From Clostridia bacterium (lineage in GTDB: Bacteria > Bacillota > Clostridia > Oscillospirales > CAG-272), in contig JAGASP010000070.1 of NCBI GenBank assembly GCA_017621695.1, forward strand, positions 126 through 64,125: a stretch of 64,000 nucleotides of DNA, read 5' to 3'. The notes under the pieces are model-generated. The model was given only the letters and a program-made list of their open reading frames with translations. It was not told where the DNA came from and made no database searches. A program made the translations under genes and the position numbers. Positions 1 through 64,000 of the stretch are shown piece after piece; the stretch's first letter is position 1; the number at the start of each line of letters is the position of its first letter.

Positions 1-47
1 CGCCGTCCCAAGATCGACAAAACCCTTTTGGATCAACGATCTTTTTG

Positions 48-76
48 ACGGGAGGCCACATAGGGCCTCCCCTACG
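48..76. repeat. GC-rich REP-like hairpin element, family B (GGGAGGCC-loop-GGCCTCCC with CTACGG tail)
   Basis: Perfect 8-bp inverted repeat gggaggcc/ggcctccc. The same core recurs near 26558-26580, 45088-45107 and 47648-47670. Confidence 0.7.
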
Positions 77-125
77 GCTAAGTTGGTCATAAGCCCATAA
101 ACAACAATTTACCTTCTCTTCCAAC

Positions 126-464
126 TTAATCCATTTCTTCCGACAACTGCTTGCCGCCCAGCAGGTGGAAATGCAGGTGCTTGACAGACTGACAGCCGTG
201 CTCGCCGCAGTTGGTGATCACGCGGTAGCCGTTCGCGAGCCCTTCTGCCTTAGCGATTTCGGGGATGACCTCAAAAATGCGGGCAACGTAGGCGCTGTTG
301 TCGGCGCTCACCTCGTCGGCAGAGGCCAGATGACACTTGGGAACGATGAGCACGTGGACGGGTGCCATGGGGTTGATGTCACGGAAGGCGTACACCTTGT
401 CGTCCTCATACACCTTGGCGGAGGGGATATCCCCTGCGATGATTTTACAGAATAAGCAATCCAT
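126..464 (-). CDS. HIT (histidine triad) family hydrolase
   Basis: 112-aa ORF with histidine-triad motif HLHFHLLGG near the C-terminus and an N-terminal CLFCKIIAG segment typical of Hint-like proteins. Confidence 0.9.
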   Translation of the reverse strand: MDCLFCKIIAGDIPSAKVYEDDKVYAFRDINPMAPVHVLIVPKCHLASADEVSADNSAYVARIFEVIPEIAKAEGLANGYRVITNCGEHGCQSVKHLHFHLLGGKQLSEEMD

Positions 465-555
465 ATTTCAGTTTCCTTTCGGATGTTTTTTTCTTTGGTC
501 ACCTCTATTTTACACCTGTTTGACACAATTGTCAAGATACAAGGAGGTTTTTCTT

Positions 556-1734
556 ATGTCCTTCTTCCCGACACCTGAGTTACCCGACCTGTGGCACTAT
601 CTCAAGGCCGCATCCGACAGCGACCGTCCCATCCTGCTCTACGGCATGGGCAACGGCGCGGACAAGATCCTTGCCGTCTGCGAAAAATTCGGCATCTCCG
701 TCCGTGATTGCTTCGCCAGCGACGGATTTGTGCGGGGGCACAGCTTTCACGGACGGCGCGTGCTGTCCTTCTCCGAAGCAAGAGAGAATTATGGCGACGG
801 CATGATCGTTCTTTTGTCCTTTGCCTCCTCCCGCCCCGACGTGCTGGAGCTGATCGCGCGTGTGGCATCCGTCTGTGAGCTGTATGCCCCCGACGTGCCC
901 GTGTGCGGCGACACCCTGTTTGACAGCGCATTTTACGAAGCACACAAAGCGGATTTTGCGGCCGCCCGCGCACTTCTCTCGGACGATGCATCCCGAAAAG
1001 TCTTTGACGGCATCATCGACTATAAGCTGTCGGGACGCATGGACATCCTCCGCGCCACCGAGTCAAGCGCCGAGGACGCGTACCGCCACATTCTCCACGC
1101 CGAAGACTTCCGTACCGCCGCGGATCTGGGCGCGTACAACGGAGACAGCCTCCGCGAGCTGATGACCTATGCGCCTTTGCTCTCCCAAGCGATTGCCATG
1201 GAGCCCGACCGAAGGAATTTCAAAAAGCTCAGCGAATGGGCGGCAGGGCTTGACGGGCAAGGGAGCAATTTAACGGTTCACGCGGTGCAGGCGGGTGCAT
1301 ACGATGCGTCGGGTACCCTGCATTTTCATGCCAGCGGCAACCGCAACGCCACCCTTTGTGACACGCCTGCCTTTACCCCCGACGGTACACCGCATATGTT
1401 CGCCACATCCGAGCAGTATTTCGGGAAAACAGTGTCGGTCACCGTCCGACCGTTGGATGAAATTCGCCGTGAAGCGCTGGGGGAGGACACGCCGCTCGAC
1501 TATATCAAATACGACGTAGAGGGCTCAGAGGCCGCCGCCTTGCGCGGCTCGTCCGAGGTCATTCGTCAATGTACCCCTGCGCTTCTGGTCTCGCTTTACC
1601 ACAGAAGCGAGGATCTGTTTGAATTGCCTCTGCTCATTCATAAGCTCTGTCCCGATTACCGCTTTTATCTGCGGCGTATGGCGGGAATTCCCGCTTGGGA
1701 CATCAATCTGTACTGCGTCAATAAAGATTTCTGA
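556..1734 (+). CDS. FkbM-family SAM-dependent methyltransferase
   Basis: ATG at 556 preceded by AAGGAGG (541-547). The longer 337 start overlaps the HIT gene and was rejected. LDYIKYDVEGSE motif is typical of the FkbM family. Confidence 0.65.
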   Translation: MSFFPTPELPDLWHYLKAASDSDRPILLYGMGNGADKILAVCEKFGISVRDCFASDGFVRGHSFHGRRVLSFSEARENYGDGMIVLLSFASSRPDVLELIARVASVCELYAPDVPVCGDTLFDSAFYEAHKADFAAARALLSDDASRKVFDGIIDYKLSGRMDILRATESSAEDAYRHILHAEDFRTAADLGAYNGDSLRELMTYAPLLSQAIAMEPDRRNFKKLSEWAAGLDGQGSNLTVHAVQAGAYDASGTLHFHASGNRNATLCDTPAFTPDGTPHMFATSEQYFGKTVSVTVRPLDEIRREALGEDTPLDYIKYDVEGSEAAALRGSSEVIRQCTPALLVSLYHRSEDLFELPLLIHKLCPDYRFYLRRMAGIPAWDINLYCVNKDF

Positions 1735-1831
1735 AAATATTTTTCATTTTTTGAAAGATTTCCCCTCTCCAAGCTGTCTACATAGGTGAGAGCATACCGT
1801 ACACCCAAGCGAAAACGGAAAGGAGGACACC

Positions 1832-2374
1832 ATGGATCAAAGCGACCGCGACAAAGCCATCATCGACCTGTTTTTTACCCGTGACGAGGAGGCCATCCAA
1901 GCCGCCGCGCAAAGTCACGGCAGCAAATGCTTTGCGGTGGCCATGCGCATCCTCTGCAATTCCGCCGACGCAGAGGAATGTGTCAATGACACATGGCTGA
2001 AAGCATGGCAAAGCATCCCTCCCAACCGTCCTCGCTCGCTCTCCGCCTATCTATGCCGCATCACGCGGAATCTGGCCATCAACGCCTATCACGCAAGGCA
2101 GAACCGTTCCTTTGACGTAGCGCTGGACGAGCTTGCGGAGTGTCTCGCGGCGGATGAAAGCCACGCTGACGAGCTGCCCGGGCTGTTGAATGAATTCCTT
2201 GCCGCCCTTCCCTCGCTTGACCGCCGTCTTTTCATGGGACGGTACTGGCACGCATATCCGGTGCGGCGGCTGGCCGAGGCCTACGGTATGACCCCCAACG
2301 CTGTCTCTCTCCGTCTCATGCGTACACGGGAGCGACTGCGCACCTATCTTGAAGAAAGGGGTATCACGCCATGA
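1832..2374 (+). CDS. ECF-type RNA polymerase sigma factor (copy 1)
   Basis: 180 aa with a region 2-like DAEECVNDTWLKAW and a region 4 helix-turn-helix LAEAYGMTPNAVSLRLMRTRERLR. GGAGG RBS upstream. Confidence 0.85.
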   Translation: MDQSDRDKAIIDLFFTRDEEAIQAAAQSHGSKCFAVAMRILCNSADAEECVNDTWLKAWQSIPPNRPRSLSAYLCRITRNLAINAYHARQNRSFDVALDELAECLAADESHADELPGLLNEFLAALPSLDRRLFMGRYWHAYPVRRLAEAYGMTPNAVSLRLMRTRERLRTYLEERGITP

Positions 2375-4125
2375 AGCTAAACAAACAGCAATTATTTGCC
2401 CGTTTGGGAGACGTGGACGATGCGTACATCGACGAATCCGCCCTCCCCGAAGAACCCATCGCAATCCCGCCCAAGCGCCGCCACGCCATCGCCTCGTTTT
2501 TTGAAAAGCCCGCCGTGGTGGCGGCCATCTGCGCGATCGTGGCATTCGGCACGGTGGCAGGAATCATTGCGGCAGGATTCCATGCCAATCAAATGCCGCC
2601 TGCGACCGCCGACTCCGATGCGGAAACGATCAGCCCCGAGGAGATGTTGGCATATTTAGAATTCAAATCCAACAGAGATGGGACTTGTTCGGCGGGGGTA
2701 AAAAGCGCCCCCGAAAACGGCAAGCTCGTTGTGCCGGCCACGTCTCCGGAGGGAGATATCGTGACAGATTTTTTCGGCTCGGGATGGATGTATATGACCG
2801 TATCCTCGTGGGATGGGATCGTGCCGATCCCCATGGAGGGACTCACCTCTCTCCATTTGCCCCATACGGTGACGACCATCCATCTCGAGGGCTTATGGGG
2901 GGCACCGCTCAAAGAGCTGACGGTAGATGCGGATAACCCCGTATATTACGCTGAAAACAACTGCCTGATATTAAGGGAGAGCCGGTCTCTCATCTATGCT
3001 TGCCACAACGCATATATTTTCCCCGAAGGTGTGGTGCATATTGCTGAAAACGCTTTTCGCGGGGATAAGGCTGACCCGGATACGCCTGTTCCTATGTATC
3101 TGCCTGCATCTTTGACGCGGATCGATCACGTTGGACATAAGGATTCCGTTTGTCCTCTGTCGGAGATTTCGGTTCATCCCGACAATCCCGTGTATTATGC
3201 CGAGGGAGGGTGTCTCGTTGAGCGAAGTACACAAACAGCGGTGCTTGGCGCAGTCAACTGTAGCATCCCCGAAGGCGTCGTGGCCGCAAAATCGGGGATC
3301 TTCACCTTTTCGTGGACGGTTCACAATCTGCATATTCCTTCTACACTTACCGATTTTGATGTCTTTTTCGGTTACAAATCCAAGCTGACGACCATCACCT
3401 CTACGCTTGAAGGCCCGCCCTCCGGGTTCGTCACCGTGCCGTTTTTTTCTGAAGCACCGCCTGTGTACTATGCCAAGGATAACTGCCTCTATCGCTGCGA
3501 TCCTGTGATGTCGCCAGGTCTGTCTCTGTCATTGAGCTTGAACGGTTCAAACGCATGGGTCTACCGCGATCAAGCGTTGGTTCTCACCCGAAACCCTCCG
3601 GATCGCATTGAAGGCGTATCCTCCGTGGAAGTTTGGGGAGTAAACCTTCTCGACTACGACGGCGAAACCCCCAAAACATTGACCATCGATGCGCTTAAAA
3701 ATGATCTGACCGTTCATCTTGCTGCCTTCGACGGATTTGGCAACACACATCTGGTCCTTCGAAGCGAGAAATCGGTGATTCTGAATGACTCATTCATTTT
3801 CGATGGTACGGAGCTGGTGATCGATGCCGATCGCCTGGTCATCAGTCGAGGCGGTGATCTTAGCGTTTACTACTGTACCTCCATCACGTTGCCGGCGGAC
3901 ATTTTGGTTCGAAAAGACGGCTTGATCGGCGAGGCGCAGGCGCATGAAATCACGGTATCATGTCACGGTCCGCTCTCGGAAATCCACTATGGCGGCACCG
4001 CCGAACAATGGGCGCACCACAGCCAATTTTTCGATTTCACCTCTTGTGAGAAAACCGTCACCGTTTACTGCGCCGACGGTACCGAGATCGTGGCGTGGGA
4101 GCCACAAACAACTGAAAGCAAATAA
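2371..4125 (+). CDS. Single-pass membrane protein with BspA-type leucine-rich-repeat ectodomain; putative anti-sigma/sensor partner
   Basis: ATGA start/stop overlap with the sigma gene. About 45 cytoplasmic residues, then a TM helix VVAAICAIVAFGTVAGIIAAGF. Repeated NPVYYAE-NCL and IPEGV motifs. The anti-sigma role is inferred from gene position only. Confidence 0.7.
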   Translation: MKLNKQQLFARLGDVDDAYIDESALPEEPIAIPPKRRHAIASFFEKPAVVAAICAIVAFGTVAGIIAAGFHANQMPPATADSDAETISPEEMLAYLEFKSNRDGTCSAGVKSAPENGKLVVPATSPEGDIVTDFFGSGWMYMTVSSWDGIVPIPMEGLTSLHLPHTVTTIHLEGLWGAPLKELTVDADNPVYYAENNCLILRESRSLIYACHNAYIFPEGVVHIAENAFRGDKADPDTPVPMYLPASLTRIDHVGHKDSVCPLSEISVHPDNPVYYAEGGCLVERSTQTAVLGAVNCSIPEGVVAAKSGIFTFSWTVHNLHIPSTLTDFDVFFGYKSKLTTITSTLEGPPSGFVTVPFFSEAPPVYYAKDNCLYRCDPVMSPGLSLSLSLNGSNAWVYRDQALVLTRNPPDRIEGVSSVEVWGVNLLDYDGETPKTLTIDALKNDLTVHLAAFDGFGNTHLVLRSEKSVILNDSFIFDGTELVIDADRLVISRGGDLSVYYCTSITLPADILVRKDGLIGEAQAHEITVSCHGPLSEIHYGGTAEQWAHHSQFFDFTSCEKTVTVYCADGTEIVAWEPQTTESK

Positions 4126-4130
4126 AACCC

Positions 4131-4165
4131 GGGCAGGCTCACGTCGTTGAGTCTGCCCGTTTTTC
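4131..4165 (+). terminator. Rho-independent terminator
   Basis: Stem gggcaggctca / tgagtctgccc (one G-T wobble) followed by TTTTT. Confidence 0.7.
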
Positions 4166-4171
4166 TGCCTG

Positions 4172-4200
4172 TTGACGCTGCAAGGCTTTCGTGATATAAT
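4172..4200 (+). promoter_or_regulatory. Sigma-A-type promoter candidate
   Basis: TTGACG, 17-nt spacer, TATAAT, with TG at -15/-14 (gtgatataat). Lies about 90 nt upstream of the sigma copy 2 start. Confidence 0.55.
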
Positions 4201-4289
4201 AAAAAAATCAAAACTCATGAAAGATTGTACCCCTCCGATGCGTCATGATAGATGAAGGTACCTTTGACATCAAAAGAAAGGAGACGACC

Positions 4290-4841
4290 ATGAGACATCC
4301 CGATGACAGCGACATTATTGAACTGTATTTTGCTCGGGACGAGCAGGCCATCAAGGTGACCGAAGCCAAGTACGGGCAGACCTGTATGCACACCGCCATG
4401 CGGATTCTCGGCAATCACGCCGACGCCGAAGAATGTGTGAACGACACATGGCTGAGAACGTGGCAAAGCATCCCGCCCCACAGACCGAAAAAATTAGTGG
4501 CGTTTCTCTGCCGCATCACGAGAAACTTAGCCATCAGCCGTTGGCGCGTTATGCATCAGGAAATGCGGGACAGGCGCATGACGGTAGCGCTTCAAGAGCT
4601 TTCCGAGGTCTTGCCCGCCGAAGACGAGCCCGACCCTATGCTCAGCGAGCTTTTGAATCGATACATCCAAGCCCTCGGAGAGCTGGACAGGCGGCTGTTT
4701 TTGGGGCGGTATTTTCACCTCTATCCCGTGTCAGCCTTAGCCAAGGCTTACGGCATGACGCAAAATGCCGTCTCCTTGCGCCTCATGCGCATCCGCGAAA
4801 AGCTGCGGGACTACCTGATAAAGGAGGGTTATGATCCATGA
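4290..4841 (+). CDS. ECF-type RNA polymerase sigma factor (copy 2, paralog of 1832-2374)
   Basis: ATG at 4290 preceded by AAAGGAG. Shares EECVNDTWL-WQSIPP-RP and CRITRNLAI blocks with copy 1. Confidence 0.85.
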   Translation: MRHPDDSDIIELYFARDEQAIKVTEAKYGQTCMHTAMRILGNHADAEECVNDTWLRTWQSIPPHRPKKLVAFLCRITRNLAISRWRVMHQEMRDRRMTVALQELSEVLPAEDEPDPMLSELLNRYIQALGELDRRLFLGRYFHLYPVSALAKAYGMTQNAVSLRLMRIREKLRDYLIKEGYDP

Positions 4842-6505
4842 AAGACCTGCAAGGCTATACTCTTTTGAAAGCCATCGGTGCTGCCACGGATGAAGCGGTA
4901 GCCGATGCCATACTCCCTGATGATGCCATCATCACAGCCCCTCGCCCCAAGCGCCGCCGCGCCGTCGCCGCGTTTTTTGAAAAGCCCACCGTGGTTGCGG
5001 CTGTTTGTGCCATCGTCGCCCTTGGGACGGTGGTGGGGATTTTCATGGCGGGGCAAGCCGTCGGAGATCCTGTCCCTCCCCTGGGTGGGTCGATCGGCAA
5101 CAGCACCGCCCCGTCGGCAACCGATGAGATTGCAACCACGCCCCAAGAGCCCGAGACCGACCTTCTCCCCGAGGAGATCCTCCGCCACAACGACCTCTAC
5201 TATGTCAGCCACGGTGACGGCACCTGCTCGCTCGTGGGCATCGCCGCCCTGCCCGAGGATATGGTGCTGACCATTCCCGAGACCGCCGTGAACGAGGATC
5301 GTGTGGTTTCTCTGCGCGACATGACCATGACATCCTCGTTGGCCGTGCCCAACGGCGTGCATCTGTTCCAGGTCAAAGGCATCCATATCCCCGCGACCGT
5401 GACCGATATTCACATCGACACGCTTCACGAGATGACTGCGCTGGAAAGCTTGACTGTAGATGAAGAAAATCCCGTGTATCGGTCAGAGGAAAATTGTCTG
5501 ATCGAGAAAGAACGTGAGCGGTTGGTATATGCCCATCCTCATTTTGAAGTTGATTTCGACCGCATCATGCAATCAAGCTCATACATTCCTTTCCCCGAGT
5601 TCGTCATTCCGAATTCGGTCAAGGTGATAGCCACCAATGCCCTGCATCATGAATTTTTTAAAATCAGCGATGAAGCGCTCGAAGAAGACGGAATAGATAT
5701 TTCAAACAGGATACCTTATGGTTACCCCGTAATTATCCACATCCCCACTTCGGTGGAGCAGATCGAAGAACGATTCTTTGTGAATGACGGTTATATGGCC
5801 ATTGTTCTTTCCGTAGCCGAAGACAATCCCGCTTATTACGCCGAAGGCAACTGCCTCATCCGCAAAGACAGCAACACCGTGATACTGGGCAGCAAGAACG
5901 CAAAGATCCCCGACGGTGTCACCGCCATCGCGCCCTATGCCTTTTCCGGTGCAGGCCTGACAAGCATCCACATTCCCGCCTCGGTGGAAAGCATCGGAGA
6001 GCTGGCCTTCTGGAACAATCCCGACCTCACAACCATCACGGGAGATGTTTCCGCCATGCCCAAAATAGAGATCAATCCCGATGCTGACGGCACGTATTCC
6101 TGCTATTACGTGCTTGAAGGCTGCCTGATACAGGGAGAGATCCAAGTAAAAGACGGCGCCGTGACAACAACGCACACCCTGATCCTCGGCTGTGCCAACA
6201 GCGCCATTCCCTCGCATATCACGGATATCGGAGATTATGCCTTCGCGTGGAATCGGGGGCTCACCGAGATCGACCTCCCCGCCGATCTCCAAAGCATCGG
6301 CTTTAAGGCCTTTACCCTTTGTCCCAACCTCATGACCATCCGATACAACAACACCTACGAGCGGTGGTGTCAGGTCGCCGTGGACGATACCTGGATCTGC
6401 GACAACGGACAACTGGCAAAGCTGTATTTCACAGACCAAGAGATTCCCATGACCGTGATCGGCGTCACCCCCGACTACTCGGGCAAGGGTAAGGCCGAAA
6501 ACTAA
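4838..6505 (+). CDS. Single-pass membrane protein with leucine-rich-repeat ectodomain (paralog of 2371-4125); putative anti-sigma/sensor partner
   Basis: ATGA overlap with the sigma gene. The juxtamembrane block PKRRRAVAAFFEKPTVVAAVCAIVALGTV is nearly identical to the paralog. NPVY/NPAYYAEGNCLI repeats present. Confidence 0.7.
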   Translation: MKDLQGYTLLKAIGAATDEAVADAILPDDAIITAPRPKRRRAVAAFFEKPTVVAAVCAIVALGTVVGIFMAGQAVGDPVPPLGGSIGNSTAPSATDEIATTPQEPETDLLPEEILRHNDLYYVSHGDGTCSLVGIAALPEDMVLTIPETAVNEDRVVSLRDMTMTSSLAVPNGVHLFQVKGIHIPATVTDIHIDTLHEMTALESLTVDEENPVYRSEENCLIEKERERLVYAHPHFEVDFDRIMQSSSYIPFPEFVIPNSVKVIATNALHHEFFKISDEALEEDGIDISNRIPYGYPVIIHIPTSVEQIEERFFVNDGYMAIVLSVAEDNPAYYAEGNCLIRKDSNTVILGSKNAKIPDGVTAIAPYAFSGAGLTSIHIPASVESIGELAFWNNPDLTTITGDVSAMPKIEINPDADGTYSCYYVLEGCLIQGEIQVKDGAVTTTHTLILGCANSAIPSHITDIGDYAFAWNRGLTEIDLPADLQSIGFKAFTLCPNLMTIRYNNTYERWCQVAVDDTWICDNGQLAKLYFTDQEIPMTVIGVTPDYSGKGKAEN

Positions 6506-6510
6506 AACAA

Positions 6511-6548
6511 CCCCCGACGGAAGATAAAATTCCGTCGGGGGTTTCTTC
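6511..6548 (+). terminator. Rho-independent terminator
   Basis: 11-bp stem cccccgacgga / tccgtcggggg followed by tttcttc. Confidence 0.75.
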
Positions 6549-6634
6549 ATCCGCATACTGGACATGACGCAATCCCGGAACAATTTTTTCGGTCGGTCTT
6601 TGTCCTGCCGATAAAAGTTTTGGAAAGGGGTGTG

Positions 6635-6663
6635 GGGGAAACTTTTTTCAAAAAGTTTTCCCC
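6635..6663. repeat. Palindromic element, family A core (GGGGAAACTTTTT-TC-AAAAAGTTTTCCCC)
   Basis: Near-perfect 13-bp palindrome lying between two convergent genes. Confidence 0.7.
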
Positions 6664-6675
6664 ACATTTTCGTCC

Positions 6676-8340
6676 TTACTTTCCTTCTGCCAACGCCAAA
6701 GCGATCAGCTCGTCAATTCTGGCTCTCACGGCCAGCATCATCTCGCCGGATTTGGCGCAACGGTCAAAGCGGATCTCACCGAACACAGCCTCCATTTCGG
6801 CCACCACGCGCTCCTTGCCGTAGAAGGACTCGCAGAGCTTCATGGCGCGCATATCCTCCAAGGCCTCGTGGAACACGATGATACGGGTGGACTCATAGGC
6901 GGTGCCGTCCTCGGCGGGATAGACCGAGAAGGGATCGCCCGCAGGTACCCAGTATTCGCCGCTGACGTCGGCGTAGGGATTGACGGTGTTCACCGAGTGC
7001 ATATTGTTATAGAAATTGTAGCCCCACTGCAAAAATCCTGCGATGTCGTACTTATAAAGCTGCATACCGATGGAGCGGTTTCTCCATGCGGGCATGGCAA
7101 TCAGGCGGTTGGACACGTCGATGCACTGGCCGCAGCAATAGTACGTCCAAAGCCCGGGCACGTTGTTTTCAATGAAGGGCTTAATGCTGTTATTGGAGGG
7201 AATGGGAGTGCTGACCACACCTTCCTTATAGAATTCGTACTCGGACAGGGCATCCATGATGGTGTAGCCTGCGAGGAGGTCAGCCACCACGGCCTTGGAG
7301 GCCTTGTACTGCGCCATCTGCTCCCCGTTGGGTTCGTCGGAGATGTGGAAGTAGCAACGCTGATCGTCGCCGCGCTGTTTCATGTGGTCGAGGAACTGGG
7401 GCAGGAAGGTGCGGAGGAACTTGGTGTATTCCTCGCCCGCGGCCTCGGTGTCCCAACCGAAGATGCGCTTGTATTCGCCGTCAACCGTAGCCATGACCTT
7501 GGGAGCGTGCGCCGCGCCCCATTGGGTGAACAGGTGAGAGATCTCAAAATACTTGATGCCCACGCGGTCGCACATATCGACCCAGCGATCCAGCTTGTCA
7601 AAGCCGAAGGTATATTCGCCGTTTGTTAGCGTCACGTCGATCAGCTGGTTGGTCGTGCGCTCACCGCCGATGCGGGTATCCAGCGGAGGGGTAAAGATGG
7701 GGGTCAGGAGCAGATTGATGCCGTTCTCCTTGGCGGTACGCGCAAAATTCTCCACGATCTCCCAATGGCGCTCCGACCAAGCCTCGCAATGGTAGTAATT
7801 GGCCAGGCAGTCACAGTGGAACCATTGGGTGAGGAGCATTTCCTGCTCGGGAAGCTCGGCGTTCAAAATCTCTACGGTGATCTTTTCGGAAGCGATGGCC
7901 GCACCCGTGTGATCCACAAAAGAAATCTCGGTCTCATATGTACCCGCGGGCAGGTTGCCCTCGGGCATAAATTCCACCCAAACGGCACGGAGCTGATCCT
8001 TCATGACAGAGATACCTGCGCCGTAGTGGAGGGGCTGGAGCCAATCGGGATACAGCCCGGGGGTTACGCGGAGATAGTTATCGTCATAGACGCTGACGGG
8101 CATGGCCACGGGCACTACCTCTACGGTGCGCATACGGGCACACTCGGCCAAAGCGCCGCTCAGCTTGATCTGGGGCATGATGCGCAGAGGCGCGTCGTCA
8201 CCCTCGATGGTATGCACCAATTGAACCGACAGGCGCTGATTTTTCATCATGCGGATGAAGGAAAGCGACTTGAAATCCTCCATACGGCTGTCGAGAAATA
8301 CCTTTTCAAGAGAAGAAATGATTTTTGTACGGATCTGCAT
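6676..8340 (-). CDS. DUF4091-like glycoside-hydrolase-like protein
   Basis: 554-aa ORF with an AAAGGAG RBS. The family name comes from remembered resemblance of the N-terminus (MQIRTKIISSLEKVFLD) and the Trp-rich core, not from a search. Confidence 0.5.
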   Translation of the reverse strand: MQIRTKIISSLEKVFLDSRMEDFKSLSFIRMMKNQRLSVQLVHTIEGDDAPLRIMPQIKLSGALAECARMRTVEVVPVAMPVSVYDDNYLRVTPGLYPDWLQPLHYGAGISVMKDQLRAVWVEFMPEGNLPAGTYETEISFVDHTGAAIASEKITVEILNAELPEQEMLLTQWFHCDCLANYYHCEAWSERHWEIVENFARTAKENGINLLLTPIFTPPLDTRIGGERTTNQLIDVTLTNGEYTFGFDKLDRWVDMCDRVGIKYFEISHLFTQWGAAHAPKVMATVDGEYKRIFGWDTEAAGEEYTKFLRTFLPQFLDHMKQRGDDQRCYFHISDEPNGEQMAQYKASKAVVADLLAGYTIMDALSEYEFYKEGVVSTPIPSNNSIKPFIENNVPGLWTYYCCGQCIDVSNRLIAMPAWRNRSIGMQLYKYDIAGFLQWGYNFYNNMHSVNTVNPYADVSGEYWVPAGDPFSVYPAEDGTAYESTRIIVFHEALEDMRAMKLCESFYGKERVVAEMEAVFGEIRFDRCAKSGEMMLAVRARIDELIALALAEGK

Positions 8341-8380
8341 AGGATCTGGCTCCTTTCTTTATATGCGTGTATTTTGATGG

Positions 8381-9064
8381 TCAAATACCCATATCTTTCA
8401 AAATGGCGACAAGCTCTTCCTGCGTCCGCGCCACAGGCTGATCCCCGAGCGCGCGGAGGAATTTATACGGACGGTAGCCCCAGGACACGCTGACACAGCG
8501 CATCCCGGCGTTTTGCGCGGTATAGAAATCAATGTCGCTATCCCCGATGTAGACGCATTGATCGGGGGTCAGAGTCTCCCCCAGCTTTTGGGACGCGATC
8601 TCCATGATGGCATAGGCCATGCCGGGATCGGGCTTGGCGGGACGGTCATCCCGAAATCCCTCGGCGGCGATGAACAGGCCTTCGGGGAAAAGCTGCTTGC
8701 CCAGCACTTTAACAAACTTGTCCTGCTTGTTGGAGTTCATGGCCAAAAGGCATCTGTCCTTGAGGCTGTCGAGCAGGTCGGTGATTCCCTCGAAAGCTGC
8801 CGTCATGGTATAGGTATCGGCGTAATGCTTGTTGTACTCTCCCATGAGGCGGGTGACGGTATCGTAATCGCCGCGCACCTCGGCGGGAACAGCCTCCTCA
8901 ATGTACTGCCGCACGCCATAGTTGACAAAACCCAGCACGCTTTCTCGGGTATGGAGTGGATATCCCTCTGCGGCCATCACGCGGTTCAGGCCCTCTGTGA
9001 TGCCATCAATGGTGTCGGCAAGGGTGCCGTCAAGGTCGAAAATTAGAAGTTTGATGGGTTTCAT
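8381..9064 (-). CDS. HAD-superfamily hydrolase (phosphoglycolate phosphatase-like)
   Basis: Motif I FDLDGTLADT and motif IV GDSDID. The ATG at 9064 has a GGAAGGTG RBS. Confidence 0.85.
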   Translation of the reverse strand: MKPIKLLIFDLDGTLADTIDGITEGLNRVMAAEGYPLHTRESVLGFVNYGVRQYIEEAVPAEVRGDYDTVTRLMGEYNKHYADTYTMTAAFEGITDLLDSLKDRCLLAMNSNKQDKFVKVLGKQLFPEGLFIAAEGFRDDRPAKPDPGMAYAIMEIASQKLGETLTPDQCVYIGDSDIDFYTAQNAGMRCVSVSWGYRPYKFLRALGDQPVARTQEELVAILKDMGI

Positions 9065-9167
9065 AGTAAACACCTTCCGCAATATGGTCTGATGTCAGTA
9101 TAACATATTTTGAAAAAATCGTCAATGACTTGTCCGGAAAATTCGAAATATTTCTTCTCAGTGTCTC

Positions 9168-9205
9168 TCAAACAAGAGAAGTCCTTACCGCAGCAAGGAC
9201 TTCTC
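9168..9205 (-). terminator. Rho-independent terminator
   Basis: 11-bp stem gagaagtcctt / aaggacttctc. On the minus strand it is followed by a T-rich tract (ttgtttg). Confidence 0.6.
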
Positions 9206-9214
9206 CATATAATA

Positions 9215-10774
9215 TTATTCCATAGGTAATTGCTCACCCACACCGTATTCGCCGTTGTATACGTTTCGCAGCCCCAAAAGCGCTTTCAGATCGTCCCGTG
9301 AGACATCTGACCACGCATTCTCTTCAGGGTCGTACAAAAGATAGCGGTCATCATAATGTATATTGTACCACGGATAACCTGACCTGTCATATTCTTCCAA
9401 GTAGGTCCACGTGGTCTTGATGACCCCGTAGATCTTTCCGTTCACCTTGGCATACCAGCCGAAAAGATTCAAGCAGCGCAGGTCTTTCCCCTCGGGGTCG
9501 GTATGCGGAGGCATAGGCGTTTCTGCCGTATAAGCTTCAGCCATATCAGCTATCTGCGCCGCCACGTCTCCTATACCCTTTAAATCCTCTTTTTCGTATC
9601 GCACCTCCGAGTAAGTCACTTCCTCGGTGTTGAGATTCACGGTGATCATTTCCTCCGTCTCACATCCGTTGATATAGCGTCTGAAATACACGGTGGAACC
9701 ATACATCCATTGTGCAAACACGCCGTTTTCGAAGGGGCGCACATAGGCCAAGACTTCTTTGGCCGCTTGGGTTTTCACATCCAGATCTCTGACACGGGGG
9801 CCATCCGAACTCCATGTTTCTCCTCTGCTTTCCTCCAATTCCCGCCAAGCCTGCAGATCCTCTTCAATGCGTCCCACGGTATAGCTTTCGGTACATCCGC
9901 GGTAAGCGACATAGTATTTACTCGGTTCCTCGATGTAACGATCCGCGAACTGATAGCCAAACCGCCACCCCGGATTTTGCCACAGACTCTCGTCAAATAT
10001 CCCCTCGGTAAAGGCGATCATGTTACCAAGCTCGGGTTGATCCTCCGGGTCACCGAATACCGTCAGGGGGAGTGCCTCCATGACCTGCTCATCGACATTG
10101 CGGAGAATGAAATTTTCTGTCCAGATCTGACTCATGGAGATAATCAAAGAATCGTATACCGTCAGATCACTGACGAGAGATTCCCGCATCAAATAGAAAA
10201 ACTCCTCTGGCATATCCTTTGCGCGGATCGACTCCAACGTCTTCATTCGGACAAGACGGTAGTTGGTGGGCTTGACATCGGAGGTAGCGCGCAATGCGCT
10301 CAATACCTGATACGTATCAGGCAAAACCTCTACCGCTTTGGCCCGGACCAGATAGCATAAGCAGTTGAATTCAAACTGGGGAGGCGCGGATGAAGTCCCC
10401 ATATCCGTTGACGCAGAATTGCCCACGATAAAGACCAAGGAGGGGCCCGTCAGCTTTTCGGGGGAGTCCGCACCATACAGGGGGGGCGAAGGAGGCTGCT
10501 GCGTTGTCCACTCGGTTTCATCGGAGAACGTTTGGGATGGCGGCGTGTTTTCCGTATCCTCCGCGGGAAGCGCGGGGACGTTTCCACCTCGCATACGCCA
10601 TGGTAATATCAGCAGAATACCCAAAAGCAGACAAGCACAAACCGCGATCACGGCACGCCGCAAGAAAATACTTTTGGAAGCGCGTGGTCTTGCGCCCGTG
10701 GCATCGGGCGCGGCATCGAGGATAAACTGCGGGTCAATGCCTTGCATAGCGATATAAAGATCTTTGCCTGTCAT
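9215..10774 (-). CDS. Single-pass membrane protein, putative partner of ECF sigma copy 3 (ectodomain of unknown fold)
   Basis: ATGA overlap with the sigma gene. N-terminus MTGKDLYIAMQGIDPQFILDAAPD resembles the N-termini of the LRR partners. TM helix AVIAVCACLLLGILLILPW. Confidence 0.65.
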   Translation of the reverse strand: MTGKDLYIAMQGIDPQFILDAAPDATGARPRASKSIFLRRAVIAVCACLLLGILLILPWRMRGGNVPALPAEDTENTPPSQTFSDETEWTTQQPPSPPLYGADSPEKLTGPSLVFIVGNSASTDMGTSSAPPQFEFNCLCYLVRAKAVEVLPDTYQVLSALRATSDVKPTNYRLVRMKTLESIRAKDMPEEFFYLMRESLVSDLTVYDSLIISMSQIWTENFILRNVDEQVMEALPLTVFGDPEDQPELGNMIAFTEGIFDESLWQNPGWRFGYQFADRYIEEPSKYYVAYRGCTESYTVGRIEEDLQAWRELEESRGETWSSDGPRVRDLDVKTQAAKEVLAYVRPFENGVFAQWMYGSTVYFRRYINGCETEEMITVNLNTEEVTYSEVRYEKEDLKGIGDVAAQIADMAEAYTAETPMPPHTDPEGKDLRCLNLFGWYAKVNGKIYGVIKTTWTYLEEYDRSGYPWYNIHYDDRYLLYDPEENAWSDVSRDDLKALLGLRNVYNGEYGVGEQLPME

Positions 10775-11328
10775 AGTGTAAATCCCTCCTTTTCCAAATG
10801 TTTTTTCAGTTTGCGCCGGGTACGGAGCAGAAGCATAGCGACCGTACTCTCCTTCATGTGAAAACTCTCAGAGATCTCAGCCACCGATGCCGTATACCAA
10901 TAGCGGCGGACAAAGATATTTCTGGTCTCGCTCGGCAGTGCCTTCAAAAAACGATTCAATGCATCCGCCAGAGCAACGCTCTCTCCCATATCGGACGCGC
11001 TGTCTCCGTCGGCAACACAATCCGAAAGTTCTTCCAGCACTGCGGGCAGCTCCCCTCCGCGCTTTTGGGCGTTTTGTCGCTCGTATTCGTTGAGTGCCAG
11101 TCGGCGGCATACTGTCCCAACGTAAGGCTTTAAGGGATCCGGACGGTGTGGCGGAATACTGTTCCACAGCCTGAGATATGTATCGCTTACCACCTCTTCG
11201 GCATCGGCATCGTTTTTCAGGATACGGTAGGCGATATATTGGCAGTAACGTCCGTATTTTTTCTGAGTTTCGGCAATAGCTTCCTCAGAGCGCGCCCAGA
11301 ACAACATTACGATTTGTCGATCCTCCAT
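10771..11328 (-). CDS. ECF-type RNA polymerase sigma factor (copy 3)
   Basis: 185 aa with DAEEVVSDTYLRLWNSIPPHRP and a C-terminal HTH VAEISESFHMKESTVAMLLLRTRRKL. Confidence 0.85.
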   Translation of the reverse strand: MEDRQIVMLFWARSEEAIAETQKKYGRYCQYIAYRILKNDADAEEVVSDTYLRLWNSIPPHRPDPLKPYVGTVCRRLALNEYERQNAQKRGGELPAVLEELSDCVADGDSASDMGESVALADALNRFLKALPSETRNIFVRRYWYTASVAEISESFHMKESTVAMLLLRTRRKLKKHLEKEGFTL

Positions 11329-11760
11329 ACAGACTTCCTATCATGTTTGATACTGCTTTTTGTGTCCTTCACCCTAACAGACAGAAAAAGCTTGTTCTTC
11401 ATCACGCTTCTTGTAAAAATTATAGCATATTTTTTTAGAAACATCGATTGCTTTTTGAAACAGCCGAAATGTCATTCGTCAAAATGCACAAAATGCGTTA
11501 CGAACAAAAAAACACATCTTTTTTGCCGCGATTTCCTCTTGAGAAGGAAGAAATTTCCATCGGCAACCCGAAATCGGATTTTAATGAATATATAATATGT
11601 AGCATTTTATCTCTTTTTCCCAGCTTCGACAAGGATTTTGTTATTTTTTTGTCAGTTTCATTTGATAAATTTTTATCAGTCGGCCGACATGATAAAAAAA
11701 GGGGAAACCCCTGCCAAAAAACTTTGTAAGGTTTGCAAACAAATTTTTTTCTTGAAACTA

Positions 11761-11789
11761 TTGAAAAATTTTCGTCATTTTGATATAAT
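11761..11789 (+). promoter_or_regulatory. Sigma-A-type promoter candidate for ackA (and possibly the whole BMC gene string)
   Basis: TTGAAA, 17-nt spacer, TATAAT with extended -10 TG. Lies 57 nt upstream of the ackA start. Confidence 0.6.
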
Positions 11790-11845
11790 ACAGGGTGAAT
11801 AGATTTGTCTTCTATGAAAAATTCAATCGAAGGAGAACATTTCAC

Positions 11846-13045
11846 ATGAAAATTCTGGTCGTCAACGCCGGAAGCTCTTCCCTGAAATATCAGCTGTTTG
11901 ATATGGATGAGCATACGGTACTGGCAAAGGGTCTCTGCGAGCAGATCGGTCCTGCGGGTAACATCACCCACAAGCGTCCCGGCAAAGCTACCTATGCAGA
12001 GAGCTACCCCATGCCCACCCACAACGAGGCCATCGAGCTGGTTCTGAAGCTGTTGACTGATGCCGAATGGGGTGTCATCAAGAGCGTAGACGAGATCGGT
12101 GCCGTCGGCCACCGCTTCGCACACGGCGGCAAGTTCCAGTCCTCCCAGGTCCTCACCGAGGCCGAGATGGAGTATCTGGAGTCCATCGTTCCCATCAACC
12201 CCCTGCACGGCCCGCCCGCCATCAAGGGTGTATATGCCTGCCGCGCCGTTCTGGCTGATAAGCCCCACATCGGCGTGTTCGACACGTCCTTCTATTCCAC
12301 CCTGGAGCCCAAGGCTTATATGTATGCCCTGCCCTACGAGTGGTACGAAAAGTACGGCATCCGCAAGTACGGCTTCCACGGCACCTCCCACCGCTACGTC
12401 GGCGCCAAGGCTGCCGAGTATCTTGGTAAGGACGCCAAGGATCTGAAGATCATCACCTGCCACATCGGCTCCGGCTCCTCTGTCACCGCCATCGACGGCG
12501 GCATCGCCGTGGACACCTCCATGGGCTTTACCCCCCAGGACGGTCTGCCCATGGGTACCCGTTGCGGCGCCATTGACCCCTCTCTCGTGACCTACATCAT
12601 GAAGCAGACCGGTATGACCCCCGACGAGATGGACAATGCCATGAATAAGAAGTCCGGTCTTCTGGGCGTTTCCGGCATTTCCAACGACGGCCGCGAGGTC
12701 TGGGCTGCTGCCGACGCAGGCAACGAGCGTGCTCAGCTTGCCATGGAGCTCATGGCTCGCGGTGCCATCAAGCTCATTGGTACATACACCGCCGAGATGA
12801 ACGGTCTCGACGTGCTGGTCTTCACCGCAGGCGTTGGCGAAAACGATCGCCGTACCCGCGAGCTGATCGCCGGCAATCTCTCCTTCTTCGGTGTTGACTT
12901 CGACGCTGAGAAGAATATGACCGCTCCCCACGGCGACATTCTGGAGATCTCCAAGCCCGACTCCAAGGTCAAGGTTCTGGTCATCCCCACCGACGAGGAG
13001 TTCATGATCGCTTGCGATACCGAGGCTCTGGCCAAGGCGCTCTGA
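11846..13045 (+). CDS. ackA: Acetate/propionate kinase
   Basis: ATG at 11846 preceded by AAGGAG. N-terminus MKILVVNAGSSSLKYQLFDM and the overall sequence are typical of AckA. Confidence 0.92.
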   Translation: MKILVVNAGSSSLKYQLFDMDEHTVLAKGLCEQIGPAGNITHKRPGKATYAESYPMPTHNEAIELVLKLLTDAEWGVIKSVDEIGAVGHRFAHGGKFQSSQVLTEAEMEYLESIVPINPLHGPPAIKGVYACRAVLADKPHIGVFDTSFYSTLEPKAYMYALPYEWYEKYGIRKYGFHGTSHRYVGAKAAEYLGKDAKDLKIITCHIGSGSSVTAIDGGIAVDTSMGFTPQDGLPMGTRCGAIDPSLVTYIMKQTGMTPDEMDNAMNKKSGLLGVSGISNDGREVWAAADAGNERAQLAMELMARGAIKLIGTYTAEMNGLDVLVFTAGVGENDRRTRELIAGNLSFFGVDFDAEKNMTAPHGDILEISKPDSKVKVLVIPTDEEFMIACDTEALAKAL

Positions 13046-13069
13046 TCCCACTTATTCTATAGATCCATC

Positions 13070-13093
13070 CCTCCTGCCCTTACGGGCGGGAGG
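13070..13093 (+). promoter_or_regulatory. Intercistronic stem-loop without adjacent U-tract (possible attenuator or processing/stability element)
   Basis: 10-bp stem cctcctgccc / gggcgggagg with ttac loop, located between ackA and the aldolase gene. Confidence 0.4.
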
Positions 13094-13137
13094 CGGATAT
13101 AAACCAAGTAAATTTTTTTGAAAGGAAAATAAAAACT

Positions 13138-13956
13138 ATGGCACAGTCTCCCTTTGAAATCAAAAAAGAAATCGTTGACATCGGTAAGAGAATCTACGAT
13201 CACGGTTTCGTTGCCGCAAACGACGGTAACATCTCTGTAAAGGTCGGCCCCAATGAGTACTACTGCACCCCCACCGGTGTATCCAAGGGCTTCATGACCC
13301 CCGACATGATCATCAAGATCGATGCCAACGGCAACAAGCTGGACGGTAAGCTGAACCCCTCCTCCGAGATCAAGATGCACATGAGAGTGTATCAGGAGCG
13401 TCCCGATGCAGGTGCCGTCGTTCACGCGCATCCTCCCGTGGCTACCGCCTTCACCGTTGCAGGTGTTGAGCTGGACCAGTACATCCTCCCCGAGGCTATT
13501 CTGACCATCGGTAACGTTCCTACCTGTGACTACGGTATGCCCTCCACCATGGAGATCCCCGAGTCCCTGATGCCCTACATCCAGAAGCACGACGCATTCC
13601 TGCTCAAGAACCACGGTGCTCTGACCGTCGGTAACACCCTGCTCCGCGCTTGCTTCACCATGGAAGAGGTTGAGTTCAACGCAAAGATCAACCTGTACGC
13701 TCGCCAGATCGGTGCAGGCGCCAACAGCCGCATCGACGAGATCTCCTGCCACGAGCTGGAGAGACTCATGGAGCTGCGTAAGAAGATGGGTCTGCCCGGT
13801 AAGCATCCCGGTTGTAAGTCCTGCCCCAACAAGGGTACCGACAAGTGCAAGTGCAAGGACAATGCAGGCAAGTGCGATTGCGGCAACCACGGCAACGCAG
13901 ACAACGATCTCGTCGCTGAGATCACCCGCAAGGTTCTGGCCGCTCTGGGTAAGTAA
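13138..13956 (+). CDS. Class II aldolase (fuculose/rhamnulose-1-phosphate aldolase-like) with Cys-rich linker and C-terminal encapsulation peptide
   Basis: 272 aa. Metal-binding His pattern VVHAHPP and the NDGNIS segment are typical of class II aldolase/adducin domains. An extra ~55-residue C-terminal tail is present. Confidence 0.85.
   Translation: MAQSPFEIKKEIVDIGKRIYDHGFVAANDGNISVKVGPNEYYCTPTGVSKGFMTPDMIIKIDANGNKLDGKLNPSSEIKMHMRVYQERPDAGAVVHAHPPVATAFTVAGVELDQYILPEAILTIGNVPTCDYGMPSTMEIPESLMPYIQKHDAFLLKNHGALTVGNTLLRACFTMEEVEFNAKINLYARQIGAGANSRIDEISCHELERLMELRKKMGLPGKHPGCKSCPNKGTDKCKCKDNAGKCDCGNHGNADNDLVAEITRKVLAALGK
13906..13953 (+). other. C-terminal amphipathic encapsulation-peptide-like helix of the aldolase
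   Basis: DLVAEITRKVLAALGK shows the hydrophobic periodicity of BMC encapsulation peptides. Confidence 0.55.
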
Positions 13957-13999
13957 TTTCCCCGTCGGAACCATTACTTAACAGAAAGGAAGAACCGAC

Positions 14000-15460
14000 A
14001 TGGCAATCAACTGGACTGAAGCGCAGGTTGCCGAGCTGGTCGCGAAGGTCGTCTCCGAGATCCGCTCCGGTTCCCCTGCTCCCGCTACTGAAAACTGGAG
14101 CTCCACCCAGTACAACGGTCGCAAGCTGACCGGCGTTTACGCCACCATGGAGGAGGCCATTGCCGCCGCTGAGGCAGGCTACAAGGCCATCCGTGCTACC
14201 AGCGTCGCTGACCGCGAGAAGTTCATCACTTCCATCCGTAACTACTGCCGCGCCGAAGCAGGCACCATGGCCGCTCTCGGTGTTGCTGAGACCAAGATGG
14301 GTCGCGTGGATCACAAGACCGCCAAGCATATGCTGGTGGCCGACAAGACCCCCGGCACCGAGGACATCGTGGCCGAGGCCAAGACCGGTGACTACGGTCT
14401 GACCCTCACCGAGCGTGCTCCCTTCGGTGTGGTGGGCGCTATCACCCCCTCCACCAACCCCTCCGAGACCGTCATCTGCAACAGCATGGGTATGATCGCC
14501 GCCGGCAACGGTGTGGTATTCAATCCTCACCCCGGCGCTATCGCCACCTCCAACTACGCCGTTGACCTCGTCAACCGCGCCGTACACGCCGCAGGTGGTC
14601 CCGAGGTATTGGTCGCTTCTGTGGCCAAGCCTACGCTGGAAACCGCAGATGTGATGTACAAGCACCCCGCCATTCGCCTGCTGGTCTGCACCGGCGGCCC
14701 CGGCGTGGTCAGAGCCGTTCTCGCCTCCGGCAAGAAGGCCATCGGTGCAGGTGCGGGTAACCCCCCTGTCATCGTGGACGACACCGCCGACATCGAGAAG
14801 GCCGCCAAGGACATCATCGACGGCTGCACCTTCGACAACAACCTCCCCTGCATCGCCGAAAAGGAAGTCTTCGTTTTCAACAACGTGGCTGACCGTCTCA
14901 TCGCCGGTATGCAGAAGAACGGCTGTATCCTCCTCACCCGTGAGCAGGCTGACAAGCTGGCCGAGGTGGTGCTGAACAAGAAGGTCAACGAGAAGACCGG
15001 TAAGGTCTCCTACGTGGTCAACCGCGAATGCGTGGGCCGTGACGCTCGCGTCATCCTCGCCAAGATCGGCATCAACGTGGGTCCCGAGATCCGCTGTGCC
15101 ATCGCCGAGGTTCCCTTCGAGCATCTCTTCGTGCAGGAGGAGCTGATGATGCCCATTCTGGGTATCGTCCGCGTCAAGGACATTGACGAGGCCATTACCC
15201 TGGCCTGCAAGGCCGAGCACGGCAACCGTCACACCGCTCACATGCACTCCAAGAACATCGACAACCTCTCCCGCTTCGCGAAGGAAGTGGAGACCACCAT
15301 CTTCGTCAAGAACGCGCCCTCCTATGCGGGCATCGGTTTTGGCGGCGAGGGTCACACCACCTTCACCATCGCAGGCCCCACGGGCGAGGGTATCACCTCG
15401 GCTAAGTCCTTCACCAGACTCCGCCGCTGCGTGATGGCCGATCATTTTAGAATTATTTGA
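14000..15460 (+). CDS. CoA-acylating aldehyde dehydrogenase (PduP/EutE-like) with N-terminal encapsulation peptide
   Basis: 486 aa with catalytic-Cys region FDNNLPCIAEKE. N-terminus MAINWTEAQVAELVAKVVSEIRSG forms an amphipathic helix followed by a linker. Confidence 0.9.
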   Translation: MAINWTEAQVAELVAKVVSEIRSGSPAPATENWSSTQYNGRKLTGVYATMEEAIAAAEAGYKAIRATSVADREKFITSIRNYCRAEAGTMAALGVAETKMGRVDHKTAKHMLVADKTPGTEDIVAEAKTGDYGLTLTERAPFGVVGAITPSTNPSETVICNSMGMIAAGNGVVFNPHPGAIATSNYAVDLVNRAVHAAGGPEVLVASVAKPTLETADVMYKHPAIRLLVCTGGPGVVRAVLASGKKAIGAGAGNPPVIVDDTADIEKAAKDIIDGCTFDNNLPCIAEKEVFVFNNVADRLIAGMQKNGCILLTREQADKLAEVVLNKKVNEKTGKVSYVVNRECVGRDARVILAKIGINVGPEIRCAIAEVPFEHLFVQEELMMPILGIVRVKDIDEAITLACKAEHGNRHTAHMHSKNIDNLSRFAKEVETTIFVKNAPSYAGIGFGGEGHTTFTIAGPTGEGITSAKSFTRLRRCVMADHFRII

Positions 15461-15610
15461 TTTGGGGCTTTGCCCCAAGCCCCACCAAAGAAACTTTTTG
15501 GAAAAAGTTTCTTTGGAATCTTCAAAAACTTCAAAAGAAATTATTTTAAAGTTCTTTGAATCCAAAACTTTCTTTCAAGAAAGTTTTGGCAGGGTTCGGG
15601 ACAGCGTCCC
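15461..15610. repeat. Family A palindromic repeat cluster (GGGGCTTTGCCCC hairpin plus two AT-centred long palindromes)
   Basis: ggggctttgcccc, ccaaagaaactttttggaaaaagtttctttgg and caaaactttctttcaagaaagttttg. Confidence 0.8.
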
Positions 15611-15638
15611 GATATACTACAGAAAGGAAACAAAAACA

Positions 15639-16868
15639 ATGGATATTTCCGCTAATCAGATTGAAGCCATTGTCCGCCAGGTCGTCGCTTCCATGGGCAC
15701 CGGTTCGGCTCCCAAGGCCGCAGGTCCTCTGCCCAAGGTTGCTAAGGTCGCTATGCTGGTAGGCCCCAAGAAGATCGAGATCCAGGAGGTTCCTCTGCCT
15801 GAGCTGGGCGAGGACGACATCCTCATCAAGGTCGAGGGCGCAGGCATCTGCGGCACCGACGTACACGAGTGGAAGATGGATCCCTTCGGTCTTATGCCCG
15901 TGGTTCTCGGTCACGAGGGCACCGGTGAGGTCGTCTACTGCGGTAAGAACATTACCAAGGACACCGCCGGCAAGCCCATCGGTGTGGGCGACAAGATCGT
16001 CACCTCGGTTATCTCCTGCGGCGACTGCTACAACTGCCGCATGACCCCCGGTCGCACCAACCTCTGCGCCAATCAGGGCGTTTTCGGCCTGATCGGTGAC
16101 AAGAGAGGCACCGACGAAGGCAACCGTGCCAATGGTTGGTTTGCCGACTATATGCTCATCCGCGGCGGTGAGGCTTCGGGCGCGACCTTCTTCCAGGTCA
16201 ACGAGCTGAACCTCAACCAGCGCATGATCCTCGAGCTGGCTTGCGTTTGCGTCCACGCACTCGAGAGAGGCCAGAAGACCGGACTGCTGAACTTCGGTTC
16301 TAAGGTTCTGGTACAGGGCTGCGGCCCCGTGGGTCTGGTGATGATCACCGTTCTCCGCGCTGCCGGTATCAACCACATCATCGCTGTGGACGGTAACGAG
16401 GACAGACTGAAGGTCGCCCAGAAGATGGGTGCCAAGACCACCGTCTGCTTCAAGCGTCCCGACGAGGACACCCTCGACAAGCGCGTGGCCAAGGTGCAGG
16501 CCGTGGCCAACGGTGTCGGCGTTGACTTCGCCTTCCAGTGCACCGGCGCTCCCGTCGCCGCCGCTGACATCTACGCCTACATCCGCCGCGGTGGCGGTAT
16601 GTGCGAGATGGGCTTCTTCGTCAACAACGGCGAGTACTCCGTCAACCCCCACTTTGCTATGTGCAACAAGGAAATCGACATCGTCGGTTCTTGGGACTAC
16701 TCCGCTGAGGACTACCCCAAGACGGTTGCTTTCCTCAAGCAGTGCCAGGAGATGAATATCCCGATTGAGGATCTCATCACCCACACCTACCCCCTCGATC
16801 AGATGAACGAGGCTATGGAGACCAACGTAGCACAGAAGGGCATCAAGATTGCCTACATCGCTAAGTAA
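15639..16868 (+). CDS. Zn-dependent medium-chain alcohol dehydrogenase with N-terminal encapsulation peptide
   Basis: ATG at 15639; the upstream part of ORF 15462 is repeat-derived. GHEGTGEV catalytic-Zn motif, CGDCYNC structural-Zn motif and GCGPVG Rossmann motif. N-terminus MDISANQIEAIVRQVVASM. Confidence 0.85.
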   Translation: MDISANQIEAIVRQVVASMGTGSAPKAAGPLPKVAKVAMLVGPKKIEIQEVPLPELGEDDILIKVEGAGICGTDVHEWKMDPFGLMPVVLGHEGTGEVVYCGKNITKDTAGKPIGVGDKIVTSVISCGDCYNCRMTPGRTNLCANQGVFGLIGDKRGTDEGNRANGWFADYMLIRGGEASGATFFQVNELNLNQRMILELACVCVHALERGQKTGLLNFGSKVLVQGCGPVGLVMITVLRAAGINHIIAVDGNEDRLKVAQKMGAKTTVCFKRPDEDTLDKRVAKVQAVANGVGVDFAFQCTGAPVAAADIYAYIRRGGGMCEMGFFVNNGEYSVNPHFAMCNKEIDIVGSWDYSAEDYPKTVAFLKQCQEMNIPIEDLITHTYPLDQMNEAMETNVAQKGIKIAYIAK

Positions 16869-16885
16869 GAAAAGGAGTTACCGAT

Positions 16886-17236
16886 ATGGCAGCTCTTGGA
16901 ATGCTTGAAGTTTATGGATTTGCCACCTCTATTGTCGTTGCCGATGCCTGCGCAAAGGCCGCTGACGTAAAGATCGTGGCCATCGACCGTAACAAGCCCG
17001 CCAACGCCGATCAGTGCGAGGTGCCGCTTGTGATGGTCGTCAAATTCGAGGGTGACCCCGCCGCCGTCGAGGCTGCTCACGACGCGGGCAAGGCTGAGGC
17101 TGAGAAGCGCGGTCTGTTCATCACCTCGAAGATCATTGCGGGACTGGATCCCAGTGTGGAGTGGTTCGCACATCTGACCGCTACCGGTCGCGACAAGCTC
17201 CGCAATTACACCACCGTTGACGGCCGAAAGGTCTGA
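16886..17236 (+). CDS. BMC-H shell protein variant with enlarged pore loop and C-terminal extension
   Basis: BMC-domain start [10 protein letters not shown]. The loop [16 protein letters not shown] replaces the usual SEKIGSGL. About 25 extra C-terminal residues. Confidence 0.8.
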
Positions 17237-17289
17237 TGACCGCCGTCGCGATACAACACACAAAAATAAATTTTAAGGAGAATAATACA

Positions 17290-17562
17290 ATGAACGAAGC
17301 TCTTGGTATGGTTGAAACTCGTGGTCTCGTAGCTGCAATCGAGGCAGCTGATGCAATGGTTAAGGCCGCTAACGTTACTCTGATCGGCTCTGAGAAGATC
17401 GGTTCCGGTCTCGTGTCCGTCATGGTCCGTGGCGACGTCGGTGCTGTAAAGGCCGCTGTTGAGGCCGGTGGCGCTGCCGCTTCCCGTCTCGGCGAGGTCA
17501 TCGCTACTCACGTCATCCCCAGACCCCACACCGACGTGGACAAGCTCCTGCCCTCCATCTAA
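17290..17562 (+). CDS. BMC-H shell protein (PduA/PduJ-like), copy a
   Basis: [29 protein letters not shown]...[29 protein letters not shown]. Confidence 0.93.
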
Positions 17563-17652
17563 GGAACGAGGGGCTTTGCCCCTGACCCCCACCAGAAACC
17601 CTTTTTGAAAAAAGGGTTTCTGGACTTCCCAAAAACTTTAAAAAAGTTCTTG
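17563..17652. repeat. Family A palindromic repeat element
   Basis: ggggctttgcccc hairpin, then cagaaaccctttttgaaaaaagggtttctg palindrome, then ccaaaaactttaaaaaagttcttgg. Confidence 0.8.
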
Positions 17653-17702
17653 GATAATGGGAAACGTTCTTTGCCTACCAAACGAAAGCGAGGTACTGAA
17701 AC

Positions 17703-17987
17703 ATGGAAAAGGCAATCGCACTCTTGGAAGTCCAGGCAATGGTCACCGCCATTGTAGGTCTTGACGCGATGGTCAAGGCCGCCGACGTGAAGCTGATTCA
17801 CGTTGAAAAGCGCTTGGGCGGACGACTCGTCACACTTGTGGTCGAGGGAAGTGTTTCCGCTGTTCAGGCCGCCGCCGAAGCCGGCAAAGCTGCCGCTGCC
17901 GAGGTTGGTCCCGTCAAGCTCTGTGAGGTCATCGCTCGTCCTCACGAGGAAGTTATGAAGTTCCTTCGCACCGATCCCGTGCCCTGA
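17703..17987 (+). CDS. BMC-H shell protein with Arg-containing pore motif
   Basis: 94 aa, KAIALLEVQAMVTAIVGLDAMVKAADV. Pore loop is EKRLGGRL rather than EKIGSGL. Confidence 0.88.
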   Translation: MEKAIALLEVQAMVTAIVGLDAMVKAADVKLIHVEKRLGGRLVTLVVEGSVSAVQAAAEAGKAAAAEVGPVKLCEVIARPHEEVMKFLRTDPVP

Positions 17988-18076
17988 TGCAAGGATCGAC
18001 CGCGAATGCAACTTATATACGCAACCCCCACTAAAACAAATTTAAAAAAGTAAATTTTCTTTAGGAGGAAAATACA

Positions 18077-18349
18077 ATGAACGAAGCTCTTGGTATGGTT
18101 GAAACCAGAGGTCTTGTGGCTGCCATCGAGGCTGCCGATGCTATGGTCAAGGCTGCTAACGTAACCCTGATCGGCTCCGAGAAGATCGGTTCCGGTCTCG
18201 TCTCCGTCATGGTTCGCGGCGACGTTGGTGCTGTGAAGGCTGCTGTTGAGGCAGGCGGCGCTGCTGCTTCCCGTCTCGGCGAGGTCATCGCTACTCACGT
18301 CATCCCCAGACCCCACACCGACGTGGACAAGCTCCTGCCCAAGATCTGA
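18077..18349 (+). CDS. BMC-H shell protein (PduA/PduJ-like), copy b
   Basis: The 90-aa product is identical to copy a except residue 88 (K versus S). Confidence 0.93.
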
Positions 18350-18356
18350 TTGATCT

Positions 18357-18427
18357 GAGAGGAGTACGCGAGGGAGGAACCTTCTTGCAAGAAGGTTCCC
18401 CCTCGACCCCCTTCAAGAACCTTTCAC
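18357..18427. repeat. Family A palindromic repeat element (variant)
   Basis: ggagtacgcgaggg head followed by the gggaggaaccttcttgcaagaaggttccccc palindrome. Confidence 0.75.
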
Positions 18428-18585
18428 AAAACAGGATTTATCCGTTATTGATTTTACCTCCGAAAGCATTGAAAAAGCACCGAATCCGTCGCAGGAGGTC
18501 CGCATTACGGAGCGATGCCTGTTACTGCCCCCTCGGATATTTAAATGTATGAATGAAAGAGCATTTCCGAATCGCGAAGTGATTT

Positions 18586-18614
18586 TTGATTTTTACATTT
18601 TGGTTTATTAAGAT
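18586..18614 (+). promoter_or_regulatory. Weak internal promoter candidate upstream of pduL
   Basis: TTGATT, 17-nt spacer, TAAGAT. Sequence match only. Confidence 0.3.
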
Positions 18615-18638
18615 ATTGAAGAAAAGAGGTTACATATC

Positions 18639-19295
18639 ATGGAAATCAATGCCCAGTCTATTGAAGCCATCGTCAAGAAGATCGTCTCCGAGATGGAATC
18701 CCCCGCGTCTTCCGATGACCTGACCATTCCCGTTGGTATTTCCAACCGTCATATTCACCTGTCCCGCGAGGATCTGGACACCCTGTTCGGCAAAGGCTAT
18801 GAGTTGACTCCCATCAAGGATCTGTCTCAGCCCGGGCAGTATGCCTGCAAGGAAGTTTGCACCATCATCGGCCCCTCCATGCGCTCCATTGAGAACGTGC
18901 GCATCCTGGGTCCCATCCGCAAGCAGAGCCAGGTAGAAATTTCCGTAACCGATTCCTTCGTTCTGAAGGTCAAGCCTCCCGTGCGTGAATCCGGTAGCCT
19001 TGCAGGCTCCGCTCCCGTGACCATCGTAGGCCCCAAGGGTATCGTTACCCTCAAGGAAGGTTGCATCATCGCCAACCGCCACATCCATATGAGCCCCGCC
19101 GACGGCGCTCGCTTCGGTGTCAAGGACGGTGACTACATCGACGTAGATGCCATGGACGGCACCAAGCGCACCCGCTGGTTCGACGTGCAGGTTCGCGTTT
19201 CCGACAAGTTCTGCCTGGAGATGCACGTGGACACCGACGATGCAAACGCCGTAGGCTACAAGAACGGCAGCAAAGTCACCATGGTGAAGAAGTAA
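18639..19295 (+). CDS. pduL: Phosphate propanoyl/acyl-transferase PduL with N-terminal encapsulation peptide
   Basis: Duplicated NRHIH motifs (SNRHIHLS, ANRHIHMS). N-terminus MEINAQSIEAIVKKIVSEM. Confidence 0.92.
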   Translation: MEINAQSIEAIVKKIVSEMESPASSDDLTIPVGISNRHIHLSREDLDTLFGKGYELTPIKDLSQPGQYACKEVCTIIGPSMRSIENVRILGPIRKQSQVEISVTDSFVLKVKPPVRESGSLAGSAPVTIVGPKGIVTLKEGCIIANRHIHMSPADGARFGVKDGDYIDVDAMDGTKRTRWFDVQVRVSDKFCLEMHVDTDDANAVGYKNGSKVTMVKK

Positions 19296-19327
19296 TTCCA
19301 CAAACACAAATATAACAGGAGTACATC

Positions 19328-19591
19328 ATGCTCAAAGGTAAAGTGGTGGGGAACATTGTCTCCACAAATAAATTCGACGAGCTCAGAGGTTACAAATTCC
19401 TCGAGATCCAATTGATCGAAAACAAGACCTTGACCGACAAGTATATCATTGCGGTGGATCGCTCCATCAGCGCCGGTATCGGCGAGGAGGTTCTTGTCGT
19501 AACAGGCTCCAGCGCACGCGTGGCTGTGGGGGATATCAATTCTCCCGTGGATGCCGTTGTTGCAGGTATCATCGATAAGATCCAGAACTAA
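19328..19591 (+). CDS. BMC-P pentameric vertex protein (EutN/CcmL/PduN family)
   Basis: 87 aa, MLKGKVVGNIVSTNK...AVDRSISAGIGEEVLVVTGSSAR. Confidence 0.9.
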   Translation: MLKGKVVGNIVSTNKFDELRGYKFLEIQLIENKTLTDKYIIAVDRSISAGIGEEVLVVTGSSARVAVGDINSPVDAVVAGIIDKIQN

Positions 19592-19633
19592 AAAATTCAT
19601 TTGAATAAATCTTTTACATAAAAGGTGTTTCTT

Positions 19634-20959
19634 ATGTCCGATCTAAAACAACTTTTAAAGGATAACGGTGTCGTTGGCGCGGGCGGCGCAGGCTTCCCCT
19701 CCTACTGCAAGCTGGCTGAGGGTGCTGATACGCTCATCATCAATGCCGTGGAGTGTGAGCCTCTGCTTTACACCAGCTACACCCTCATGCAAAACCGTAT
19801 CCGTGACATCGTCATCGGTATGCGCGCCGTCATGGAATACGCCCACATCCCGAGAGGTCTGATTGCCGTCAAGGGCTATCGCGCCGAAAAGCTGGGCTTT
19901 GCCGATGAGCAGGAGCTCGCCGAGGGTGTGTTCATCAAGTACGTTCCCAACGTCTACCCCATGGGTGACGAGATCAACCTCATCTACACCGTTACGGGTC
20001 GCGTGGTTGCCCCCGGGCAGCTCCCCATTACCCAGAAGGTCATCGTTTTCAACATCGAAACCATGCACAACATCGGTTTGGTGGCACAGTACGGTCAGCC
20101 CGTAACCAAGACTTACCTGACGCTGGCAGGCGACATTCCCGAGGCGTTCTGTATCAAGGTGCCTCTGGGTATGAAGATCTCTGAGGTGCTGGAAACCATG
20201 AAGATCAAGGTGCCCGACACCCACGTGGTCATTGACGGCGGCCCCTCCATGGGTAACATCGTCAACCCCAATGTGGACGTGGTAAAGAAGCCCACCTCGG
20301 GTCTGCTTATCCTGCCCAAGGATATCCCCGCCGTTCGGAGCAAGCTCCGCACCGCCGAGGAGAACTTCCGCATGGCCGCCTCGGTCTGCTGTCAGTGCAC
20401 CCGTTGCACGGATCTCTGCCCGAGACACCTGTTGGGCTATCCGCTGGAGCCCCACAAGATGATCCGCGCCACACTCAGCACCTCGCAGGCCGATCCCGAG
20501 CTCATTAAGACCGCCACCATGTGTTGCGGCTGCGGCATTTGCGGACTGCTGGCTTGCTGTCAGGACATCTCGCCCATGCAGGTCATCAAGGAATACAAGG
20601 GCATTCTGGCCAAGAACAGGATGAAGTATGTAGCCAACCCCTCTGATGTGTTTAACGCTTCGCCGGAGCGCGAGTATCGCATGATCAGCGCAGGCAAGTG
20701 GAAGGAAGTTTTGGGCGTGGCCAAGTACGACAAATTCCCTCCCACCTACATCGACGAAAAGCTGAAGGCCAAAGAGGTCTACGTCCCTATGGTACAGCAC
20801 ATCGGCGCCCCCGCCATCCCCATCGTCAAGGTCGGCGACGAGGTCAAGGAGAACGACATGATCGCCAAGGCCGCCGAGGGGCTGTCGGTTCCCAACTTCG
20901 CCCCCATCACCGGTCGCATTACCTATGTGGATGATAAAACCATTGTGATTCGCGCATAA
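19634..20959 (+). CDS. PduS/RnfC-like flavin and Fe-S oxidoreductase
   Basis: GAGGAGFPS nucleotide-binding motif. Two Cys clusters (CCQCTRCTDLCP and CCGCGICGLLACC). An alternative GTG start at 19625 is possible. Confidence 0.85.
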   Translation: MSDLKQLLKDNGVVGAGGAGFPSYCKLAEGADTLIINAVECEPLLYTSYTLMQNRIRDIVIGMRAVMEYAHIPRGLIAVKGYRAEKLGFADEQELAEGVFIKYVPNVYPMGDEINLIYTVTGRVVAPGQLPITQKVIVFNIETMHNIGLVAQYGQPVTKTYLTLAGDIPEAFCIKVPLGMKISEVLETMKIKVPDTHVVIDGGPSMGNIVNPNVDVVKKPTSGLLILPKDIPAVRSKLRTAEENFRMAASVCCQCTRCTDLCPRHLLGYPLEPHKMIRATLSTSQADPELIKTATMCCGCGICGLLACCQDISPMQVIKEYKGILAKNRMKYVANPSDVFNASPEREYRMISAGKWKEVLGVAKYDKFPPTYIDEKLKAKEVYVPMVQHIGAPAIPIVKVGDEVKENDMIAKAAEGLSVPNFAPITGRITYVDDKTIVIRA

Positions 20960-20979
20960 GAAGAAGAGGTATATAGACT

Positions 20980-21525
20980 ATGTATCAGGCTATTGGTATT
21001 ATTGAACTGAAAAGCATTGCCAAGGGCATCGAGGCCACCGACGCCGCGCTGAAGAGTGCGGGCATCCGTCTGGTGCAGGCGCACCCCTCCTGCCCCGGCA
21101 AATACGAGATCATTCTGACGGGCGCGATCGCCGACGTGACCGCTGCTGTGGATCACGTCAAGGGTCGTTTTGACGACCGCATGATCGACTCCGCCGTGAT
21201 CGGCCGCATTGACGAGCAGGTCATCACCGCTCTGTTCGGCACGCAGGCAGGCGAGCGCAAGGGCTCCCTCGGTATCATCGAGGCATACTCTGCCGCCTCC
21301 ACCATCAAGGCCGCCGATATCGCCGTCAAGACCGCCAAGGTCGCCATCCACGAGCTCCGTTTGTCTCGCGGCATGGGCGGTAAGGGCATGGTGCTTATCA
21401 CAGGCGACGTGGGTGATGTGACCGCCGCCGTGGAAGCAGGCGCACAGCACGCCAAGGATCAAGGGCTGTTTTGCAACTCTGCCGTCATCCCCGCCCCCCA
21501 CAAGGAGCTTTGGGAGCAATTATAA
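20980..21525 (+). CDS. BMC-T tandem-domain shell protein (PduT-like)
   Basis: 181 aa with two BMC domains. Cys38 in PSCPGKY sits at the position of the PduT pore [4Fe-4S] ligand. Confidence 0.88.
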   Translation: MYQAIGIIELKSIAKGIEATDAALKSAGIRLVQAHPSCPGKYEIILTGAIADVTAAVDHVKGRFDDRMIDSAVIGRIDEQVITALFGTQAGERKGSLGIIEAYSAASTIKAADIAVKTAKVAIHELRLSRGMGGKGMVLITGDVGDVTAAVEAGAQHAKDQGLFCNSAVIPAPHKELWEQL

Positions 21526-21610
21526 GGAGTACGCAAGGGGCGTTGCCCCTTGACCCCACCGGAAACCTTCTTAAAAGAAGGTTTCTGGACTTCCAAGAAC
21601 CTTTGATGAA
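21526..21610. repeat. Family A palindromic repeat element
   Basis: ggagtacgcaaggggcgttgcccc hairpin followed by the ggaaaccttcttaaaagaaggtttc palindrome and a ccaagaac tail. Confidence 0.8.
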
Positions 21611-21778
21611 AAGGATATTTACCAAGTGAGTAAATACCCGAAAAGAACGGTCGTTTTTTGTTCTATCCAGGGTATTTCACATCACGACCGAGAGCGCGTA
21701 TGCCGCCCATGTGGGTTCTCTACCCCACAGTTATATAACCGAGCAAACAATTCCACTTTATATAATGAGGTTTTTACA

Positions 21779-24310
21779 ATGTCTGAAATCAAATTTACCA
21801 TTGAAAAGAGCCCCCGTATCGCCAAGCTGGTCGCCGATCTCTATGCCAATATGCCCGAGATCGAGGCTGACCGTGCCGAACTGATCACAGAAAGCTACAA
21901 GATGACAGAGCACCTGCCCCTCATCAAGCGCCGCTCTGCCGCTTTTCGTCACATCCTGGAGAACATTCCGATCGTCATCCGTCCCCATGAGCTGATCGTC
22001 GGTTCCAGCTCGGTCGCTCCCCGCGGATGCCAGACCTTCCCCGAGTTCTCCTACGAGTGGCTCCCTCCCGAGTACGAAACCATCGCTACCCGCGAGGCTG
22101 ATCCCTTCTACATTTCCCCCGACACCATCCGCCGTCTGGAGGCCGTTCATCCTTACTGGAAGGGCAAGACCGTCAGTGACCTGGCCGCATCCAATATGGA
22201 TCCCGAGGTGCTGGACGTATTCCTCAACCACGGCATCTTCACCGTCGGTAACTATTTCTACAATGGCGTCGGCCACGTCAATGTAAATTATGAAAAGGTC
22301 ATCAAGATCGGCTACGAGGGCATCGCTGACGAGGCTCGTGCAGAGCTCTCCAAGCTGACTCGCGGTCAGGGCGACTATGCCTCCAAGCGTAACTTCCTGG
22401 AAGCTGTGATCGAGAGCTGCGAGGCCGTCATCACCTACGCCCGCCGCTATTCCGATCTGGCACTCCACGAAGCCGCTGAGTGCACCGATTCCACCCGTAA
22501 GGCAGAGCTGCTCACCATTGCTGAGGCCTGTGACCATGTTCCCGCCAAGCCCGCTCGCTCCTTCCACGAGGCTTGCCAGGCCTTCTGGTTCGTCCAGCAG
22601 CTCATGCAGATGGAATCCTCGGGTCACTCCATCTCTCCCGGACGCTTTGACGTTTATATGTACCCCTACTTTAAGGCCGACCTGGACGCGGGTAAGATCA
22701 CCTACGAATCCGCCCAGGAGCTGCTCGACTGCATCTGGGTCAAGCTCAACGACCTCAACAAGGTGCGTGATGCCGCTTCCGCCGAGGGCTTTGCAGGCTA
22801 CGGTCTGTTCCAGAACCTCATCGTCGGCGGTCAGGATGAATACGGCATGGACGTGACCAACGATCTGTCCTATATGTGCATGGAAGCACAGATGCACGTG
22901 CGTCTGCCCCAGCCTTCCCTCTCCATCCGCGTATGGAACGGCTCTCCCCATTCCCTGCTCATCAAGGCTGCCGCCGTCACCCGCGAGGGTATGGGCGTGC
23001 CTGCCTTCTATAACGACGAAGTCATCATCCCCTCCATGATGTCCCGCGGCTATACCCTTGAGGATGCCCGCACCTACTGCATCATCGGTTGCGTAGAACC
23101 CTCCGCTTGCCACAGAACCGACGGCTGGCACGACGCCGCCTTCTTCAACATGGTTCGTCCTTTGGAGCTTGTCTTCTCCTCGGGTATGGACAAGGGCGAG
23201 CAGATCGGCCCCAAGACCATGGACGTTTTGGAGATGACCTCCTTCGAGCAATTCTACGATGCGTACAAGACCCAGCAGGAATTCTTCATTGAGATGATGG
23301 CACAGGCCGATAACGCCGTAGACGCGGCGCACGCGGCTCGTTGTCCCCTGCCCTTCGAGTCCTGCATGATCGACGATTGTATCGCCAACGGCAAGAGCGT
23401 GCAGGAGGGCGGTTGTCACTACAACTTCACAGGCCCTCAGGGCTTCGGTATTGCCAACGTGGCCGACTCTCTGGCCGTCATGCGCAAGCTGGTCTTTGAG
23501 GATGGCGTGATCTCCATGGCTGAGATGAAGCAGGCTCTCTCCGATAACTTCGGCAAGGGTGCCACCACCAAGCGCGCCCTGGAGCTGACCACCGAGGCTG
23601 CCAAGATGCTGGATGCCGACGGCGTGGACGTCAACGAGGCGCTGATCAAGGCACTCTACGACAGCTTCCGCACCGCCGCCACCATCTCTGCCGACAAGAA
23701 GGCTCGCTACGACGAGATCCTTGCCATGATCGCAGACGTACCCAAGTACGGCAACGACCTGCGCGAGGTTGACCTCTTCGCCCGCGAAGTGGGTCAGACC
23801 TACACCAAGCCTCTGCTGCAGCACACCAATCCTCGCGGCGGTATCTTCCACGCAGGACTGTATCCCGTATCCGCCAACGTGCCGCTGGGTCACCAGGCAG
23901 GCGCGTCCCCCGACGGACGTTTGTCCAATACCCCCATTGCTGACGGTGTCGGCCCCATGTCGGGTCGTGACGTGAAGGGCCCGACGGCTACTGCCAACTC
24001 GGTGTCCCGCCTCGACCTCGGTGACGCCTCCAACGGCACCCTCTTGAATCAGAAATTCCATCCCTCGGCTCTGGCCGGTGAAATGGGGCTCGAGAAGTTC
24101 GTGGCTTACCTCCGCGGCTTCTTCGATCAGAAGGGCATGCACGTCCAGTACAACGTCATCTCCCGCGAGACCCTCTTGGACGCACAGGCACATCCCGAAA
24201 ATTACAAAACGCTGGTGGTTCGTGTGGCCGGTTACTCCGCCCTCTTCACCACCCTTTCCCGCTCCCTCCAGGACGACATCATCAGCCGTACCGAGCAATC
24301 CAGCCTGTAA
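21779..24310 (+). CDS. Glycyl radical enzyme, B12-independent diol (1,2-propanediol) dehydratase-like
   Basis: 843 aa from the ATG at 21779. Glycyl radical motif VRVAGYSA near the C-terminus and catalytic Cys loop IIGCVEPS. Substrate is inferred from the aldolase-containing locus context. Confidence 0.88.
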   Translation: MSEIKFTIEKSPRIAKLVADLYANMPEIEADRAELITESYKMTEHLPLIKRRSAAFRHILENIPIVIRPHELIVGSSSVAPRGCQTFPEFSYEWLPPEYETIATREADPFYISPDTIRRLEAVHPYWKGKTVSDLAASNMDPEVLDVFLNHGIFTVGNYFYNGVGHVNVNYEKVIKIGYEGIADEARAELSKLTRGQGDYASKRNFLEAVIESCEAVITYARRYSDLALHEAAECTDSTRKAELLTIAEACDHVPAKPARSFHEACQAFWFVQQLMQMESSGHSISPGRFDVYMYPYFKADLDAGKITYESAQELLDCIWVKLNDLNKVRDAASAEGFAGYGLFQNLIVGGQDEYGMDVTNDLSYMCMEAQMHVRLPQPSLSIRVWNGSPHSLLIKAAAVTREGMGVPAFYNDEVIIPSMMSRGYTLEDARTYCIIGCVEPSACHRTDGWHDAAFFNMVRPLELVFSSGMDKGEQIGPKTMDVLEMTSFEQFYDAYKTQQEFFIEMMAQADNAVDAAHAARCPLPFESCMIDDCIANGKSVQEGGCHYNFTGPQGFGIANVADSLAVMRKLVFEDGVISMAEMKQALSDNFGKGATTKRALELTTEAAKMLDADGVDVNEALIKALYDSFRTAATISADKKARYDEILAMIADVPKYGNDLREVDLFAREVGQTYTKPLLQHTNPRGGIFHAGLYPVSANVPLGHQAGASPDGRLSNTPIADGVGPMSGRDVKGPTATANSVSRLDLGDASNGTLLNQKFHPSALAGEMGLEKFVAYLRGFFDQKGMHVQYNVISRETLLDAQAHPENYKTLVVRVAGYSALFTTLSRSLQDDIISRTEQSSL

Positions 24311-24510
24311 CAAGGGGCTTTGCCCCTTGACCCTACCAGAACCCTTCTTGAAAGAAGGGTTCTGGACTCCCAAGAACCTTCAAAACATTTATTGATCCTA
24401 TCTCAACAAATCCTTTCCCCATAAACAAATCCCTTTTTAAAGGTTTTTGGAATTCTTAAAACCTTTTTTGCAAAAAGGTTTTAAGCGGGGTTTGGGGCAG
24501 AGCCCCAACG
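24311..24510. repeat. Inverted pair of family A elements (forward 24311-24385, reverse 24437-24510)
   Basis: ggggctttgcccc...agaacccttcttgaaagaagggttct on one side, and aaaaccttttttgcaaaaaggtttt...ggggcagagcccc on the other. Confidence 0.8.
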
Positions 24511-24538
24511 TTCTCCCAACCCCAGAAAGGACATTCAT

Positions 24539-25345
24539 ATGGCTAATTACTACGACCGCGTCGGTCGCATTTTTGATATTCAGCGCTTCTCCATCCACGA
24601 CGGGCCGGGCATTCGGACCATCGTGTTTCTGAAGGGGTGCTACCTGCGGTGCCGTTGGTGCTGCAATCCCGAGTCCCAAGAATATAAATTTCAGGAGATG
24701 ACCATGAACGGCACCACCAAGACGGTGGGGCAGGACATATCCGTCCGCGACCTCATGGAGGAGCTTGTGAAGGACGAGGTCTACTACCGCCGATCGGGCG
24801 GCGGCATCACGTTGTCGGGCGGTGAGGCTATGGCTCAGCCCGAGTTCGCCGAGGCCATCTTCCGTGCCTGCCACGATCGGGGATTTAACACCGCCATCGA
24901 GACTACGGCCTTCGCCGAGCGAGACGTGGTGGCTCGTCTGATCCCCCATATCGACCACGTCATGATGGATATCAAGCACATGGACTCCGCCAAGCACAAG
25001 GCGTACACGGGGCAGCCCAACGAGAAGATTTTGGACAACGCCCGCTGGATCGCCGAGAATGCTCACCATTTGGTGATCCGCGTCCCCGTGATCCCCGGCT
25101 TCAACGATACGCCCGAAGAGATCGCCGCCATCGCGCGTTTTGCCGAGTCTCTGCCGAACGTCCATGAGCTGCACCTGCTTCCCTACCACAGACTGGGAAC
25201 CGACAAGTACACGGGTCTGGGGCGCGAGTACACCCTCTCCCATCTGACTCCCCCCACCGCCGCGCATATGAAGATGCTCAAGGAGACCGCCGAGCGGGAA
25301 TCCCAGAAGCTGACCTGCCATCTTCGGGTGCAAATCGGCGGATAA
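24539..25345 (+). CDS. Glycyl-radical-enzyme activating enzyme (radical SAM), short PflA-like form
   Basis: CYLRCRWC (CxxxCxxC) and GGGITLSGGE motifs. 268 aa with no Cys-rich ferredoxin-like insert. Confidence 0.9.
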   Translation: MANYYDRVGRIFDIQRFSIHDGPGIRTIVFLKGCYLRCRWCCNPESQEYKFQEMTMNGTTKTVGQDISVRDLMEELVKDEVYYRRSGGGITLSGGEAMAQPEFAEAIFRACHDRGFNTAIETTAFAERDVVARLIPHIDHVMMDIKHMDSAKHKAYTGQPNEKILDNARWIAENAHHLVIRVPVIPGFNDTPEEIAAIARFAESLPNVHELHLLPYHRLGTDKYTGLGREYTLSHLTPPTAAHMKMLKETAERESQKLTCHLRVQIGG

Positions 25346-25349
25346 GAAA

Positions 25350-25412
25350 CGGAAGAACGCCAAAGGAATTTTTTGAAAAAGTTCCTTTGGAATCCTCAAA
25401 AGCTTTCAAAAA
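25350..25412. repeat. Family A palindromic element (lacks the GGGGC hairpin)
   Basis: ccaaaggaattttttgaaaaagttcctttgg palindrome plus an atcctcaaaagc tail. Confidence 0.7.
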
Positions 25413-25576
25413 AGCTATTATTGTTACTGGCATTCACCATTGAGATTCCGCCGTTCCGTCATCCTGCGCGAAGCACGGAGTGCGGAGTTGAACCCAAAGG
25501 GCGTTGCGTAGCACCGGGATCTCCTTTCCCGTGTCAGATTACGTGTCCCTTTCCCAACCTTTAAGGAGCATATCAA

Positions 25577-25945
25577 ATGAAAGAACTGGAAATGCACGAT
25601 AAAATGAGGATCGTACAGGAGCTGGTGCCCGGACGGCAGATCACACTACTCCACGTCATCGCCAATCCCGATCCCATTCTTTATCAGAAATTGGGTCTTG
25701 ATCCTAAGCTGGACTACTCCCACGCCGCCATCGGTGTGTTGACCGTCAGCCCCGCCGAGACCGCCGTCATCACCGCCGACATCGCCATGAAGTCTGCCAA
25801 CGTTGATCTGGGATTCGTGGATCGCTTCTCGGGCACCCTCATCATCACAGGTCGTGTCTCCGAGGTGGACTCCGCCTTCACCGCTATCGGTGAGTATTTC
25901 AGAGACACCCTCAAATTCACGGTCTGCGAGAAGACCCGCACTTAA
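25577..25945 (+). CDS. PduU/EutS-type (circularly permuted) BMC shell protein
   Basis: RIVQELVPGRQITLLHVIANP...GFVDRFSGTLIITG matches the PduU/EutS pattern. Confidence 0.88.
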   Translation: MKELEMHDKMRIVQELVPGRQITLLHVIANPDPILYQKLGLDPKLDYSHAAIGVLTVSPAETAVITADIAMKSANVDLGFVDRFSGTLIITGRVSEVDSAFTAIGEYFRDTLKFTVCEKTRT

Positions 25946-26025
25946 GGGAACGAGGGGCTCTGCCCCTGACCCCCGCCTAAAACCTTCTTGAAAGAAGGTT
26001 TTAGGAATTCCAAGAACTTTTAACA
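25946..26025. repeat. Family A palindromic repeat element
   Basis: gaacgaggggctctgcccctgaccccc followed by the aaaaccttcttgaaagaaggtttt palindrome and a ttccaagaacttttaa tail. Confidence 0.8.
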
Positions 26026-26047
26026 AGGATATATCAACTGTATATCT

Positions 26048-26503
26048 ATGAAAAAACTCATACTTATGGGTCGCGTAGCGGCGGGCAAGACCACCCTGAC
26101 GCAAGCGTTGCGGGGCGAACAGCTCCACTACTGCAAGACCCAATACATCAACTACCACAACACCATCATCGACACCCCCGGGGAGTACACCGAGGTGGCC
26201 AAGCTGGGCGCGGCGCTGGCGCTGTACGCCTATGAGGCCGACATCGTAGGCCTGGTCATCGGCGCGGACGAGCCCTTTTGCGTGTTCCCACCCTGCTGTA
26301 CCTGTCTTGTCAACCGTCCCGTCATCGGTATTATCTCGGGCATCGACCGCGAGGGTGCCAACATCGAGCAGGCCGAGCGCTGGCTGAAGCTCTGCGGATG
26401 CGAGAAGATCTTCCCCTGCAGCTCCTATACGGGGGAGGGCCTCACGGCCATCATTGACCACCTCCGTGAGCCCACCGATGCACCGGATGCCTTACCTGTT
26501 TGA
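26048..26503 (+). CDS. EutP/PduV-family small GTPase
   Basis: P-loop GRVAAGKTT and DTPGE switch motif in a 151-aa protein. Confidence 0.85.
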   Translation: MKKLILMGRVAAGKTTLTQALRGEQLHYCKTQYINYHNTIIDTPGEYTEVAKLGAALALYAYEADIVGLVIGADEPFCVFPPCCTCLVNRPVIGIISGIDREGANIEQAERWLKLCGCEKIFPCSSYTGEGLTAIIDHLREPTDAPDALPV

Positions 26504-26598
26504 AATTTCGGTAGGGCACACTTATGTGTGCCCCTACAAGCATCCCCTCATACCGTAGGGGAGGCCCTGTGTGGCCTCCCGTCCATCCAAAATTTCGG
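26503..26598. repeat. Family B double-hairpin element flanked by a 9-bp direct repeat
   Basis: gggcacac/gtgtgccc and gggaggcc/ggcctccc hairpins. aaatttcgg occurs at 26503-26511 and again at 26590-26598. Confidence 0.7.
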
Positions 26599-26613
26599 AT
26601 CAAGGAGGCCACC

Positions 26614-27405
26614 ATGGCTAAAACCAAAGTCATTTGCTTCGCCAACAACAAGGGCGGCAGCGGCAAATCCACCACCTGTGCCAACGTGGGATACAGCATG
26701 GTCACCGAAGGCAAGAAGGTTCTGCTCATCGACGGCGATATGCAGATGAACCTGACGCTGTCTTATTTCGATGAGGATGCGGCGTTGGGCTTTGCCGAAA
26801 GCGGCGAAAATCTTTACACCGCCATCAAGGGGCAAAAGGAACTGACCCCCTTCATCCGCCACACAGCCTATGAAGGACTGGATCTCATTCCCTCCTCTAC
26901 CCTCATGAGCGGCATCGAGGTCGATCTCTTTACCATGTGGCAGAGAGAGTTTATTTTGAAGCAGGGACTTGCCAAGATCAAGGAATCCGATGCTTACGAC
27001 TACATCCTTATCGACGCGCCTCCCACGCTGGGCTGTTGGGTCATGAACATTATGTGCGCCTCGGACTACCTCATCATCCCCGTAGAGGCATCTCCTTGGG
27101 GTCTGTTCGGCATCGCCAACCTCTTTGAGTTCTATGAAAAGCTCCAGAGACTGGCTCCCGATCTCTCCATCATGGGTATCGTGGTCACCAAGGCCAACGA
27201 GAGAAAGAACCAGTTCAAGCAGGCCATGGAGGTTCTGGGATCCCTCGACAACGTCCGTCTGTTTGAAAACTATATCCGTATTGACAGTACCATCGAATGG
27301 TCCCAGGAAAACAGTCTGCCCGTCATGGCTTACAAAAAATCCAGCCGTGCCGCCCAGGAATATCTTGAACTCACCAAGGAGGTTATGAACTATGCCCATC
27401 GGTAA
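26614..27405 (+). CDS. ParA/MinD-family P-loop ATPase (orphan; McdA-like candidate)
   Basis: ATG at 26614 preceded by AAGGAGG. Deviant Walker A NNKGGSGKST, A-prime LLIDGDMQ and Walker B ILIDAPP. Confidence 0.9.
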   Translation: MAKTKVICFANNKGGSGKSTTCANVGYSMVTEGKKVLLIDGDMQMNLTLSYFDEDAALGFAESGENLYTAIKGQKELTPFIRHTAYEGLDLIPSSTLMSGIEVDLFTMWQREFILKQGLAKIKESDAYDYILIDAPPTLGCWVMNIMCASDYLIIPVEASPWGLFGIANLFEFYEKLQRLAPDLSIMGIVVTKANERKNQFKQAMEVLGSLDNVRLFENYIRIDSTIEWSQENSLPVMAYKKSSRAAQEYLELTKEVMNYAHR

Positions 27406-27796
27406 GGACAGCATCCAGAAGAGAGTGGCCAAGGCCACCGACGCAGCACCCGCAGAAGAAGTAAAGGCCGAGGCGACCGTACCCGCTGAAGAGCCTGCCG
27501 CCAAGAAGACCGCCACGGCAAAGGGTACCTCCTCGGGTACCAAAAAGGCAACGTCTGCCGCCACCGGCGCCAAGAAGCCCGCTGCAAAGGCAACCGCTGC
27601 AAAGGCAGCCGCTCCCAAGGCCGCAACTGCCAAGAAGCCCGTTACAAAGCCTGCTGCTCCCAAGGCAGAAGAGCCTGCCACCGCCGTGCTCTCCAACGTC
27701 TCCCCTGAGACCGTCGCCGCCGTCATCGGCCATGACGAGAAGAAGCCCTCGGATAAGGTGAAGATCGGCCAGAAGATGCCGACGTATTTGCTGTAA
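27392..27796 (+). CDS. Small basic intrinsically disordered Ala/Lys/Pro-rich protein (ParA partner; McdB-like candidate)
   Basis: 134 aa. Overlaps the parA 3' end by 14 nt and has an AAGGAGG RBS. Codon usage matches its neighbours (AAG, GCC, ATC). A strong terminator follows. Confidence 0.7.
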   Translation: MPIGKDSIQKRVAKATDAAPAEEVKAEATVPAEEPAAKKTATAKGTSSGTKKATSAATGAKKPAAKATAAKAAAPKAATAKKPVTKPAAPKAEEPATAVLSNVSPETVAAVIGHDEKKPSDKVKIGQKMPTYLL

Positions 27797-27816
27797 ATCG
27801 AAACCGAATACAAAAG

Positions 27817-27860
27817 AACCGCATCGCGGAGGAATTTCTCCCCGCGATGCGGTTTTGTCA
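27817..27860. terminator. Strong rho-independent terminator (possibly bidirectional)
   Basis: Perfect 13-bp stem aaccgcatcgcgg / ccgcgatgcggtt followed by ttttgtc. It sits between convergent genes. Confidence 0.85.
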
Positions 27861-27888
27861 TTCGTATGCAAATTTGACAGGCGCTTAC

Positions 27889-28539
27889 TTATTTCGCTGC
27901 CAGCGTGTCAAACACCGTCTGCGCCAGCTCTGCATCCGCCGCAACCTCGGTCACGGTCACGGTATAGCTATACGCACCAATCGTTGTCACATACTGCGTC
28001 TGCTTCATAGACATGCCCTGCGTTGTGTTGTCAAAGGACATCACCAGCACCTTAAGTCCCTGCGCGTTTTCCTTTCTCTCCAGCTTGACGTTATCCACCG
28101 TCATACCCATCGCCTCGTAGACGGGCTTCATTTGGGCTTCAAAATCCTGGATCGTCATGGTATCATAAAATGCATTCTTGCTTTCGCTGACGACCGTAAT
28201 ATTGTTGCCGGTCGCAGCATCCTGCAGGATCACGACGCTTCCGTCCTGCTTGGCCCATCCCTTGGGATAAGCGAAAGAAAGCGCATCATTTTCAAACAAG
28301 GTGTAGCCCGCGGGAGCGGTGACCGTCGACTGCGTCTCAGCCTCGGTCGCAGCGTCGGTCTCGGTCTCGATCTCGGTTGCGGCCTCGGTTGCGGCTGACG
28401 TGTCATCAGATACACCCGTCTCGGCTTGGGTGGTCTTTGCGTCGGTATCGTCCTGATCTTTATCCCGATTTGCCGCGTCACACGCGACCAGTGCTGTCAA
28501 ACAGCAGGTTGCCAACAAAAGGCTTAACAGTTTTTTCAT
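27889..28539 (-). CDS. Lipoprotein of unknown function
   Basis: Signal peptide with lipobox LVAC, then an acidic Thr/Glu/Ala-rich linker and a ~130-aa globular domain. Confidence 0.75.
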   Translation of the reverse strand: MKKLLSLLLATCCLTALVACDAANRDKDQDDTDAKTTQAETGVSDDTSAATEAATEIETETDAATEAETQSTVTAPAGYTLFENDALSFAYPKGWAKQDGSVVILQDAATGNNITVVSESKNAFYDTMTIQDFEAQMKPVYEAMGMTVDNVKLERKENAQGLKVLVMSFDNTTQGMSMKQTQYVTTIGAYSYTVTVTEVAADAELAQTVFDTLAAK

Positions 28540-28632
28540 GGTTTTTCTCTCTTTCTCATGGATTCTCTATGTGCCCTGCGCTATGCAAAACAGCATACCC
28601 GCCGTCAGCAATCACACAGCACGGTTGTATGC

Positions 28633-29574
28633 TCAGATTTCAAATTTCACTTCCTGATATGTGTCCGCATCGGCAGGAGGGGTGACCTGGGTCGTACCCG
28701 CGTTGGAAAGCACAACCTTTGCCTCCATGATGCAAGCCATACCCATCATATCCATATCGGCGCCGTAAGAGATGTACGCCAGCGAACCGTCCGCGCGGAA
28801 GCAAGCGTGGTAGGTCATGCTGTTGAGAGTCACACCTTCCCCGGCCAGATCTCCCCAAACATCTTCGTCGGCGGCTGCCAGCATTTCCTGCGTAATATTC
28901 AGGGATACAAGATAGAGTCCGTCCTCGGTTTTGGCAAAGACCGTATCCTTGAGCCAATCCTCGGGCATGGGCATCAAGGTATCGCCGGGAAGCTCAAGAC
29001 CGTAGTACAGTTCCGCATTCTCGGGGCTGATGGTCATGACCACTTTGGCCAGCTCAAGATTCTCATCCAAATCCTCGGTATAAAGCTTGCCGTCTACGTA
29101 CCACATCTCCATCACAGCGCGTTCCTCGAACAGCGCGTAGCTTTCGGTCTTGGCGTATACGTTGCCGCCGGCAAACTTGAACCATGCCTTTTCGGTCGTC
29201 TCGATATGCATTTCCGAGCCACCGTCATTCATATTCATGGTGATCTTCATTTCCTGTTCGGCTTCGTAATTGGTCTTGTACAGCGTCTCTGCCTCGGCAT
29301 ACAGCGCATAAGGTGTCTTGCCGTTCAGCGTCTTGGAAATCTCACGGCCCTCGGCATCCGTTTCTACGGGTGCTTCCGTCGCTTGCTCGGTGGGTGCCTC
29401 TGTAGGTGCTTCTGCGGTCTCGGTTGCACCTTCAGCTACCGTATCGGCAGAGGTTTCAACCGTGGCTTCTTCGCTTTCAGTCAGGTCGTCCTTTTCGGAA
29501 TCACAGGCAACCAAAGCGGCCGCGGATACCGCCAAAAGGCCGCACATACATAAAATCAACAGTTTCTTTTTCAT
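28633..29574 (-). CDS. Lipoprotein of unknown function
   Basis: Start at MKKKLLILCMCGLLAVSAAALVAC (lipobox) with a GGAAAG RBS. Acidic TE/AP-rich linker. Confidence 0.75.
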   Translation of the reverse strand: MKKKLLILCMCGLLAVSAAALVACDSEKDDLTESEEATVETSADTVAEGATETAEAPTEAPTEQATEAPVETDAEGREISKTLNGKTPYALYAEAETLYKTNYEAEQEMKITMNMNDGGSEMHIETTEKAWFKFAGGNVYAKTESYALFEERAVMEMWYVDGKLYTEDLDENLELAKVVMTISPENAELYYGLELPGDTLMPMPEDWLKDTVFAKTEDGLYLVSLNITQEMLAAADEDVWGDLAGEGVTLNSMTYHACFRADGSLAYISYGADMDMMGMACIMEAKVVLSNAGTTQVTPPADADTYQEVKFEI

Positions 29575-29691
29575 GGTACTTTCCTTTCTTTGATCAAACG
29601 CACTCGGGGTGCTTATATATGTAGTCCCCGTTTGCATAACAATCTTTCGAGCTTTTTTAAAATATTAAAATATTTTTTCAGAAGTAATCGT

Positions 29692-31710
29692 TTACTTGTC
29701 CATCTGATAGAGATAGCTCAGCCGTCCCATGGGAAGCGAGCGTCCCGTCACGTAATAATCCATGATCTCATCGGTATCGGCAACACCGTCTGCCACCTTA
29801 AAATAGAAGTCTCCGCCGTTTTCAAGACCCAACGCGGCGCGAGGGATGCTGACCTGCATGACGTTGCCCTGTACCGTGTAAGTAGCAACGGCGTCCAGCT
29901 TGGTGCCCGTATAGTCGGCATTCAGAGCTTCCACGGTAGCGGTCTGTCCGTCGCGGGAGCGTCCGATGACATATTCATAGCTTTCCCAGCCCTTCACGGT
30001 GGGATTTGTACCCGTACCGATAAAGATGTTCATAAAGTTTTCCGCATCGCTGACCACCATATCCGCCTCGGATCTAATATAAAAATACAGATTATCCGCA
30101 TCGTTGGTGACACGCACCTCTGTGATGTTGTTGGTTACGGCATCCTGCTTGTAATGCACCGAGGCCGCACCGCCTACGCTGTCGCGGAGTCCGTTGTCGC
30201 TGCCGATGCGACGGTAGATGGCGTTTACATCCGCCCATTGAGAAGCGTCCCCCTGCACGTCGATGGTCTTGCGCAGGGTATCGGCGATCATGCCCTCGGC
30301 GGTATTGTACTTATACTGACGGATATAGGACATCATCTGGATATAGTACGCATCCTCGTAGCCACCCTTCATGGGCTCGGCATCACGGGAATACTCCATA
30401 TCCACGTTGTCGGTATAGGTGTATTCTCCTCCATACCAGTTCTTCTGGGCAACCCATTCGTTCCAGCCTGTGATGCACACGAATCTGGGATCGCGTCTCA
30501 GCGCGATCTTCCATTGTGCGTCAAAGAAGGTTCCTCTGTAAATGTCCTCGTGCACATTGACCTTTTTCTTTGTATCATAGCCGCGTCCCCAGTTCATCCA
30601 ATTTTCATGTGTGAGGGAGAAGCTGAAGGGGACACCGGGATGGGTTGCGATGGACACACTCATCATATCGGTATTGACAGGCTGGGGATATTGCCATTCG
30701 GTATAAGGCCAACCGTTCTCCACCAGCGGATCCCAAGGCCAGCGCACCTCGCGCATATAGAAGAAATCCTGTAGCTTCTGCGGCAGATCTCCGGGGTTAT
30801 AGGAGGTGTCTCCACGGGTAGCCGCCTCAGCCATATCCTTTTCGGCGGTGGTGTATCCGATCATCATGGGCTTTCCGTCCACACAGTACCATGATTCCTT
30901 GTATTTGTTCTTTGCGTAGAAGGTGCCGTAGAGATTCTGAATGGTCTGGATGGAGCGGCTGTGGGTGATCCACGTGATCTGCGGCGCATCCCAACCCTTC
31001 TCACGAAGCTCGCAGATGACCTTCATGATCTTCTCGGCCACGTTGGCATAAATGAGGGTATTGGTCGCGTCAAACATCAAAAAGTCCACGCCGGCACTTG
31101 TCAGCATCTCCAGATGCTTGCGGATGATGAACTCGTCGGCGCTGTTATAATAGCCGTAGAGGGGTTCTTCCCACCAATGGAACTGCCCCGCAGGGCTGAC
31201 CTTGGGATCATTTGTATGGAAGAGCATCTCCTCTCCGTATTGCTCCAATATAGAGGGGATATCATAGACCTCGGGCTGGTTGTGCTGTCCCAACCAGAGG
31301 AAATAAAATATGCCAACCTCCTTATCCTCCTTGCGAGAGGAAACGGGGGAGAGACTGCGGCCGTACTCATCAAAGCCGACCAGCATATTCACGTTATAGC
31401 CGTCGCCGTACATATCCATGGCTGTCCTTTCCGGCACAGGTGCCTCGGTTTCTTCTTGTGTGGGGGCCTCGGTTGAAGGCTCGGTGGGTATCTCGATGGG
31501 CGCATCCGTCGGTGATTCGCCTGCCTCAGAGAGGGATTCTGCCGAAGCTTCGGGAACCGGTTCCGTATGCAAATTCGTTGAAGCTTCGGTGGCCGTCGCG
31601 GATTCCGACGGATCGGTTGCAAGGGTTTGCGGCTCGTCGGAAGCATCCGAGCAAGCAACCGCCACAAGGATCAGCAAGCAGAGGCAAAGCAGTATACATA
31701 TTTTCTTCAT
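29692..31710 (-). CDS. Lipoprotein with glycoside-hydrolase-like TIM-barrel core (family unassigned; paralog of the core of 50475-53429)
   Basis: Start MKKICILLCLCLLILVAVAC (lipobox) preceded by GGGAGGAAA. Motifs GIFYFLW, YGYYNSADEFIIRKH, VDFLMFDATN, ITGWNEW and EYSRDAEPMKGG. Confidence 0.6.
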   Translation of the reverse strand: MKKICILLCLCLLILVAVACSDASDEPQTLATDPSESATATEASTNLHTEPVPEASAESLSEAGESPTDAPIEIPTEPSTEAPTQEETEAPVPERTAMDMYGDGYNVNMLVGFDEYGRSLSPVSSRKEDKEVGIFYFLWLGQHNQPEVYDIPSILEQYGEEMLFHTNDPKVSPAGQFHWWEEPLYGYYNSADEFIIRKHLEMLTSAGVDFLMFDATNTLIYANVAEKIMKVICELREKGWDAPQITWITHSRSIQTIQNLYGTFYAKNKYKESWYCVDGKPMMIGYTTAEKDMAEAATRGDTSYNPGDLPQKLQDFFYMREVRWPWDPLVENGWPYTEWQYPQPVNTDMMSVSIATHPGVPFSFSLTHENWMNWGRGYDTKKKVNVHEDIYRGTFFDAQWKIALRRDPRFVCITGWNEWVAQKNWYGGEYTYTDNVDMEYSRDAEPMKGGYEDAYYIQMMSYIRQYKYNTAEGMIADTLRKTIDVQGDASQWADVNAIYRRIGSDNGLRDSVGGAASVHYKQDAVTNNITEVRVTNDADNLYFYIRSEADMVVSDAENFMNIFIGTGTNPTVKGWESYEYVIGRSRDGQTATVEALNADYTGTKLDAVATYTVQGNVMQVSIPRAALGLENGGDFYFKVADGVADTDEIMDYYVTGRSLPMGRLSYLYQMDK

Positions 31711-31874
31711 AGGTCTTATTTCCTCCCGAAAGCTTTTTCCCATTATACCATCTCTCCGACGGTGTGTCAAGGGGGAGAAAGTTCAAAATGCAGTTTCTTT
31801 ATCTCCGCATAAACCCTTGGAAATTCGGACATGATATTTTTGCCATGAGATCACTAAAAAAATAGATGTCTCCA

Positions 31875-31903
31875 TTGACAGCCCCGTTTTTTTGTGATAT
31901 AAT
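31875..31903 (+). promoter_or_regulatory. Consensus sigma-A promoter for the glg operon
   Basis: TTGACA, 17-nt spacer, TATAAT with extended -10 TG (gtgatataat). Confidence 0.7.
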
Positions 31904-31943
31904 AACAATAATGAATTAAAATCAGCAAAAGGAATTGTGTTGT

Positions 31944-33971
31944 ATGATGACTGATCCGGTCAAAAGAACCGAAAAAAGCACCTCTATCGTCGAAACGCCT
32001 CCCGCCGCCTCCGCCCATCATCACACGATGGACGAGTATCTTTTCCACCAGGGAACGGCGCGTCATGCCTATCAGTATCTCGGCGCCAACGAGGAAAACG
32101 ACCAGATCGTGTTCCGCGTGTGGGCTCCCCATGCCCTGGGCGTTTCCGTCGTAGGTAGCTTTTGTAACGACTGGCAGATCGGCCTTCCTATGAAAAGGAT
32201 CAACGATCAAGGCCTTTGGGAGCTGTCCGTTCCCGGCACAACCGTCCCCGACGGTGCACTTTATAAATACCGCATCTTGTCTCCCGGCGGAGAGATCCGC
32301 ATGAAGGCCGATCCCTACGGCCGCTATATGGAAGTCCCCCCCGCGACCGCAACGGTATTCCAGCGCGAAAAGGATTTTGCGTGGCATGACAAGGGCTGGC
32401 TTCGCCAGCGTGCTGAGCGTGCCGCCTCGGGGAGAAAGTATCCCTTCAACATTTACGAACTGCATCTGGGCTCCTGGAAGCACAACGAAAACGGTCTTCC
32501 CCTCAGCTACCGTCAATTGGCGGACGAGCTGGCGCCTTATCTCAAGCAGATGGGCTATACCCACGTGGAGCTGATGCCCGTCATGGAGCATCCCTATACC
32601 GGCTCGTGGGGTTATCAAATCTGTGGCTACTATGCCCCCACCTCCCGCTATGGCACGCCTGAGGATTTCGCCGCCTTCGTGGATATCCTGCACGGTGCGG
32701 GGATCGGCGTGATCCTGGACTGGGTTCCCGCCCATTTCCCCAAGGACGCGCACGGACTCTATCGCTTTGACGGTGCGCCTCTCTATGAATACGAGGATCC
32801 CACACGGCAGGAAAACCGCGGCTGGGGCACCTGTTGCTTTGACGTTGGCCGCAGAGAAGTAAAATCCTTCCTGATCTCCAACGCCTATTACTGGATTGAA
32901 AAATTCCATGTGGACGGTCTCAGAGTCGATGCCGTCGCTTCCATGCTGTATCTGGACTATGACCGCGACCATGGCCAGTGGCATCCCAATCTGTACGGAG
33001 ACCGCGGAAATCTGGAGGCCATTTCCTTCTTCCAGCACCTCAATCACAGCATCAAGGAGGATCACCCCGACGTTGTCACCATTGCGGAAGAATCCACCAT
33101 GTGGCCCAACGTCACCACCTTTGACGAATACGGCCTTGGATTTAGCTACAAGTGGAACATGGGCTGGATGAACGATACGTTGCGCTACGTCAAGGAAGAC
33201 CCCCTTTTCCGCAAGCATAACCATGGGCTGATCACCCATATTCCCTCTTACGCATACGAAGAAAATTATGTTTTGCCCATCTCCCACGACGAGGTGGTGC
33301 ATCTCAAGAAATCCTTCCTCGACAAAATGCCCGGTGACTATTGGCAAAAATTTGCAGGTGCACGCGTGTTTGCTGCTTGGATGATGACCCATCCCGGCGC
33401 AAAGCTGTGGTTCATGGGTGCTGAGATCGGCCAGTTTGCCGAGTGGAGTGAATCCAGACAGCTCGACTGGTTCCTGTTGGAATATGATTACCACGCCATG
33501 CTCCAGCATTATTTTGCTTCGCTGAATCATTTCTACCTCGCCACTCCCGCGCTTTGGGATGAGGATCCCGACGCACCGGAAACGGGATTCGTCTGGTCGG
33601 ACGGCTCTCTTTGGGAAGAGAGTATGCTCATCTTCCGCCGCGTCGCACGAGATGGCAAGGAGGTCAGTGTCATTCTCAACTTTACTCCCGTGGCACGGGA
33701 GGACTTCCCTGTTTCGGTTCCCTTCGCGGGAGATTACACCGAAATTTTCAATTCCGATGCCAAGGAATTCGGCGGTAGCGGCGTTGTCAACACCGGCACG
33801 CTGACCGCAACCACCAATGGGGACAGGCATACCCTGCCCCTCCGCATTCCGCCCTTGGGTTGCTCTGTGATCGTCTCTTCAAGCCAGCCTACCGTTACCG
33901 TGACCAAAACCACGGCTACGAGAAGCAGACCCGTCAAAACAGCAGAGGCAAGACCCTCGGCGAAGGAATAA
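31944..33971 (+). CDS. glgB: 1,4-alpha-glucan branching enzyme
   Basis: GH13 motifs GVILDWVPAHF, DGLRVDAVASM and AEESTMW. Start is uncertain: ATG at 31944, or an internal Met about 30 codons downstream. Confidence 0.9.
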   Translation: MMTDPVKRTEKSTSIVETPPAASAHHHTMDEYLFHQGTARHAYQYLGANEENDQIVFRVWAPHALGVSVVGSFCNDWQIGLPMKRINDQGLWELSVPGTTVPDGALYKYRILSPGGEIRMKADPYGRYMEVPPATATVFQREKDFAWHDKGWLRQRAERAASGRKYPFNIYELHLGSWKHNENGLPLSYRQLADELAPYLKQMGYTHVELMPVMEHPYTGSWGYQICGYYAPTSRYGTPEDFAAFVDILHGAGIGVILDWVPAHFPKDAHGLYRFDGAPLYEYEDPTRQENRGWGTCCFDVGRREVKSFLISNAYYWIEKFHVDGLRVDAVASMLYLDYDRDHGQWHPNLYGDRGNLEAISFFQHLNHSIKEDHPDVVTIAEESTMWPNVTTFDEYGLGFSYKWNMGWMNDTLRYVKEDPLFRKHNHGLITHIPSYAYEENYVLPISHDEVVHLKKSFLDKMPGDYWQKFAGARVFAAWMMTHPGAKLWFMGAEIGQFAEWSESRQLDWFLLEYDYHAMLQHYFASLNHFYLATPALWDEDPDAPETGFVWSDGSLWEESMLIFRRVARDGKEVSVILNFTPVAREDFPVSVPFAGDYTEIFNSDAKEFGGSGVVNTGTLTATTNGDRHTLPLRIPPLGCSVIVSSSQPTVTVTKTTATRSRPVKTAEARPSAKE

Positions 33972-34027
33972 GAGATACGCGACCTCCAAAACCTTTCAAA
34001 AATACCCTCCCCCTCCTGTTTTCAAGG

Positions 34028-34162
34028 ACGGATGAGGCGGTAAATGCGGATTCCCCTTGGGGAATCGACCGCTTAAGCCTCCCCCCGTTGGGGAAGGTGT
34101 CGCCAAGCATCGCGGCGGCGACGGATGAGGCGGTAAATGCGGATTCCCCTTAGGGAATCGAC
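34028..34162. repeat. Two ~43-nt direct repeats, each with a GATTCCCC-loop-GGGGAATC hairpin, separated by a third hairpin (family C)
   Basis: gacggatgaggcggtaaatgcggattcccctt(g/a)gggaatcgacc at about 34028-34070 and 34120-34162. gtcgcc...ggcgac hairpin lies between them. Confidence 0.75.
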
Positions 34163-34224
34163 CTTAAACAGTTACCAAATTCACGGCGGCAAAGCCGCCC
34201 TACATAAAAAAGGAGGCACCACAC

Positions 34225-35409
34225 ATGATCTTCAGAAAGAAAGAGTGCGTTGCGATGCTTTTGGCCGGTGGCCAGGGCTCCCGTCTCTACGCGCTCACGA
34301 CCAAGACCGCAAAGCCCGCTGTACGCTTTGGCGGTAAGTACCGAATCATTGACTTTCCCCTATCCAACTGTGTCAATTCAGGCATTGACACGGTAGGTGT
34401 GCTGACGCAGTATCAGCCTTTGGGTCTGAACGAGCACATCGGAAACGGCCTGCCTTGGGATCTTGACCGCGCCTTTGGCGGTGTCACCATCCTGCCCCCT
34501 TACCAAGGCCAGAAGCGCGCTGACTGGTACAAGGGTACCGCCAACGCCATCTACCAGAACCTTGCCTTCATCAACCGCTACGACGCCGACTACGTCCTGA
34601 TTCTGTCGGGTGACCACATCTACAAGATGGATTACGACAAGATGCTGGACTATCACAAGGAAAAGGGTGCTGATTGCACCATCGCCGTCATCGACGTGCC
34701 CATCGAGGAGGCCAGCCGCTTCGGTATCATGTCCACCAATCCCGATGGCTCTATTTATAAGTTTACCGAAAAGCCCAAGAACCCCGATAGCACCAATGCA
34801 TCCATGGGCATCTACATCTTTAACCGCAAGAAGCTGCAGGATTATCTGGAGGCCGACGAGGCTGATCCCAACTCCTCCAACGACTTCGGTAAGAACATTA
34901 TCCCCAATATGCTGGCCGCAGGAGAAAAGATGTTCGCCTATCCCTTCGAGGGATACTGGAAGGACGTCGGAACCATTTCTTCTCTCTGGGAAGCCAATAT
35001 GGATCTGCTCGGCTCTAAGCCGATTCTGAATCTCGATGATGAAAGCTGGCGTATTTTCGCCCGTCACAGCGCAGACGGTCCGCAGTACGTAGGTGCTCAC
35101 GCCTCCATTGAAAACAGCTATATCACGGAGGGCTGTGAGATCCACGGCACCGTGAAGAACTGTGTCATCGGCCCCGGTGTCAAGATCAAGTACGGCGCTT
35201 ACGTTGAGGACAGCGTCCTGATGGGTGATTTGACCGTTGAGGCGGGCGCTACCGTCAAGTACGCCATTCTCGATAGCGGCGTGACCATCGGTGCAGGCGC
35301 GATTGTGGGCGAAGACCGCGCAAGCGGCGCAGAGATCGCCGTTGTCGGCGAAGGCGTCACCATTGATGCCGGCGCGAAGATTGCGCCCGGCGCGATGCTT
35401 TCGGTATAA
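34225..35409 (+). CDS. glgC: Glucose-1-phosphate adenylyltransferase
   Basis: LAGGQGSRL motif and [29 protein letters not shown]. Confidence 0.93.
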
Positions 35410-35423
35410 AGGAGGGATGCGAC

Positions 35424-36554
35424 ATGACTGCAGCAGGATTGATTTTTTCTAACATTCACGACCAGAGCACCCCTGAACTGACACGGGTGCGCACCATGGC
35501 CAGCGTTCCCTTCGGCGGACGCTATCGCCTCATCGACTTTGCCCTGTCCAACATGGTCAATTCGGGCATCACCAAGGTGGGTCTGATCACCCACTACAAC
35601 TATCAGTCCCTTCTCGACCACATCGGCACGGGCAAGGACTGGGATCTGGCGCGCCGCTCGGGCGGTATCAAGATCCTTCCCCCTTACATCACAGCATATG
35701 ACAACGCAGCCGGGCAAAAGCTGTACGCTTCCCGTCTGGAGGCACTCATGGGCGCCCGTGACTTCATCACCCGTTGCACCGAGGATTGTTTCGTGCTGTC
35801 GGATTGCGACATCATCTGCAACATCGACCTTAATGCCGTCATCGAGGACCATGCCAAGAGCGGCGCTGACGTTACCTTCGTCACCAAGTGCGTGGATGTT
35901 ACGGATATGCTGATCTCCGAGCAGGTTGGCGTGATCTCCGCAGATGCTGACCGCAACGTGACCGACTTCGTCATGACCAAGCCTACGGGAGAGGTCAACC
36001 TCTACACCAACATCATGGTGGTTTCCCGTAACTACATGATGAACGTTCTGGCTGACTCGGTTGCCCACGGCTACACCAGCTTCTTCCGCGACATCATCAG
36101 CCATTCCATCGGCAAGGCCAACTATCGCATCTACGAGTACGACGGCTGGTACGCTTACATCGGCTCTCTGGAGAGCTACTTTGCCTGCTCCATGCAGTTG
36201 CTCACCGACGAGGCGAGAAACGGTCTCTTCTATGTCAAGAACCGTCCCATTCTCACCAAGGTGCGCAACTCCGCCCCCACCAAGTACAGCGATGGCGCCA
36301 ACGTCAAGAACTCCCTCGTCGCTGACGGCTGCGTCATTGAAGGTACAGTGGAAAACTCCATCCTCTTCCGCGGCGTTAAGGTCGGCAAGGGCACCGTTGT
36401 CAAGAATTCCATCCTTATGCAGGATACATATACCGGCTCGGATGTCAGCCTTAACTGCGTCATCACCGACAAGAATGCCGTCATCCGCGACGGTCGCACC
36501 CTGTCCGGTCACGAGTCCCTGCCCTTCTTCATCGGCAAGAACGGAAGTGTATAA
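35424..36554 (+). CDS. glgD: Glucose-1-phosphate adenylyltransferase regulatory subunit GlgD
   Basis: GlgC paralog lacking the GGxGxRL motif (FGGRYRLIDFALSNMVNSG) in the typical Firmicutes position after glgC. Confidence 0.88.
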   Translation: MTAAGLIFSNIHDQSTPELTRVRTMASVPFGGRYRLIDFALSNMVNSGITKVGLITHYNYQSLLDHIGTGKDWDLARRSGGIKILPPYITAYDNAAGQKLYASRLEALMGARDFITRCTEDCFVLSDCDIICNIDLNAVIEDHAKSGADVTFVTKCVDVTDMLISEQVGVISADADRNVTDFVMTKPTGEVNLYTNIMVVSRNYMMNVLADSVAHGYTSFFRDIISHSIGKANYRIYEYDGWYAYIGSLESYFACSMQLLTDEARNGLFYVKNRPILTKVRNSAPTKYSDGANVKNSLVADGCVIEGTVENSILFRGVKVGKGTVVKNSILMQDTYTGSDVSLNCVITDKNAVIRDGRTLSGHESLPFFIGKNGSV

Positions 36555-36555
36555 A

Positions 36556-36615
36556 GAGTATGCCAAGGGAAACTTTTGAAAAAGTTTCCCTTGGACCCTT
36601 CAAAACTTTTAGCAA
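36556..36615. repeat. Family A palindromic element
   Basis: ccaagggaaacttttgaaaaagtttcccttgg palindrome. Confidence 0.75.
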
Positions 36616-36670
36616 AAGAAATTTGACTGAGCAATTAAATACCTATTTATTCCGTTAAAAAATATCATGA

Positions 36671-36738
36671 TACCGTAGGGGCGACCTGTGTTGCCCGTAG
36701 TTGTTATCGGTACAGACAACTGCAGGTCGCTCCTACAG
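36671..36738. repeat. Family B-like long nested hairpin
   Basis: gtaggggcgacctg ... caggtcgctcctac outer stem with an inner agttgt/acaact stem. Confidence 0.65.
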
Positions 36739-36795
36739 CCGTGAATGGCATCATTCAAAAATCAAACGACAACAAAACGACGAAAGGACGTACAT

Positions 36796-38244
36796 ATGGC
36801 AAAAAAGATTCTTTTTGTAGGCGCTGAGGTCATGCCTTTTGCCGCAACCGGCGGTCTTGGCGACGTGATGGGTTCTCTGCCCGCTGCTCTCAAGGCCAAA
36901 TACGGCGAAGCCGTTGACGTGCGCGTGGTCGTACCGCTGTACGCCGCCGTGACTGAGGCAGTCAGAGCGCAGATGACCTTGGAAAAGACGTTTACGGTAC
37001 AGCTTGCATGGCGCAACCAGTACTGCGGCGTATATTCCCTTGTCAAGGACGGCGTCACCTTCTATTTTATCGACAATGAATTTTACTTCAAGCGCGACAA
37101 GCTCTACGGTCACGGCGATGACGGTGAGCGTTACGCTTATTTCTGCCGCGCGGTTCTGGAGATGATGGATCGCCTCGACTATTATCCCGATATCCTTCAC
37201 GCCAACGACTGGCAGGCGGCTCTGTCTGTCGTGTATCTCAAGACCAAGTATGCGTGGAATGAGAAATACGCTGCCATCAAGACGGTATTCACCATCCACA
37301 ACATCGAATATCAGGGTCAGTATGACTTTGCCATGCTGGGCGATGTGTTTGACATCGGCGCTGAGCATTATACCCTCATGGCCTATGACGGATGTATCAA
37401 CCTCTGCAAGGCCGCCATTGAATGCGCTGACCGTGTCTCCACCGTCAGCCCCACCTATGCGCATGAGATCATGACCCCCACCTACTCTCATCGCCTGCAC
37501 TTCATTCTGGCACGCAACAGCCACAAGGTACTGGGTATCCTCAACGGCATCGACGTAGACTTCTACAATCCAGCCGTTGACGGGGATATTCCTGCCCTGT
37601 ATTCCGCCGCAGACAGAAGCGGCAAAACCGAATGCAAGCTGGCTTTCCAGCGTGAATACTGTCTCCCTGAGGACAAAGACGCGCCCATCATCGCTGTCAT
37701 TTCCCGTCTGGCCTCCCACAAGGGTATCGACCTGATCTCGGGTGTGCTTCGTCACGTTCTGGATATGCACCCCAAGGCACAATTTGTCGTGCTCGGCACG
37801 GGCGAAGGTCAGTATGAGGCCTATTTCCGCCAGTTGGAAAACGATTACAAAGAAAGAGTTCGCTCCTTCATTACTTACAACAGAGCGCTATCCAAGAAGA
37901 TCTATGCAGCCGCAGACATCTTCTTGATGCCCTCTCGCTCCGAGCCCTGCGGTCTCTCCCAGATGATCGCCTGCCGCTACGGTACTGTTCCCGTGGTGCG
38001 CGAAACGGGCGGCCTTTACGACTCCATCAAGCCTTATTATGAGGATGAAGCAGGCCCACACGGCAATGGCTTCACCTTTGCCAACTACAACGCCTCCGAG
38101 CTGGAGGAGCGCACCTCTGCCGCCCTCTATCTCTACGAGAAGTTCCCCGAAAAATTCGCGGCGTTGGTGGATCGCGCCATGACCACCGACTTCTCTTGGA
38201 ACGTGTCGGCTGAGAAATACATGGAGATGTACGACGGCATTTGA
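36796..38244 (+). CDS. glgA: Glycogen synthase
   Basis: Start MAKKILFVGAEVMPFAATGGLGDV (the K-x-GGL region typical of GlgA). Confidence 0.92.
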   Translation: MAKKILFVGAEVMPFAATGGLGDVMGSLPAALKAKYGEAVDVRVVVPLYAAVTEAVRAQMTLEKTFTVQLAWRNQYCGVYSLVKDGVTFYFIDNEFYFKRDKLYGHGDDGERYAYFCRAVLEMMDRLDYYPDILHANDWQAALSVVYLKTKYAWNEKYAAIKTVFTIHNIEYQGQYDFAMLGDVFDIGAEHYTLMAYDGCINLCKAAIECADRVSTVSPTYAHEIMTPTYSHRLHFILARNSHKVLGILNGIDVDFYNPAVDGDIPALYSAADRSGKTECKLAFQREYCLPEDKDAPIIAVISRLASHKGIDLISGVLRHVLDMHPKAQFVVLGTGEGQYEAYFRQLENDYKERVRSFITYNRALSKKIYAAADIFLMPSRSEPCGLSQMIACRYGTVPVVRETGGLYDSIKPYYEDEAGPHGNGFTFANYNASELEERTSAALYLYEKFPEKFAALVDRAMTTDFSWNVSAEKYMEMYDGI

Positions 38245-38256
38245 TATCTGTACAAA

Positions 38257-38288
38257 GCGGCTGCCTTGGGTAGCCGTTTTGTCTTTTG
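38257..38288 (+). terminator. Rho-independent terminator of the glg operon
   Basis: gcggctgcc / ggtagccgt stem (with G-T wobbles) followed by ttttgtctttt. Confidence 0.6.
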
Positions 38289-38297
38289 CGGAGGGAG

Positions 38298-38770
38298 AGC
38301 GAGGGGCTCTGCCCCTGACCCCCGCTGAAACCCTTCTGAGAGAGAACGAGGGGCTCTGCCCCTGACCCCCGCTCAAGGAACTTTTAAAAAAGTTCCTTGA
38401 GAATCCTCAAAACTCAAAAATGATTTTTCTATGTTTTTAAGTTTTGGGAGTTCTTAGAACCTTTTTTCAAAAAGGTTCTGCGCCGCCCGGGGTACACGCC
38501 ACGCACTCCCTATTGAAACCTTCCTTGAAAGAAGGGTTTATAAATCCCAAGAACTTTTAAATATGCTTTTTAAAGTTTTGGGAGTTCTTAGAACCTTTTT
38601 TCAAAAAGGTTCTAAGCCGCCGGAGGCACACTTCCCCCACTCCCTATTGAAAGTCTCCCCAAAAGAAGGATTTCAAAATTCCAAGAACTTTTAATTTGCT
38701 TTTTAAAGTTTTGGGAGTTCTTAGAACCTTTTTTCAAAAAGGTTCTAAGCCGCCGGAGGCACACATCCTC
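38298..38770. repeat. Array A: family A head elements followed by ~133-134-bp tandem units (alternating forward/reverse palindromic modules)
   Basis: Unit landmark gttttgggagttcttagaacc at 38441, 38574 and 38708. The 14-bp palindrome cttagaaccttttt/aaaaaggttctaag occurs in the full-length units; the first unit of each array has a shorter version ending ggttctgcg. Confidence 0.85.
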
Positions 38771-38805
38771 CGACAAAACGCAATTTCCCTGAAAGGATTT
38801 ACCAC

Positions 38806-40200
38806 ATGAAATATAACGTTATCATCATCGGCGCAGGCCCGGGTGGAATTTTCTCCGCCTATGAGCTATCCCGTCTGCAGCCCGAGTTAAGGGTGGCCGT
38901 ATTTGAATCCGGTCACGCGCTCCACAAACGCAAATGTCCCATCGACGGCAATAAGATCAAATCCTGCATCGGCTGCAAAAGCTGCTCTATCATGAGCGGT
39001 TTCGGCGGTGCGGGTGCCTTTTCCGACGGTAAATACAATATCACCAACGATTTCGGCGGCACGCTACACGAATATATCGGCAAAAAGCAAGCGCTCGACC
39101 TCATGAAATACGTCGATGACATCAACATGGCCTACGGTGGTGCGGGCACCAAGCTGTATTCCACCGCAGGAACCAAATTCAAGACCCTCTGTGTGCAAAA
39201 CGATCTGCACCTTCTGGACGCATCCGTCCGCCATCTCGGCACCGACATCAACTATGTCGTGCTGGAAAATCTCTATAACGAGCTGAAGGACAAGATAGAC
39301 TTTTATTTTGACACCCCCGTTGTGTCAGTCGCGGCAACAGACGGAGGCTACCGCATCATTTGCGAGGATCGGGAATACGAGTGCGAAAAGTGCATCATTT
39401 CGGTGGGGCGCAGCGGCAGTAAGTGGATGGAAAAGGTATGCAAGGAGATGAACATTCCATCCAAGTCCAACCGTGTGGATATCGGCGTGCGCGTTGAGCT
39501 TCCCGCCGAGGTTTTCGCCCACATCACCGACGAGCTTTATGAAAGCAAGATCGTATACCGCACCCCGAAATACGAAGACCGCGTCCGCACCTTCTGCATG
39601 AACCCTCGGGGGGCTGTGGTCAACGAGAATACGGGCGGCATCATCACGGTCAACGGTCACAGCTATGAGGATCCCGAAAAGCAGACCCAGAACACCAACT
39701 TTGCCCTGCTGGTAGCCAAGCATTTCTCGGAGCCCTTCAAGGATTCCAACGGCTACGGCGAATCCATCGCACGGCTCAGCAATATGCTGGGCGGCGGTGT
39801 CATCATGCAGCGTTTTGGCGACCTCATCCGCGGTCAACGCTCCACGCAATCCCGCATTGATGAGGCATTCATCACCCCCACCCTCCACGCCACACCGGGC
39901 GATCTCAGTCTGGTGCTCCCCAAGCGCATCCTCGACGGTATCATTGAAATGATCTACGCCCTTGATAAGATCGCACCCGGCACGGCCAACGACGATACCC
40001 TTCTGTACGGCGTGGAAGTCAAGTTCTACAATATGGAGGTGGCCGTCAACGAGCATCTGGAGACCGCCTATCAAGGGCTGTACGTCATCGGCGACGGCAG
40101 CGGCATCACCCATTCCCTCTCCCACGCGTCCGCCAGCGGCGTTTTTGTGGCGAGAGAGATCGCACGCATATGTAGGGGGAACGAGGGGCTCTGCCCCTGA
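38806..40200 (+). CDS. FAD-dependent oxidoreductase of uncharacterised function (COG2509-like)
   Basis: N-terminal dinucleotide fold NVIIIGAGPGGIFSAYEL. 464 aa. The last ~7 codons and the stop lie inside a family A repeat. Confidence 0.75.
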   Translation: MKYNVIIIGAGPGGIFSAYELSRLQPELRVAVFESGHALHKRKCPIDGNKIKSCIGCKSCSIMSGFGGAGAFSDGKYNITNDFGGTLHEYIGKKQALDLMKYVDDINMAYGGAGTKLYSTAGTKFKTLCVQNDLHLLDASVRHLGTDINYVVLENLYNELKDKIDFYFDTPVVSVAATDGGYRIICEDREYECEKCIISVGRSGSKWMEKVCKEMNIPSKSNRVDIGVRVELPAEVFAHITDELYESKIVYRTPKYEDRVRTFCMNPRGAVVNENTGGIITVNGHSYEDPEKQTQNTNFALLVAKHFSEPFKDSNGYGESIARLSNMLGGGVIMQRFGDLIRGQRSTQSRIDEAFITPTLHATPGDLSLVLPKRILDGIIEMIYALDKIAPGTANDDTLLYGVEVKFYNMEVAVNEHLETAYQGLYVIGDGSGITHSLSHASASGVFVAREIARICRGNEGLCP

Positions 40201-40745
40201 CCCCCGCTCAAGGAACTTTTGAAAAAGTTCCTTGAGAATCCTCAAAACTTAAAAATGATTTCTCTATGTTTTTTAAGTTTTGGGAGTTCTTAGAACCTTT
40301 TTTCAAAAAGGTTCTGCGCCGCCCGGGGCACACTTCCCCTACTCTCTATTGAATGTCTCCCCAAAAGAAGGATTTCAAAATCCCAAGAACTTTTAAATAT
40401 GCTTTTTAAAGTTTCAGGAGTTCTTAGAACCTTTTTTCAAAAAGGTTCTAAGCCGCCGGAGGCACACTTCCCCCACTCTCTATTGAAAGCTTCCCTAAAA
40501 AAGGTTGCAAAATCCCAAGAACTTTTAATTTGCTTTTTAAAGTTTTGGGAGTTCTTAGAACCTTTTTTCAAAAAGGTTCTAAGCCGCCGGAGGCACACTT
40601 CCCCCACTCCCTATTGAAAGTCTCCCCAAAAGAAGGATTTCAAAATCCCAAGAACTTTTAATTTGCTTTTTAAAGTTTTGGGAGTTCTTAGAACCTTTTT
40701 TCAAAAAGGTTCTAAGACGCCGGAGGCACGCGCCCCGCCCTTCAA
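40178..40745. repeat. Array B: the same head element and four ~131-134-bp tandem units, same orientation as array A
   Basis: Unit landmark at 40277, 40411, 40542 and 40675. The unit at 40542 differs from the array A unit at 38574 by about one nucleotide. Confidence 0.85.
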
Positions 40746-40786
40746 TGAAAAAACAGGTCTGCTCACCGTAGCAGACCTGTTTTTCA
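40745..40786. terminator. Bidirectional rho-independent terminator
   Basis: caggtctgc / gcagacctg stem flanked by an A-run upstream and ttttt downstream. Confidence 0.75.
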
Positions 40787-40791
40787 TTGGA

Positions 40792-41595
40792 TTATAGGCA
40801 AAAATGCATGAAGCGCATGACCTCATAATAATCGTCCGACTCGAATTTTACGGTCTTGGCATCCACCGACTCAGCACCCGGATAGAAGGAGTATTTGTGG
40901 GCAGTATTCCAGTCCTTGTACTCCACCGTCAGCTCGAAGTAAGGAGGCAAGGGCAAATAGCAATCCGAGAGATCCTTCTTGGACAGAGCCGCGCTCATGG
41001 CCGCCTTGATCTCGTCGCAGACCACCTCGGGATGGCGAGAGATGACCGCCGAGCCGTGACCCTGCTTGGCCACCACCGTGGTGATGCCGGGGATCAGATC
41101 CTTGGCATAGTCGCACAGCGCCTCGTCGCCCGACAGGAACACGATGGGAATGTTCCGATAGGCGGCCATGTAGGCGTTGATGAGAAATTCGGGGCAGGGC
41201 TCGCCGTTGAGGGTGACCCGCTGGACGCTTCTCGTCATGGTATGGGACAGGGGATTGCCCGCGTTGACGGCTTCGCTGTGGTAGCCCGTGAAGGCCACGG
41301 CGGCATAGTCGTCTTGGTCGATGCCCCCCATCATGCAGTACAGATCCCGCGCCCAGCCACGGATGAGGGTGGCAGACTTGGGCAGTCCCATGGGGTCGAT
41401 GTTGCGGGCGGAATCGTGTGCGTCCTTGACGGTGGTGACATATCCGGCATTCTCCGCGCCTTGGATAGCAGCGGTGACCTCGGCGGTCATACGCTGACGG
41501 AAATAGTCGTAACCCCTGCCGTCTGCGTCGGTCTCCTCCCACGCGGTGATGCCGCAGGTGCCTTCAATGTCGGCGCTGATGAATAGTTTTTTCAT
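40792..41595 (-). CDS. M55-family D-aminopeptidase (DppA-like)
   Basis: Start MKKLFISADIEGTCGI with a GGAGGATAT RBS. Overall DppA-like sequence. Confidence 0.8.
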   Translation of the reverse strand: MKKLFISADIEGTCGITAWEETDADGRGYDYFRQRMTAEVTAAIQGAENAGYVTTVKDAHDSARNIDPMGLPKSATLIRGWARDLYCMMGGIDQDDYAAVAFTGYHSEAVNAGNPLSHTMTRSVQRVTLNGEPCPEFLINAYMAAYRNIPIVFLSGDEALCDYAKDLIPGITTVVAKQGHGSAVISRHPEVVCDEIKAAMSAALSKKDLSDCYLPLPPYFELTVEYKDWNTAHKYSFYPGAESVDAKTVKFESDDYYEVMRFMHFCL

Positions 41596-41616
41596 GGTGA
41601 TATCCTCCAAATGTGA

Positions 41617-43239
41617 TCAGATTTTTCCGTGGAGTAAGGAATCATAGGAGAGCCCGTATTTCTCCGCAATGCGGGAAGCGTAGCTTTTGCCGTCGGGAGG
41701 ACGGCGGGTGATAGAAAAACGAATGTCGCCCAGCCCCGAGCCTGCCACCAAGGTGTCCACGCGAGAACGGGTTTTGGGATTTTGGTTAATTTCGGGTATG
41801 CGGGCGGTCAATTCGTGCATATGGGTGCAATAAATCGCGTGAGTTCCCAACGCCGCCAATGCACCTACGGTATCCGCCGCCAGATAAGAGCCTTCGTATG
41901 AGCTGGTGCCCGAGAAGGTCTCATCCAAAAGCACCAACGAATGAGGCGTGAGCTTTTGAAAGATCTCCTTCATGCGCTGACACTCACTTCCCAACCGACC
42001 GTCCTCGGTGGAGCCCTTGATATCCTGGGCAAAGTGGGTAAAGATCCCCTTTACGGGGCTTATGACCGCAACTCGCGCAGGAACAGGAAGTCCCAACTGG
42101 AACATGACCTGAGCGATGCCCACCCCGCAGGTAAACACGCTCTTGCCGCCGCTGTTAGGGCCTGTCAGTATAAAAATACGTCCCTCATCATCAAAATTCA
42201 CATCATTGTAGACCATGCGTTTGCTGATGGACGTGGGAGAATCGTTGTCTTTGAGCTTCATGGCCATCGCGGGATTGTAAAGCCCTTCGACGGAAAATCG
42301 CTTTTCTTCGGTAGGTCTGATCTCCGCCCAGCAGAGGGGCAGTCCGCTGTCCTTGAGACTTTGGAGCATATCTGCTGCGGCGCAGAGGAATTGAAGTTCG
42401 GGGAGCAGGCGCAACCACTCACAGCCACCCGAAGCCATGTATTGCTTAACCGAGGGAGCCCAGGAGCGGAGCAATCCCCCATACACCTTCTTCATAGCGC
42501 TCATAAACACCATGTCCACGCTGGCTTTTTCTCTGGGCGTCAATCGTTTGGAAACGGCCGTCATGGGAGCAAGAGCCGTCATGTCACCCTTGGCAAGCTC
42601 AAAATTCAAGAGACGGTCTATGAGCTCCCCCGAGCGCACAGGCTCGGTATTGATGGCGAGAAGTCCCGCCTCATAGGGAGACAATTCGGAATCCAGATTA
42701 AAAGCCACGGTCACGCTTTTGATGCGTTGGATAGAGGTAGTCATGTGCGCTACGCCTTGGCGGAGTTTTTCACACGAAGGAACACGCGCCCGTACACTTT
42801 CCCGCAAGGCAAGAAGTCCTTGGGATTGCAGAGAAACACCGTCGGCATCCAGCTTATCAAAGCCCTCGGCCAAAAATGTGACCAGATCAAGATATACCTC
42901 CAGCTCGCGGATGCTGTAAAACTGCGCTTCGTAGGAAAGGTTGGGGTTTTCCTTGACCCGCACCAACGCCCCGATCTGCTCTAACCGTTCAACAGCACCG
43001 CGGATAAGCTCTAAAAGCCCGGGATGCCCCATGACCTCGCGAAGGGTGTCTCTACGGTAGGCGATGACCTCCGCGTTGGACGTCAGATAATCCATGATGC
43101 GCACGGTTTTATTATAAAACAGCCAATCCGCGCCCAAGCGGCGGATGAGCTCATTGCTCTCGGAACGGACGAGATCCTTATCGTCATAGCGGTAGCCTTG
43201 CGGATAGATAAGGGAGTAGGTTTCGTTCACGGTTGACAT
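41617..43239 (-). CDS. MutS-related ATPase (MutS domain V only, no mismatch-binding domain)
   Basis: Walker A GPNSGGKS, Walker B LLDETFSGTS and a THMHEL motif in the C-terminal third. Confidence 0.8.
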   Translation of the reverse strand: MSTVNETYSLIYPQGYRYDDKDLVRSESNELIRRLGADWLFYNKTVRIMDYLTSNAEVIAYRRDTLREVMGHPGLLELIRGAVERLEQIGALVRVKENPNLSYEAQFYSIRELEVYLDLVTFLAEGFDKLDADGVSLQSQGLLALRESVRARVPSCEKLRQGVAHMTTSIQRIKSVTVAFNLDSELSPYEAGLLAINTEPVRSGELIDRLLNFELAKGDMTALAPMTAVSKRLTPREKASVDMVFMSAMKKVYGGLLRSWAPSVKQYMASGGCEWLRLLPELQFLCAAADMLQSLKDSGLPLCWAEIRPTEEKRFSVEGLYNPAMAMKLKDNDSPTSISKRMVYNDVNFDDEGRIFILTGPNSGGKSVFTCGVGIAQVMFQLGLPVPARVAVISPVKGIFTHFAQDIKGSTEDGRLGSECQRMKEIFQKLTPHSLVLLDETFSGTSSYEGSYLAADTVGALAALGTHAIYCTHMHELTARIPEINQNPKTRSRVDTLVAGSGLGDIRFSITRRPPDGKSYASRIAEKYGLSYDSLLHGKI

Positions 43240-43249
43240 TTCCTCCTTT

Positions 43250-43549
43250 TCATAACATGATGAGCCATAAAACTGCTTCCCGTATCATCCGCCCCAAAAC
43301 ATAAGCGGGAATAAAGCTGAGAGCGAGAATGATATAAAGAGAGGCGGCCTTATAAAAAAGCTGCCAAACAGGGAGAAATTTCAAGCTGAGCCACAGAACC
43401 ATGAGCCAACAAAAAACAGAAAAAATCAGAAAAAGTCCCGAGCCCACAAGACAACCCGCAAATTCAAACAACCACAGAATAAAGATACGCTTGGCCAAGG
43501 CGAAGCGGGGAATGCAAACGTACCCTATGCGCTCTTCGCTGATTTCCAT
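43250..43549 (-). CDS. Small hydrophobic membrane protein (about 3 TM segments), unknown function
   Basis: 99-aa ORF lying 10 nt upstream of the MutS-related gene on the same strand. Confidence 0.5.
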   Translation of the reverse strand: MEISEERIGYVCIPRFALAKRIFILWLFEFAGCLVGSGLFLIFSVFCWLMVLWLSLKFLPVWQLFYKAASLYIILALSFIPAYVLGRMIREAVLWLIML

Positions 43550-43696
43550 ACCGTGCTCCTTTCTGTGGATTCATATGAAGGGGATCCCCTTTAGGCTTAT
43601 CATAGCACATAGGGGAATTTTTGTCAATCATGTATAACAAGAGCGGAAGACAACCTGTGATTGAAACAAGACATCCGTGTCGTGATTGGATCCCGA

Positions 43697-44446
43697 CTAA
43701 GCGTTCAATTCCAATCGTATCAGCTCAGTCACACTCGCCACCGTCCGATCCGAGACCCGCTTGACCTCCTCCACGCCGTTTTCCATGGCGTAGGAGCGGA
43801 AGGCTTTCAGCATATCCAAATCATTGAGGTTATCGCCCACAGCAAGAATATTCTCCTCGGGCTGACCGTACAGAGCAGCCAATTTCCGCAATCCCTCGGC
43901 TTTGTTGACAGTGGGGGCGACGATATCAATGCAGATGCCGTTCTGCAGGGGATTGAGACGGCCACGGTAGTTTTCCTTCACCTTTTGCGTCACGGCTTCT
44001 GCCTCGGCGTAGGTCTCCAACTGTACGCCGACCTGATAAAACCAAGGGAAGTCTTGAGGAAAGTCGGAAAATGCACACTCCCCTTCACGCATGGGATCGC
44101 CGTCCTTACGCACCGTATAGCCTTTCGGGCCGGTTACATAGACGAAGGGGCACCCCCACGCCAAAAGATCAGCGATCAGATCAAGGACAGATACACCGTC
44201 GCACACCGTGGTATCCAAGATCTTCCCCTCGGCATTCACAATAAAAGCACCGTTGTAGGCCACCAGAAAATCCATGTTCAGCGCCGGATACTGTGCCCGA
44301 AGATTTTGCAAAAAGCCGGGGCCGCGGCCGCTGACCAAGCCGAACAGATGTCCTGCCCGACGCCACGTGTCAATGGCTTCACATTTGGTCTGATCGACAC
44401 CGCCGTAATTGAGGGTGCCGTCAAAATCACTACCCAGAATTTTCAC
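43697..44446 (-). CDS. Cof-type HAD-IIB phosphatase
   Basis: Motif I SDFDGTL and motif IV GDNLNDLDML. Confidence 0.85.
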   Translation of the reverse strand: MKILGSDFDGTLNYGGVDQTKCEAIDTWRRAGHLFGLVSGRGPGFLQNLRAQYPALNMDFLVAYNGAFIVNAEGKILDTTVCDGVSVLDLIADLLAWGCPFVYVTGPKGYTVRKDGDPMREGECAFSDFPQDFPWFYQVGVQLETYAEAEAVTQKVKENYRGRLNPLQNGICIDIVAPTVNKAEGLRKLAALYGQPEENILAVGDNLNDLDMLKAFRSYAMENGVEEVKRVSDRTVASVTELIRLELNA

Positions 44447-44464
44447 GTCTGTTGCCTCGTAAAA

Positions 44465-44974
44465 TTACAGGATGGTCACGGTATGCTCCATGGGATACCG
44501 CTCAAAATGTCTCGGCCCGGGGGCGGCATCCTCGGTGGGATAGCCCAAGGCCAGGAGGATATAGGGAGTCAGATTTTCGGGCAGGTCAAAGGCCTTCGCC
44601 ATGGCAGGCACGTCAAAGGCGCAGATCCAGCAGGAACCCACGCCCAAGGATTGGGCGGCCAGCATCATCTGGGTGGTGACGATGGTGCAATCCATCTCGG
44701 CCATGCAATGATCCACCTTGGGGCGGTTACAGGCCACCTCGGTGTCGCCACAGATCATGAGAACGGTGTTTGCCCCGTAGCACTTCTTGACGGTGCGCAT
44801 CTTTTCAAGAGCTTCTTCGGAGCGGATGACGAAGATCCGCTGGGGCTGGAGATTCATGGCGGTGGGGGCGAGACGGCCTGCCTCTAAAATTTGGTTCAGT
44901 ACCTCGTCGGGGATAGGCGTGTCGGCAAAGCTACGGAGGGAGTAGCGATCAGCGCAGAGTTTTAAAAAATCCAT
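44465..44974 (-). CDS. Nitroreductase-family protein
   Basis: 169 aa. RYSLRSF and LEAGRLAPTAMNLQP segments are typical of the family. Confidence 0.8.
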   Translation of the reverse strand: MDFLKLCADRYSLRSFADTPIPDEVLNQILEAGRLAPTAMNLQPQRIFVIRSEEALEKMRTVKKCYGANTVLMICGDTEVACNRPKVDHCMAEMDCTIVTTQMMLAAQSLGVGSCWICAFDVPAMAKAFDLPENLTPYILLALGYPTEDAAPGPRHFERYPMEHTVTIL

Positions 44975-45004
44975 GGTAGCCTCCTTGGCATTTTGATTTT
45001 GTTA

Positions 45005-45157
45005 AGGCGGATTCCATATCCGCCCGCGAAGATTCTGATTTTGTTGGGGCGGCCGCACCTATGTGTGCGCCTTTTGACTATGGCGTAGGGGAGGCGTTTC
45101 GCCTCCCGTTTGCGCATAAAAGCGTCTATATCGGGAGGGGAAACCCCTCCCCTACGG
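45005..45157. repeat. Cluster of family B GC-rich hairpins
   Basis: ggcggat/atccgcc, gggaggcg/cgcctccc and gggagggg/cccctccc hairpins in 150 nt. Confidence 0.7.
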
Positions 45158-45161
45158 ATAT

Positions 45162-45671
45162 TTAATTCTTCTTTTTGAATACCAGCAGCTTGCTGATGAT
45201 ATAGTTCACTACGATGACAAGAGCAGACACGACCACCTTCGCCCAAAACTCGGCATCCAACTTGACACCCAACAGAGTGGGAGCATTGTCGGGGGTCAGC
45301 CACAGGGAAAGAAGGTGGATAAGCCCGTAGGTGGCGGCCAGATCCAAGAAGAAGGTGAATACGCGGGATCCCGCGAAGAGCCGAAGCTGGCGCCACAGAG
45401 AGCCCTTGCCGTGGTCAGCCTCGGTGAACACCCATTTGCGATTGGTGTAAAAGCAGGACAGCAGAGCCACCAGCCATTGGAGGAGCTGAGCGGTGATATA
45501 GGTCACCGTATAGGCAAAAGCGGTCTTATCCTCCATGGACACATGGAGCAGATACTCGGCCGCTCCGAAAACAGCCAGGTAGGTCAGAAACGCCAGCACC
45601 GAGGTAACCACCCCGAACAAGAGATACAGGGACACCTCGCGGCGGCCGCTGTGAGCGGGCTTCATCGTCAC
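45162..45671 (-). CDS. GtrA-like membrane protein
   Basis: 169 aa with 4 predicted TM segments and a C-terminal ISKLLVFKK, as in the neighbouring paralog. Confidence 0.65.
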   Translation of the reverse strand: MTMKPAHSGRREVSLYLLFGVVTSVLAFLTYLAVFGAAEYLLHVSMEDKTAFAYTVTYITAQLLQWLVALLSCFYTNRKWVFTEADHGKGSLWRQLRLFAGSRVFTFFLDLAATYGLIHLLSLWLTPDNAPTLLGVKLDAEFWAKVVVSALVIVVNYIISKLLVFKKKN

Positions 45672-46138
45672 TCGTTGGCCTGCGAAGCCTCAGCCTCGGC
45701 CGCGGCCTCACGGCGGGTCTTACGGAATACCAAGAGCTTGCTGATGAAGTAGTTGAGGATGACCACCAGCACGGCGGCGATGATCTTGAACACGTACTCG
45801 TTCAGTCCCAACCATGTGCAGAAGATAGCCATGATGGCTTCCTGCAAAAGGAGGGTCAGCACGCGTCCACCCGCAAAGGCGGCGATCTCGTAGATAATGG
45901 GGATGAATCCCTTGCGCTTGCTCTCAAATACCCAAATACGGTTGGTCACGTAGGCAAAGGTCACAGCGGCAACCCAAGCGATAACGTTGGCTCCGTGGAG
46001 CAGGATGGGAGTGGCGTCGATGGCCTCTCCCCAGAAGTAGTAGAGCAGGAAGGACACACTCCAGTCGATCACCGTGGTCAAACCGCCGAAGATGATATAG
46101 AGGATGACACTCTTATGCTTTTTCAGAAATTCCAGCAT
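45668..46138 (-). CDS. GtrA-like membrane protein
   Basis: 156 aa, YIIFGGLTTVIDWSVSF and NYFISKLLVF. Its stop overlaps the start of the downstream paralog by 4 nt. Confidence 0.65.
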   Translation of the reverse strand: MLEFLKKHKSVILYIIFGGLTTVIDWSVSFLLYYFWGEAIDATPILLHGANVIAWVAAVTFAYVTNRIWVFESKRKGFIPIIYEIAAFAGGRVLTLLLQEAIMAIFCTWLGLNEYVFKIIAAVLVVILNYFISKLLVFRKTRREAAAEAEASQANE

Positions 46139-46152
46139 TTTGAACCCTTCCT

Positions 46153-47610
46153 TTAGTTGATCTTATAGGTCGTCCCCTGCGCGGTGTCGATAAGGGTCAC
46201 GCCCTTCGCGGCCAGCTCGTCGCGGATGCGGTCGGCCTCAGCGAAGTTCTTCGCTTTCTTGGCGGCCTTGCGGGCTTCAATGGCGGCAAGGATCTCGCCC
46301 ACGAAGGGATCAGCCGCGGCGGCATCCGCCAAAGCCTTGGCCTCGGCGGCCTTCTGCTCCTCTTCCTTCTTACGGAGCTTGCTTGCACGATCCAAGAGGG
46401 AGAGGGACAGGACGGTGTCATAGTTCTCAACGAGCGCCAGCTTGGTAGCATCGTTCACCTTGGCCTTCAGCACATCGTAGAGGGCGGTAATGCCTAAAGA
46501 CGTGTTCATATCGTTATCCAGAGCCTTGACGAATCCTGCGCGCAAAGCTTCATACGCCTCGGTGTCCACGGCCTCGCCGCTGTTGGGATTCAGGGCAGCA
46601 ATACGGGCAATCAGCTTGTTGTAGGCCACCACGGCGTTGTCCATGTTCTCCCAGGAGAACACGAGGGACTTGCGGTAGTGGGACTGCAGGCAGAAGAAGC
46701 GGTAGACCATGGGGTCGTAGCCCTTCTCTTCCAACAGAGAGACCGTGAGGAACTCACCCTTGGACTTGGACATCTTACCGCTGTTGGTATTCAGGTGCAG
46801 TACGTGGAACCAGTATTTGCACCAATCGTGGCCGATGCAGGCCTCGGATTGGGCGATCTCGTTGGTGTGGTGGGGGAAGGCGTTGTCGATACCGCCGCAA
46901 TGGATGTCCAGATACTCACCCAGATACTTGAGGGAGATACCCGAGCACTCAATGTGCCAGCCGGGGTAGCCGATACCCCAAGGGGATTCCCACTTCAGCT
47001 CCTGGTCGTCGAACTTGGACTTGGTAAACCACAGAACGAAGTCAGCCTTGTTGCGCTTATTGCCGTCGGCCTCCACGCCCTCGCGGACACCCACGTCCAG
47101 ATCTTCCTCCTTGAAATCGTTGAAGATGTAGTATTTCTCCAGCTTGGAGGTGTCGAAGTAAATGTTGCCGCCGGCCTCGTAGGCGTAGCCCTTCTCGATG
47201 AGGGTCTCGATCATGGTGATATATTCGTCAATGCAACCCGTGGCGGGCTGGACGATGTCGGGAGTCTTGATGCAGAGCTTTTCGCAATCGGCAAAGAAAG
47301 CATCGGTGTAGAACTTGGCGATCTCCATGACGGTCTTCTTCTCACGTCTTGCGCCCTTGAGCATCTTGTCTTCGCCCTCGTCGGCGTCGCTCGACAGGTG
47401 TCCCACGTCGGTGATGTTCATGACACGGGTCACGTCATAGCCGGAATAACGGAGGTATTTTTCCAGTACATCCTCCATCATGTAGGTGCGGAGGTTGCCG
47501 ATGTGAGCGAAATGATAGACCGTAGGGCCGCAGGTGTACATACTGACCTTGCCTTCCACGTGGGGGATAAATTCTTCGCGCTTGCGTGTAGCAGAGTTGT
47601 AAAGTAACAT
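46153..47610 (-). CDS. cysS: Cysteine--tRNA ligase
   Basis: Start MLLYNSATRKRE with an AAAAGGAGAC RBS. HIGN (FAHIGNLR) and KMSKS (GKMSKSKG) motifs. The ORF-track N-terminal extension to 47928 was rejected. Confidence 0.93.
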   Translation of the reverse strand: MLLYNSATRKREEFIPHVEGKVSMYTCGPTVYHFAHIGNLRTYMMEDVLEKYLRYSGYDVTRVMNITDVGHLSSDADEGEDKMLKGARREKKTVMEIAKFYTDAFFADCEKLCIKTPDIVQPATGCIDEYITMIETLIEKGYAYEAGGNIYFDTSKLEKYYIFNDFKEEDLDVGVREGVEADGNKRNKADFVLWFTKSKFDDQELKWESPWGIGYPGWHIECSGISLKYLGEYLDIHCGGIDNAFPHHTNEIAQSEACIGHDWCKYWFHVLHLNTNSGKMSKSKGEFLTVSLLEEKGYDPMVYRFFCLQSHYRKSLVFSWENMDNAVVAYNKLIARIAALNPNSGEAVDTEAYEALRAGFVKALDNDMNTSLGITALYDVLKAKVNDATKLALVENYDTVLSLSLLDRASKLRKKEEEQKAAEAKALADAAAADPFVGEILAAIEARKAAKKAKNFAEADRIRDELAAKGVTLIDTAQGTTYKIN

Positions 47611-47642
47611 ATGAAAGTCTCCTTTTGGATGGTGTTTTGTTT

Positions 47643-47720
47643 CCGTAGGGGAGGCCCTGCGTGGCCTCCCGTTAAATAGGCGGTATTCGTGCGGGCGACC
47701 ACATAGGGTCACCCCTACAG
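47643..47720. repeat. Family B double hairpin
   Basis: ggggaggcc/ggcctccc and gggcgacc/gggtcaccc imperfect hairpins in the cysS leader. Confidence 0.7.
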
Positions 47721-47759
47721 AATTACGGGAATTCCCATAACGATCGTCAAAACGATGTG

Positions 47760-48677
47760 TTATATAAGACTTGCCAGCCGCTTGGCCGCGTTCAGCGTTC
47801 TCGCGGCATAAGCCTCTCGGGCTGATATATCCGAAGGCAGATGGGAGGTCTTGATCTCCATGTTCAAACATCGCCAGGCCATAGAGCCGTAGCCTATGGC
47901 GCGCAGACCCTCGGCGGCATCTGCCCAATCCACATCTCCATCGAAGGGGAGCAGGTGGTTGTCGGTTTTGGCGTTATTGTCATGGATATGCACCATGCGG
48001 AGGCGGTCACCCACCGTATGCAGCTCGGCGGACTGACACAACCCCGTCAGGTTGGCGTGGCCGAAATCCCAACAGATGCCCGTGTCCAGCTTGTCGGCAA
48101 GCCAGCGGATATCCTTGGCGCGACTGCCGAACACCAGCTCTCTCGGCTGATGGGGATAGGGAATGCCCGTCATGTTCTCAATACACAGGGTCACACCCTT
48201 CTGCCTTGCCAGATCACACAGAGGAGAAAGGAAGGCCAGATTTTCTTCCTTCCAGCGGTTGTAGTTGCAAACGCTGCTGTGACGCACGATGGGGTGGATC
48301 ACGGCGGCGGGAATATTTAAGTAAGCTGCGGCTTTAATACCCTCGGTGAGCCCGCGGATAAACGGCTTCATGGCGGCCTTATCATCAGGGTTGGGCATAT
48401 AGAAGGGCAAATGGCAAGAGGGGATGGTCAGACCACGGTTTTTCGCGCGGTTACCAAGGCTATACAGCACGCTGTAAATGTCACCCTCCACGCAGAAAGG
48501 ATTGCCGAGATCCGTGAAAAGATCCAAGGAAAGATCCAAGCCGTCAAATCCGCTGTCGGCGATAAAATCCACCGTGGCGGCGGAGGAAAATTTTCTCTGC
48601 GTGTCACAGGCATAGGCATGGAAACGGGACGGGACAATGACGGGAATTTTACTGCCGTCCATCATAGAAACACTCAC
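47760..48677 (-). CDS. Sugar phosphate isomerase/epimerase (xylose isomerase-like TIM barrel)
   Basis: VHIHDNN metal-site motif. A GTG start at 48677 lies 7 nt after AAGGAGGTG; the ATG at 48665 is an alternative. Confidence 0.6.
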   Translation of the reverse strand: MSVSMMDGSKIPVIVPSRFHAYACDTQRKFSSAATVDFIADSGFDGLDLSLDLFTDLGNPFCVEGDIYSVLYSLGNRAKNRGLTIPSCHLPFYMPNPDDKAAMKPFIRGLTEGIKAAAYLNIPAAVIHPIVRHSSVCNYNRWKEENLAFLSPLCDLARQKGVTLCIENMTGIPYPHQPRELVFGSRAKDIRWLADKLDTGICWDFGHANLTGLCQSAELHTVGDRLRMVHIHDNNAKTDNHLLPFDGDVDWADAAEGLRAIGYGSMAWRCLNMEIKTSHLPSDISAREAYAARTLNAAKRLASLI

Positions 48678-48872
48678 GGTCTCACCTCCTTTGCGTTGCT
48701 TTTCATAGGATAAAGCTATCATCATATTATTATACCACGAATATAGGGATTTGTCAAATCTTTTGGGGAATTTTTTGGAGTGCAGGCAAAAATTTCACGG
48801 CAAAGCAAAAACGAATTGCACATAGACAGAAAAAAGAACCGCCACAAGTGTGGCGGCTCTCTTGATGTTCTA

Positions 48873-50102
48873 TCATTTCTTTTTCAGAGCATAGGCTACG
48901 GCAGCCAAAGCTGTGAAGGTGGCAAGACTGCACAAACTCACCGCAGAAGCACAACCCGCCGTATCCGAACCGACGCTCTTCCCGTCCGTTACATCCGAAG
49001 ATTCCGTAACAGCGAAAAGGGTCTCATCCTCTGAGAGAGCGGTCTCGGTCTGCAAAGGCAGCTCGGCTTCGGGAATCCCCGTCTCTGTCTCGGAAGGCTC
49101 GGTCGGTTCCTCCACCGTCTCGGTTTCAAGATCCTCTGTTTCAGAAGTTTCGGTCTCAGGCTCCTCATATATGACGATCCCGTCACAGTTGAAAGACATT
49201 CCCTCTTGAATGGGAAGCTTCCACAGGATGCCGCTATCATATTGCGTCCAGGTAACCGCAGGGTTCCCGTTTTCATCGGTCCAGTCCTGCATGGTGCCTG
49301 CCGCCCAGTTGATATCTCCCGGCGTTCCGGAGCGATCGAGATAGTATAAGCACGCGCCCACCCGCAAGGGAATTTCCATGCCCTCGCTCACATAAAATCT
49401 GGGATCCTCTTCCCAAGCCCGCCAGAGGTAGTCGTCATACAACAGTTGCCAGGACAAGGCAAATTCTACGCTCCATCCCAGTTCAGTCTTTTTAGCCGCG
49501 CCCTTAACGCCGTCGCCATTGGCCTCCGTCAAAAGGCCATCCTTTATGGATTCCTGACGCCTGATCTGAATGGGCGCACCGTCCTCGATACAGGTGAAGG
49601 AATAGAAAATGTTTTTGGCGCACAGGAGCAGATCCGGATCCTCCTCGATATAGTCTCCCAGCACGTTGCCGAAATCCACGCTCAACTGGATGGCATCGCC
49701 GTTGTAGAACTCGCCTTCTTCGCCGTAGACGAAGTCCGAATCAACGATATCAAAGGCCAGATACAAAAAGTCCGCATCGGCGGCCGTGAAAGCGGTAATC
49801 TTGAAATCCGTTACGACCCGCTCTCCTGTCCATGTGATCATGTTGTGGGGGGTGATGACGGTGGCGGTCAGACCCGAAGCATACCATTCGGCCAGATCTC
49901 CGTCAGCCAGGTTCATCTCGCTCGAAATATTGGGGCGCCACGCCACAGTGATATCCCCGACAGGAGAATAAGCCTCAGAGTCACCGCCCAAATACCAACC
50001 GTAGTAAAATGAAACATCATACAAACGCTCGGCAGCAGGAAAAAGCATGCCCAAAGACAAAAGCAGGGCACAGAGAATCACAAAAACAAGCAGTTTCTTC
50101 AT
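48873..50102 (-). CDS. Secreted, C-terminally membrane-anchored protein with carbohydrate-binding-like domain
   Basis: Start MKKLLVFVILCALLLSL with a GAAAGGAGAA RBS. Acidic ETE-rich stalk, a C-terminal TM helix and a KKK tail. The CBM9-like call is a weak impression. Confidence 0.55.
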   Translation of the reverse strand: MKKLLVFVILCALLLSLGMLFPAAERLYDVSFYYGWYLGGDSEAYSPVGDITVAWRPNISSEMNLADGDLAEWYASGLTATVITPHNMITWTGERVVTDFKITAFTAADADFLYLAFDIVDSDFVYGEEGEFYNGDAIQLSVDFGNVLGDYIEEDPDLLLCAKNIFYSFTCIEDGAPIQIRRQESIKDGLLTEANGDGVKGAAKKTELGWSVEFALSWQLLYDDYLWRAWEEDPRFYVSEGMEIPLRVGACLYYLDRSGTPGDINWAAGTMQDWTDENGNPAVTWTQYDSGILWKLPIQEGMSFNCDGIVIYEEPETETSETEDLETETVEEPTEPSETETGIPEAELPLQTETALSEDETLFAVTESSDVTDGKSVGSDTAGCASAVSLCSLATFTALAAVAYALKKK

Positions 50103-50420
50103 GGGGTATTTTCTCCTTTCGTTTGCATAGATCCATACTTTTTGCGAACACCGCAGGCCGCGAAGGCGCAAGAAAGCAAGTTTTTCCGGATACATTTATA
50201 TTATATCACATACAGAGGCATTTGTCAACGCATCGCGGGCAAAATACAGGCCTATGATCTCCTCGTCGCCGAGAAGATCCCTTTGTCGGTCATACTTCAC
50301 GGTATGCCTCCTTTCACATTTTTTCTCCAAGGGCACGTGCCACGGAATCAACAGAAGCACGCATGGCCCTTTCACCCGGGATAACACCAACCGAGGGCAA
50401 AATCTTTCCGAATTCTGCAA

Positions 50421-50464
50421 TTTTTTCAAAAACAGGGTCAGGCCATCGAAAGATCGCCTGACCC
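50421..50464 (-). terminator. Rho-independent terminator
   Basis: gggtcaggc / gcctgaccc stem. On the minus strand it is followed by tgtttttgaaaaaa. Confidence 0.75.
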
Positions 50465-50474
50465 TTGGGGAGTA

Positions 50475-53429
50475 TCAGCCTTGTTTTTTCTTTTTCACAA
50501 CTGCGGGGACGACGATCGCGGCATACAGGCAGATGCCCAGCACTCCGCCCGTGACAACGACCATGACCTTGAGGCGTGTGGAATAGACCCACGTCTCACC
50601 GACCGACGTGTCTGTGGCCTGTGCTTGTGAAAGCTCTTCGGGGGCGGTTTCGTCTGTCGGGAGAGAATCGCCCGAGGTGTCCTCGGAAGAAAGACCGCTG
50701 TCCGTATCGGTTGGCTCGTCACCTTGGGTGTCATCACCCTCGGGTCGTGTATCCTCGGGCGTCGGATCCTCGGAGGATGCAAAGCCCTCCATCGGCTTGC
50801 TCTCATCTCTGGGGGACTCCACCGAGCCGTCAGCACGCAAGAGCGTATAGGAAGGCATGGCAACGGCATCGCTTCCCTGCCCTTCGGGGCAAACATACAG
50901 ATATGCATAACGGTCGTTGGGGGCGGTGTCGCCGAGATCCATGAACTCCATGACGTTGCCGCTCAAGGTGGAGTTGTCCGCCCACTTGAAGCAGAGAGAT
51001 GCCACATGACCCGCAACACCAATCGTTGCTTTGGCCAAGCGGATGACCATACGGTCACCGCTCACGGTATAGAGCGCCTGACCGATATGCTTGCCGTCCC
51101 AGCCCTCCGCCAATGACTCGACCGAAACGTAGTGGCCGTCGCGGTGACGGTTGAGCGCCAGATCAAAGCCTTCCCAACCCGTCGCGGGATCATTGTCAAG
51201 ATCCACGTAGAGGTTCATCCAGTTGATTCCGTCGTCTACGATCATATCATGCGCAGTGGTTACCGTGAAGTAGAGGTAGTCGGCATCCTGAGAAACCTTT
51301 GCGGCCACCAGATCGTTGCGGCCGGTGTGATTAACATAAGTGAGATTGGAGAAATAACCGTTTTCATGCCGCCATTCCACGTCCCCCACGTTGTCGCCGT
51401 ATACAGGGCCTACATTGTCCCACGTGGCGTGATCGGAGAGGTCAACGGAAACCTGTCCCGTGGCCTGTGAGACTTCGCCCGTGCCCTTATACTGACGGAT
51501 ATAGGAGACCATCTGATAGTAGTAGTTATCGCCAAAGCCGACCTCCTCGCCGTCACGGAGCTTCATGGGCTCGCCGTCACGGGAGTATTCGGTATTGAAC
51601 TGATCCACGAACTGAAATCCCAGATCCTTGGAGCCTGCGAACTTATCGTAGCCCGAGCTGGTCTGGTTCAGACCCGCCGTCCACTCGTTCCAGCCCGTGA
51701 TCATGACCATATCGGGATCAAACTGCATGATCGCCTCAAACTGCTTGGCAAAACCTACGCCTGCACCCGAATCAATGGAAAATCCGTAGTCATTGTCCTT
51801 GATTTTGGGGAAAGATCTGCCGTCATAGGTACGTCCCTTGGAGGTGGTGGGATGGTGACCCATACAAAGCGCCAGCTGCTCGAAGTTGCCGTTGATATCC
51901 CGCCCGGGGCCGCCGTTGGAATAGACGAATTTACCGCCGCGATAGACGTATTCCTGCAACCAGTTCCAGCCGCCGTCCTCGTCCTTCCACGCCCAGCAAT
52001 CACGAACCGTGAAGGTTTCGTTGATCCATTGACCCAGCTCCGAGGTGTCACTCCGCGCGCTGCAAAGGGTCAAAGGCTTGCCCTTGTACTGATAGAAAAG
52101 CTCTCCGTACTTGGCAAAGCCCTCTTCGGAATACATACTGCCGCGCAGAGCACTCATGACAGCGCCATAGTTGCCCGCCGAGAACACGCAAATATCGGGA
52201 GTATCAGTGCCCTCCTTGCGCATCTCCAGCCAAGTGTCCAACAGGATTTGGAGCTCTTGGGGATAGTACGCGCCGTTGGTGAAGTCCAGGAAGATGAAGT
52301 CCACCCCTGCGGCCTCCAACTGGTAGGCGTGCTTTCGGAAGACCCACGAGCTCATACTGCGATAGTAGCCGAAGTACGGCTCAGCCCAGAAGTAACTGCC
52401 GCTTTGTCCGGGCGTAGTCAGATGCTCATTGAGCCCCTCCAAACCCTCTTCCAAGAAAATTCTGGTGTTGTCCTGAATGAACTCGGTGTCCTCATATCCT
52501 CGGTTGAGGAAGTAGAAAATACCCACCTCCTTGCCCTCGCGGATATCGACCCCCACAGGGGTGGTGCGGTCGCGGTCATCGGTAGCGACCCAAGTGGTGT
52601 AATCAATGGAAAATCCCTGTGTGTCGGGCTTTTCCACGGTCAGATCGTTATGCTCGAACGCGACGTTATCAATATGTCCCACCATACCGTCCGCATACAC
52701 GGTACAGTAGCCTGCGGGACGGACATCCGAAGCCTCTTTGGAAGCCAGCACAGTGCCTGCGGCATCCAAAATTGCCAAAGCGCCCTTGTAGCTGTCGTAG
52801 GTCACCGAGCAAAGCAGGGTATCCTCCAGATACAGCGCAATGACCGACGCTTGATCCTTGACGGTCAGCTTGCCCACCGAGGCGATCTTGTCGGCCTTGA
52901 CGGTGGCGGTCAGGCGGCTTTCGGGCTCAGAGACGGTGACGGTATCCGTACCGTCGAAGGTAAACCAAATACCGCGATGCTTAGTATCGGTAGCCGTGCG
53001 GGAAAGACGCACACCGATCGACATTTTGCCGCCGGTTACATTGGCGTCCAGCGACATCTCACCCCCGTAGAGACCGTAATCATCTCCCAAAAACAGCGCC
53101 GAGCCAAAGGAAAATGTCTTGCCCTCCTTGCAGGAGAGGGTCTTACCGTCAAAGATCATGTTGGTGCGCAGAGACGCGGTCGCCAACACCTCGTCGGTAG
53201 AATAGTCGGTGATCTCGGTGGAGGTAAAATCGTATGTATAGGTTTTCGGGGTCTTATTCACCCAATCATAGGCGCGGTCATCCGACGTGATCTCCACTGC
53301 TTGCAATACATTCCCGCCGTCAGCCACAGCCGAAAACGGGATAGCCGAAAGCAACACCGCCGACAGGAGTCCTACGGCAAGCCATTTGGCTGACCGCTTG
53401 AATTCGGTTCGTTTATGTTTCTGCGTCAT
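50475..53429 (-). CDS. Large secreted, C-terminally membrane-anchored glycoside-hydrolase-like protein (family unassigned)
   Basis: 984 aa with a signal peptide and an N-terminal beta-sandwich-like region. The core shares GIFYFLN, FGYYRS, VDFIFLDFTN, ITGWNEW and EYSRDGEPMK with 29692-31710. Acidic stalk, TM helix and KKKKQG tail. Confidence 0.6.
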   Translation of the reverse strand: MTQKHKRTEFKRSAKWLAVGLLSAVLLSAIPFSAVADGGNVLQAVEITSDDRAYDWVNKTPKTYTYDFTSTEITDYSTDEVLATASLRTNMIFDGKTLSCKEGKTFSFGSALFLGDDYGLYGGEMSLDANVTGGKMSIGVRLSRTATDTKHRGIWFTFDGTDTVTVSEPESRLTATVKADKIASVGKLTVKDQASVIALYLEDTLLCSVTYDSYKGALAILDAAGTVLASKEASDVRPAGYCTVYADGMVGHIDNVAFEHNDLTVEKPDTQGFSIDYTTWVATDDRDRTTPVGVDIREGKEVGIFYFLNRGYEDTEFIQDNTRIFLEEGLEGLNEHLTTPGQSGSYFWAEPYFGYYRSMSSWVFRKHAYQLEAAGVDFIFLDFTNGAYYPQELQILLDTWLEMRKEGTDTPDICVFSAGNYGAVMSALRGSMYSEEGFAKYGELFYQYKGKPLTLCSARSDTSELGQWINETFTVRDCWAWKDEDGGWNWLQEYVYRGGKFVYSNGGPGRDINGNFEQLALCMGHHPTTSKGRTYDGRSFPKIKDNDYGFSIDSGAGVGFAKQFEAIMQFDPDMVMITGWNEWTAGLNQTSSGYDKFAGSKDLGFQFVDQFNTEYSRDGEPMKLRDGEEVGFGDNYYYQMVSYIRQYKGTGEVSQATGQVSVDLSDHATWDNVGPVYGDNVGDVEWRHENGYFSNLTYVNHTGRNDLVAAKVSQDADYLYFTVTTAHDMIVDDGINWMNLYVDLDNDPATGWEGFDLALNRHRDGHYVSVESLAEGWDGKHIGQALYTVSGDRMVIRLAKATIGVAGHVASLCFKWADNSTLSGNVMEFMDLGDTAPNDRYAYLYVCPEGQGSDAVAMPSYTLLRADGSVESPRDESKPMEGFASSEDPTPEDTRPEGDDTQGDEPTDTDSGLSSEDTSGDSLPTDETAPEELSQAQATDTSVGETWVYSTRLKVMVVVTGGVLGICLYAAIVVPAVVKKKKQG

Positions 53430-53436
53430 AACGGGC

Positions 53437-54807
53437 TCACTTTCTCACCTTGACGGTGATATAACCGGCTGTACCGCAAACTGCCACAATCATGATGGCA
53501 ATGAGGATCCAAAGTGCCAGAGAATCGTCCAATGTTTTCACGTTACTTCCGGCGTCTGTGAGCTCTTCCGTGGCAGCATCGCCGCTTTCTCCGGATCCGT
53601 TTTCGGGAAACTCCGTGTTCTCAAAGGGATCGGTGAGGGTTTCCGTAGGCGTCTCAGAGGGCTGTGTGATGGCATCGGTAGGAGCTTCGGAAGGTGTCTC
53701 CGAGGGCTCGGTAGGAGCTTCGGAAGGTGTCTCCGAGGGCTCGGTAGGCGCCTCCGTCGGTGCTTCCGTGGGTGCTTCGGTAACGTTTTCCAGTGCCTCG
53801 ATGGCGGACTCCGTCTTGCTCAGCTTTGCAAAATTGACAACCAGCGCCTTTTTGTCCTCGGGCAACGCATCATAAATCGCGCGAGCCGCAGCTACCAGCT
53901 CTTTGGCATCTTCAAGATTCTTTTCGGTTACCTTGGCAGGAAGCTGATGGATGGTCAGCACAGCCTGATAGGCGACCTCCACCTTGACCGTAACGTTATC
54001 CACGATCATGTCGGCAGCGCGAGTCGTCCAACCGATATAAGCCGCATCGCTGGACATCAGAGGATTGGTATACGTTCCCTTTTCATTGCCTTCGGCATCC
54101 AAAAGCTTCGCTTCCCCAAAGAACTTACCCTCAGACTCGTGGTTTCCGTAGACCTGACCGGGATTGGTAAAGGTAACGCGGCAGATCAGGGTATCGTTCA
54201 CGTAGATGGAAATGTCCGTTCCGCTGTCCGCAACACGAAGGTTGTAAGGATAGGAAGCTCCCTCGGGCAGAGGAAAATACACCGTATTGTTTTTCAGGCA
54301 GGACGTGGAAGCCGCGTTTTCGTCATAAGTCTTGACGTTCACACCCAACCTGCTCCCATTGGTATAAAGAAAGAGACCCGCCTGGCAGACCGAGGTGTCG
54401 GGGTGACCGTCTGCCTCGTAGTATGCGGCGACTGTTTTGGGTGCGCGGATGAACACACCGGTCTGTACTTGACCCTGCGCCTCGTGTACATCCAATGAGA
54501 ACTCATACGCCCCCACAATGGGGGTGGCCGAATAGATCTGCGTAAAAACGTGAGACTTCAGGTACAGGTTACCCGAAGCAGACTCCTGCACGTGAATGAC
54601 ACCGTCACCAATGGCGTTGGCATCACATACAAAGAAATTCGGCATCAGGGTGGAGCTGACGTTGACGTCCTTTTCGTATTCTTCAAAGTTTTCCTCAAAA
54701 ATCAAAATCAGATCAGAGTCATCATTGTCAGCTGCGAGGGGAAACAAGGATACGCAACCAAACAGAAAGCACGCGAGCATGATCAAAATCAGCAGTTTTC
54801 TTTTCAT
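53437..54807 (-). CDS. Secreted, C-terminally membrane-anchored protein (concanavalin/LamG-like domain suspected)
   Basis: Start MKRKLLILIMLACFLFGC with a GGAGGAG RBS. EAPTE/EPSETPS repeats, a C-terminal TM helix and a KVRK tail. Confidence 0.55.
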   Translation of the reverse strand: MKRKLLILIMLACFLFGCVSLFPLAADNDDSDLILIFEENFEEYEKDVNVSSTLMPNFFVCDANAIGDGVIHVQESASGNLYLKSHVFTQIYSATPIVGAYEFSLDVHEAQGQVQTGVFIRAPKTVAAYYEADGHPDTSVCQAGLFLYTNGSRLGVNVKTYDENAASTSCLKNNTVYFPLPEGASYPYNLRVADSGTDISIYVNDTLICRVTFTNPGQVYGNHESEGKFFGEAKLLDAEGNEKGTYTNPLMSSDAAYIGWTTRAADMIVDNVTVKVEVAYQAVLTIHQLPAKVTEKNLEDAKELVAAARAIYDALPEDKKALVVNFAKLSKTESAIEALENVTEAPTEAPTEAPTEPSETPSEAPTEPSETPSEAPTDAITQPSETPTETLTDPFENTEFPENGSGESGDAATEELTDAGSNVKTLDDSLALWILIAIMIVAVCGTAGYITVKVRK

Positions 54808-54983
54808 AGCATCTAAACTCCTCCGAAATAAAAAATCTCCAAGGTGCGTATTCGGAACCTTGGGGCTGCATTCAAAATGGTACGGATCGAACAGACTCCC
54901 GCGAGCGCAGAAATCCTTCGGGGCGCTTTCTCCTCCCGAAATGTTCGGGGAACTTCCTTGGCGGAAGTTCCCCATAAAAGGAA

Positions 54984-56303
54984 TCAGAAAATGGGATAGC
55001 CGGCCTTCTCGTGTGCCTCGATCAGCTCGTCGCACATAGCAACGATCTCATCGGTGGACAGCTCTGCTCCCGTGTGAGGCTCCATCATGGCAGCCTGGTA
55101 CAGGGTCTCGCGCTTACCGGTGTGTGCAGCCTCGATGGTCAGCATCTGAGGATAGATGTTGGAGGCGTTCATGGCGGCCAGCTGCAGGGGCAGATCACCG
55201 ACGTAGGTGGGGGTGATGCCATTGTTGTCTACGAGACAGGGCACTTCAACGCAGGCATCCCAAGGCAGGTTGGAAATGCAGCCGTGGTTGAGCACGTTAC
55301 CGCCGATCTTGTAAGGCGTGTTGGTCACGATGGCTTCCATGATGTGAGAAGCGTACTCAAGGGAGCGGGTGTGCTGGACGTTGCCGCCTGCCATCAGCTC
55401 TTCCTTCTGCTTCTGCCAGTTTGCGATCTGAGCCACGCAACGGCGAGGATACTCGTCGAGCGGAATGTTGAACTTCTCGATCAGGTCGGGACGGTTGGGC
55501 TTAATGTAGAACGCGTTGTACTCGGCGTTGTGCTCCGAGCTTTCGGTGCAGTAGTAGCCAAACTTGTCAATGTAGTCAAAACGAACCATGTCGTTATGCT
55601 TTTCGGTAGCGTTCTTCTCCTTGGCGCGACGGCGGATCTCGGGATAGAGATCGTTGCCGTTCTTGTCCTTGATCTCCAAGAGCCATGCCATATGGTTGAT
55701 ACCCGCGATCTTGGACTGAGAGCCCTCGATCAGCTCAGGCATACCCACACCGTGCAGAATGGCGGGCACGCAGACCTGTACGCTGTGGCAAAGACCCACG
55801 GTCTTGATACCCGTATGCTTTTGCATATAACCCGCAAGGATCGCCATGGGGTTGGTGTAGTTGAGGAACCATGCATCGGGGCAGACCTCTTCCATGTCAC
55901 GTGCAAAGTCCTTGAGAACGTGGATGGTTCTCATACCGCGCATGATACCGCCGATGCCCAGGGTATCGGCGATGGTCTGACGGAGACCGTACTTCTTGGG
56001 GATCTCAAAGTCAATGATGGTGCAGGGGTCGTACAGACCGACCTGGATGGCATCCACAACGAAATTCGCGCCGCGCAGAGCGTCCTTGCGCTGTTCCGCG
56101 CCAAGATACTTCTTGACGGTAGCTCTGCCCTGGTTGATGGAGTTGTTCATAGCGGTGATGAGGAGATAAGACTCCTCCAGTCTTGCGGGATCAATGTCGT
56201 ACAGTGCGATCTCCACGTCATGGAATGCGGGACACAGCATGGTGTCACCCAGAACGTTCTTGGAAAATACGGTGCTGCCTGCACCCATAAATGTTACTTT
56301 CAT
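54984..56303 (-). CDS. Glycoside hydrolase family 4 (alpha-galactosidase/alpha-glucosidase, NAD- and Mn-dependent)
   Basis: Start MKVTFMGAGST (NAD fold) with an AAAAGGAG RBS. GLCHSV motif and overall MelA/AglA-like sequence. Confidence 0.85.
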   Translation of the reverse strand: MKVTFMGAGSTVFSKNVLGDTMLCPAFHDVEIALYDIDPARLEESYLLITAMNNSINQGRATVKKYLGAEQRKDALRGANFVVDAIQVGLYDPCTIIDFEIPKKYGLRQTIADTLGIGGIMRGMRTIHVLKDFARDMEEVCPDAWFLNYTNPMAILAGYMQKHTGIKTVGLCHSVQVCVPAILHGVGMPELIEGSQSKIAGINHMAWLLEIKDKNGNDLYPEIRRRAKEKNATEKHNDMVRFDYIDKFGYYCTESSEHNAEYNAFYIKPNRPDLIEKFNIPLDEYPRRCVAQIANWQKQKEELMAGGNVQHTRSLEYASHIMEAIVTNTPYKIGGNVLNHGCISNLPWDACVEVPCLVDNNGITPTYVGDLPLQLAAMNASNIYPQMLTIEAAHTGKRETLYQAAMMEPHTGAELSTDEIVAMCDELIEAHEKAGYPIF

Positions 56304-56358
56304 AATAGCGGACTCCTTTTTTATTTTTATAATTGGCAAATGGGGTATAAAATTTGAC

Positions 56359-58053
56359 TTATCTCACGATCTCGATGCCCTGAGGCGCTTCGATCTCGAC
56401 CACGGTCTCACCGGCCGTGTTCTTATGTGCCCAGACCTTGATCTCGCCCTTGGGGGTGGGATAGGTACCCTTGGCCCAATCCAGCCATGCGAGGTCGGGC
56501 TTGACGGAGTACTTGCCGGGAGCAATGTTCTTCACACCCAGCACGTAGTTGGACAGATAGGGGCAAGGACCCGATGCCCAGCCGTGGCAGAGGGAGTGAC
56601 GGAATTTGATGTAGCAGTAGTTACCGTAATCACCGTGGATATCCACCATACCCTCGGGAACCACCTCGTCGATGCGGCCGGCATTGATCATCCAGTCGAG
56701 GTCGAAGTCCTCCCAGAAGGTGGTAGCACCCATATCCAGCATGCCGCCCCAATACTCCTTCATGTCGCGCAGAGCACCTGCGTGGTCGCCTGCCATCGCC
56801 TTGGCGGACATGATGTAATAACCCATAAAGGTAGAGTAGCCGTGACCGCCACCGGGAACAAGAACCTTCTCGTTGACCTCAACGGGATCGGAAAGCCCTG
56901 CCAGAACCATAAAGGAATTGGCCTGCTTGGCGGTGGTAGGCTCGGGCTTGTGCCCCTTCATACGCTCAGCGGATGCCTCACAAAGAGCGGCAGTTTCATC
57001 CTCGCCCAGCTCGCGGAGCAGGTAGGCGCCGTTGTCCAGAGCCAGCTTCAGAAGGCCTTGGAAGCCCACGTGCTTGGCCACGGGATCGTCGTTGGTAGGC
57101 CAGTCAAGGAGTCTGCCCTCGGGCAGGGTCTCGCCGCCGTCCTCGTCTACAAATGTGGCGAGCAGGGACATGAGGCCGCGGAGGTAGTCTCTCTGTTCCT
57201 CAAGATATGCCTTGTCACCGAAGGCGCGGTACCAGTCGCAGTGGATGAGGAGCCACCAGATGGAGTAAGCGGAAATACCGTTCATCCACGCACCCACGGG
57301 GGTCTCGTCGCGAACCACGTCCAGAGAGCGGGGGACGATCTCATTGTAACCGAAGGTTGCCAGAATGGTGTTGACCTCGGTATGCATATCACCGATCCAG
57401 ACCAGACGGTCGCGCTTGATGCCATCCCACAGATATTCCTGCATATTGACATGCGCGGTATATGCGGCGGTATTCCAGATACGGGTCAGCTTTTCATCGG
57501 AACAGGAGAAGGAACCCTTATAGTCAAGATCCAGATAGTGGACCACGCCCTGCACAGCCTTGAATTCCACGACAGCATCGTCATCAGCCAGCTCAATGCA
57601 TACGAAGCGGAAGCCCGATTCGTTGGTTTCGTTGGCAGAATAGAAGCCTACGTTCATCACGCGATCACGGATCGCATGGTCGTTGGTGGTGTTCTTGACC
57701 TTGATGGGGGTGATGGCCTCCATGACCGACTCACCGGTACGGACGATGATGTTACAGCGGGCATCGTCACCCATACCCTTGGAGCCTGCGCTCCAGATCA
57801 TGAGACGGACGGAGCCGGGGAATTCGATGCCGTAGTCCAGAACGATCTTGGCGTGAGGCTGGCCGGGCTTATTGATCAGCGCACAACGGTCACCGGGAAC
57901 CAGGGTGATCTGGTTGCTTCTCTCCTGCAGGAGGGATTCGGGATTTGTGACGTTACCCTCGGTCAAAACGACACGCTTGGGCGCGATATAACGGCGGGTT
58001 CTGGGATCTGTGATGCTGCCGTTGAGTGCTTGAAATTTTTCATTCAGTTTCAT
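56359..58053 (-). CDS. GH78-like alpha-L-rhamnosidase-family (six-hairpin) glycosidase
   Basis: WDGIKRDRLVWIGDM and SLCHGWASGP motifs are typical of the rhamnosidase catalytic domain. Start MKLNEKF with a CAGGAGAC RBS. Confidence 0.65.
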   Translation of the reverse strand: MKLNEKFQALNGSITDPRTRRYIAPKRVVLTEGNVTNPESLLQERSNQITLVPGDRCALINKPGQPHAKIVLDYGIEFPGSVRLMIWSAGSKGMGDDARCNIIVRTGESVMEAITPIKVKNTTNDHAIRDRVMNVGFYSANETNESGFRFVCIELADDDAVVEFKAVQGVVHYLDLDYKGSFSCSDEKLTRIWNTAAYTAHVNMQEYLWDGIKRDRLVWIGDMHTEVNTILATFGYNEIVPRSLDVVRDETPVGAWMNGISAYSIWWLLIHCDWYRAFGDKAYLEEQRDYLRGLMSLLATFVDEDGGETLPEGRLLDWPTNDDPVAKHVGFQGLLKLALDNGAYLLRELGEDETAALCEASAERMKGHKPEPTTAKQANSFMVLAGLSDPVEVNEKVLVPGGGHGYSTFMGYYIMSAKAMAGDHAGALRDMKEYWGGMLDMGATTFWEDFDLDWMINAGRIDEVVPEGMVDIHGDYGNYCYIKFRHSLCHGWASGPCPYLSNYVLGVKNIAPGKYSVKPDLAWLDWAKGTYPTPKGEIKVWAHKNTAGETVVEIEAPQGIEIVR

Positions 58054-58235
58054 GGCGTGGGTCTCCTGTTCATTTATTTGAATTTCTTCTTTCAAATCAG
58101 CCGATGCTTGATCGGCATTTGTACGGCAAAAAACAAATCAAAACCTCACCGTACAACTATGAATAATATACCATATTTTCCCCGTGATGTCAATATATCT
58201 GTGTGAATTTTGCCTATATTTTCGGGGGTAAGATC

Positions 58236-58267
58236 AAAGGAAAACCGCCCCGCGGCTTGCGGGGCGG
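58236..58267 (-). terminator. Rho-independent terminator
   Basis: 9-bp GC stem ccgccccgc / gcggggcgg. On the minus strand it is followed by ttttcctttg. Confidence 0.75.
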
Positions 58268-58279
58268 GCTTCATAAAAA

Positions 58280-59752
58280 TCACTCTTGTCTGAGCTTCTT
58301 CATGATCTGATCCATACGTCTGTCAAAACGCTTGGACGTACTCGCATACTTAGAAGAGAAGGAGCCGTCGGCATTGTTAACAGAGGTCTTGAACAGCTCG
58401 TAGAAGCCGAGATCGAAGTACATTGCCATATCGTATACACGGTTCTGGAAGATGATATCCAGCATCACAGGGGACTCGGGGTCACGCACGCTCTTGGTGG
58501 ACAGCATCACGTCATAGAACTTGGGCTTGACGTGCTGATAGGAGAGGATGGCATACATCTGAATGATGTCGCCGACCAGCTCCGCATCCTTGTCGGAGAC
58601 GGCGGAGGTCACGGACAGGGCGGAACCGCTGTCGTGTGTCCATGTGCGATAGTTAGCCTGTGCCTTGTCGTACTTCGGAACGGGGAGCACACCGTAGTCA
58701 CCGTCCATCTCACGGTTGAGCGCCGTCAGATTCTGGGCAACCTCACCGAAGAACAGACCGCGGCCTTCCTTAAAGGCATCGAGACCCAGACCCTCCTGAC
58801 CGGGAGGAGACATAAAGGAGGCGTTGTTTTCGTGATAGATCTTGGTAGCCAGCTCCAGAACGTTGGTTGCCTTTTCCATCTTACCGCTGTCAAGGAAGAG
58901 CGTAGGCTCGGCAGACTGGCGGTCGTTCAGAACGTAGCGAAGGTCACAGCCCATAAAGAAGGTGTTACCGTACTCCCATGTTGTCAGGAAGCCGTAAGTA
59001 TCCTTTTCATTCCAGACACCGTCACCGTTATCGGCGGATACGCCCTGGATCACGGTATTGAAGTAATCCAGCGTCCAATCGCCGTTTTGAACAGTCTCAT
59101 AGGGGTTGGGCACGGTATTGGCGTGCTCGTCGCGGAGCTGCTTGTTGAAGATCAGAACGTAGGTTACGTTATCATCTGCAAAGTTATGTGCACCGTTCAT
59201 GAAGAACACCTGACCCTCCAGAGCAAAGTCTGCCGTACCGGTATCCCACCAGGAGTACTCCAGGTCAACACCCATGGAAATATAGTCACGGAGATAGCCG
59301 CCGGTTGCAAAGGTGGCAGAATCTCTGACACTTGCCGTGATGAGCTGGAAGTCACCCGACGCAGTCGCCGCCTCGTTGGTAACCGCCTGCTGCATGGCAG
59401 CATCAGGATTTGCAATATGGTTGAATACCAGCTTGCACTTCTCCTCCAGGAGCGTATTTCTTTCATATACGGCGTCATTAAGGAGCTGGTCACCGCCATT
59501 TTCCTTATCGACGACCTTGTTTTCACCCCAGATCTCGTTTTCGAATCTTTCGGCGTGCATGATGGTAAACTCATTTCCGCCATAGTCAATCTCATCCAAA
59601 GAATCCAAGGCTATATCTACCTCACTCCGGGTTTCGCCCTCGCTGACAGCCTCATCACCCTTCTTGGAACCGTCTCCTTCTTTGTCATCGCCGCCCTCGG
59701 TGTTGACACCGCAAGCGGTGAATGCGGAGACAAGCATAAGGATCGAAAGCAT
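58280..59752 (-). CDS. ABC-transporter extracellular solute-binding lipoprotein (5' end apparently frameshifted)
   Basis: Lipobox FTAC right after the annotated start MLSILMLVSAFTAC. About 490 aa and paralogous to 60823-62370. The expected basic n-region MKK... lies in another frame at 59793. Confidence 0.65.
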   Translation of the reverse strand: MLSILMLVSAFTACGVNTEGGDDKEGDGSKKGDEAVSEGETRSEVDIALDSLDEIDYGGNEFTIMHAERFENEIWGENKVVDKENGGDQLLNDAVYERNTLLEEKCKLVFNHIANPDAAMQQAVTNEAATASGDFQLITASVRDSATFATGGYLRDYISMGVDLEYSWWDTGTADFALEGQVFFMNGAHNFADDNVTYVLIFNKQLRDEHANTVPNPYETVQNGDWTLDYFNTVIQGVSADNGDGVWNEKDTYGFLTTWEYGNTFFMGCDLRYVLNDRQSAEPTLFLDSGKMEKATNVLELATKIYHENNASFMSPPGQEGLGLDAFKEGRGLFFGEVAQNLTALNREMDGDYGVLPVPKYDKAQANYRTWTHDSGSALSVTSAVSDKDAELVGDIIQMYAILSYQHVKPKFYDVMLSTKSVRDPESPVMLDIIFQNRVYDMAMYFDLGFYELFKTSVNNADGSFSSKYASTSKRFDRRMDQIMKKLRQE

Positions 59753-59980
59753 CAGGGAAAGCAGCTTGATGATTGCTTGTTTCGTTTCTTCATTTTCCTT
59801 TCCGAAATTTGATCAAAGATCATATCTAAGATAGATCTGCCTACGAGCAAATATATCTTATCATACACACCATTATAAAGGATTTGCGAAACGAAGTCAA
59901 GAGAAGAAAAGGCCATGCGCCGAATTTCGGCGCATGGCACAATTCAGTCCTGTCGGGCTTAGCAAAATTGACGAACGAAC

Positions 59981-60784
59981 TCAGCACAGCATCGGCGTTT
60001 CGGACGTTACAAAGGGAACGTAGGTAAACGCATCGGTATTGTGGCGGATGATATAGTCGATATAGGACGCGATCTGCTCAGCGGTGAGACGGTAACCCAG
60101 CGCATTCATATGGCCGTGGAGATAGAAGCGCTTGGTAAATTCTTCGTCGTGGACAGGCGCGTATGCGCGGAGATCCACAACGTATGTGTCCGAAAAATAG
60201 GCGGCAAGCTCATGGAGGCGGGCTGCGTGGGCATCCCCTACCTCAGCCATCTCGGGGTTGGATTCATACAAAACCTGATGCGGCATGGTAACCAGGAAGA
60301 ATTTCGCACCCGGCACCATCTTCTGATAGGTCTGGATGATGCGGGCATAGTATCCCGTAAATGTCTTGGCGTTTTGGGTGGGATCGTCGGGGTTGATATC
60401 GGACATCTCTCCGAGGGGCTGACGTGCGCCGATGAGATCATTGACACCCAGCGCAATGATATACGCCTGCGCCTTTTTGTCGGGATTCCAGAAGTCCATG
60501 GCCTCGGCAAAGCTGTCGCAGTATTCCGACGCAGTCATACCGCCGCGGGAGAAATTATACACCTTGCTCCCCGCCATGCGGCCGATGAACTGACCCCAGG
60601 AGTATTCAAACATATCGTAGTAGTGGCGCACGCCCGTGGCTTCGTCCAGAGTTTCAAATTCGCCGGAGGACAGACTGTCACCGACACAGGCGATGGTACG
60701 GAAAATGCTGACGAAGCCGCCGTCACGGCAGATGTTATCCAGCGGCTTTTCATTCGGGTTGAAATAAAGGTCATTGATGTTCAT
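59981..60784 (-). CDS. SGNH/GDSL-family esterase
   Basis: Block I VGDSLSSGE and block III GVNDL. AAAAGGAG RBS. Confidence 0.8.
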   Translation of the reverse strand: MNINDLYFNPNEKPLDNICRDGGFVSIFRTIACVGDSLSSGEFETLDEATGVRHYYDMFEYSWGQFIGRMAGSKVYNFSRGGMTASEYCDSFAEAMDFWNPDKKAQAYIIALGVNDLIGARQPLGEMSDINPDDPTQNAKTFTGYYARIIQTYQKMVPGAKFFLVTMPHQVLYESNPEMAEVGDAHAARLHELAAYFSDTYVVDLRAYAPVHDEEFTKRFYLHGHMNALGYRLTAEQIASYIDYIIRHNTDAFTYVPFVTSETPMLC

Positions 60785-60822
60785 GACAATTCTCCTTTTT
60801 CAGATTTTCAGATGCAATCGGG

Positions 60823-62370
60823 TCAATTAAAATTTTCAAACAGTTTATCCAACCGCTTCTGCGCGAATCTCTGGTTTGACTTATACTTACTGGCAAGCGT
60901 CACGTTACCGGAGGCAATACACGACGGCAGCATATCAAACAACATAAGCTCGGAATGATAGATCGCCAGATCGTAGACGCGGTTTTTGAATATCATCGAA
61001 AGCATGGAAGCATCGTTTTTGTTGAACTCGCCGTTATGGGTCGTCAGCTCACGGATATACATGGGCGCTACCAGCTTGTAGGAAAGCACCGTGTAGGTTT
61101 CCAGTACACCGGCAAGCTGTTGGCTTCCGACCTTATCCGTCGCGGAAAGCGGGATGCTCAGGGTAGAGCCCATATGGTGTGTCCACGTCGTATACTGCTC
61201 TTGATCCTTACTGTACTTCGGGATAGGAAGAATGCCATAGTCGCCGTTGGTATACTGCCCCAAGGTGCGGAGATAGCTGAGGTTCTCGCAGTAGAACAGC
61301 GCACGGCCATCCATAAACATCTGGAGTGAATTTGCTTCCTCGCCCTGCTCCGCCAGATATGTCGAGCTGCCATGCACCATATTGACCAAGACATCCGCAA
61401 GCTCAAGACCTGTCTCCAACGCAAACTGCAGCTCCGGAACAGTGACGTTTCTGCTACTGTCGATAAACTTGCAGCCCGCGCCGAAATAGAAGGAATTCAA
61501 GCAGTTGTAATCGGTCGCAAAGCCGTAGGTGTCATATTCATCCCAATAGCCGTCACCGTTATCTCTGCTCATGTTGTCAGAGAAAGTCCGAAGCGCATCC
61601 AACGTCCATTCGCCATCCTGAACCATCGTATAAAGATCAGGCACCCCGCATTCCCGTTGCAGATCTCGGTTATACATCATTACGTAAGTCAACTCTTTGT
61701 CCGCAATACCGTAGCTACCGTTCATAAAATAGGTGTGTCCGCCCAAAGAGAAATCCAGCGTTCCCTGATCCCACCAGTTCTTTTGGTAATCGATATCCAG
61801 CGCGGAAAAATCCTGCAGCCAGCCATCCAGCGCCATGACCGTGGTATAGGCGAGCGGCGCGGTGATCAGTTGAAAGTCCCCCGTTGCCGACGTGACTTCA
61901 AGCTTTACGGTCTCCGTTATTCCGAAAGAGGGGACAGGGAGCAAAGCGAGCTGTAGCTTGCAGCGCTCCTCAAGAGCTACGTTTCTCTCATAAACGGCAT
62001 CGCTCAACTTGCTCACTTCGGAAGGATTTGCGTTCAGCTCTTCAGCGTATCCGGGATAATCATTCATATACAGCACCGTAAATTCACCGCCGCCATAGTT
62101 TATGCCGCTCAGTCTGTCCAGCGCCTCATCCGCAGAATTTTTGTTTTCTCCGGGAGCCGTGGTTCCAAATTCTCCCGTTTCGTTTTCACCCACCGTATCG
62201 GAAGGATCCTCCGAGGTTTCCTTCGGACGCTTCGTGCGTTTTTCCTCTTTTTCGTCGTCCTCATCTTCTTCGACCTCAGAGCCGTCAAAAGAGAGCTCAC
62301 AGGCCGTCAAAGCGCCGAGCGTCATCAGCAGGGCCAGCAAAAGGCATAAAAATCGTTTGAGTTTCATCAT
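60823..62370 (-). CDS. ABC-transporter extracellular solute-binding lipoprotein
   Basis: MMKLKRFLCLLLALLMTLGALTAC lipobox signal peptide, an acidic linker, and paralogy to 58280-59752. Confidence 0.7.
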   Translation of the reverse strand: MMKLKRFLCLLLALLMTLGALTACELSFDGSEVEEDEDDEKEEKRTKRPKETSEDPSDTVGENETGEFGTTAPGENKNSADEALDRLSGINYGGGEFTVLYMNDYPGYAEELNANPSEVSKLSDAVYERNVALEERCKLQLALLPVPSFGITETVKLEVTSATGDFQLITAPLAYTTVMALDGWLQDFSALDIDYQKNWWDQGTLDFSLGGHTYFMNGSYGIADKELTYVMMYNRDLQRECGVPDLYTMVQDGEWTLDALRTFSDNMSRDNGDGYWDEYDTYGFATDYNCLNSFYFGAGCKFIDSSRNVTVPELQFALETGLELADVLVNMVHGSSTYLAEQGEEANSLQMFMDGRALFYCENLSYLRTLGQYTNGDYGILPIPKYSKDQEQYTTWTHHMGSTLSIPLSATDKVGSQQLAGVLETYTVLSYKLVAPMYIRELTTHNGEFNKNDASMLSMIFKNRVYDLAIYHSELMLFDMLPSCIASGNVTLASKYKSNQRFAQKRLDKLFENFN

Positions 62371-62392
62371 ATATCTCCTTTCAATGTTGTCT

Positions 62393-63688
62393 TTATTGTT
62401 CCTGATAATCGTCGGGTACGCGCATGGATCTTCCGTTGTTTTTCAAAGAAATATTGCTTGCAAAGTCCTTGGCGGCGGTGAAGGCTGCACGGATCTCCTC
62501 AACCGAGCCCGCCGTCACGAGATAGCTGTATTCGATGGGGGTAAAGGGCTTGATGCGCACGGCCACCAGCGGTGCGACATAGTTGCAGGAGGGACTCAGG
62601 GGGTCGGGAGAATGATCGTACATATGCCGTCCGCCCGTGTAGTAGTCGGTATTGGGGACGTAAAGACCCAGACCGTAGTCGGCATCGGTATTCGTCCATG
62701 CACACCAGGTTTCGGTGTTGCTCTCACGGATGTGGAAAGCGGAATCCCGCGCGTATTTGGGATCTCCCCAGAATTTCAGGTCGGTGCGCACAGAGAGCGC
62801 GTCCCCCGTCCAGGGCTTGGTGCCGCCGTACCAGGTAAAACGGTCAAGACAGCTCACGGTGTAGAATGCCGGCACCTCCTGCGCGGTACAGGGATGCAGC
62901 CAACCCGAAAAATCGGTAAAGCGGTTATCCACACGGATATAGTCCCCGTCCAGCGTGTAGGTGTTTTCCATATAGCTGGGGGTAATACGGCCATTCATGG
63001 ACCAGTCCTGGGGCTGAGACTTGATATATACGGCGTGCTCCTTGACCACAATGTCAATGATGCGGCTGTGGTTGTTGTGCTGGTCGCCGCCCTGCACGGG
63101 GTTATAGACCCAACGGCTGTTGTTGAAGACCTCGGGCTGATAGTCTCCGTGTGCGCCGATGCCATAGTAGGATTGCTGAATGAGGCGTCCCGTATCAAAC
63201 TGGTTGATGATGTTCTTGACCTTAGGAAGGCGGCTCTTAAAATCCTCGATGTAATTGACACCGCCGCCCCAGTTCATGCGGATCCCCAGCTTGTAGCGTT
63301 CGTTTGCGAGGTAGTAGGTATTGTCGGCGGTATTGTATACGGGATAGATCTCAAAATCCAGCTTTTCCACCGTCAGCGTAACGGCCTCGGGTGTCTCAAA
63401 GGTATCGGGATTGGCGCCTGTCATCACGGGGATGGACTCGAAGATCATCGCCGTGGGGGATGTAGCGTTGATCTCCTTGAGGTAATCCAGAATCACGCAG
63501 GAAAACACGTGGCTGCCGGGCTCAAGGAAAAACGGATCGCGGATCTCTTCTCCGTTGGCGGTATACACCAAGCTGCCTCGAAGGGCATGCGAGGCGGTAT
63601 AGGTCAAGATAAAGCGATTGAAGGAGCAGCCCTCCTTGCCGTCAAGGGGCAAGAGCAGGCGCTCCGAAAAAACAGTTTCTTTCAGCAT
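62393..63688 (-). CDS. Hypothetical cytoplasmic protein in the carbohydrate cluster (no family recognised)
   Basis: 431-aa ORF with an AAAGGAGAC RBS. No signal peptide. Trp/Tyr-rich. Confidence 0.6.
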   Translation of the reverse strand: MLKETVFSERLLLPLDGKEGCSFNRFILTYTASHALRGSLVYTANGEEIRDPFFLEPGSHVFSCVILDYLKEINATSPTAMIFESIPVMTGANPDTFETPEAVTLTVEKLDFEIYPVYNTADNTYYLANERYKLGIRMNWGGGVNYIEDFKSRLPKVKNIINQFDTGRLIQQSYYGIGAHGDYQPEVFNNSRWVYNPVQGGDQHNNHSRIIDIVVKEHAVYIKSQPQDWSMNGRITPSYMENTYTLDGDYIRVDNRFTDFSGWLHPCTAQEVPAFYTVSCLDRFTWYGGTKPWTGDALSVRTDLKFWGDPKYARDSAFHIRESNTETWCAWTNTDADYGLGLYVPNTDYYTGGRHMYDHSPDPLSPSCNYVAPLVAVRIKPFTPIEYSYLVTAGSVEEIRAAFTAAKDFASNISLKNNGRSMRVPDDYQEQ

Positions 63689-63722
63689 GATTGGGTCTCC
63701 TTTGTGGGGGTGAATTGCAAAT

Positions 63723-64000
63723 TTATTTTTCCCATCGGTAGCCCTTGCCGCGCTCGGTGGTGATCAAGCGGCGGCCCAGGGGCTTTTCGATCTTTTGACG
63801 CAAATGGTAAATGTAGACCTCCAACGTATTGGCCGTCGGGGTGTCATTTTCGGCCGCCTCCAACGCTTCGCGCAAGACGGCCTTGGGAACCAGCGCTCCG
63901 CGGTGCTCCCACAAGCAACGGAAAAGCGCCCGCTCCCGCGGGGTCAGCGGAATGTCCACGTCCTGATAGCGAACGCCGTTCTCGGTCAACGTCCATGGGG
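63723..64000 (-). CDS. OmpR/PhoB-type response regulator (C-terminal winged-helix domain; N-terminus beyond the window)
   Basis: IPLTPRERALFRCL ... LEVYIYHLRQKI ... ITTERGKGYRW. The reading frame stays open to position 64000. Confidence 0.8.
   Translation of the reverse strand, partial: PWTLTENGVRYQDVDIPLTPRERALFRCLWEHRGALVPKAVLREALEAAENDTPTANTLEVYIYHLRQKIEKPLGRRLITTERGKGYRWEK

Follow-up and report, generated by a model that had tools for sequence, protein, structure and literature searches.

The locus considered here lies within a window of 64,000 nucleotides, the whole stretch of Clostridia bacterium DNA that was analysed. It comprises a glycyl-radical metabolosome (GRM) locus followed, on the same strand, by a gene for a ParA-type ATPase and by a second, overlapping gene for a small basic protein, here termed the partner. 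These genes and the features associated with them are as follows.

13138..26503, + strand: GRM locus of the fucose/rhamnose type (GRM5-like), from Pfam scans, its gene order repeated in all related loci
25577..25945, + strand: PduU/EutS-type BMC-H shell protein, circularly permuted, 122 aa, from PDB sequence matches and synteny
26048..26503, + strand: PduV/EutP-family small GTPase (Pfam PF10662, 1e-45)
26504..26613, + strand: structured pduV-parA spacer with direct AAATTTCGG repeats on both sides, from RNA folding
26614..27405, + strand: ParA-type ATPase, 263 aa, from motifs and from Pfam, PHROG and PDB matches
27377..27383, + strand: AAGGAGG ribosome-binding site of the partner gene, within parA, from the sequence
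27392..27796, + strand: partner ORF, 134 aa
27392..27433, + strand: partner residues 1-14, MPIGKDSIQKRVAK, predicted ParA-binding and ParA-stimulating peptide
27434..27679, + strand: partner residues 15-96, disordered A/K/P/T linker, histone-H1-like, from composition, AF2 and family comparison
27680..27796, + strand: partner residues 97-134 and stop, C-terminal module TAVLSNVSPETVAAVIGHDEKKPSDKVKIGQKMPTYLL, conserved and 38 aa long, with a predicted role in binding the cargo (shell)
27817..27854, no strand assigned: strong hairpin terminator, between the partner gene and the convergent gene at 27889-28539 (- strand)

The GRM locus begins with genes for a class II aldolase, AldDH, Zn-ADH, four BMC-H proteins, PduL and EutN/BMC-P, and continues with those for a PduS-like protein, BMC-T, the glycyl radical enzyme, its activase, the PduU/EutS-type shell protein and the PduV GTPase; propanediol derived from fucose or rhamnose is the substrate of these GRM organelles. 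The closest PDB matches of the PduU/EutS-type shell protein are 4AXI (2.9e-31), PduU 3CGI (5.8e-28) and EutS (2e-26), and its gene is constantly found 5' of pduV, parA and the partner gene in GRM-linked loci. A preliminary description of this DNA had stated that no ParB/HTH, integrase, relaxase or replication gene lies near the pair, and no such domain was found in the neighbours that were scanned. An Rfam scan of the whole window gave no match.

The gap between pduV and parA is 110 nt, as previously described, and is a strongly structured element, beyond the plain gap of that description. Its predicted RNA fold has an energy of -52.2 kcal/mol (z -5.7), and the final hairpin pairs with the parA Shine-Dalgarno sequence; as the spacer has no U-tract, it is not a terminator. 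This structured spacer is missing in other lineages, where pduV and parA are -10 to 242 nt apart, and in ~20 of 49 loci pduV overlaps parA or lies 12-24 nt from it. Four automated gap values of -792 are artefacts, one of the four (L022) having on inspection a gap of ~18 nt. The 14-nt overlap of parA with the partner gene is constant across every locus examined, and the AAGGAGG proposed to serve the partner gene from within parA is present, 9 nt 5' of the partner ATG. The hairpin that follows, which had been singled out as the sole strong terminator of the gene string, is the strongest terminator-like site within positions 11000-29000 (14-15 pairs, -36 kcal/mol, z -6.3); because it lies between convergent genes it probably terminates both. 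The GC3 of the pair in the window agrees with that of the GRM locus. Close coupling to pduV, matching GC3 and the terminator after the partner gene support the view, drawn from sequence, that the pair belongs to the GRM operon.

Both the reading frame of the ATPase and the motifs originally recognised in it (NNKGGSGKST, LLIDGDMQ and ILIDAPP) were confirmed. These comprise a deviant Walker A with the signature lysine (K13, K18), an A' motif (D40/D42 region) and a Walker B (ILIDAPP), with K13 and K18 invariant in 112 orthologues. The protein matches Pfam AAA_31 (1.6e-51; 175 bits, cutoff 27), Pfam CbiA (4.6e-18; 65.8 bits, cutoff 25.4) and phrog_164, a 'ParA-like partition protein' (4.3e-62). 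Comparison with McdA, ParA and MinD, as had been proposed, places chromosomal ParA/Soj closest among solved relatives (8RAY, 1.7e-29; 6IUB, HpSoj, 3.6e-24), ahead of the solved McdA 6NON/6NOO (2.5e-14, over residues 5-192 only) and MinD (4e-12). A specific sequence kinship with the described McdA subfamily, as represented by 6NON/6NOO, was not found; the described McdA types are heterogeneous among themselves. A basic surface composed of R197, K198, K202, R222, K241, K242 and R245 is invariant or nearly so in the 112 orthologues. R197 is aligned with the arginine of the M. xanthus ParA 'DxR' motif (the Soj-type nsDNA-binding Arg), K202 is opposite a lysine of HpSoj that we take to be the DNA-binding K199, and K241/K242 are close to HpSoj K247 in the alignment; two further HpSoj lysines are not conserved, and the C-terminus of the protein extends four residues past the end of the Soj alignment. 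The window ParA is a candidate nucleoid-binding ATPase, of the ParA rather than the MinD type.

The composition of the partner stands as first described, a recount giving the same 34 Ala and 23 Lys and no Cys, Trp or Phe as the hand count, and the positive net charge that had been noted amounts to +11, with a pI of 9.85. More than 300 homologues with invariant termini indicate that this is a real gene rather than a low-complexity artefact, although the family is narrow, with 97 clusters among 1.84 billion representative proteins. Its members share a common plan: an N-terminal MPIGKDSIxxRVAK peptide, an A/K/P/T linker of 41-92 aa and a 38-aa C-terminal module. The AF2 model contains two short helices and no fold (mean pLDDT 58). 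In the N-terminal peptide M1, P2, I3, G4, K5, S7, I8, R11, V12 and A13 are invariant among 109 sequences, and residues 6-16 form a helix (pLDDT ~77). The peptide is basic (14 aa, mean net charge +3) and is encoded beside the cognate ParA gene; its pattern of hydrophobic residues with a key basic residue is that of ParB peptides (PMC12462528) and of the Halothiobacillus neapolitanus (Hn) McdB peptide (PMC12139897). At the other end, the preliminary description had seen a short hydrophobic segment; the segment exists, but belongs to a conserved module of fixed length, exactly 38 aa in all type-A members, which ends in the tail [ML]PxYLL and has a tyrosine at position -3. V99, N102, P105, E106, V108, V111, G113, H114, E116, G126, K128 and P130 are invariant in the same 109 sequences, a helix spans residues 105-112, and the tail is modelled with a pLDDT of ~78. 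Across the family the residue at -3 is Tyr in 53 members, Phe in 38, His in 25 and Ser in one, that is, one of the first three in 116 of 117. With its N-terminal helix basic, its linker disordered and its C-terminal module conserved, the partner has the architecture expected of a ParA adaptor, an assignment that is supported by these comparisons.

Scans of Pfam, NCBIfam and PHROGs gave no family match for the partner and no match to ParB, RHH or HTH domains. A profile of the 109 partners searched against the PDB, among whose entries is presumably the structure of an McdB-like protein published by Schumacher et al. in 2019, found nothing at E below 0.04. A match of this profile to uS19 (E ~0.04) is regarded as weak noise, and one of the partner to the tail of topoisomerase III (E 0.065) as chance. 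A reading of the C-terminus as a truncated ribbon-helix-helix was discarded, as every homologue stops at the same position, and P0167 (357 aa), a candidate natural ParA-partner fusion, proved to be an internal duplication.

The low-complexity Ala/Lys/Pro/Thr tract that had been reported between these termini was confirmed as residues 15-96. It is modelled at low confidence (pLDDT ~42-55), and internal DNA repeats (D11) fall within its coding region. Across the family the composition of the linker is kept whilst its sequence varies: A, K, P and T together account for 74% of it (median), the median net charge is +6, and F, W, Y, C, M, L, I and H are absent from the window linker and have a family median of 0%. 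Some homologues match PF07382 HC2. An FtsK_gamma domain occupies the linker position in three family members (1.5e-16, 2.4e-13 and 3.6e-18), and the AT-hook PGRPRK is found in the linker of at least six, a call that rests on the motif itself because it is too short for hmmscan. The AT-hook variants are poor in lysine, as if the AT-hook were standing in for the K-rich tract. The recurrence of these domains in the linker position suggests that the linker is probably more than a passive or phase-separating spacer, and DNA may also be bound by the linker of the window partner itself. It is these predicted DNA-binding modules, in the linkers of the GRM-linked partner family, that are new here.

The proposed tie of the pair to GRM/PDU loci was borne out in 37 of 37 species-level genomes, each with parA directly 5' of the partner gene and an equal overlap; these relatives were sampled by short conserved peptide patterns, which distant homologues in other contexts may escape. 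Where the contig reaches, the order 5' of the pair is four BMC-H genes, pduL, eutN, pduS, BMC-T, GRE, GRE-AE, pduU-like and pduV, and in every informative metagenome contig except one lineage the pair follows pduU-like and pduV at the 3' end of the GRM locus. The same synteny is seen in six type A metagenome lineages, two of the divergent type B, the FtsK-gamma variant and the AT-hook variants. Genes 3' of the pair vary by lineage and include MFS/ArsB, Sel1/HTH_26, DNA pol III delta, PRK, rhamnosidase and others. Synteny that is fixed in ~45 lineages, whilst the downstream flanks change, strongly supports a functional connection between the pair and the GRM compartment. The partner family, as sampled, is confined to lineages of Clostridia that have relatives with GRM5 or PDU loci. 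A location mainly on plasmids or ICEs, the counter-case raised in the preliminary description, is not what was observed, searches of 72,556 plasmids and of IMG/VR having yielded no homologue of the partner. The best 120 matches in a ParA homologue search were all full-length orthologues with at least 74% identity and hence gave no outgroup, so plasmid tblastn was used instead; identity to the nearest plasmid ParA does not exceed 40.5%, compared with 60-97% among BMC-linked orthologues. On these comparisons, the pair is not a mobile-element partition system.

The exception is found in Blautia, in which a stand-alone pair (ParA 63% identical, equal gene overlap) occupies a housekeeping context, with no BMC genes within 10 kb. 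The description of the pair as cistrons of a BMC operon therefore holds in GRM-linked loci but not in Blautia, where the orthologous pair is elsewhere on the chromosome. It follows that the family is not strictly BMC-encoded and that its cargo could in principle differ.

As the pair travels with the GRM operon in dozens of gut Clostridia, it is most likely an McdAB-like spacing and inheritance system. It is therefore considered probable that the two genes encode a dedicated ParA-type positioning/partitioning system for the glycyl-radical metabolosome, functionally analogous to carboxysomal McdAB. In such a system, ParA-ATP dimers would cover the nucleoid, whilst the conserved C-terminal module, with its aromatic [ML]PxYLL tail, would dock the partner on the exterior of the compartment. 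The long, disordered, basic linker would bridge the partner to the nucleoid, probably touching DNA itself, and the amphipathic basic helix at the N-terminus would be offered to DNA-bound ParA dimers. This helix would stimulate ATP hydrolysis, ParA would be let go locally, and the resulting depletion zones would space the compartments over the nucleoid by a Brownian ratchet and thereby bring about their inheritance. The contact between ParA and partner, the binding to the shell and the positioning outcome are predictions from sequence features. In GRM-linked loci the pair constantly adjoins pduU-like and pduV, other genes that have been implicated in BMC positioning (PMC4207490).

A further, more tentative proposal is that GRM-linked adaptors bind DNA, unlike carboxysomal McdBs, and so form a distinct mechanistic class of organelle-positioning adaptor; this is possible, but we do not regard it as the likelier outcome. 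Between the two termini, different lineages would each have come independently to carry one of three modules: an H1-like K/A/P tract, an AT-hook or an FtsK-gamma winged helix. With such modules in its linker, the adaptor would by itself tether the metabolosome to the nucleoid and hold it there, handing its activating peptide to DNA-bound ParA within a three-way ParA-DNA-adaptor complex.

Some observations are less readily accommodated by an McdAB-like system, since the window ParA is nearer to chromosomal ParA/Soj than to solved McdA, the partner has neither the invariant tryptophan of McdB nor a detectable solved relative, and DNA-binding modules in the linker would equally be expected of an adaptor whose cargo is DNA. 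The corresponding alternative is a DNA-directed ParA system, in which the partner, as a DNA-binding 'ParB-like' protein of atypical kind, would segregate or organise chromosomal DNA or a nucleoid region, its adjacency to GRM genes being historical rather than functional. The recurrence of FtsK_gamma and PGRPRK in the family, the closeness of the ATPase to Soj and the separation of the Blautia pair from BMC genes all speak for such a system. Nevertheless, we judge it quite unlikely, given that in ~45 lineages with varied flanks the GRM operon constantly closes with the pair, which is often translationally coupled to pduV. Moreover, its surroundings contain no iterated centromere-like repeats but only REP-like elements scattered over the operon, and conservation in the partner is highest in a C-terminal peptide module, which is not a DNA-binding fold. 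The search of 72,556 plasmids and IMG/VR that found no plasmid or phage homologues, and the limitation of the family to those Clostridia lineages that have GRM5- or PDU-bearing relatives, also argue against it.

Other alternatives retain the compartment and differ in where the partner would act. The C-terminal module might dock on PduV and/or the PduU-type hexamer rather than on generic shell facets, such that pduU-like, pduV, parA and the partner gene would form one positioning module. In every GRM-linked locus the four genes are contiguous and in fixed order, the shell protein (122 aa) is of the PduU/EutS type, and a role for PduV in the positioning of PDU BMCs has been suggested (cited in PMC4207490 and PMC8262871). 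This is nonetheless thought unlikely, for the Blautia pair has no adjacent pduU or pduV, and the [ML]PxYLL tail is kept in subfamilies whose upstream PduU-like and PduV proteins share only 64-67% identity with those of the window. A very improbable alternative would place the partner inside the compartment, as an assembly scaffold or as a disordered lining of the shell (CsoS2-like or encapsulation-peptide-like), with ParA serving assembly or quality control instead of spacing. Although the partner is basic and disordered and its short amphipathic helix PETVAAVI (residues 105-112) recalls encapsulation peptides of the GRM locus, such as the N-termini of AldDH and PduL, a lumenal protein would be out of reach of nucleoid-bound ParA and would have no sensible use for AT-hook or FtsK-gamma modules. 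Furthermore, an invariant N-terminal peptide and translational coupling to parA are hallmarks of ParA partners.

To our knowledge, McdAB of carboxysomes is the sole BMC positioning system to have been worked out. The pair would provide a sharply defined positioning candidate for the metabolosomes of gut Clostridia, comprising a predicted activating peptide, a 38-aa module with the [ML]PxYLL tail and a cognate ParA. The short conserved termini of the partner are ready targets for mutagenesis and may double as portable tags for the positioning of engineered compartments, and the McdAB ratchet may have a mechanistic twist here, as suggested by the DNA-binding modules of the linkers. Homologues in Blautia carry the positioning question into cultivable organisms and offer a culturable test system for a DNA-binding adaptor.

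Amongst known systems, chromosomal ParA/Soj-ParB(Spo0J) has the closest ATPase sequence and resembles the pair in a conserved arginine that is aligned with the Soj-type DNA-binding arginine and in the logic of an N-terminal activating peptide (PMC12462528). However, the pair is without a ParB/Srx CTPase domain, HTH, parS or a plasmid/origin context, and the 134-aa disordered partner differs from ParB and centromere-binding partners in that no ParB/Srx, HTH or RHH fold was detected by Pfam, NCBIfam, PHROGs or AF2. PduV-based PDU positioning is comparable in that the PduV gene is in the operon directly 5' of parA, beside that of the PduU-type shell protein, but PduV is a Ras-like GTPase without ParA-type chemistry. 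Salmonella PDU has PduV and no dedicated ParA, and its compartments are positioned by neither ParA nor MinD; metabolosomes therefore do not generally need such a system (PMC12866334).

McdAB-like pairs beside GRM and PDU operons have been reported from bioinformatic surveys in the accessible parts of MacCready 2021 (PMC8359340; putative GRM/PDU pairs are also drawn in its Fig. 8f) and Basalla 2024 (PMC11321042), in line with the earlier statement that such pairs are predicted near other BMC loci. By description these resemble the present pair, a ParA-type gene being followed by a small disordered partner within or beside the operon of a BMC other than the carboxysome. The lack of a Trp at the C-terminus had been taken as a possible mark of a distinct adaptor class, but position -3 of the partner is Tyr and the published GRM/PDU McdB-like proteins carry Tyr or Phe, and no Trp, within their last 4-5 residues (PMC8359340 section 2.9; PMC11321042 Fig. 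4), so the missing Trp does not define a new class. The accessible parts of these two papers contain no mention of the 38-aa module, His at -3, DNA-binding modules in the linker or stand-alone Blautia pairs. As in the McdA class, a ParA-type gene lies within or beside a BMC operon with the partner gene directly 3'. The partner has four of the five core features of McdB (PMC8262871), including disorder of variable length, a repetitive, biased composition with low hydrophobicity and multivalency, and a basic N-terminus beside the ParA gene; it departs in the invariant C-terminal tryptophan, which agrees with 'McdB-like' proteins rather than McdB proper as these are distinguished in the accessible part of PMC11321042.

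[quoted passage not shown] Hn McdB is likewise nearly all disordered and probably monomeric, no coiled coil being predicted, with a basic N-terminal helix of ~20 aa in which L4, K7, L8 and I12 compare with I3, K5, I8, R11 and V12 of the partner, and a short C-terminal aromatic motif that in Hn is enough for cargo binding. Sequence homology between the two was not detected, and the aromatic residue is Trp in Hn and Tyr, Phe or His in the partner family. DNA binding is absent in McdB of both Se (PMC6328274) and Hn (PMC12139897), whereas the GRM-linked partner family carries H1-like, AT-hook or FtsK-gamma modules, and the predicted cargo of the GRM-linked pair is a catabolic glycyl-radical metabolosome of anaerobic Clostridia.

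The gene pair stands at the 3' end of a complete glycyl-radical microcompartment (GRM) locus, which lies upstream on the same strand and, because it contains a class II aldolase, is of the fucose/rhamnose (GRM5-like) type.

Features of the GRM locus and its terminal gene pair
13138-26503, + strand: GRM locus, in the order aldolase, AldDH, Zn-ADH, four BMC-H, PduL, EutN, PduS-like, BMC-T, GRE, activase, PduU/EutS-type shell protein, PduV
26614-27405, + strand: parA, ORF of the 263-aa ParA-type ATPase
27392-27796, + strand: partner gene, with its own AAGGAGG and a 14-nt overlap with parA
27817-27854, between convergent genes: hairpin, -36 kcal/mol, z -6.3

Two of the BMC-H genes (17273-17560 and 18060-18347) share 90% DNA identity and are thus recent paralogues; the duplication also occurs in related loci. 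The spacing from pduV to parA is 110 nt, and the hairpin is the sole strong terminator-like site within 11-29 kb, both as the preliminary description had stated. A sigma-70-like site (26307-26334, + strand; TTGTCA-16-TATTAT, 10/12) lies within pduV, ~280 nt 5' of parA; such sites are not above chance in the region (13 found, 9.8 expected). An Rfam scan of window positions 1-64000 returned no family at gathering score and no riboswitch ahead of the GRM operon. The convergent genes downstream of the pair (27889-28539, 28633-29637 and 29692-31770, all - strand) encode lipoprotein-like products, in which a signal-peptide-like, Cys-containing N-terminus is followed by T/E/A-rich low-complexity linkers; PsbP is weakly matched by one of them and GH99 by another. 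Similar genes come after the pair in two related loci, L003 and L012, and not in other lineages.

The ATPase carries the motifs originally ascribed to it, a deviant Walker A with signature lysine (NNKGGSGKST), an A' (LLIDGDMQ) and a Walker B (ILIDAPP), and matches Pfam AAA_31 (1.6e-51), CbiA (4.6e-18) and PHROG 164, 'ParA-like partition protein' (4.3e-62); an NCBIfam scan gave no equivalog at or above its cutoff. In sequence, chromosomal ParA/Soj proteins come closest to it (M. xanthus ParA 8RAY, 1.7e-29; H. pylori Soj, 3.6e-24), with the solved cyanobacterial McdA (2.5e-14) and MinD (4e-12) more distant. Across 112 ParA orthologues, the catalytic lysines and R111, K193, R197, K198, K202, R222, K241, K242 and R245 show no or almost no variation. 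The alignment places R197 opposite the 'DxR'-motif Arg of M. xanthus ParA, which corresponds to the nsDNA-binding Arg189 of B. subtilis Soj. Lysines of HpSoj that reportedly contact DNA (numbering of Chu et al. 2019) align with, or lie next to, K202 and K241/K242. This set of conserved basic residues fits, but does not prove, a nucleoid-binding ParA.

The 134-aa partner has the gene overlap and composition first reported for it (34 Ala, 23 Lys, no Cys, Trp or Phe), with a net charge of +11 and a pI of 9.85. It belongs to a real, conserved and narrow family. Among 5.8 billion proteins searched there were 312 homologues, for which no source supplies a functional annotation (most are unnamed, and a few are labelled 'hypothetical protein' or bear stray labels), and when 1.84 billion representative proteins were searched with a profile, only 97 clusters (50% identity) came up. 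Three parts stand out in alignments of 27 and 109 sequences. The N-terminal peptide is invariant at M1, P2, I3, G4, K5, S7, I8, R11, V12 and A13. The linker varies in sequence and length (41-92 aa) at constant composition (A/K/P/T ~74%, median net charge +6), and hydrophobic or aromatic residues are absent from it in the window protein and have a family median of 0%. The C-terminal module is exactly 38 aa long (TAVLxNVSPETVAAVIGHxE...V.IGxKMPxYLL). The AlphaFold2 model built on the partner alignment has two short helices only (residues 6-16 and 105-112; mean pLDDT 58), a disordered linker and, at moderate confidence, an extended conserved tail. The supposed lack of an aromatic residue was an oversight: at position -3, 53 members have Tyr, 38 have Phe, 25 have His and one has Ser. 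In one homologue, P0266 (174 aa), the 38-aa module stands behind an N-terminal zinc ribbon that replaces the MPIGK peptide, recalling the 'orphan' alpha-McdB type 2 proteins, which are without the McdA-binding end.

Linkage to GRM loci had been set beforehand as decisive, and it holds. A GTDB scan with one genome per species retrieved 37 loci, all from Clostridia, Eubacteriales or Oscillospiraceae gut MAGs, in which parA precedes the partner gene in every case and the whole GRM order precedes parA wherever the contig reaches; relative to the window, identity is 67-97% for ParA and 34-66% for the partner. Six metagenome lineages (partners 51-66% identical) share the order GRE, activase, PduU-like, PduV, ParA and partner with the same gene overlap, and the genes downstream of the pair differ in each. 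A divergent subfamily (MPIGKNSxKRVxNNGYS...; ParA 60-63% identical) also ends the same kind of locus. At one extreme pduV and parA overlap by 4-10 nt, at the other they stand 242 nt apart; the distance is <=24 nt in ~20 of 49 loci, which favours co-transcription. No homologue of either partner type was present on 72,556 plasmids or IMG/VR viral contigs, and identity to plasmid ParA proteins peaks at 40.5%. Blautia is the only exception to GRM linkage. There, a third subfamily (MSVGKDSILRAAN...ELPVYLL, 116-120 aa), whose ParA is 63% identical to that of the window and whose genes share the 14-nt overlap, lies in a housekeeping context, between a NUDIX gene upstream and a DUF2798 gene downstream (loci L054/L055, 9223-10357; L057, 9223-10360), with no BMC genes within 10 kb of the pair. 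The organism was assigned from the neighbouring polyphosphate kinase and ParA itself. Since a human-microbiome BMC survey (PMC8156839 supplement) records GRM5 and/or PDU1 loci for Blautia species, this pair could, by analogy, parallel the alpha-McdAB pairs located away from the cso operon.

Most larger gaps of the GRM operon are occupied by REP-like palindromic elements, which lengthen several ORF predictions (e.g. the long ORFs from 15462 and 21626); the gap before parA is of another kind.

Repeats and spacer in the GRM operon
15457-15585, 17563-17652, 18378-18397, 21530-21603, 24307-24380, 24432-24506, 25369-25419, 25947-26028, both orientations: REP-like elements (GGGGCxTTGCCCC ... AACCTTCTTGAAAGAAGGTT), repeat families D3-D5, D8, I1-I7
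26504-26613: pduV-parA spacer, a structured element unlike the REP-like ones, with direct AAATTTCGG repeats on both flanks

The spacer folds at -52 kcal/mol (z -5.7), and in the predicted fold the parA Shine-Dalgarno is base-paired with GUGGCCUCC in the final hairpin, an arrangement that might keep ParA translation low. Many related loci lack this element because pduV and parA abut or overlap there.

The segment between the conserved ends of the partner repeatedly resembles a DNA-binding element, which appears to be new. A histone-H1-like K/A/P/T tract is found in most members, and some match Pfam HC2 weakly. Three carry an FtsK-gamma winged-helix insert between N-terminal peptide and linker (P0255, 1.5e-16; P0257, 3.6e-18; P0262, 2.4e-13), and for one of the three the gene was verified to follow parA as usual within a GRM locus (L051, 10001-10696). 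In a further group, from a human-gut lineage, an otherwise lysine-poor linker contains a canonical AT-hook (RRSPGRPRK and similar; VRRSPGRPRKTP), again at the end of GRM loci (L061, L063-L065, L068; e.g. L064, 10001-10411); close to their N-terminus these partners also carry a CAACGEC cysteine cluster. The occurrence of three distinct DNA-binding solutions at one position tentatively suggests that DNA contact may be part of the adaptor's job in this family; for the window partner, it would be predicted from linker composition only (18% K+R, net +7).

The pair is probably a ParA ratchet that spaces and partitions metabolosomes over the nucleoid, a reading favoured over its alternatives. The partner would be the adaptor between compartment and ParA, with its C-terminal module and aromatic tail on the compartment surface (predicted shell binding), its N-terminal helix predicted to activate DNA-bound ParA, and its linker acting as a long tether, probably touching DNA. 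Docking of the adaptor on PduV or a PduU-type hexamer, instead of generic shell facets, is unlikely. A ParA system directed at DNA, with no relation to the compartment, is considered quite unlikely, since synteny with the GRM locus counts against it. An internal scaffold role for the partner is highly improbable in view of its conserved ParA-partner features, its family's DNA-binding modules and the lack of homologues on mobile elements.

The positioning system originally proposed was largely right in direction, and already anticipated in the literature. McdA- and McdB-like genes in or beside PDU and GRM operons were reported by the Vecchiarelli and Ducat groups, none being characterised (PMC8262871), and the window partner matches the published description of these McdB-like proteins; the mechanistic idea is thus the established expectation for such pairs, not a new concept. 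Whilst the concept will not surprise a specialist, the open question becomes experimentally approachable through the sharply defined family and its motifs, the variants with DNA-binding modules and the homologues in Blautia. Five core features have been published for McdB (PMC8262871); the window partner shows disorder, biased repetitive composition, low hydrophobicity and a charged N-terminus, but not the invariant Trp. Its N-terminal helix (invariant I3, K5, I8, R11, V12) resembles both the peptide defined by experiment as binding McdA in H. neapolitanus McdB (L4, K7, L8, I12; PMC12139897) and the helix through which ParB binds ParA, with its hydrophobic face and single key basic residue (PMC12462528). 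The pair is a well-supported, still putative member of the McdAB-like systems predicted for glycyl-radical metabolosomes. The McdB proteins of S. elongatus (PMC6328274 Fig. 2K) and H. neapolitanus (PMC12139897 Fig. S3B) do not bind DNA, and DNA binding is possibly what makes the present adaptor distinctive.
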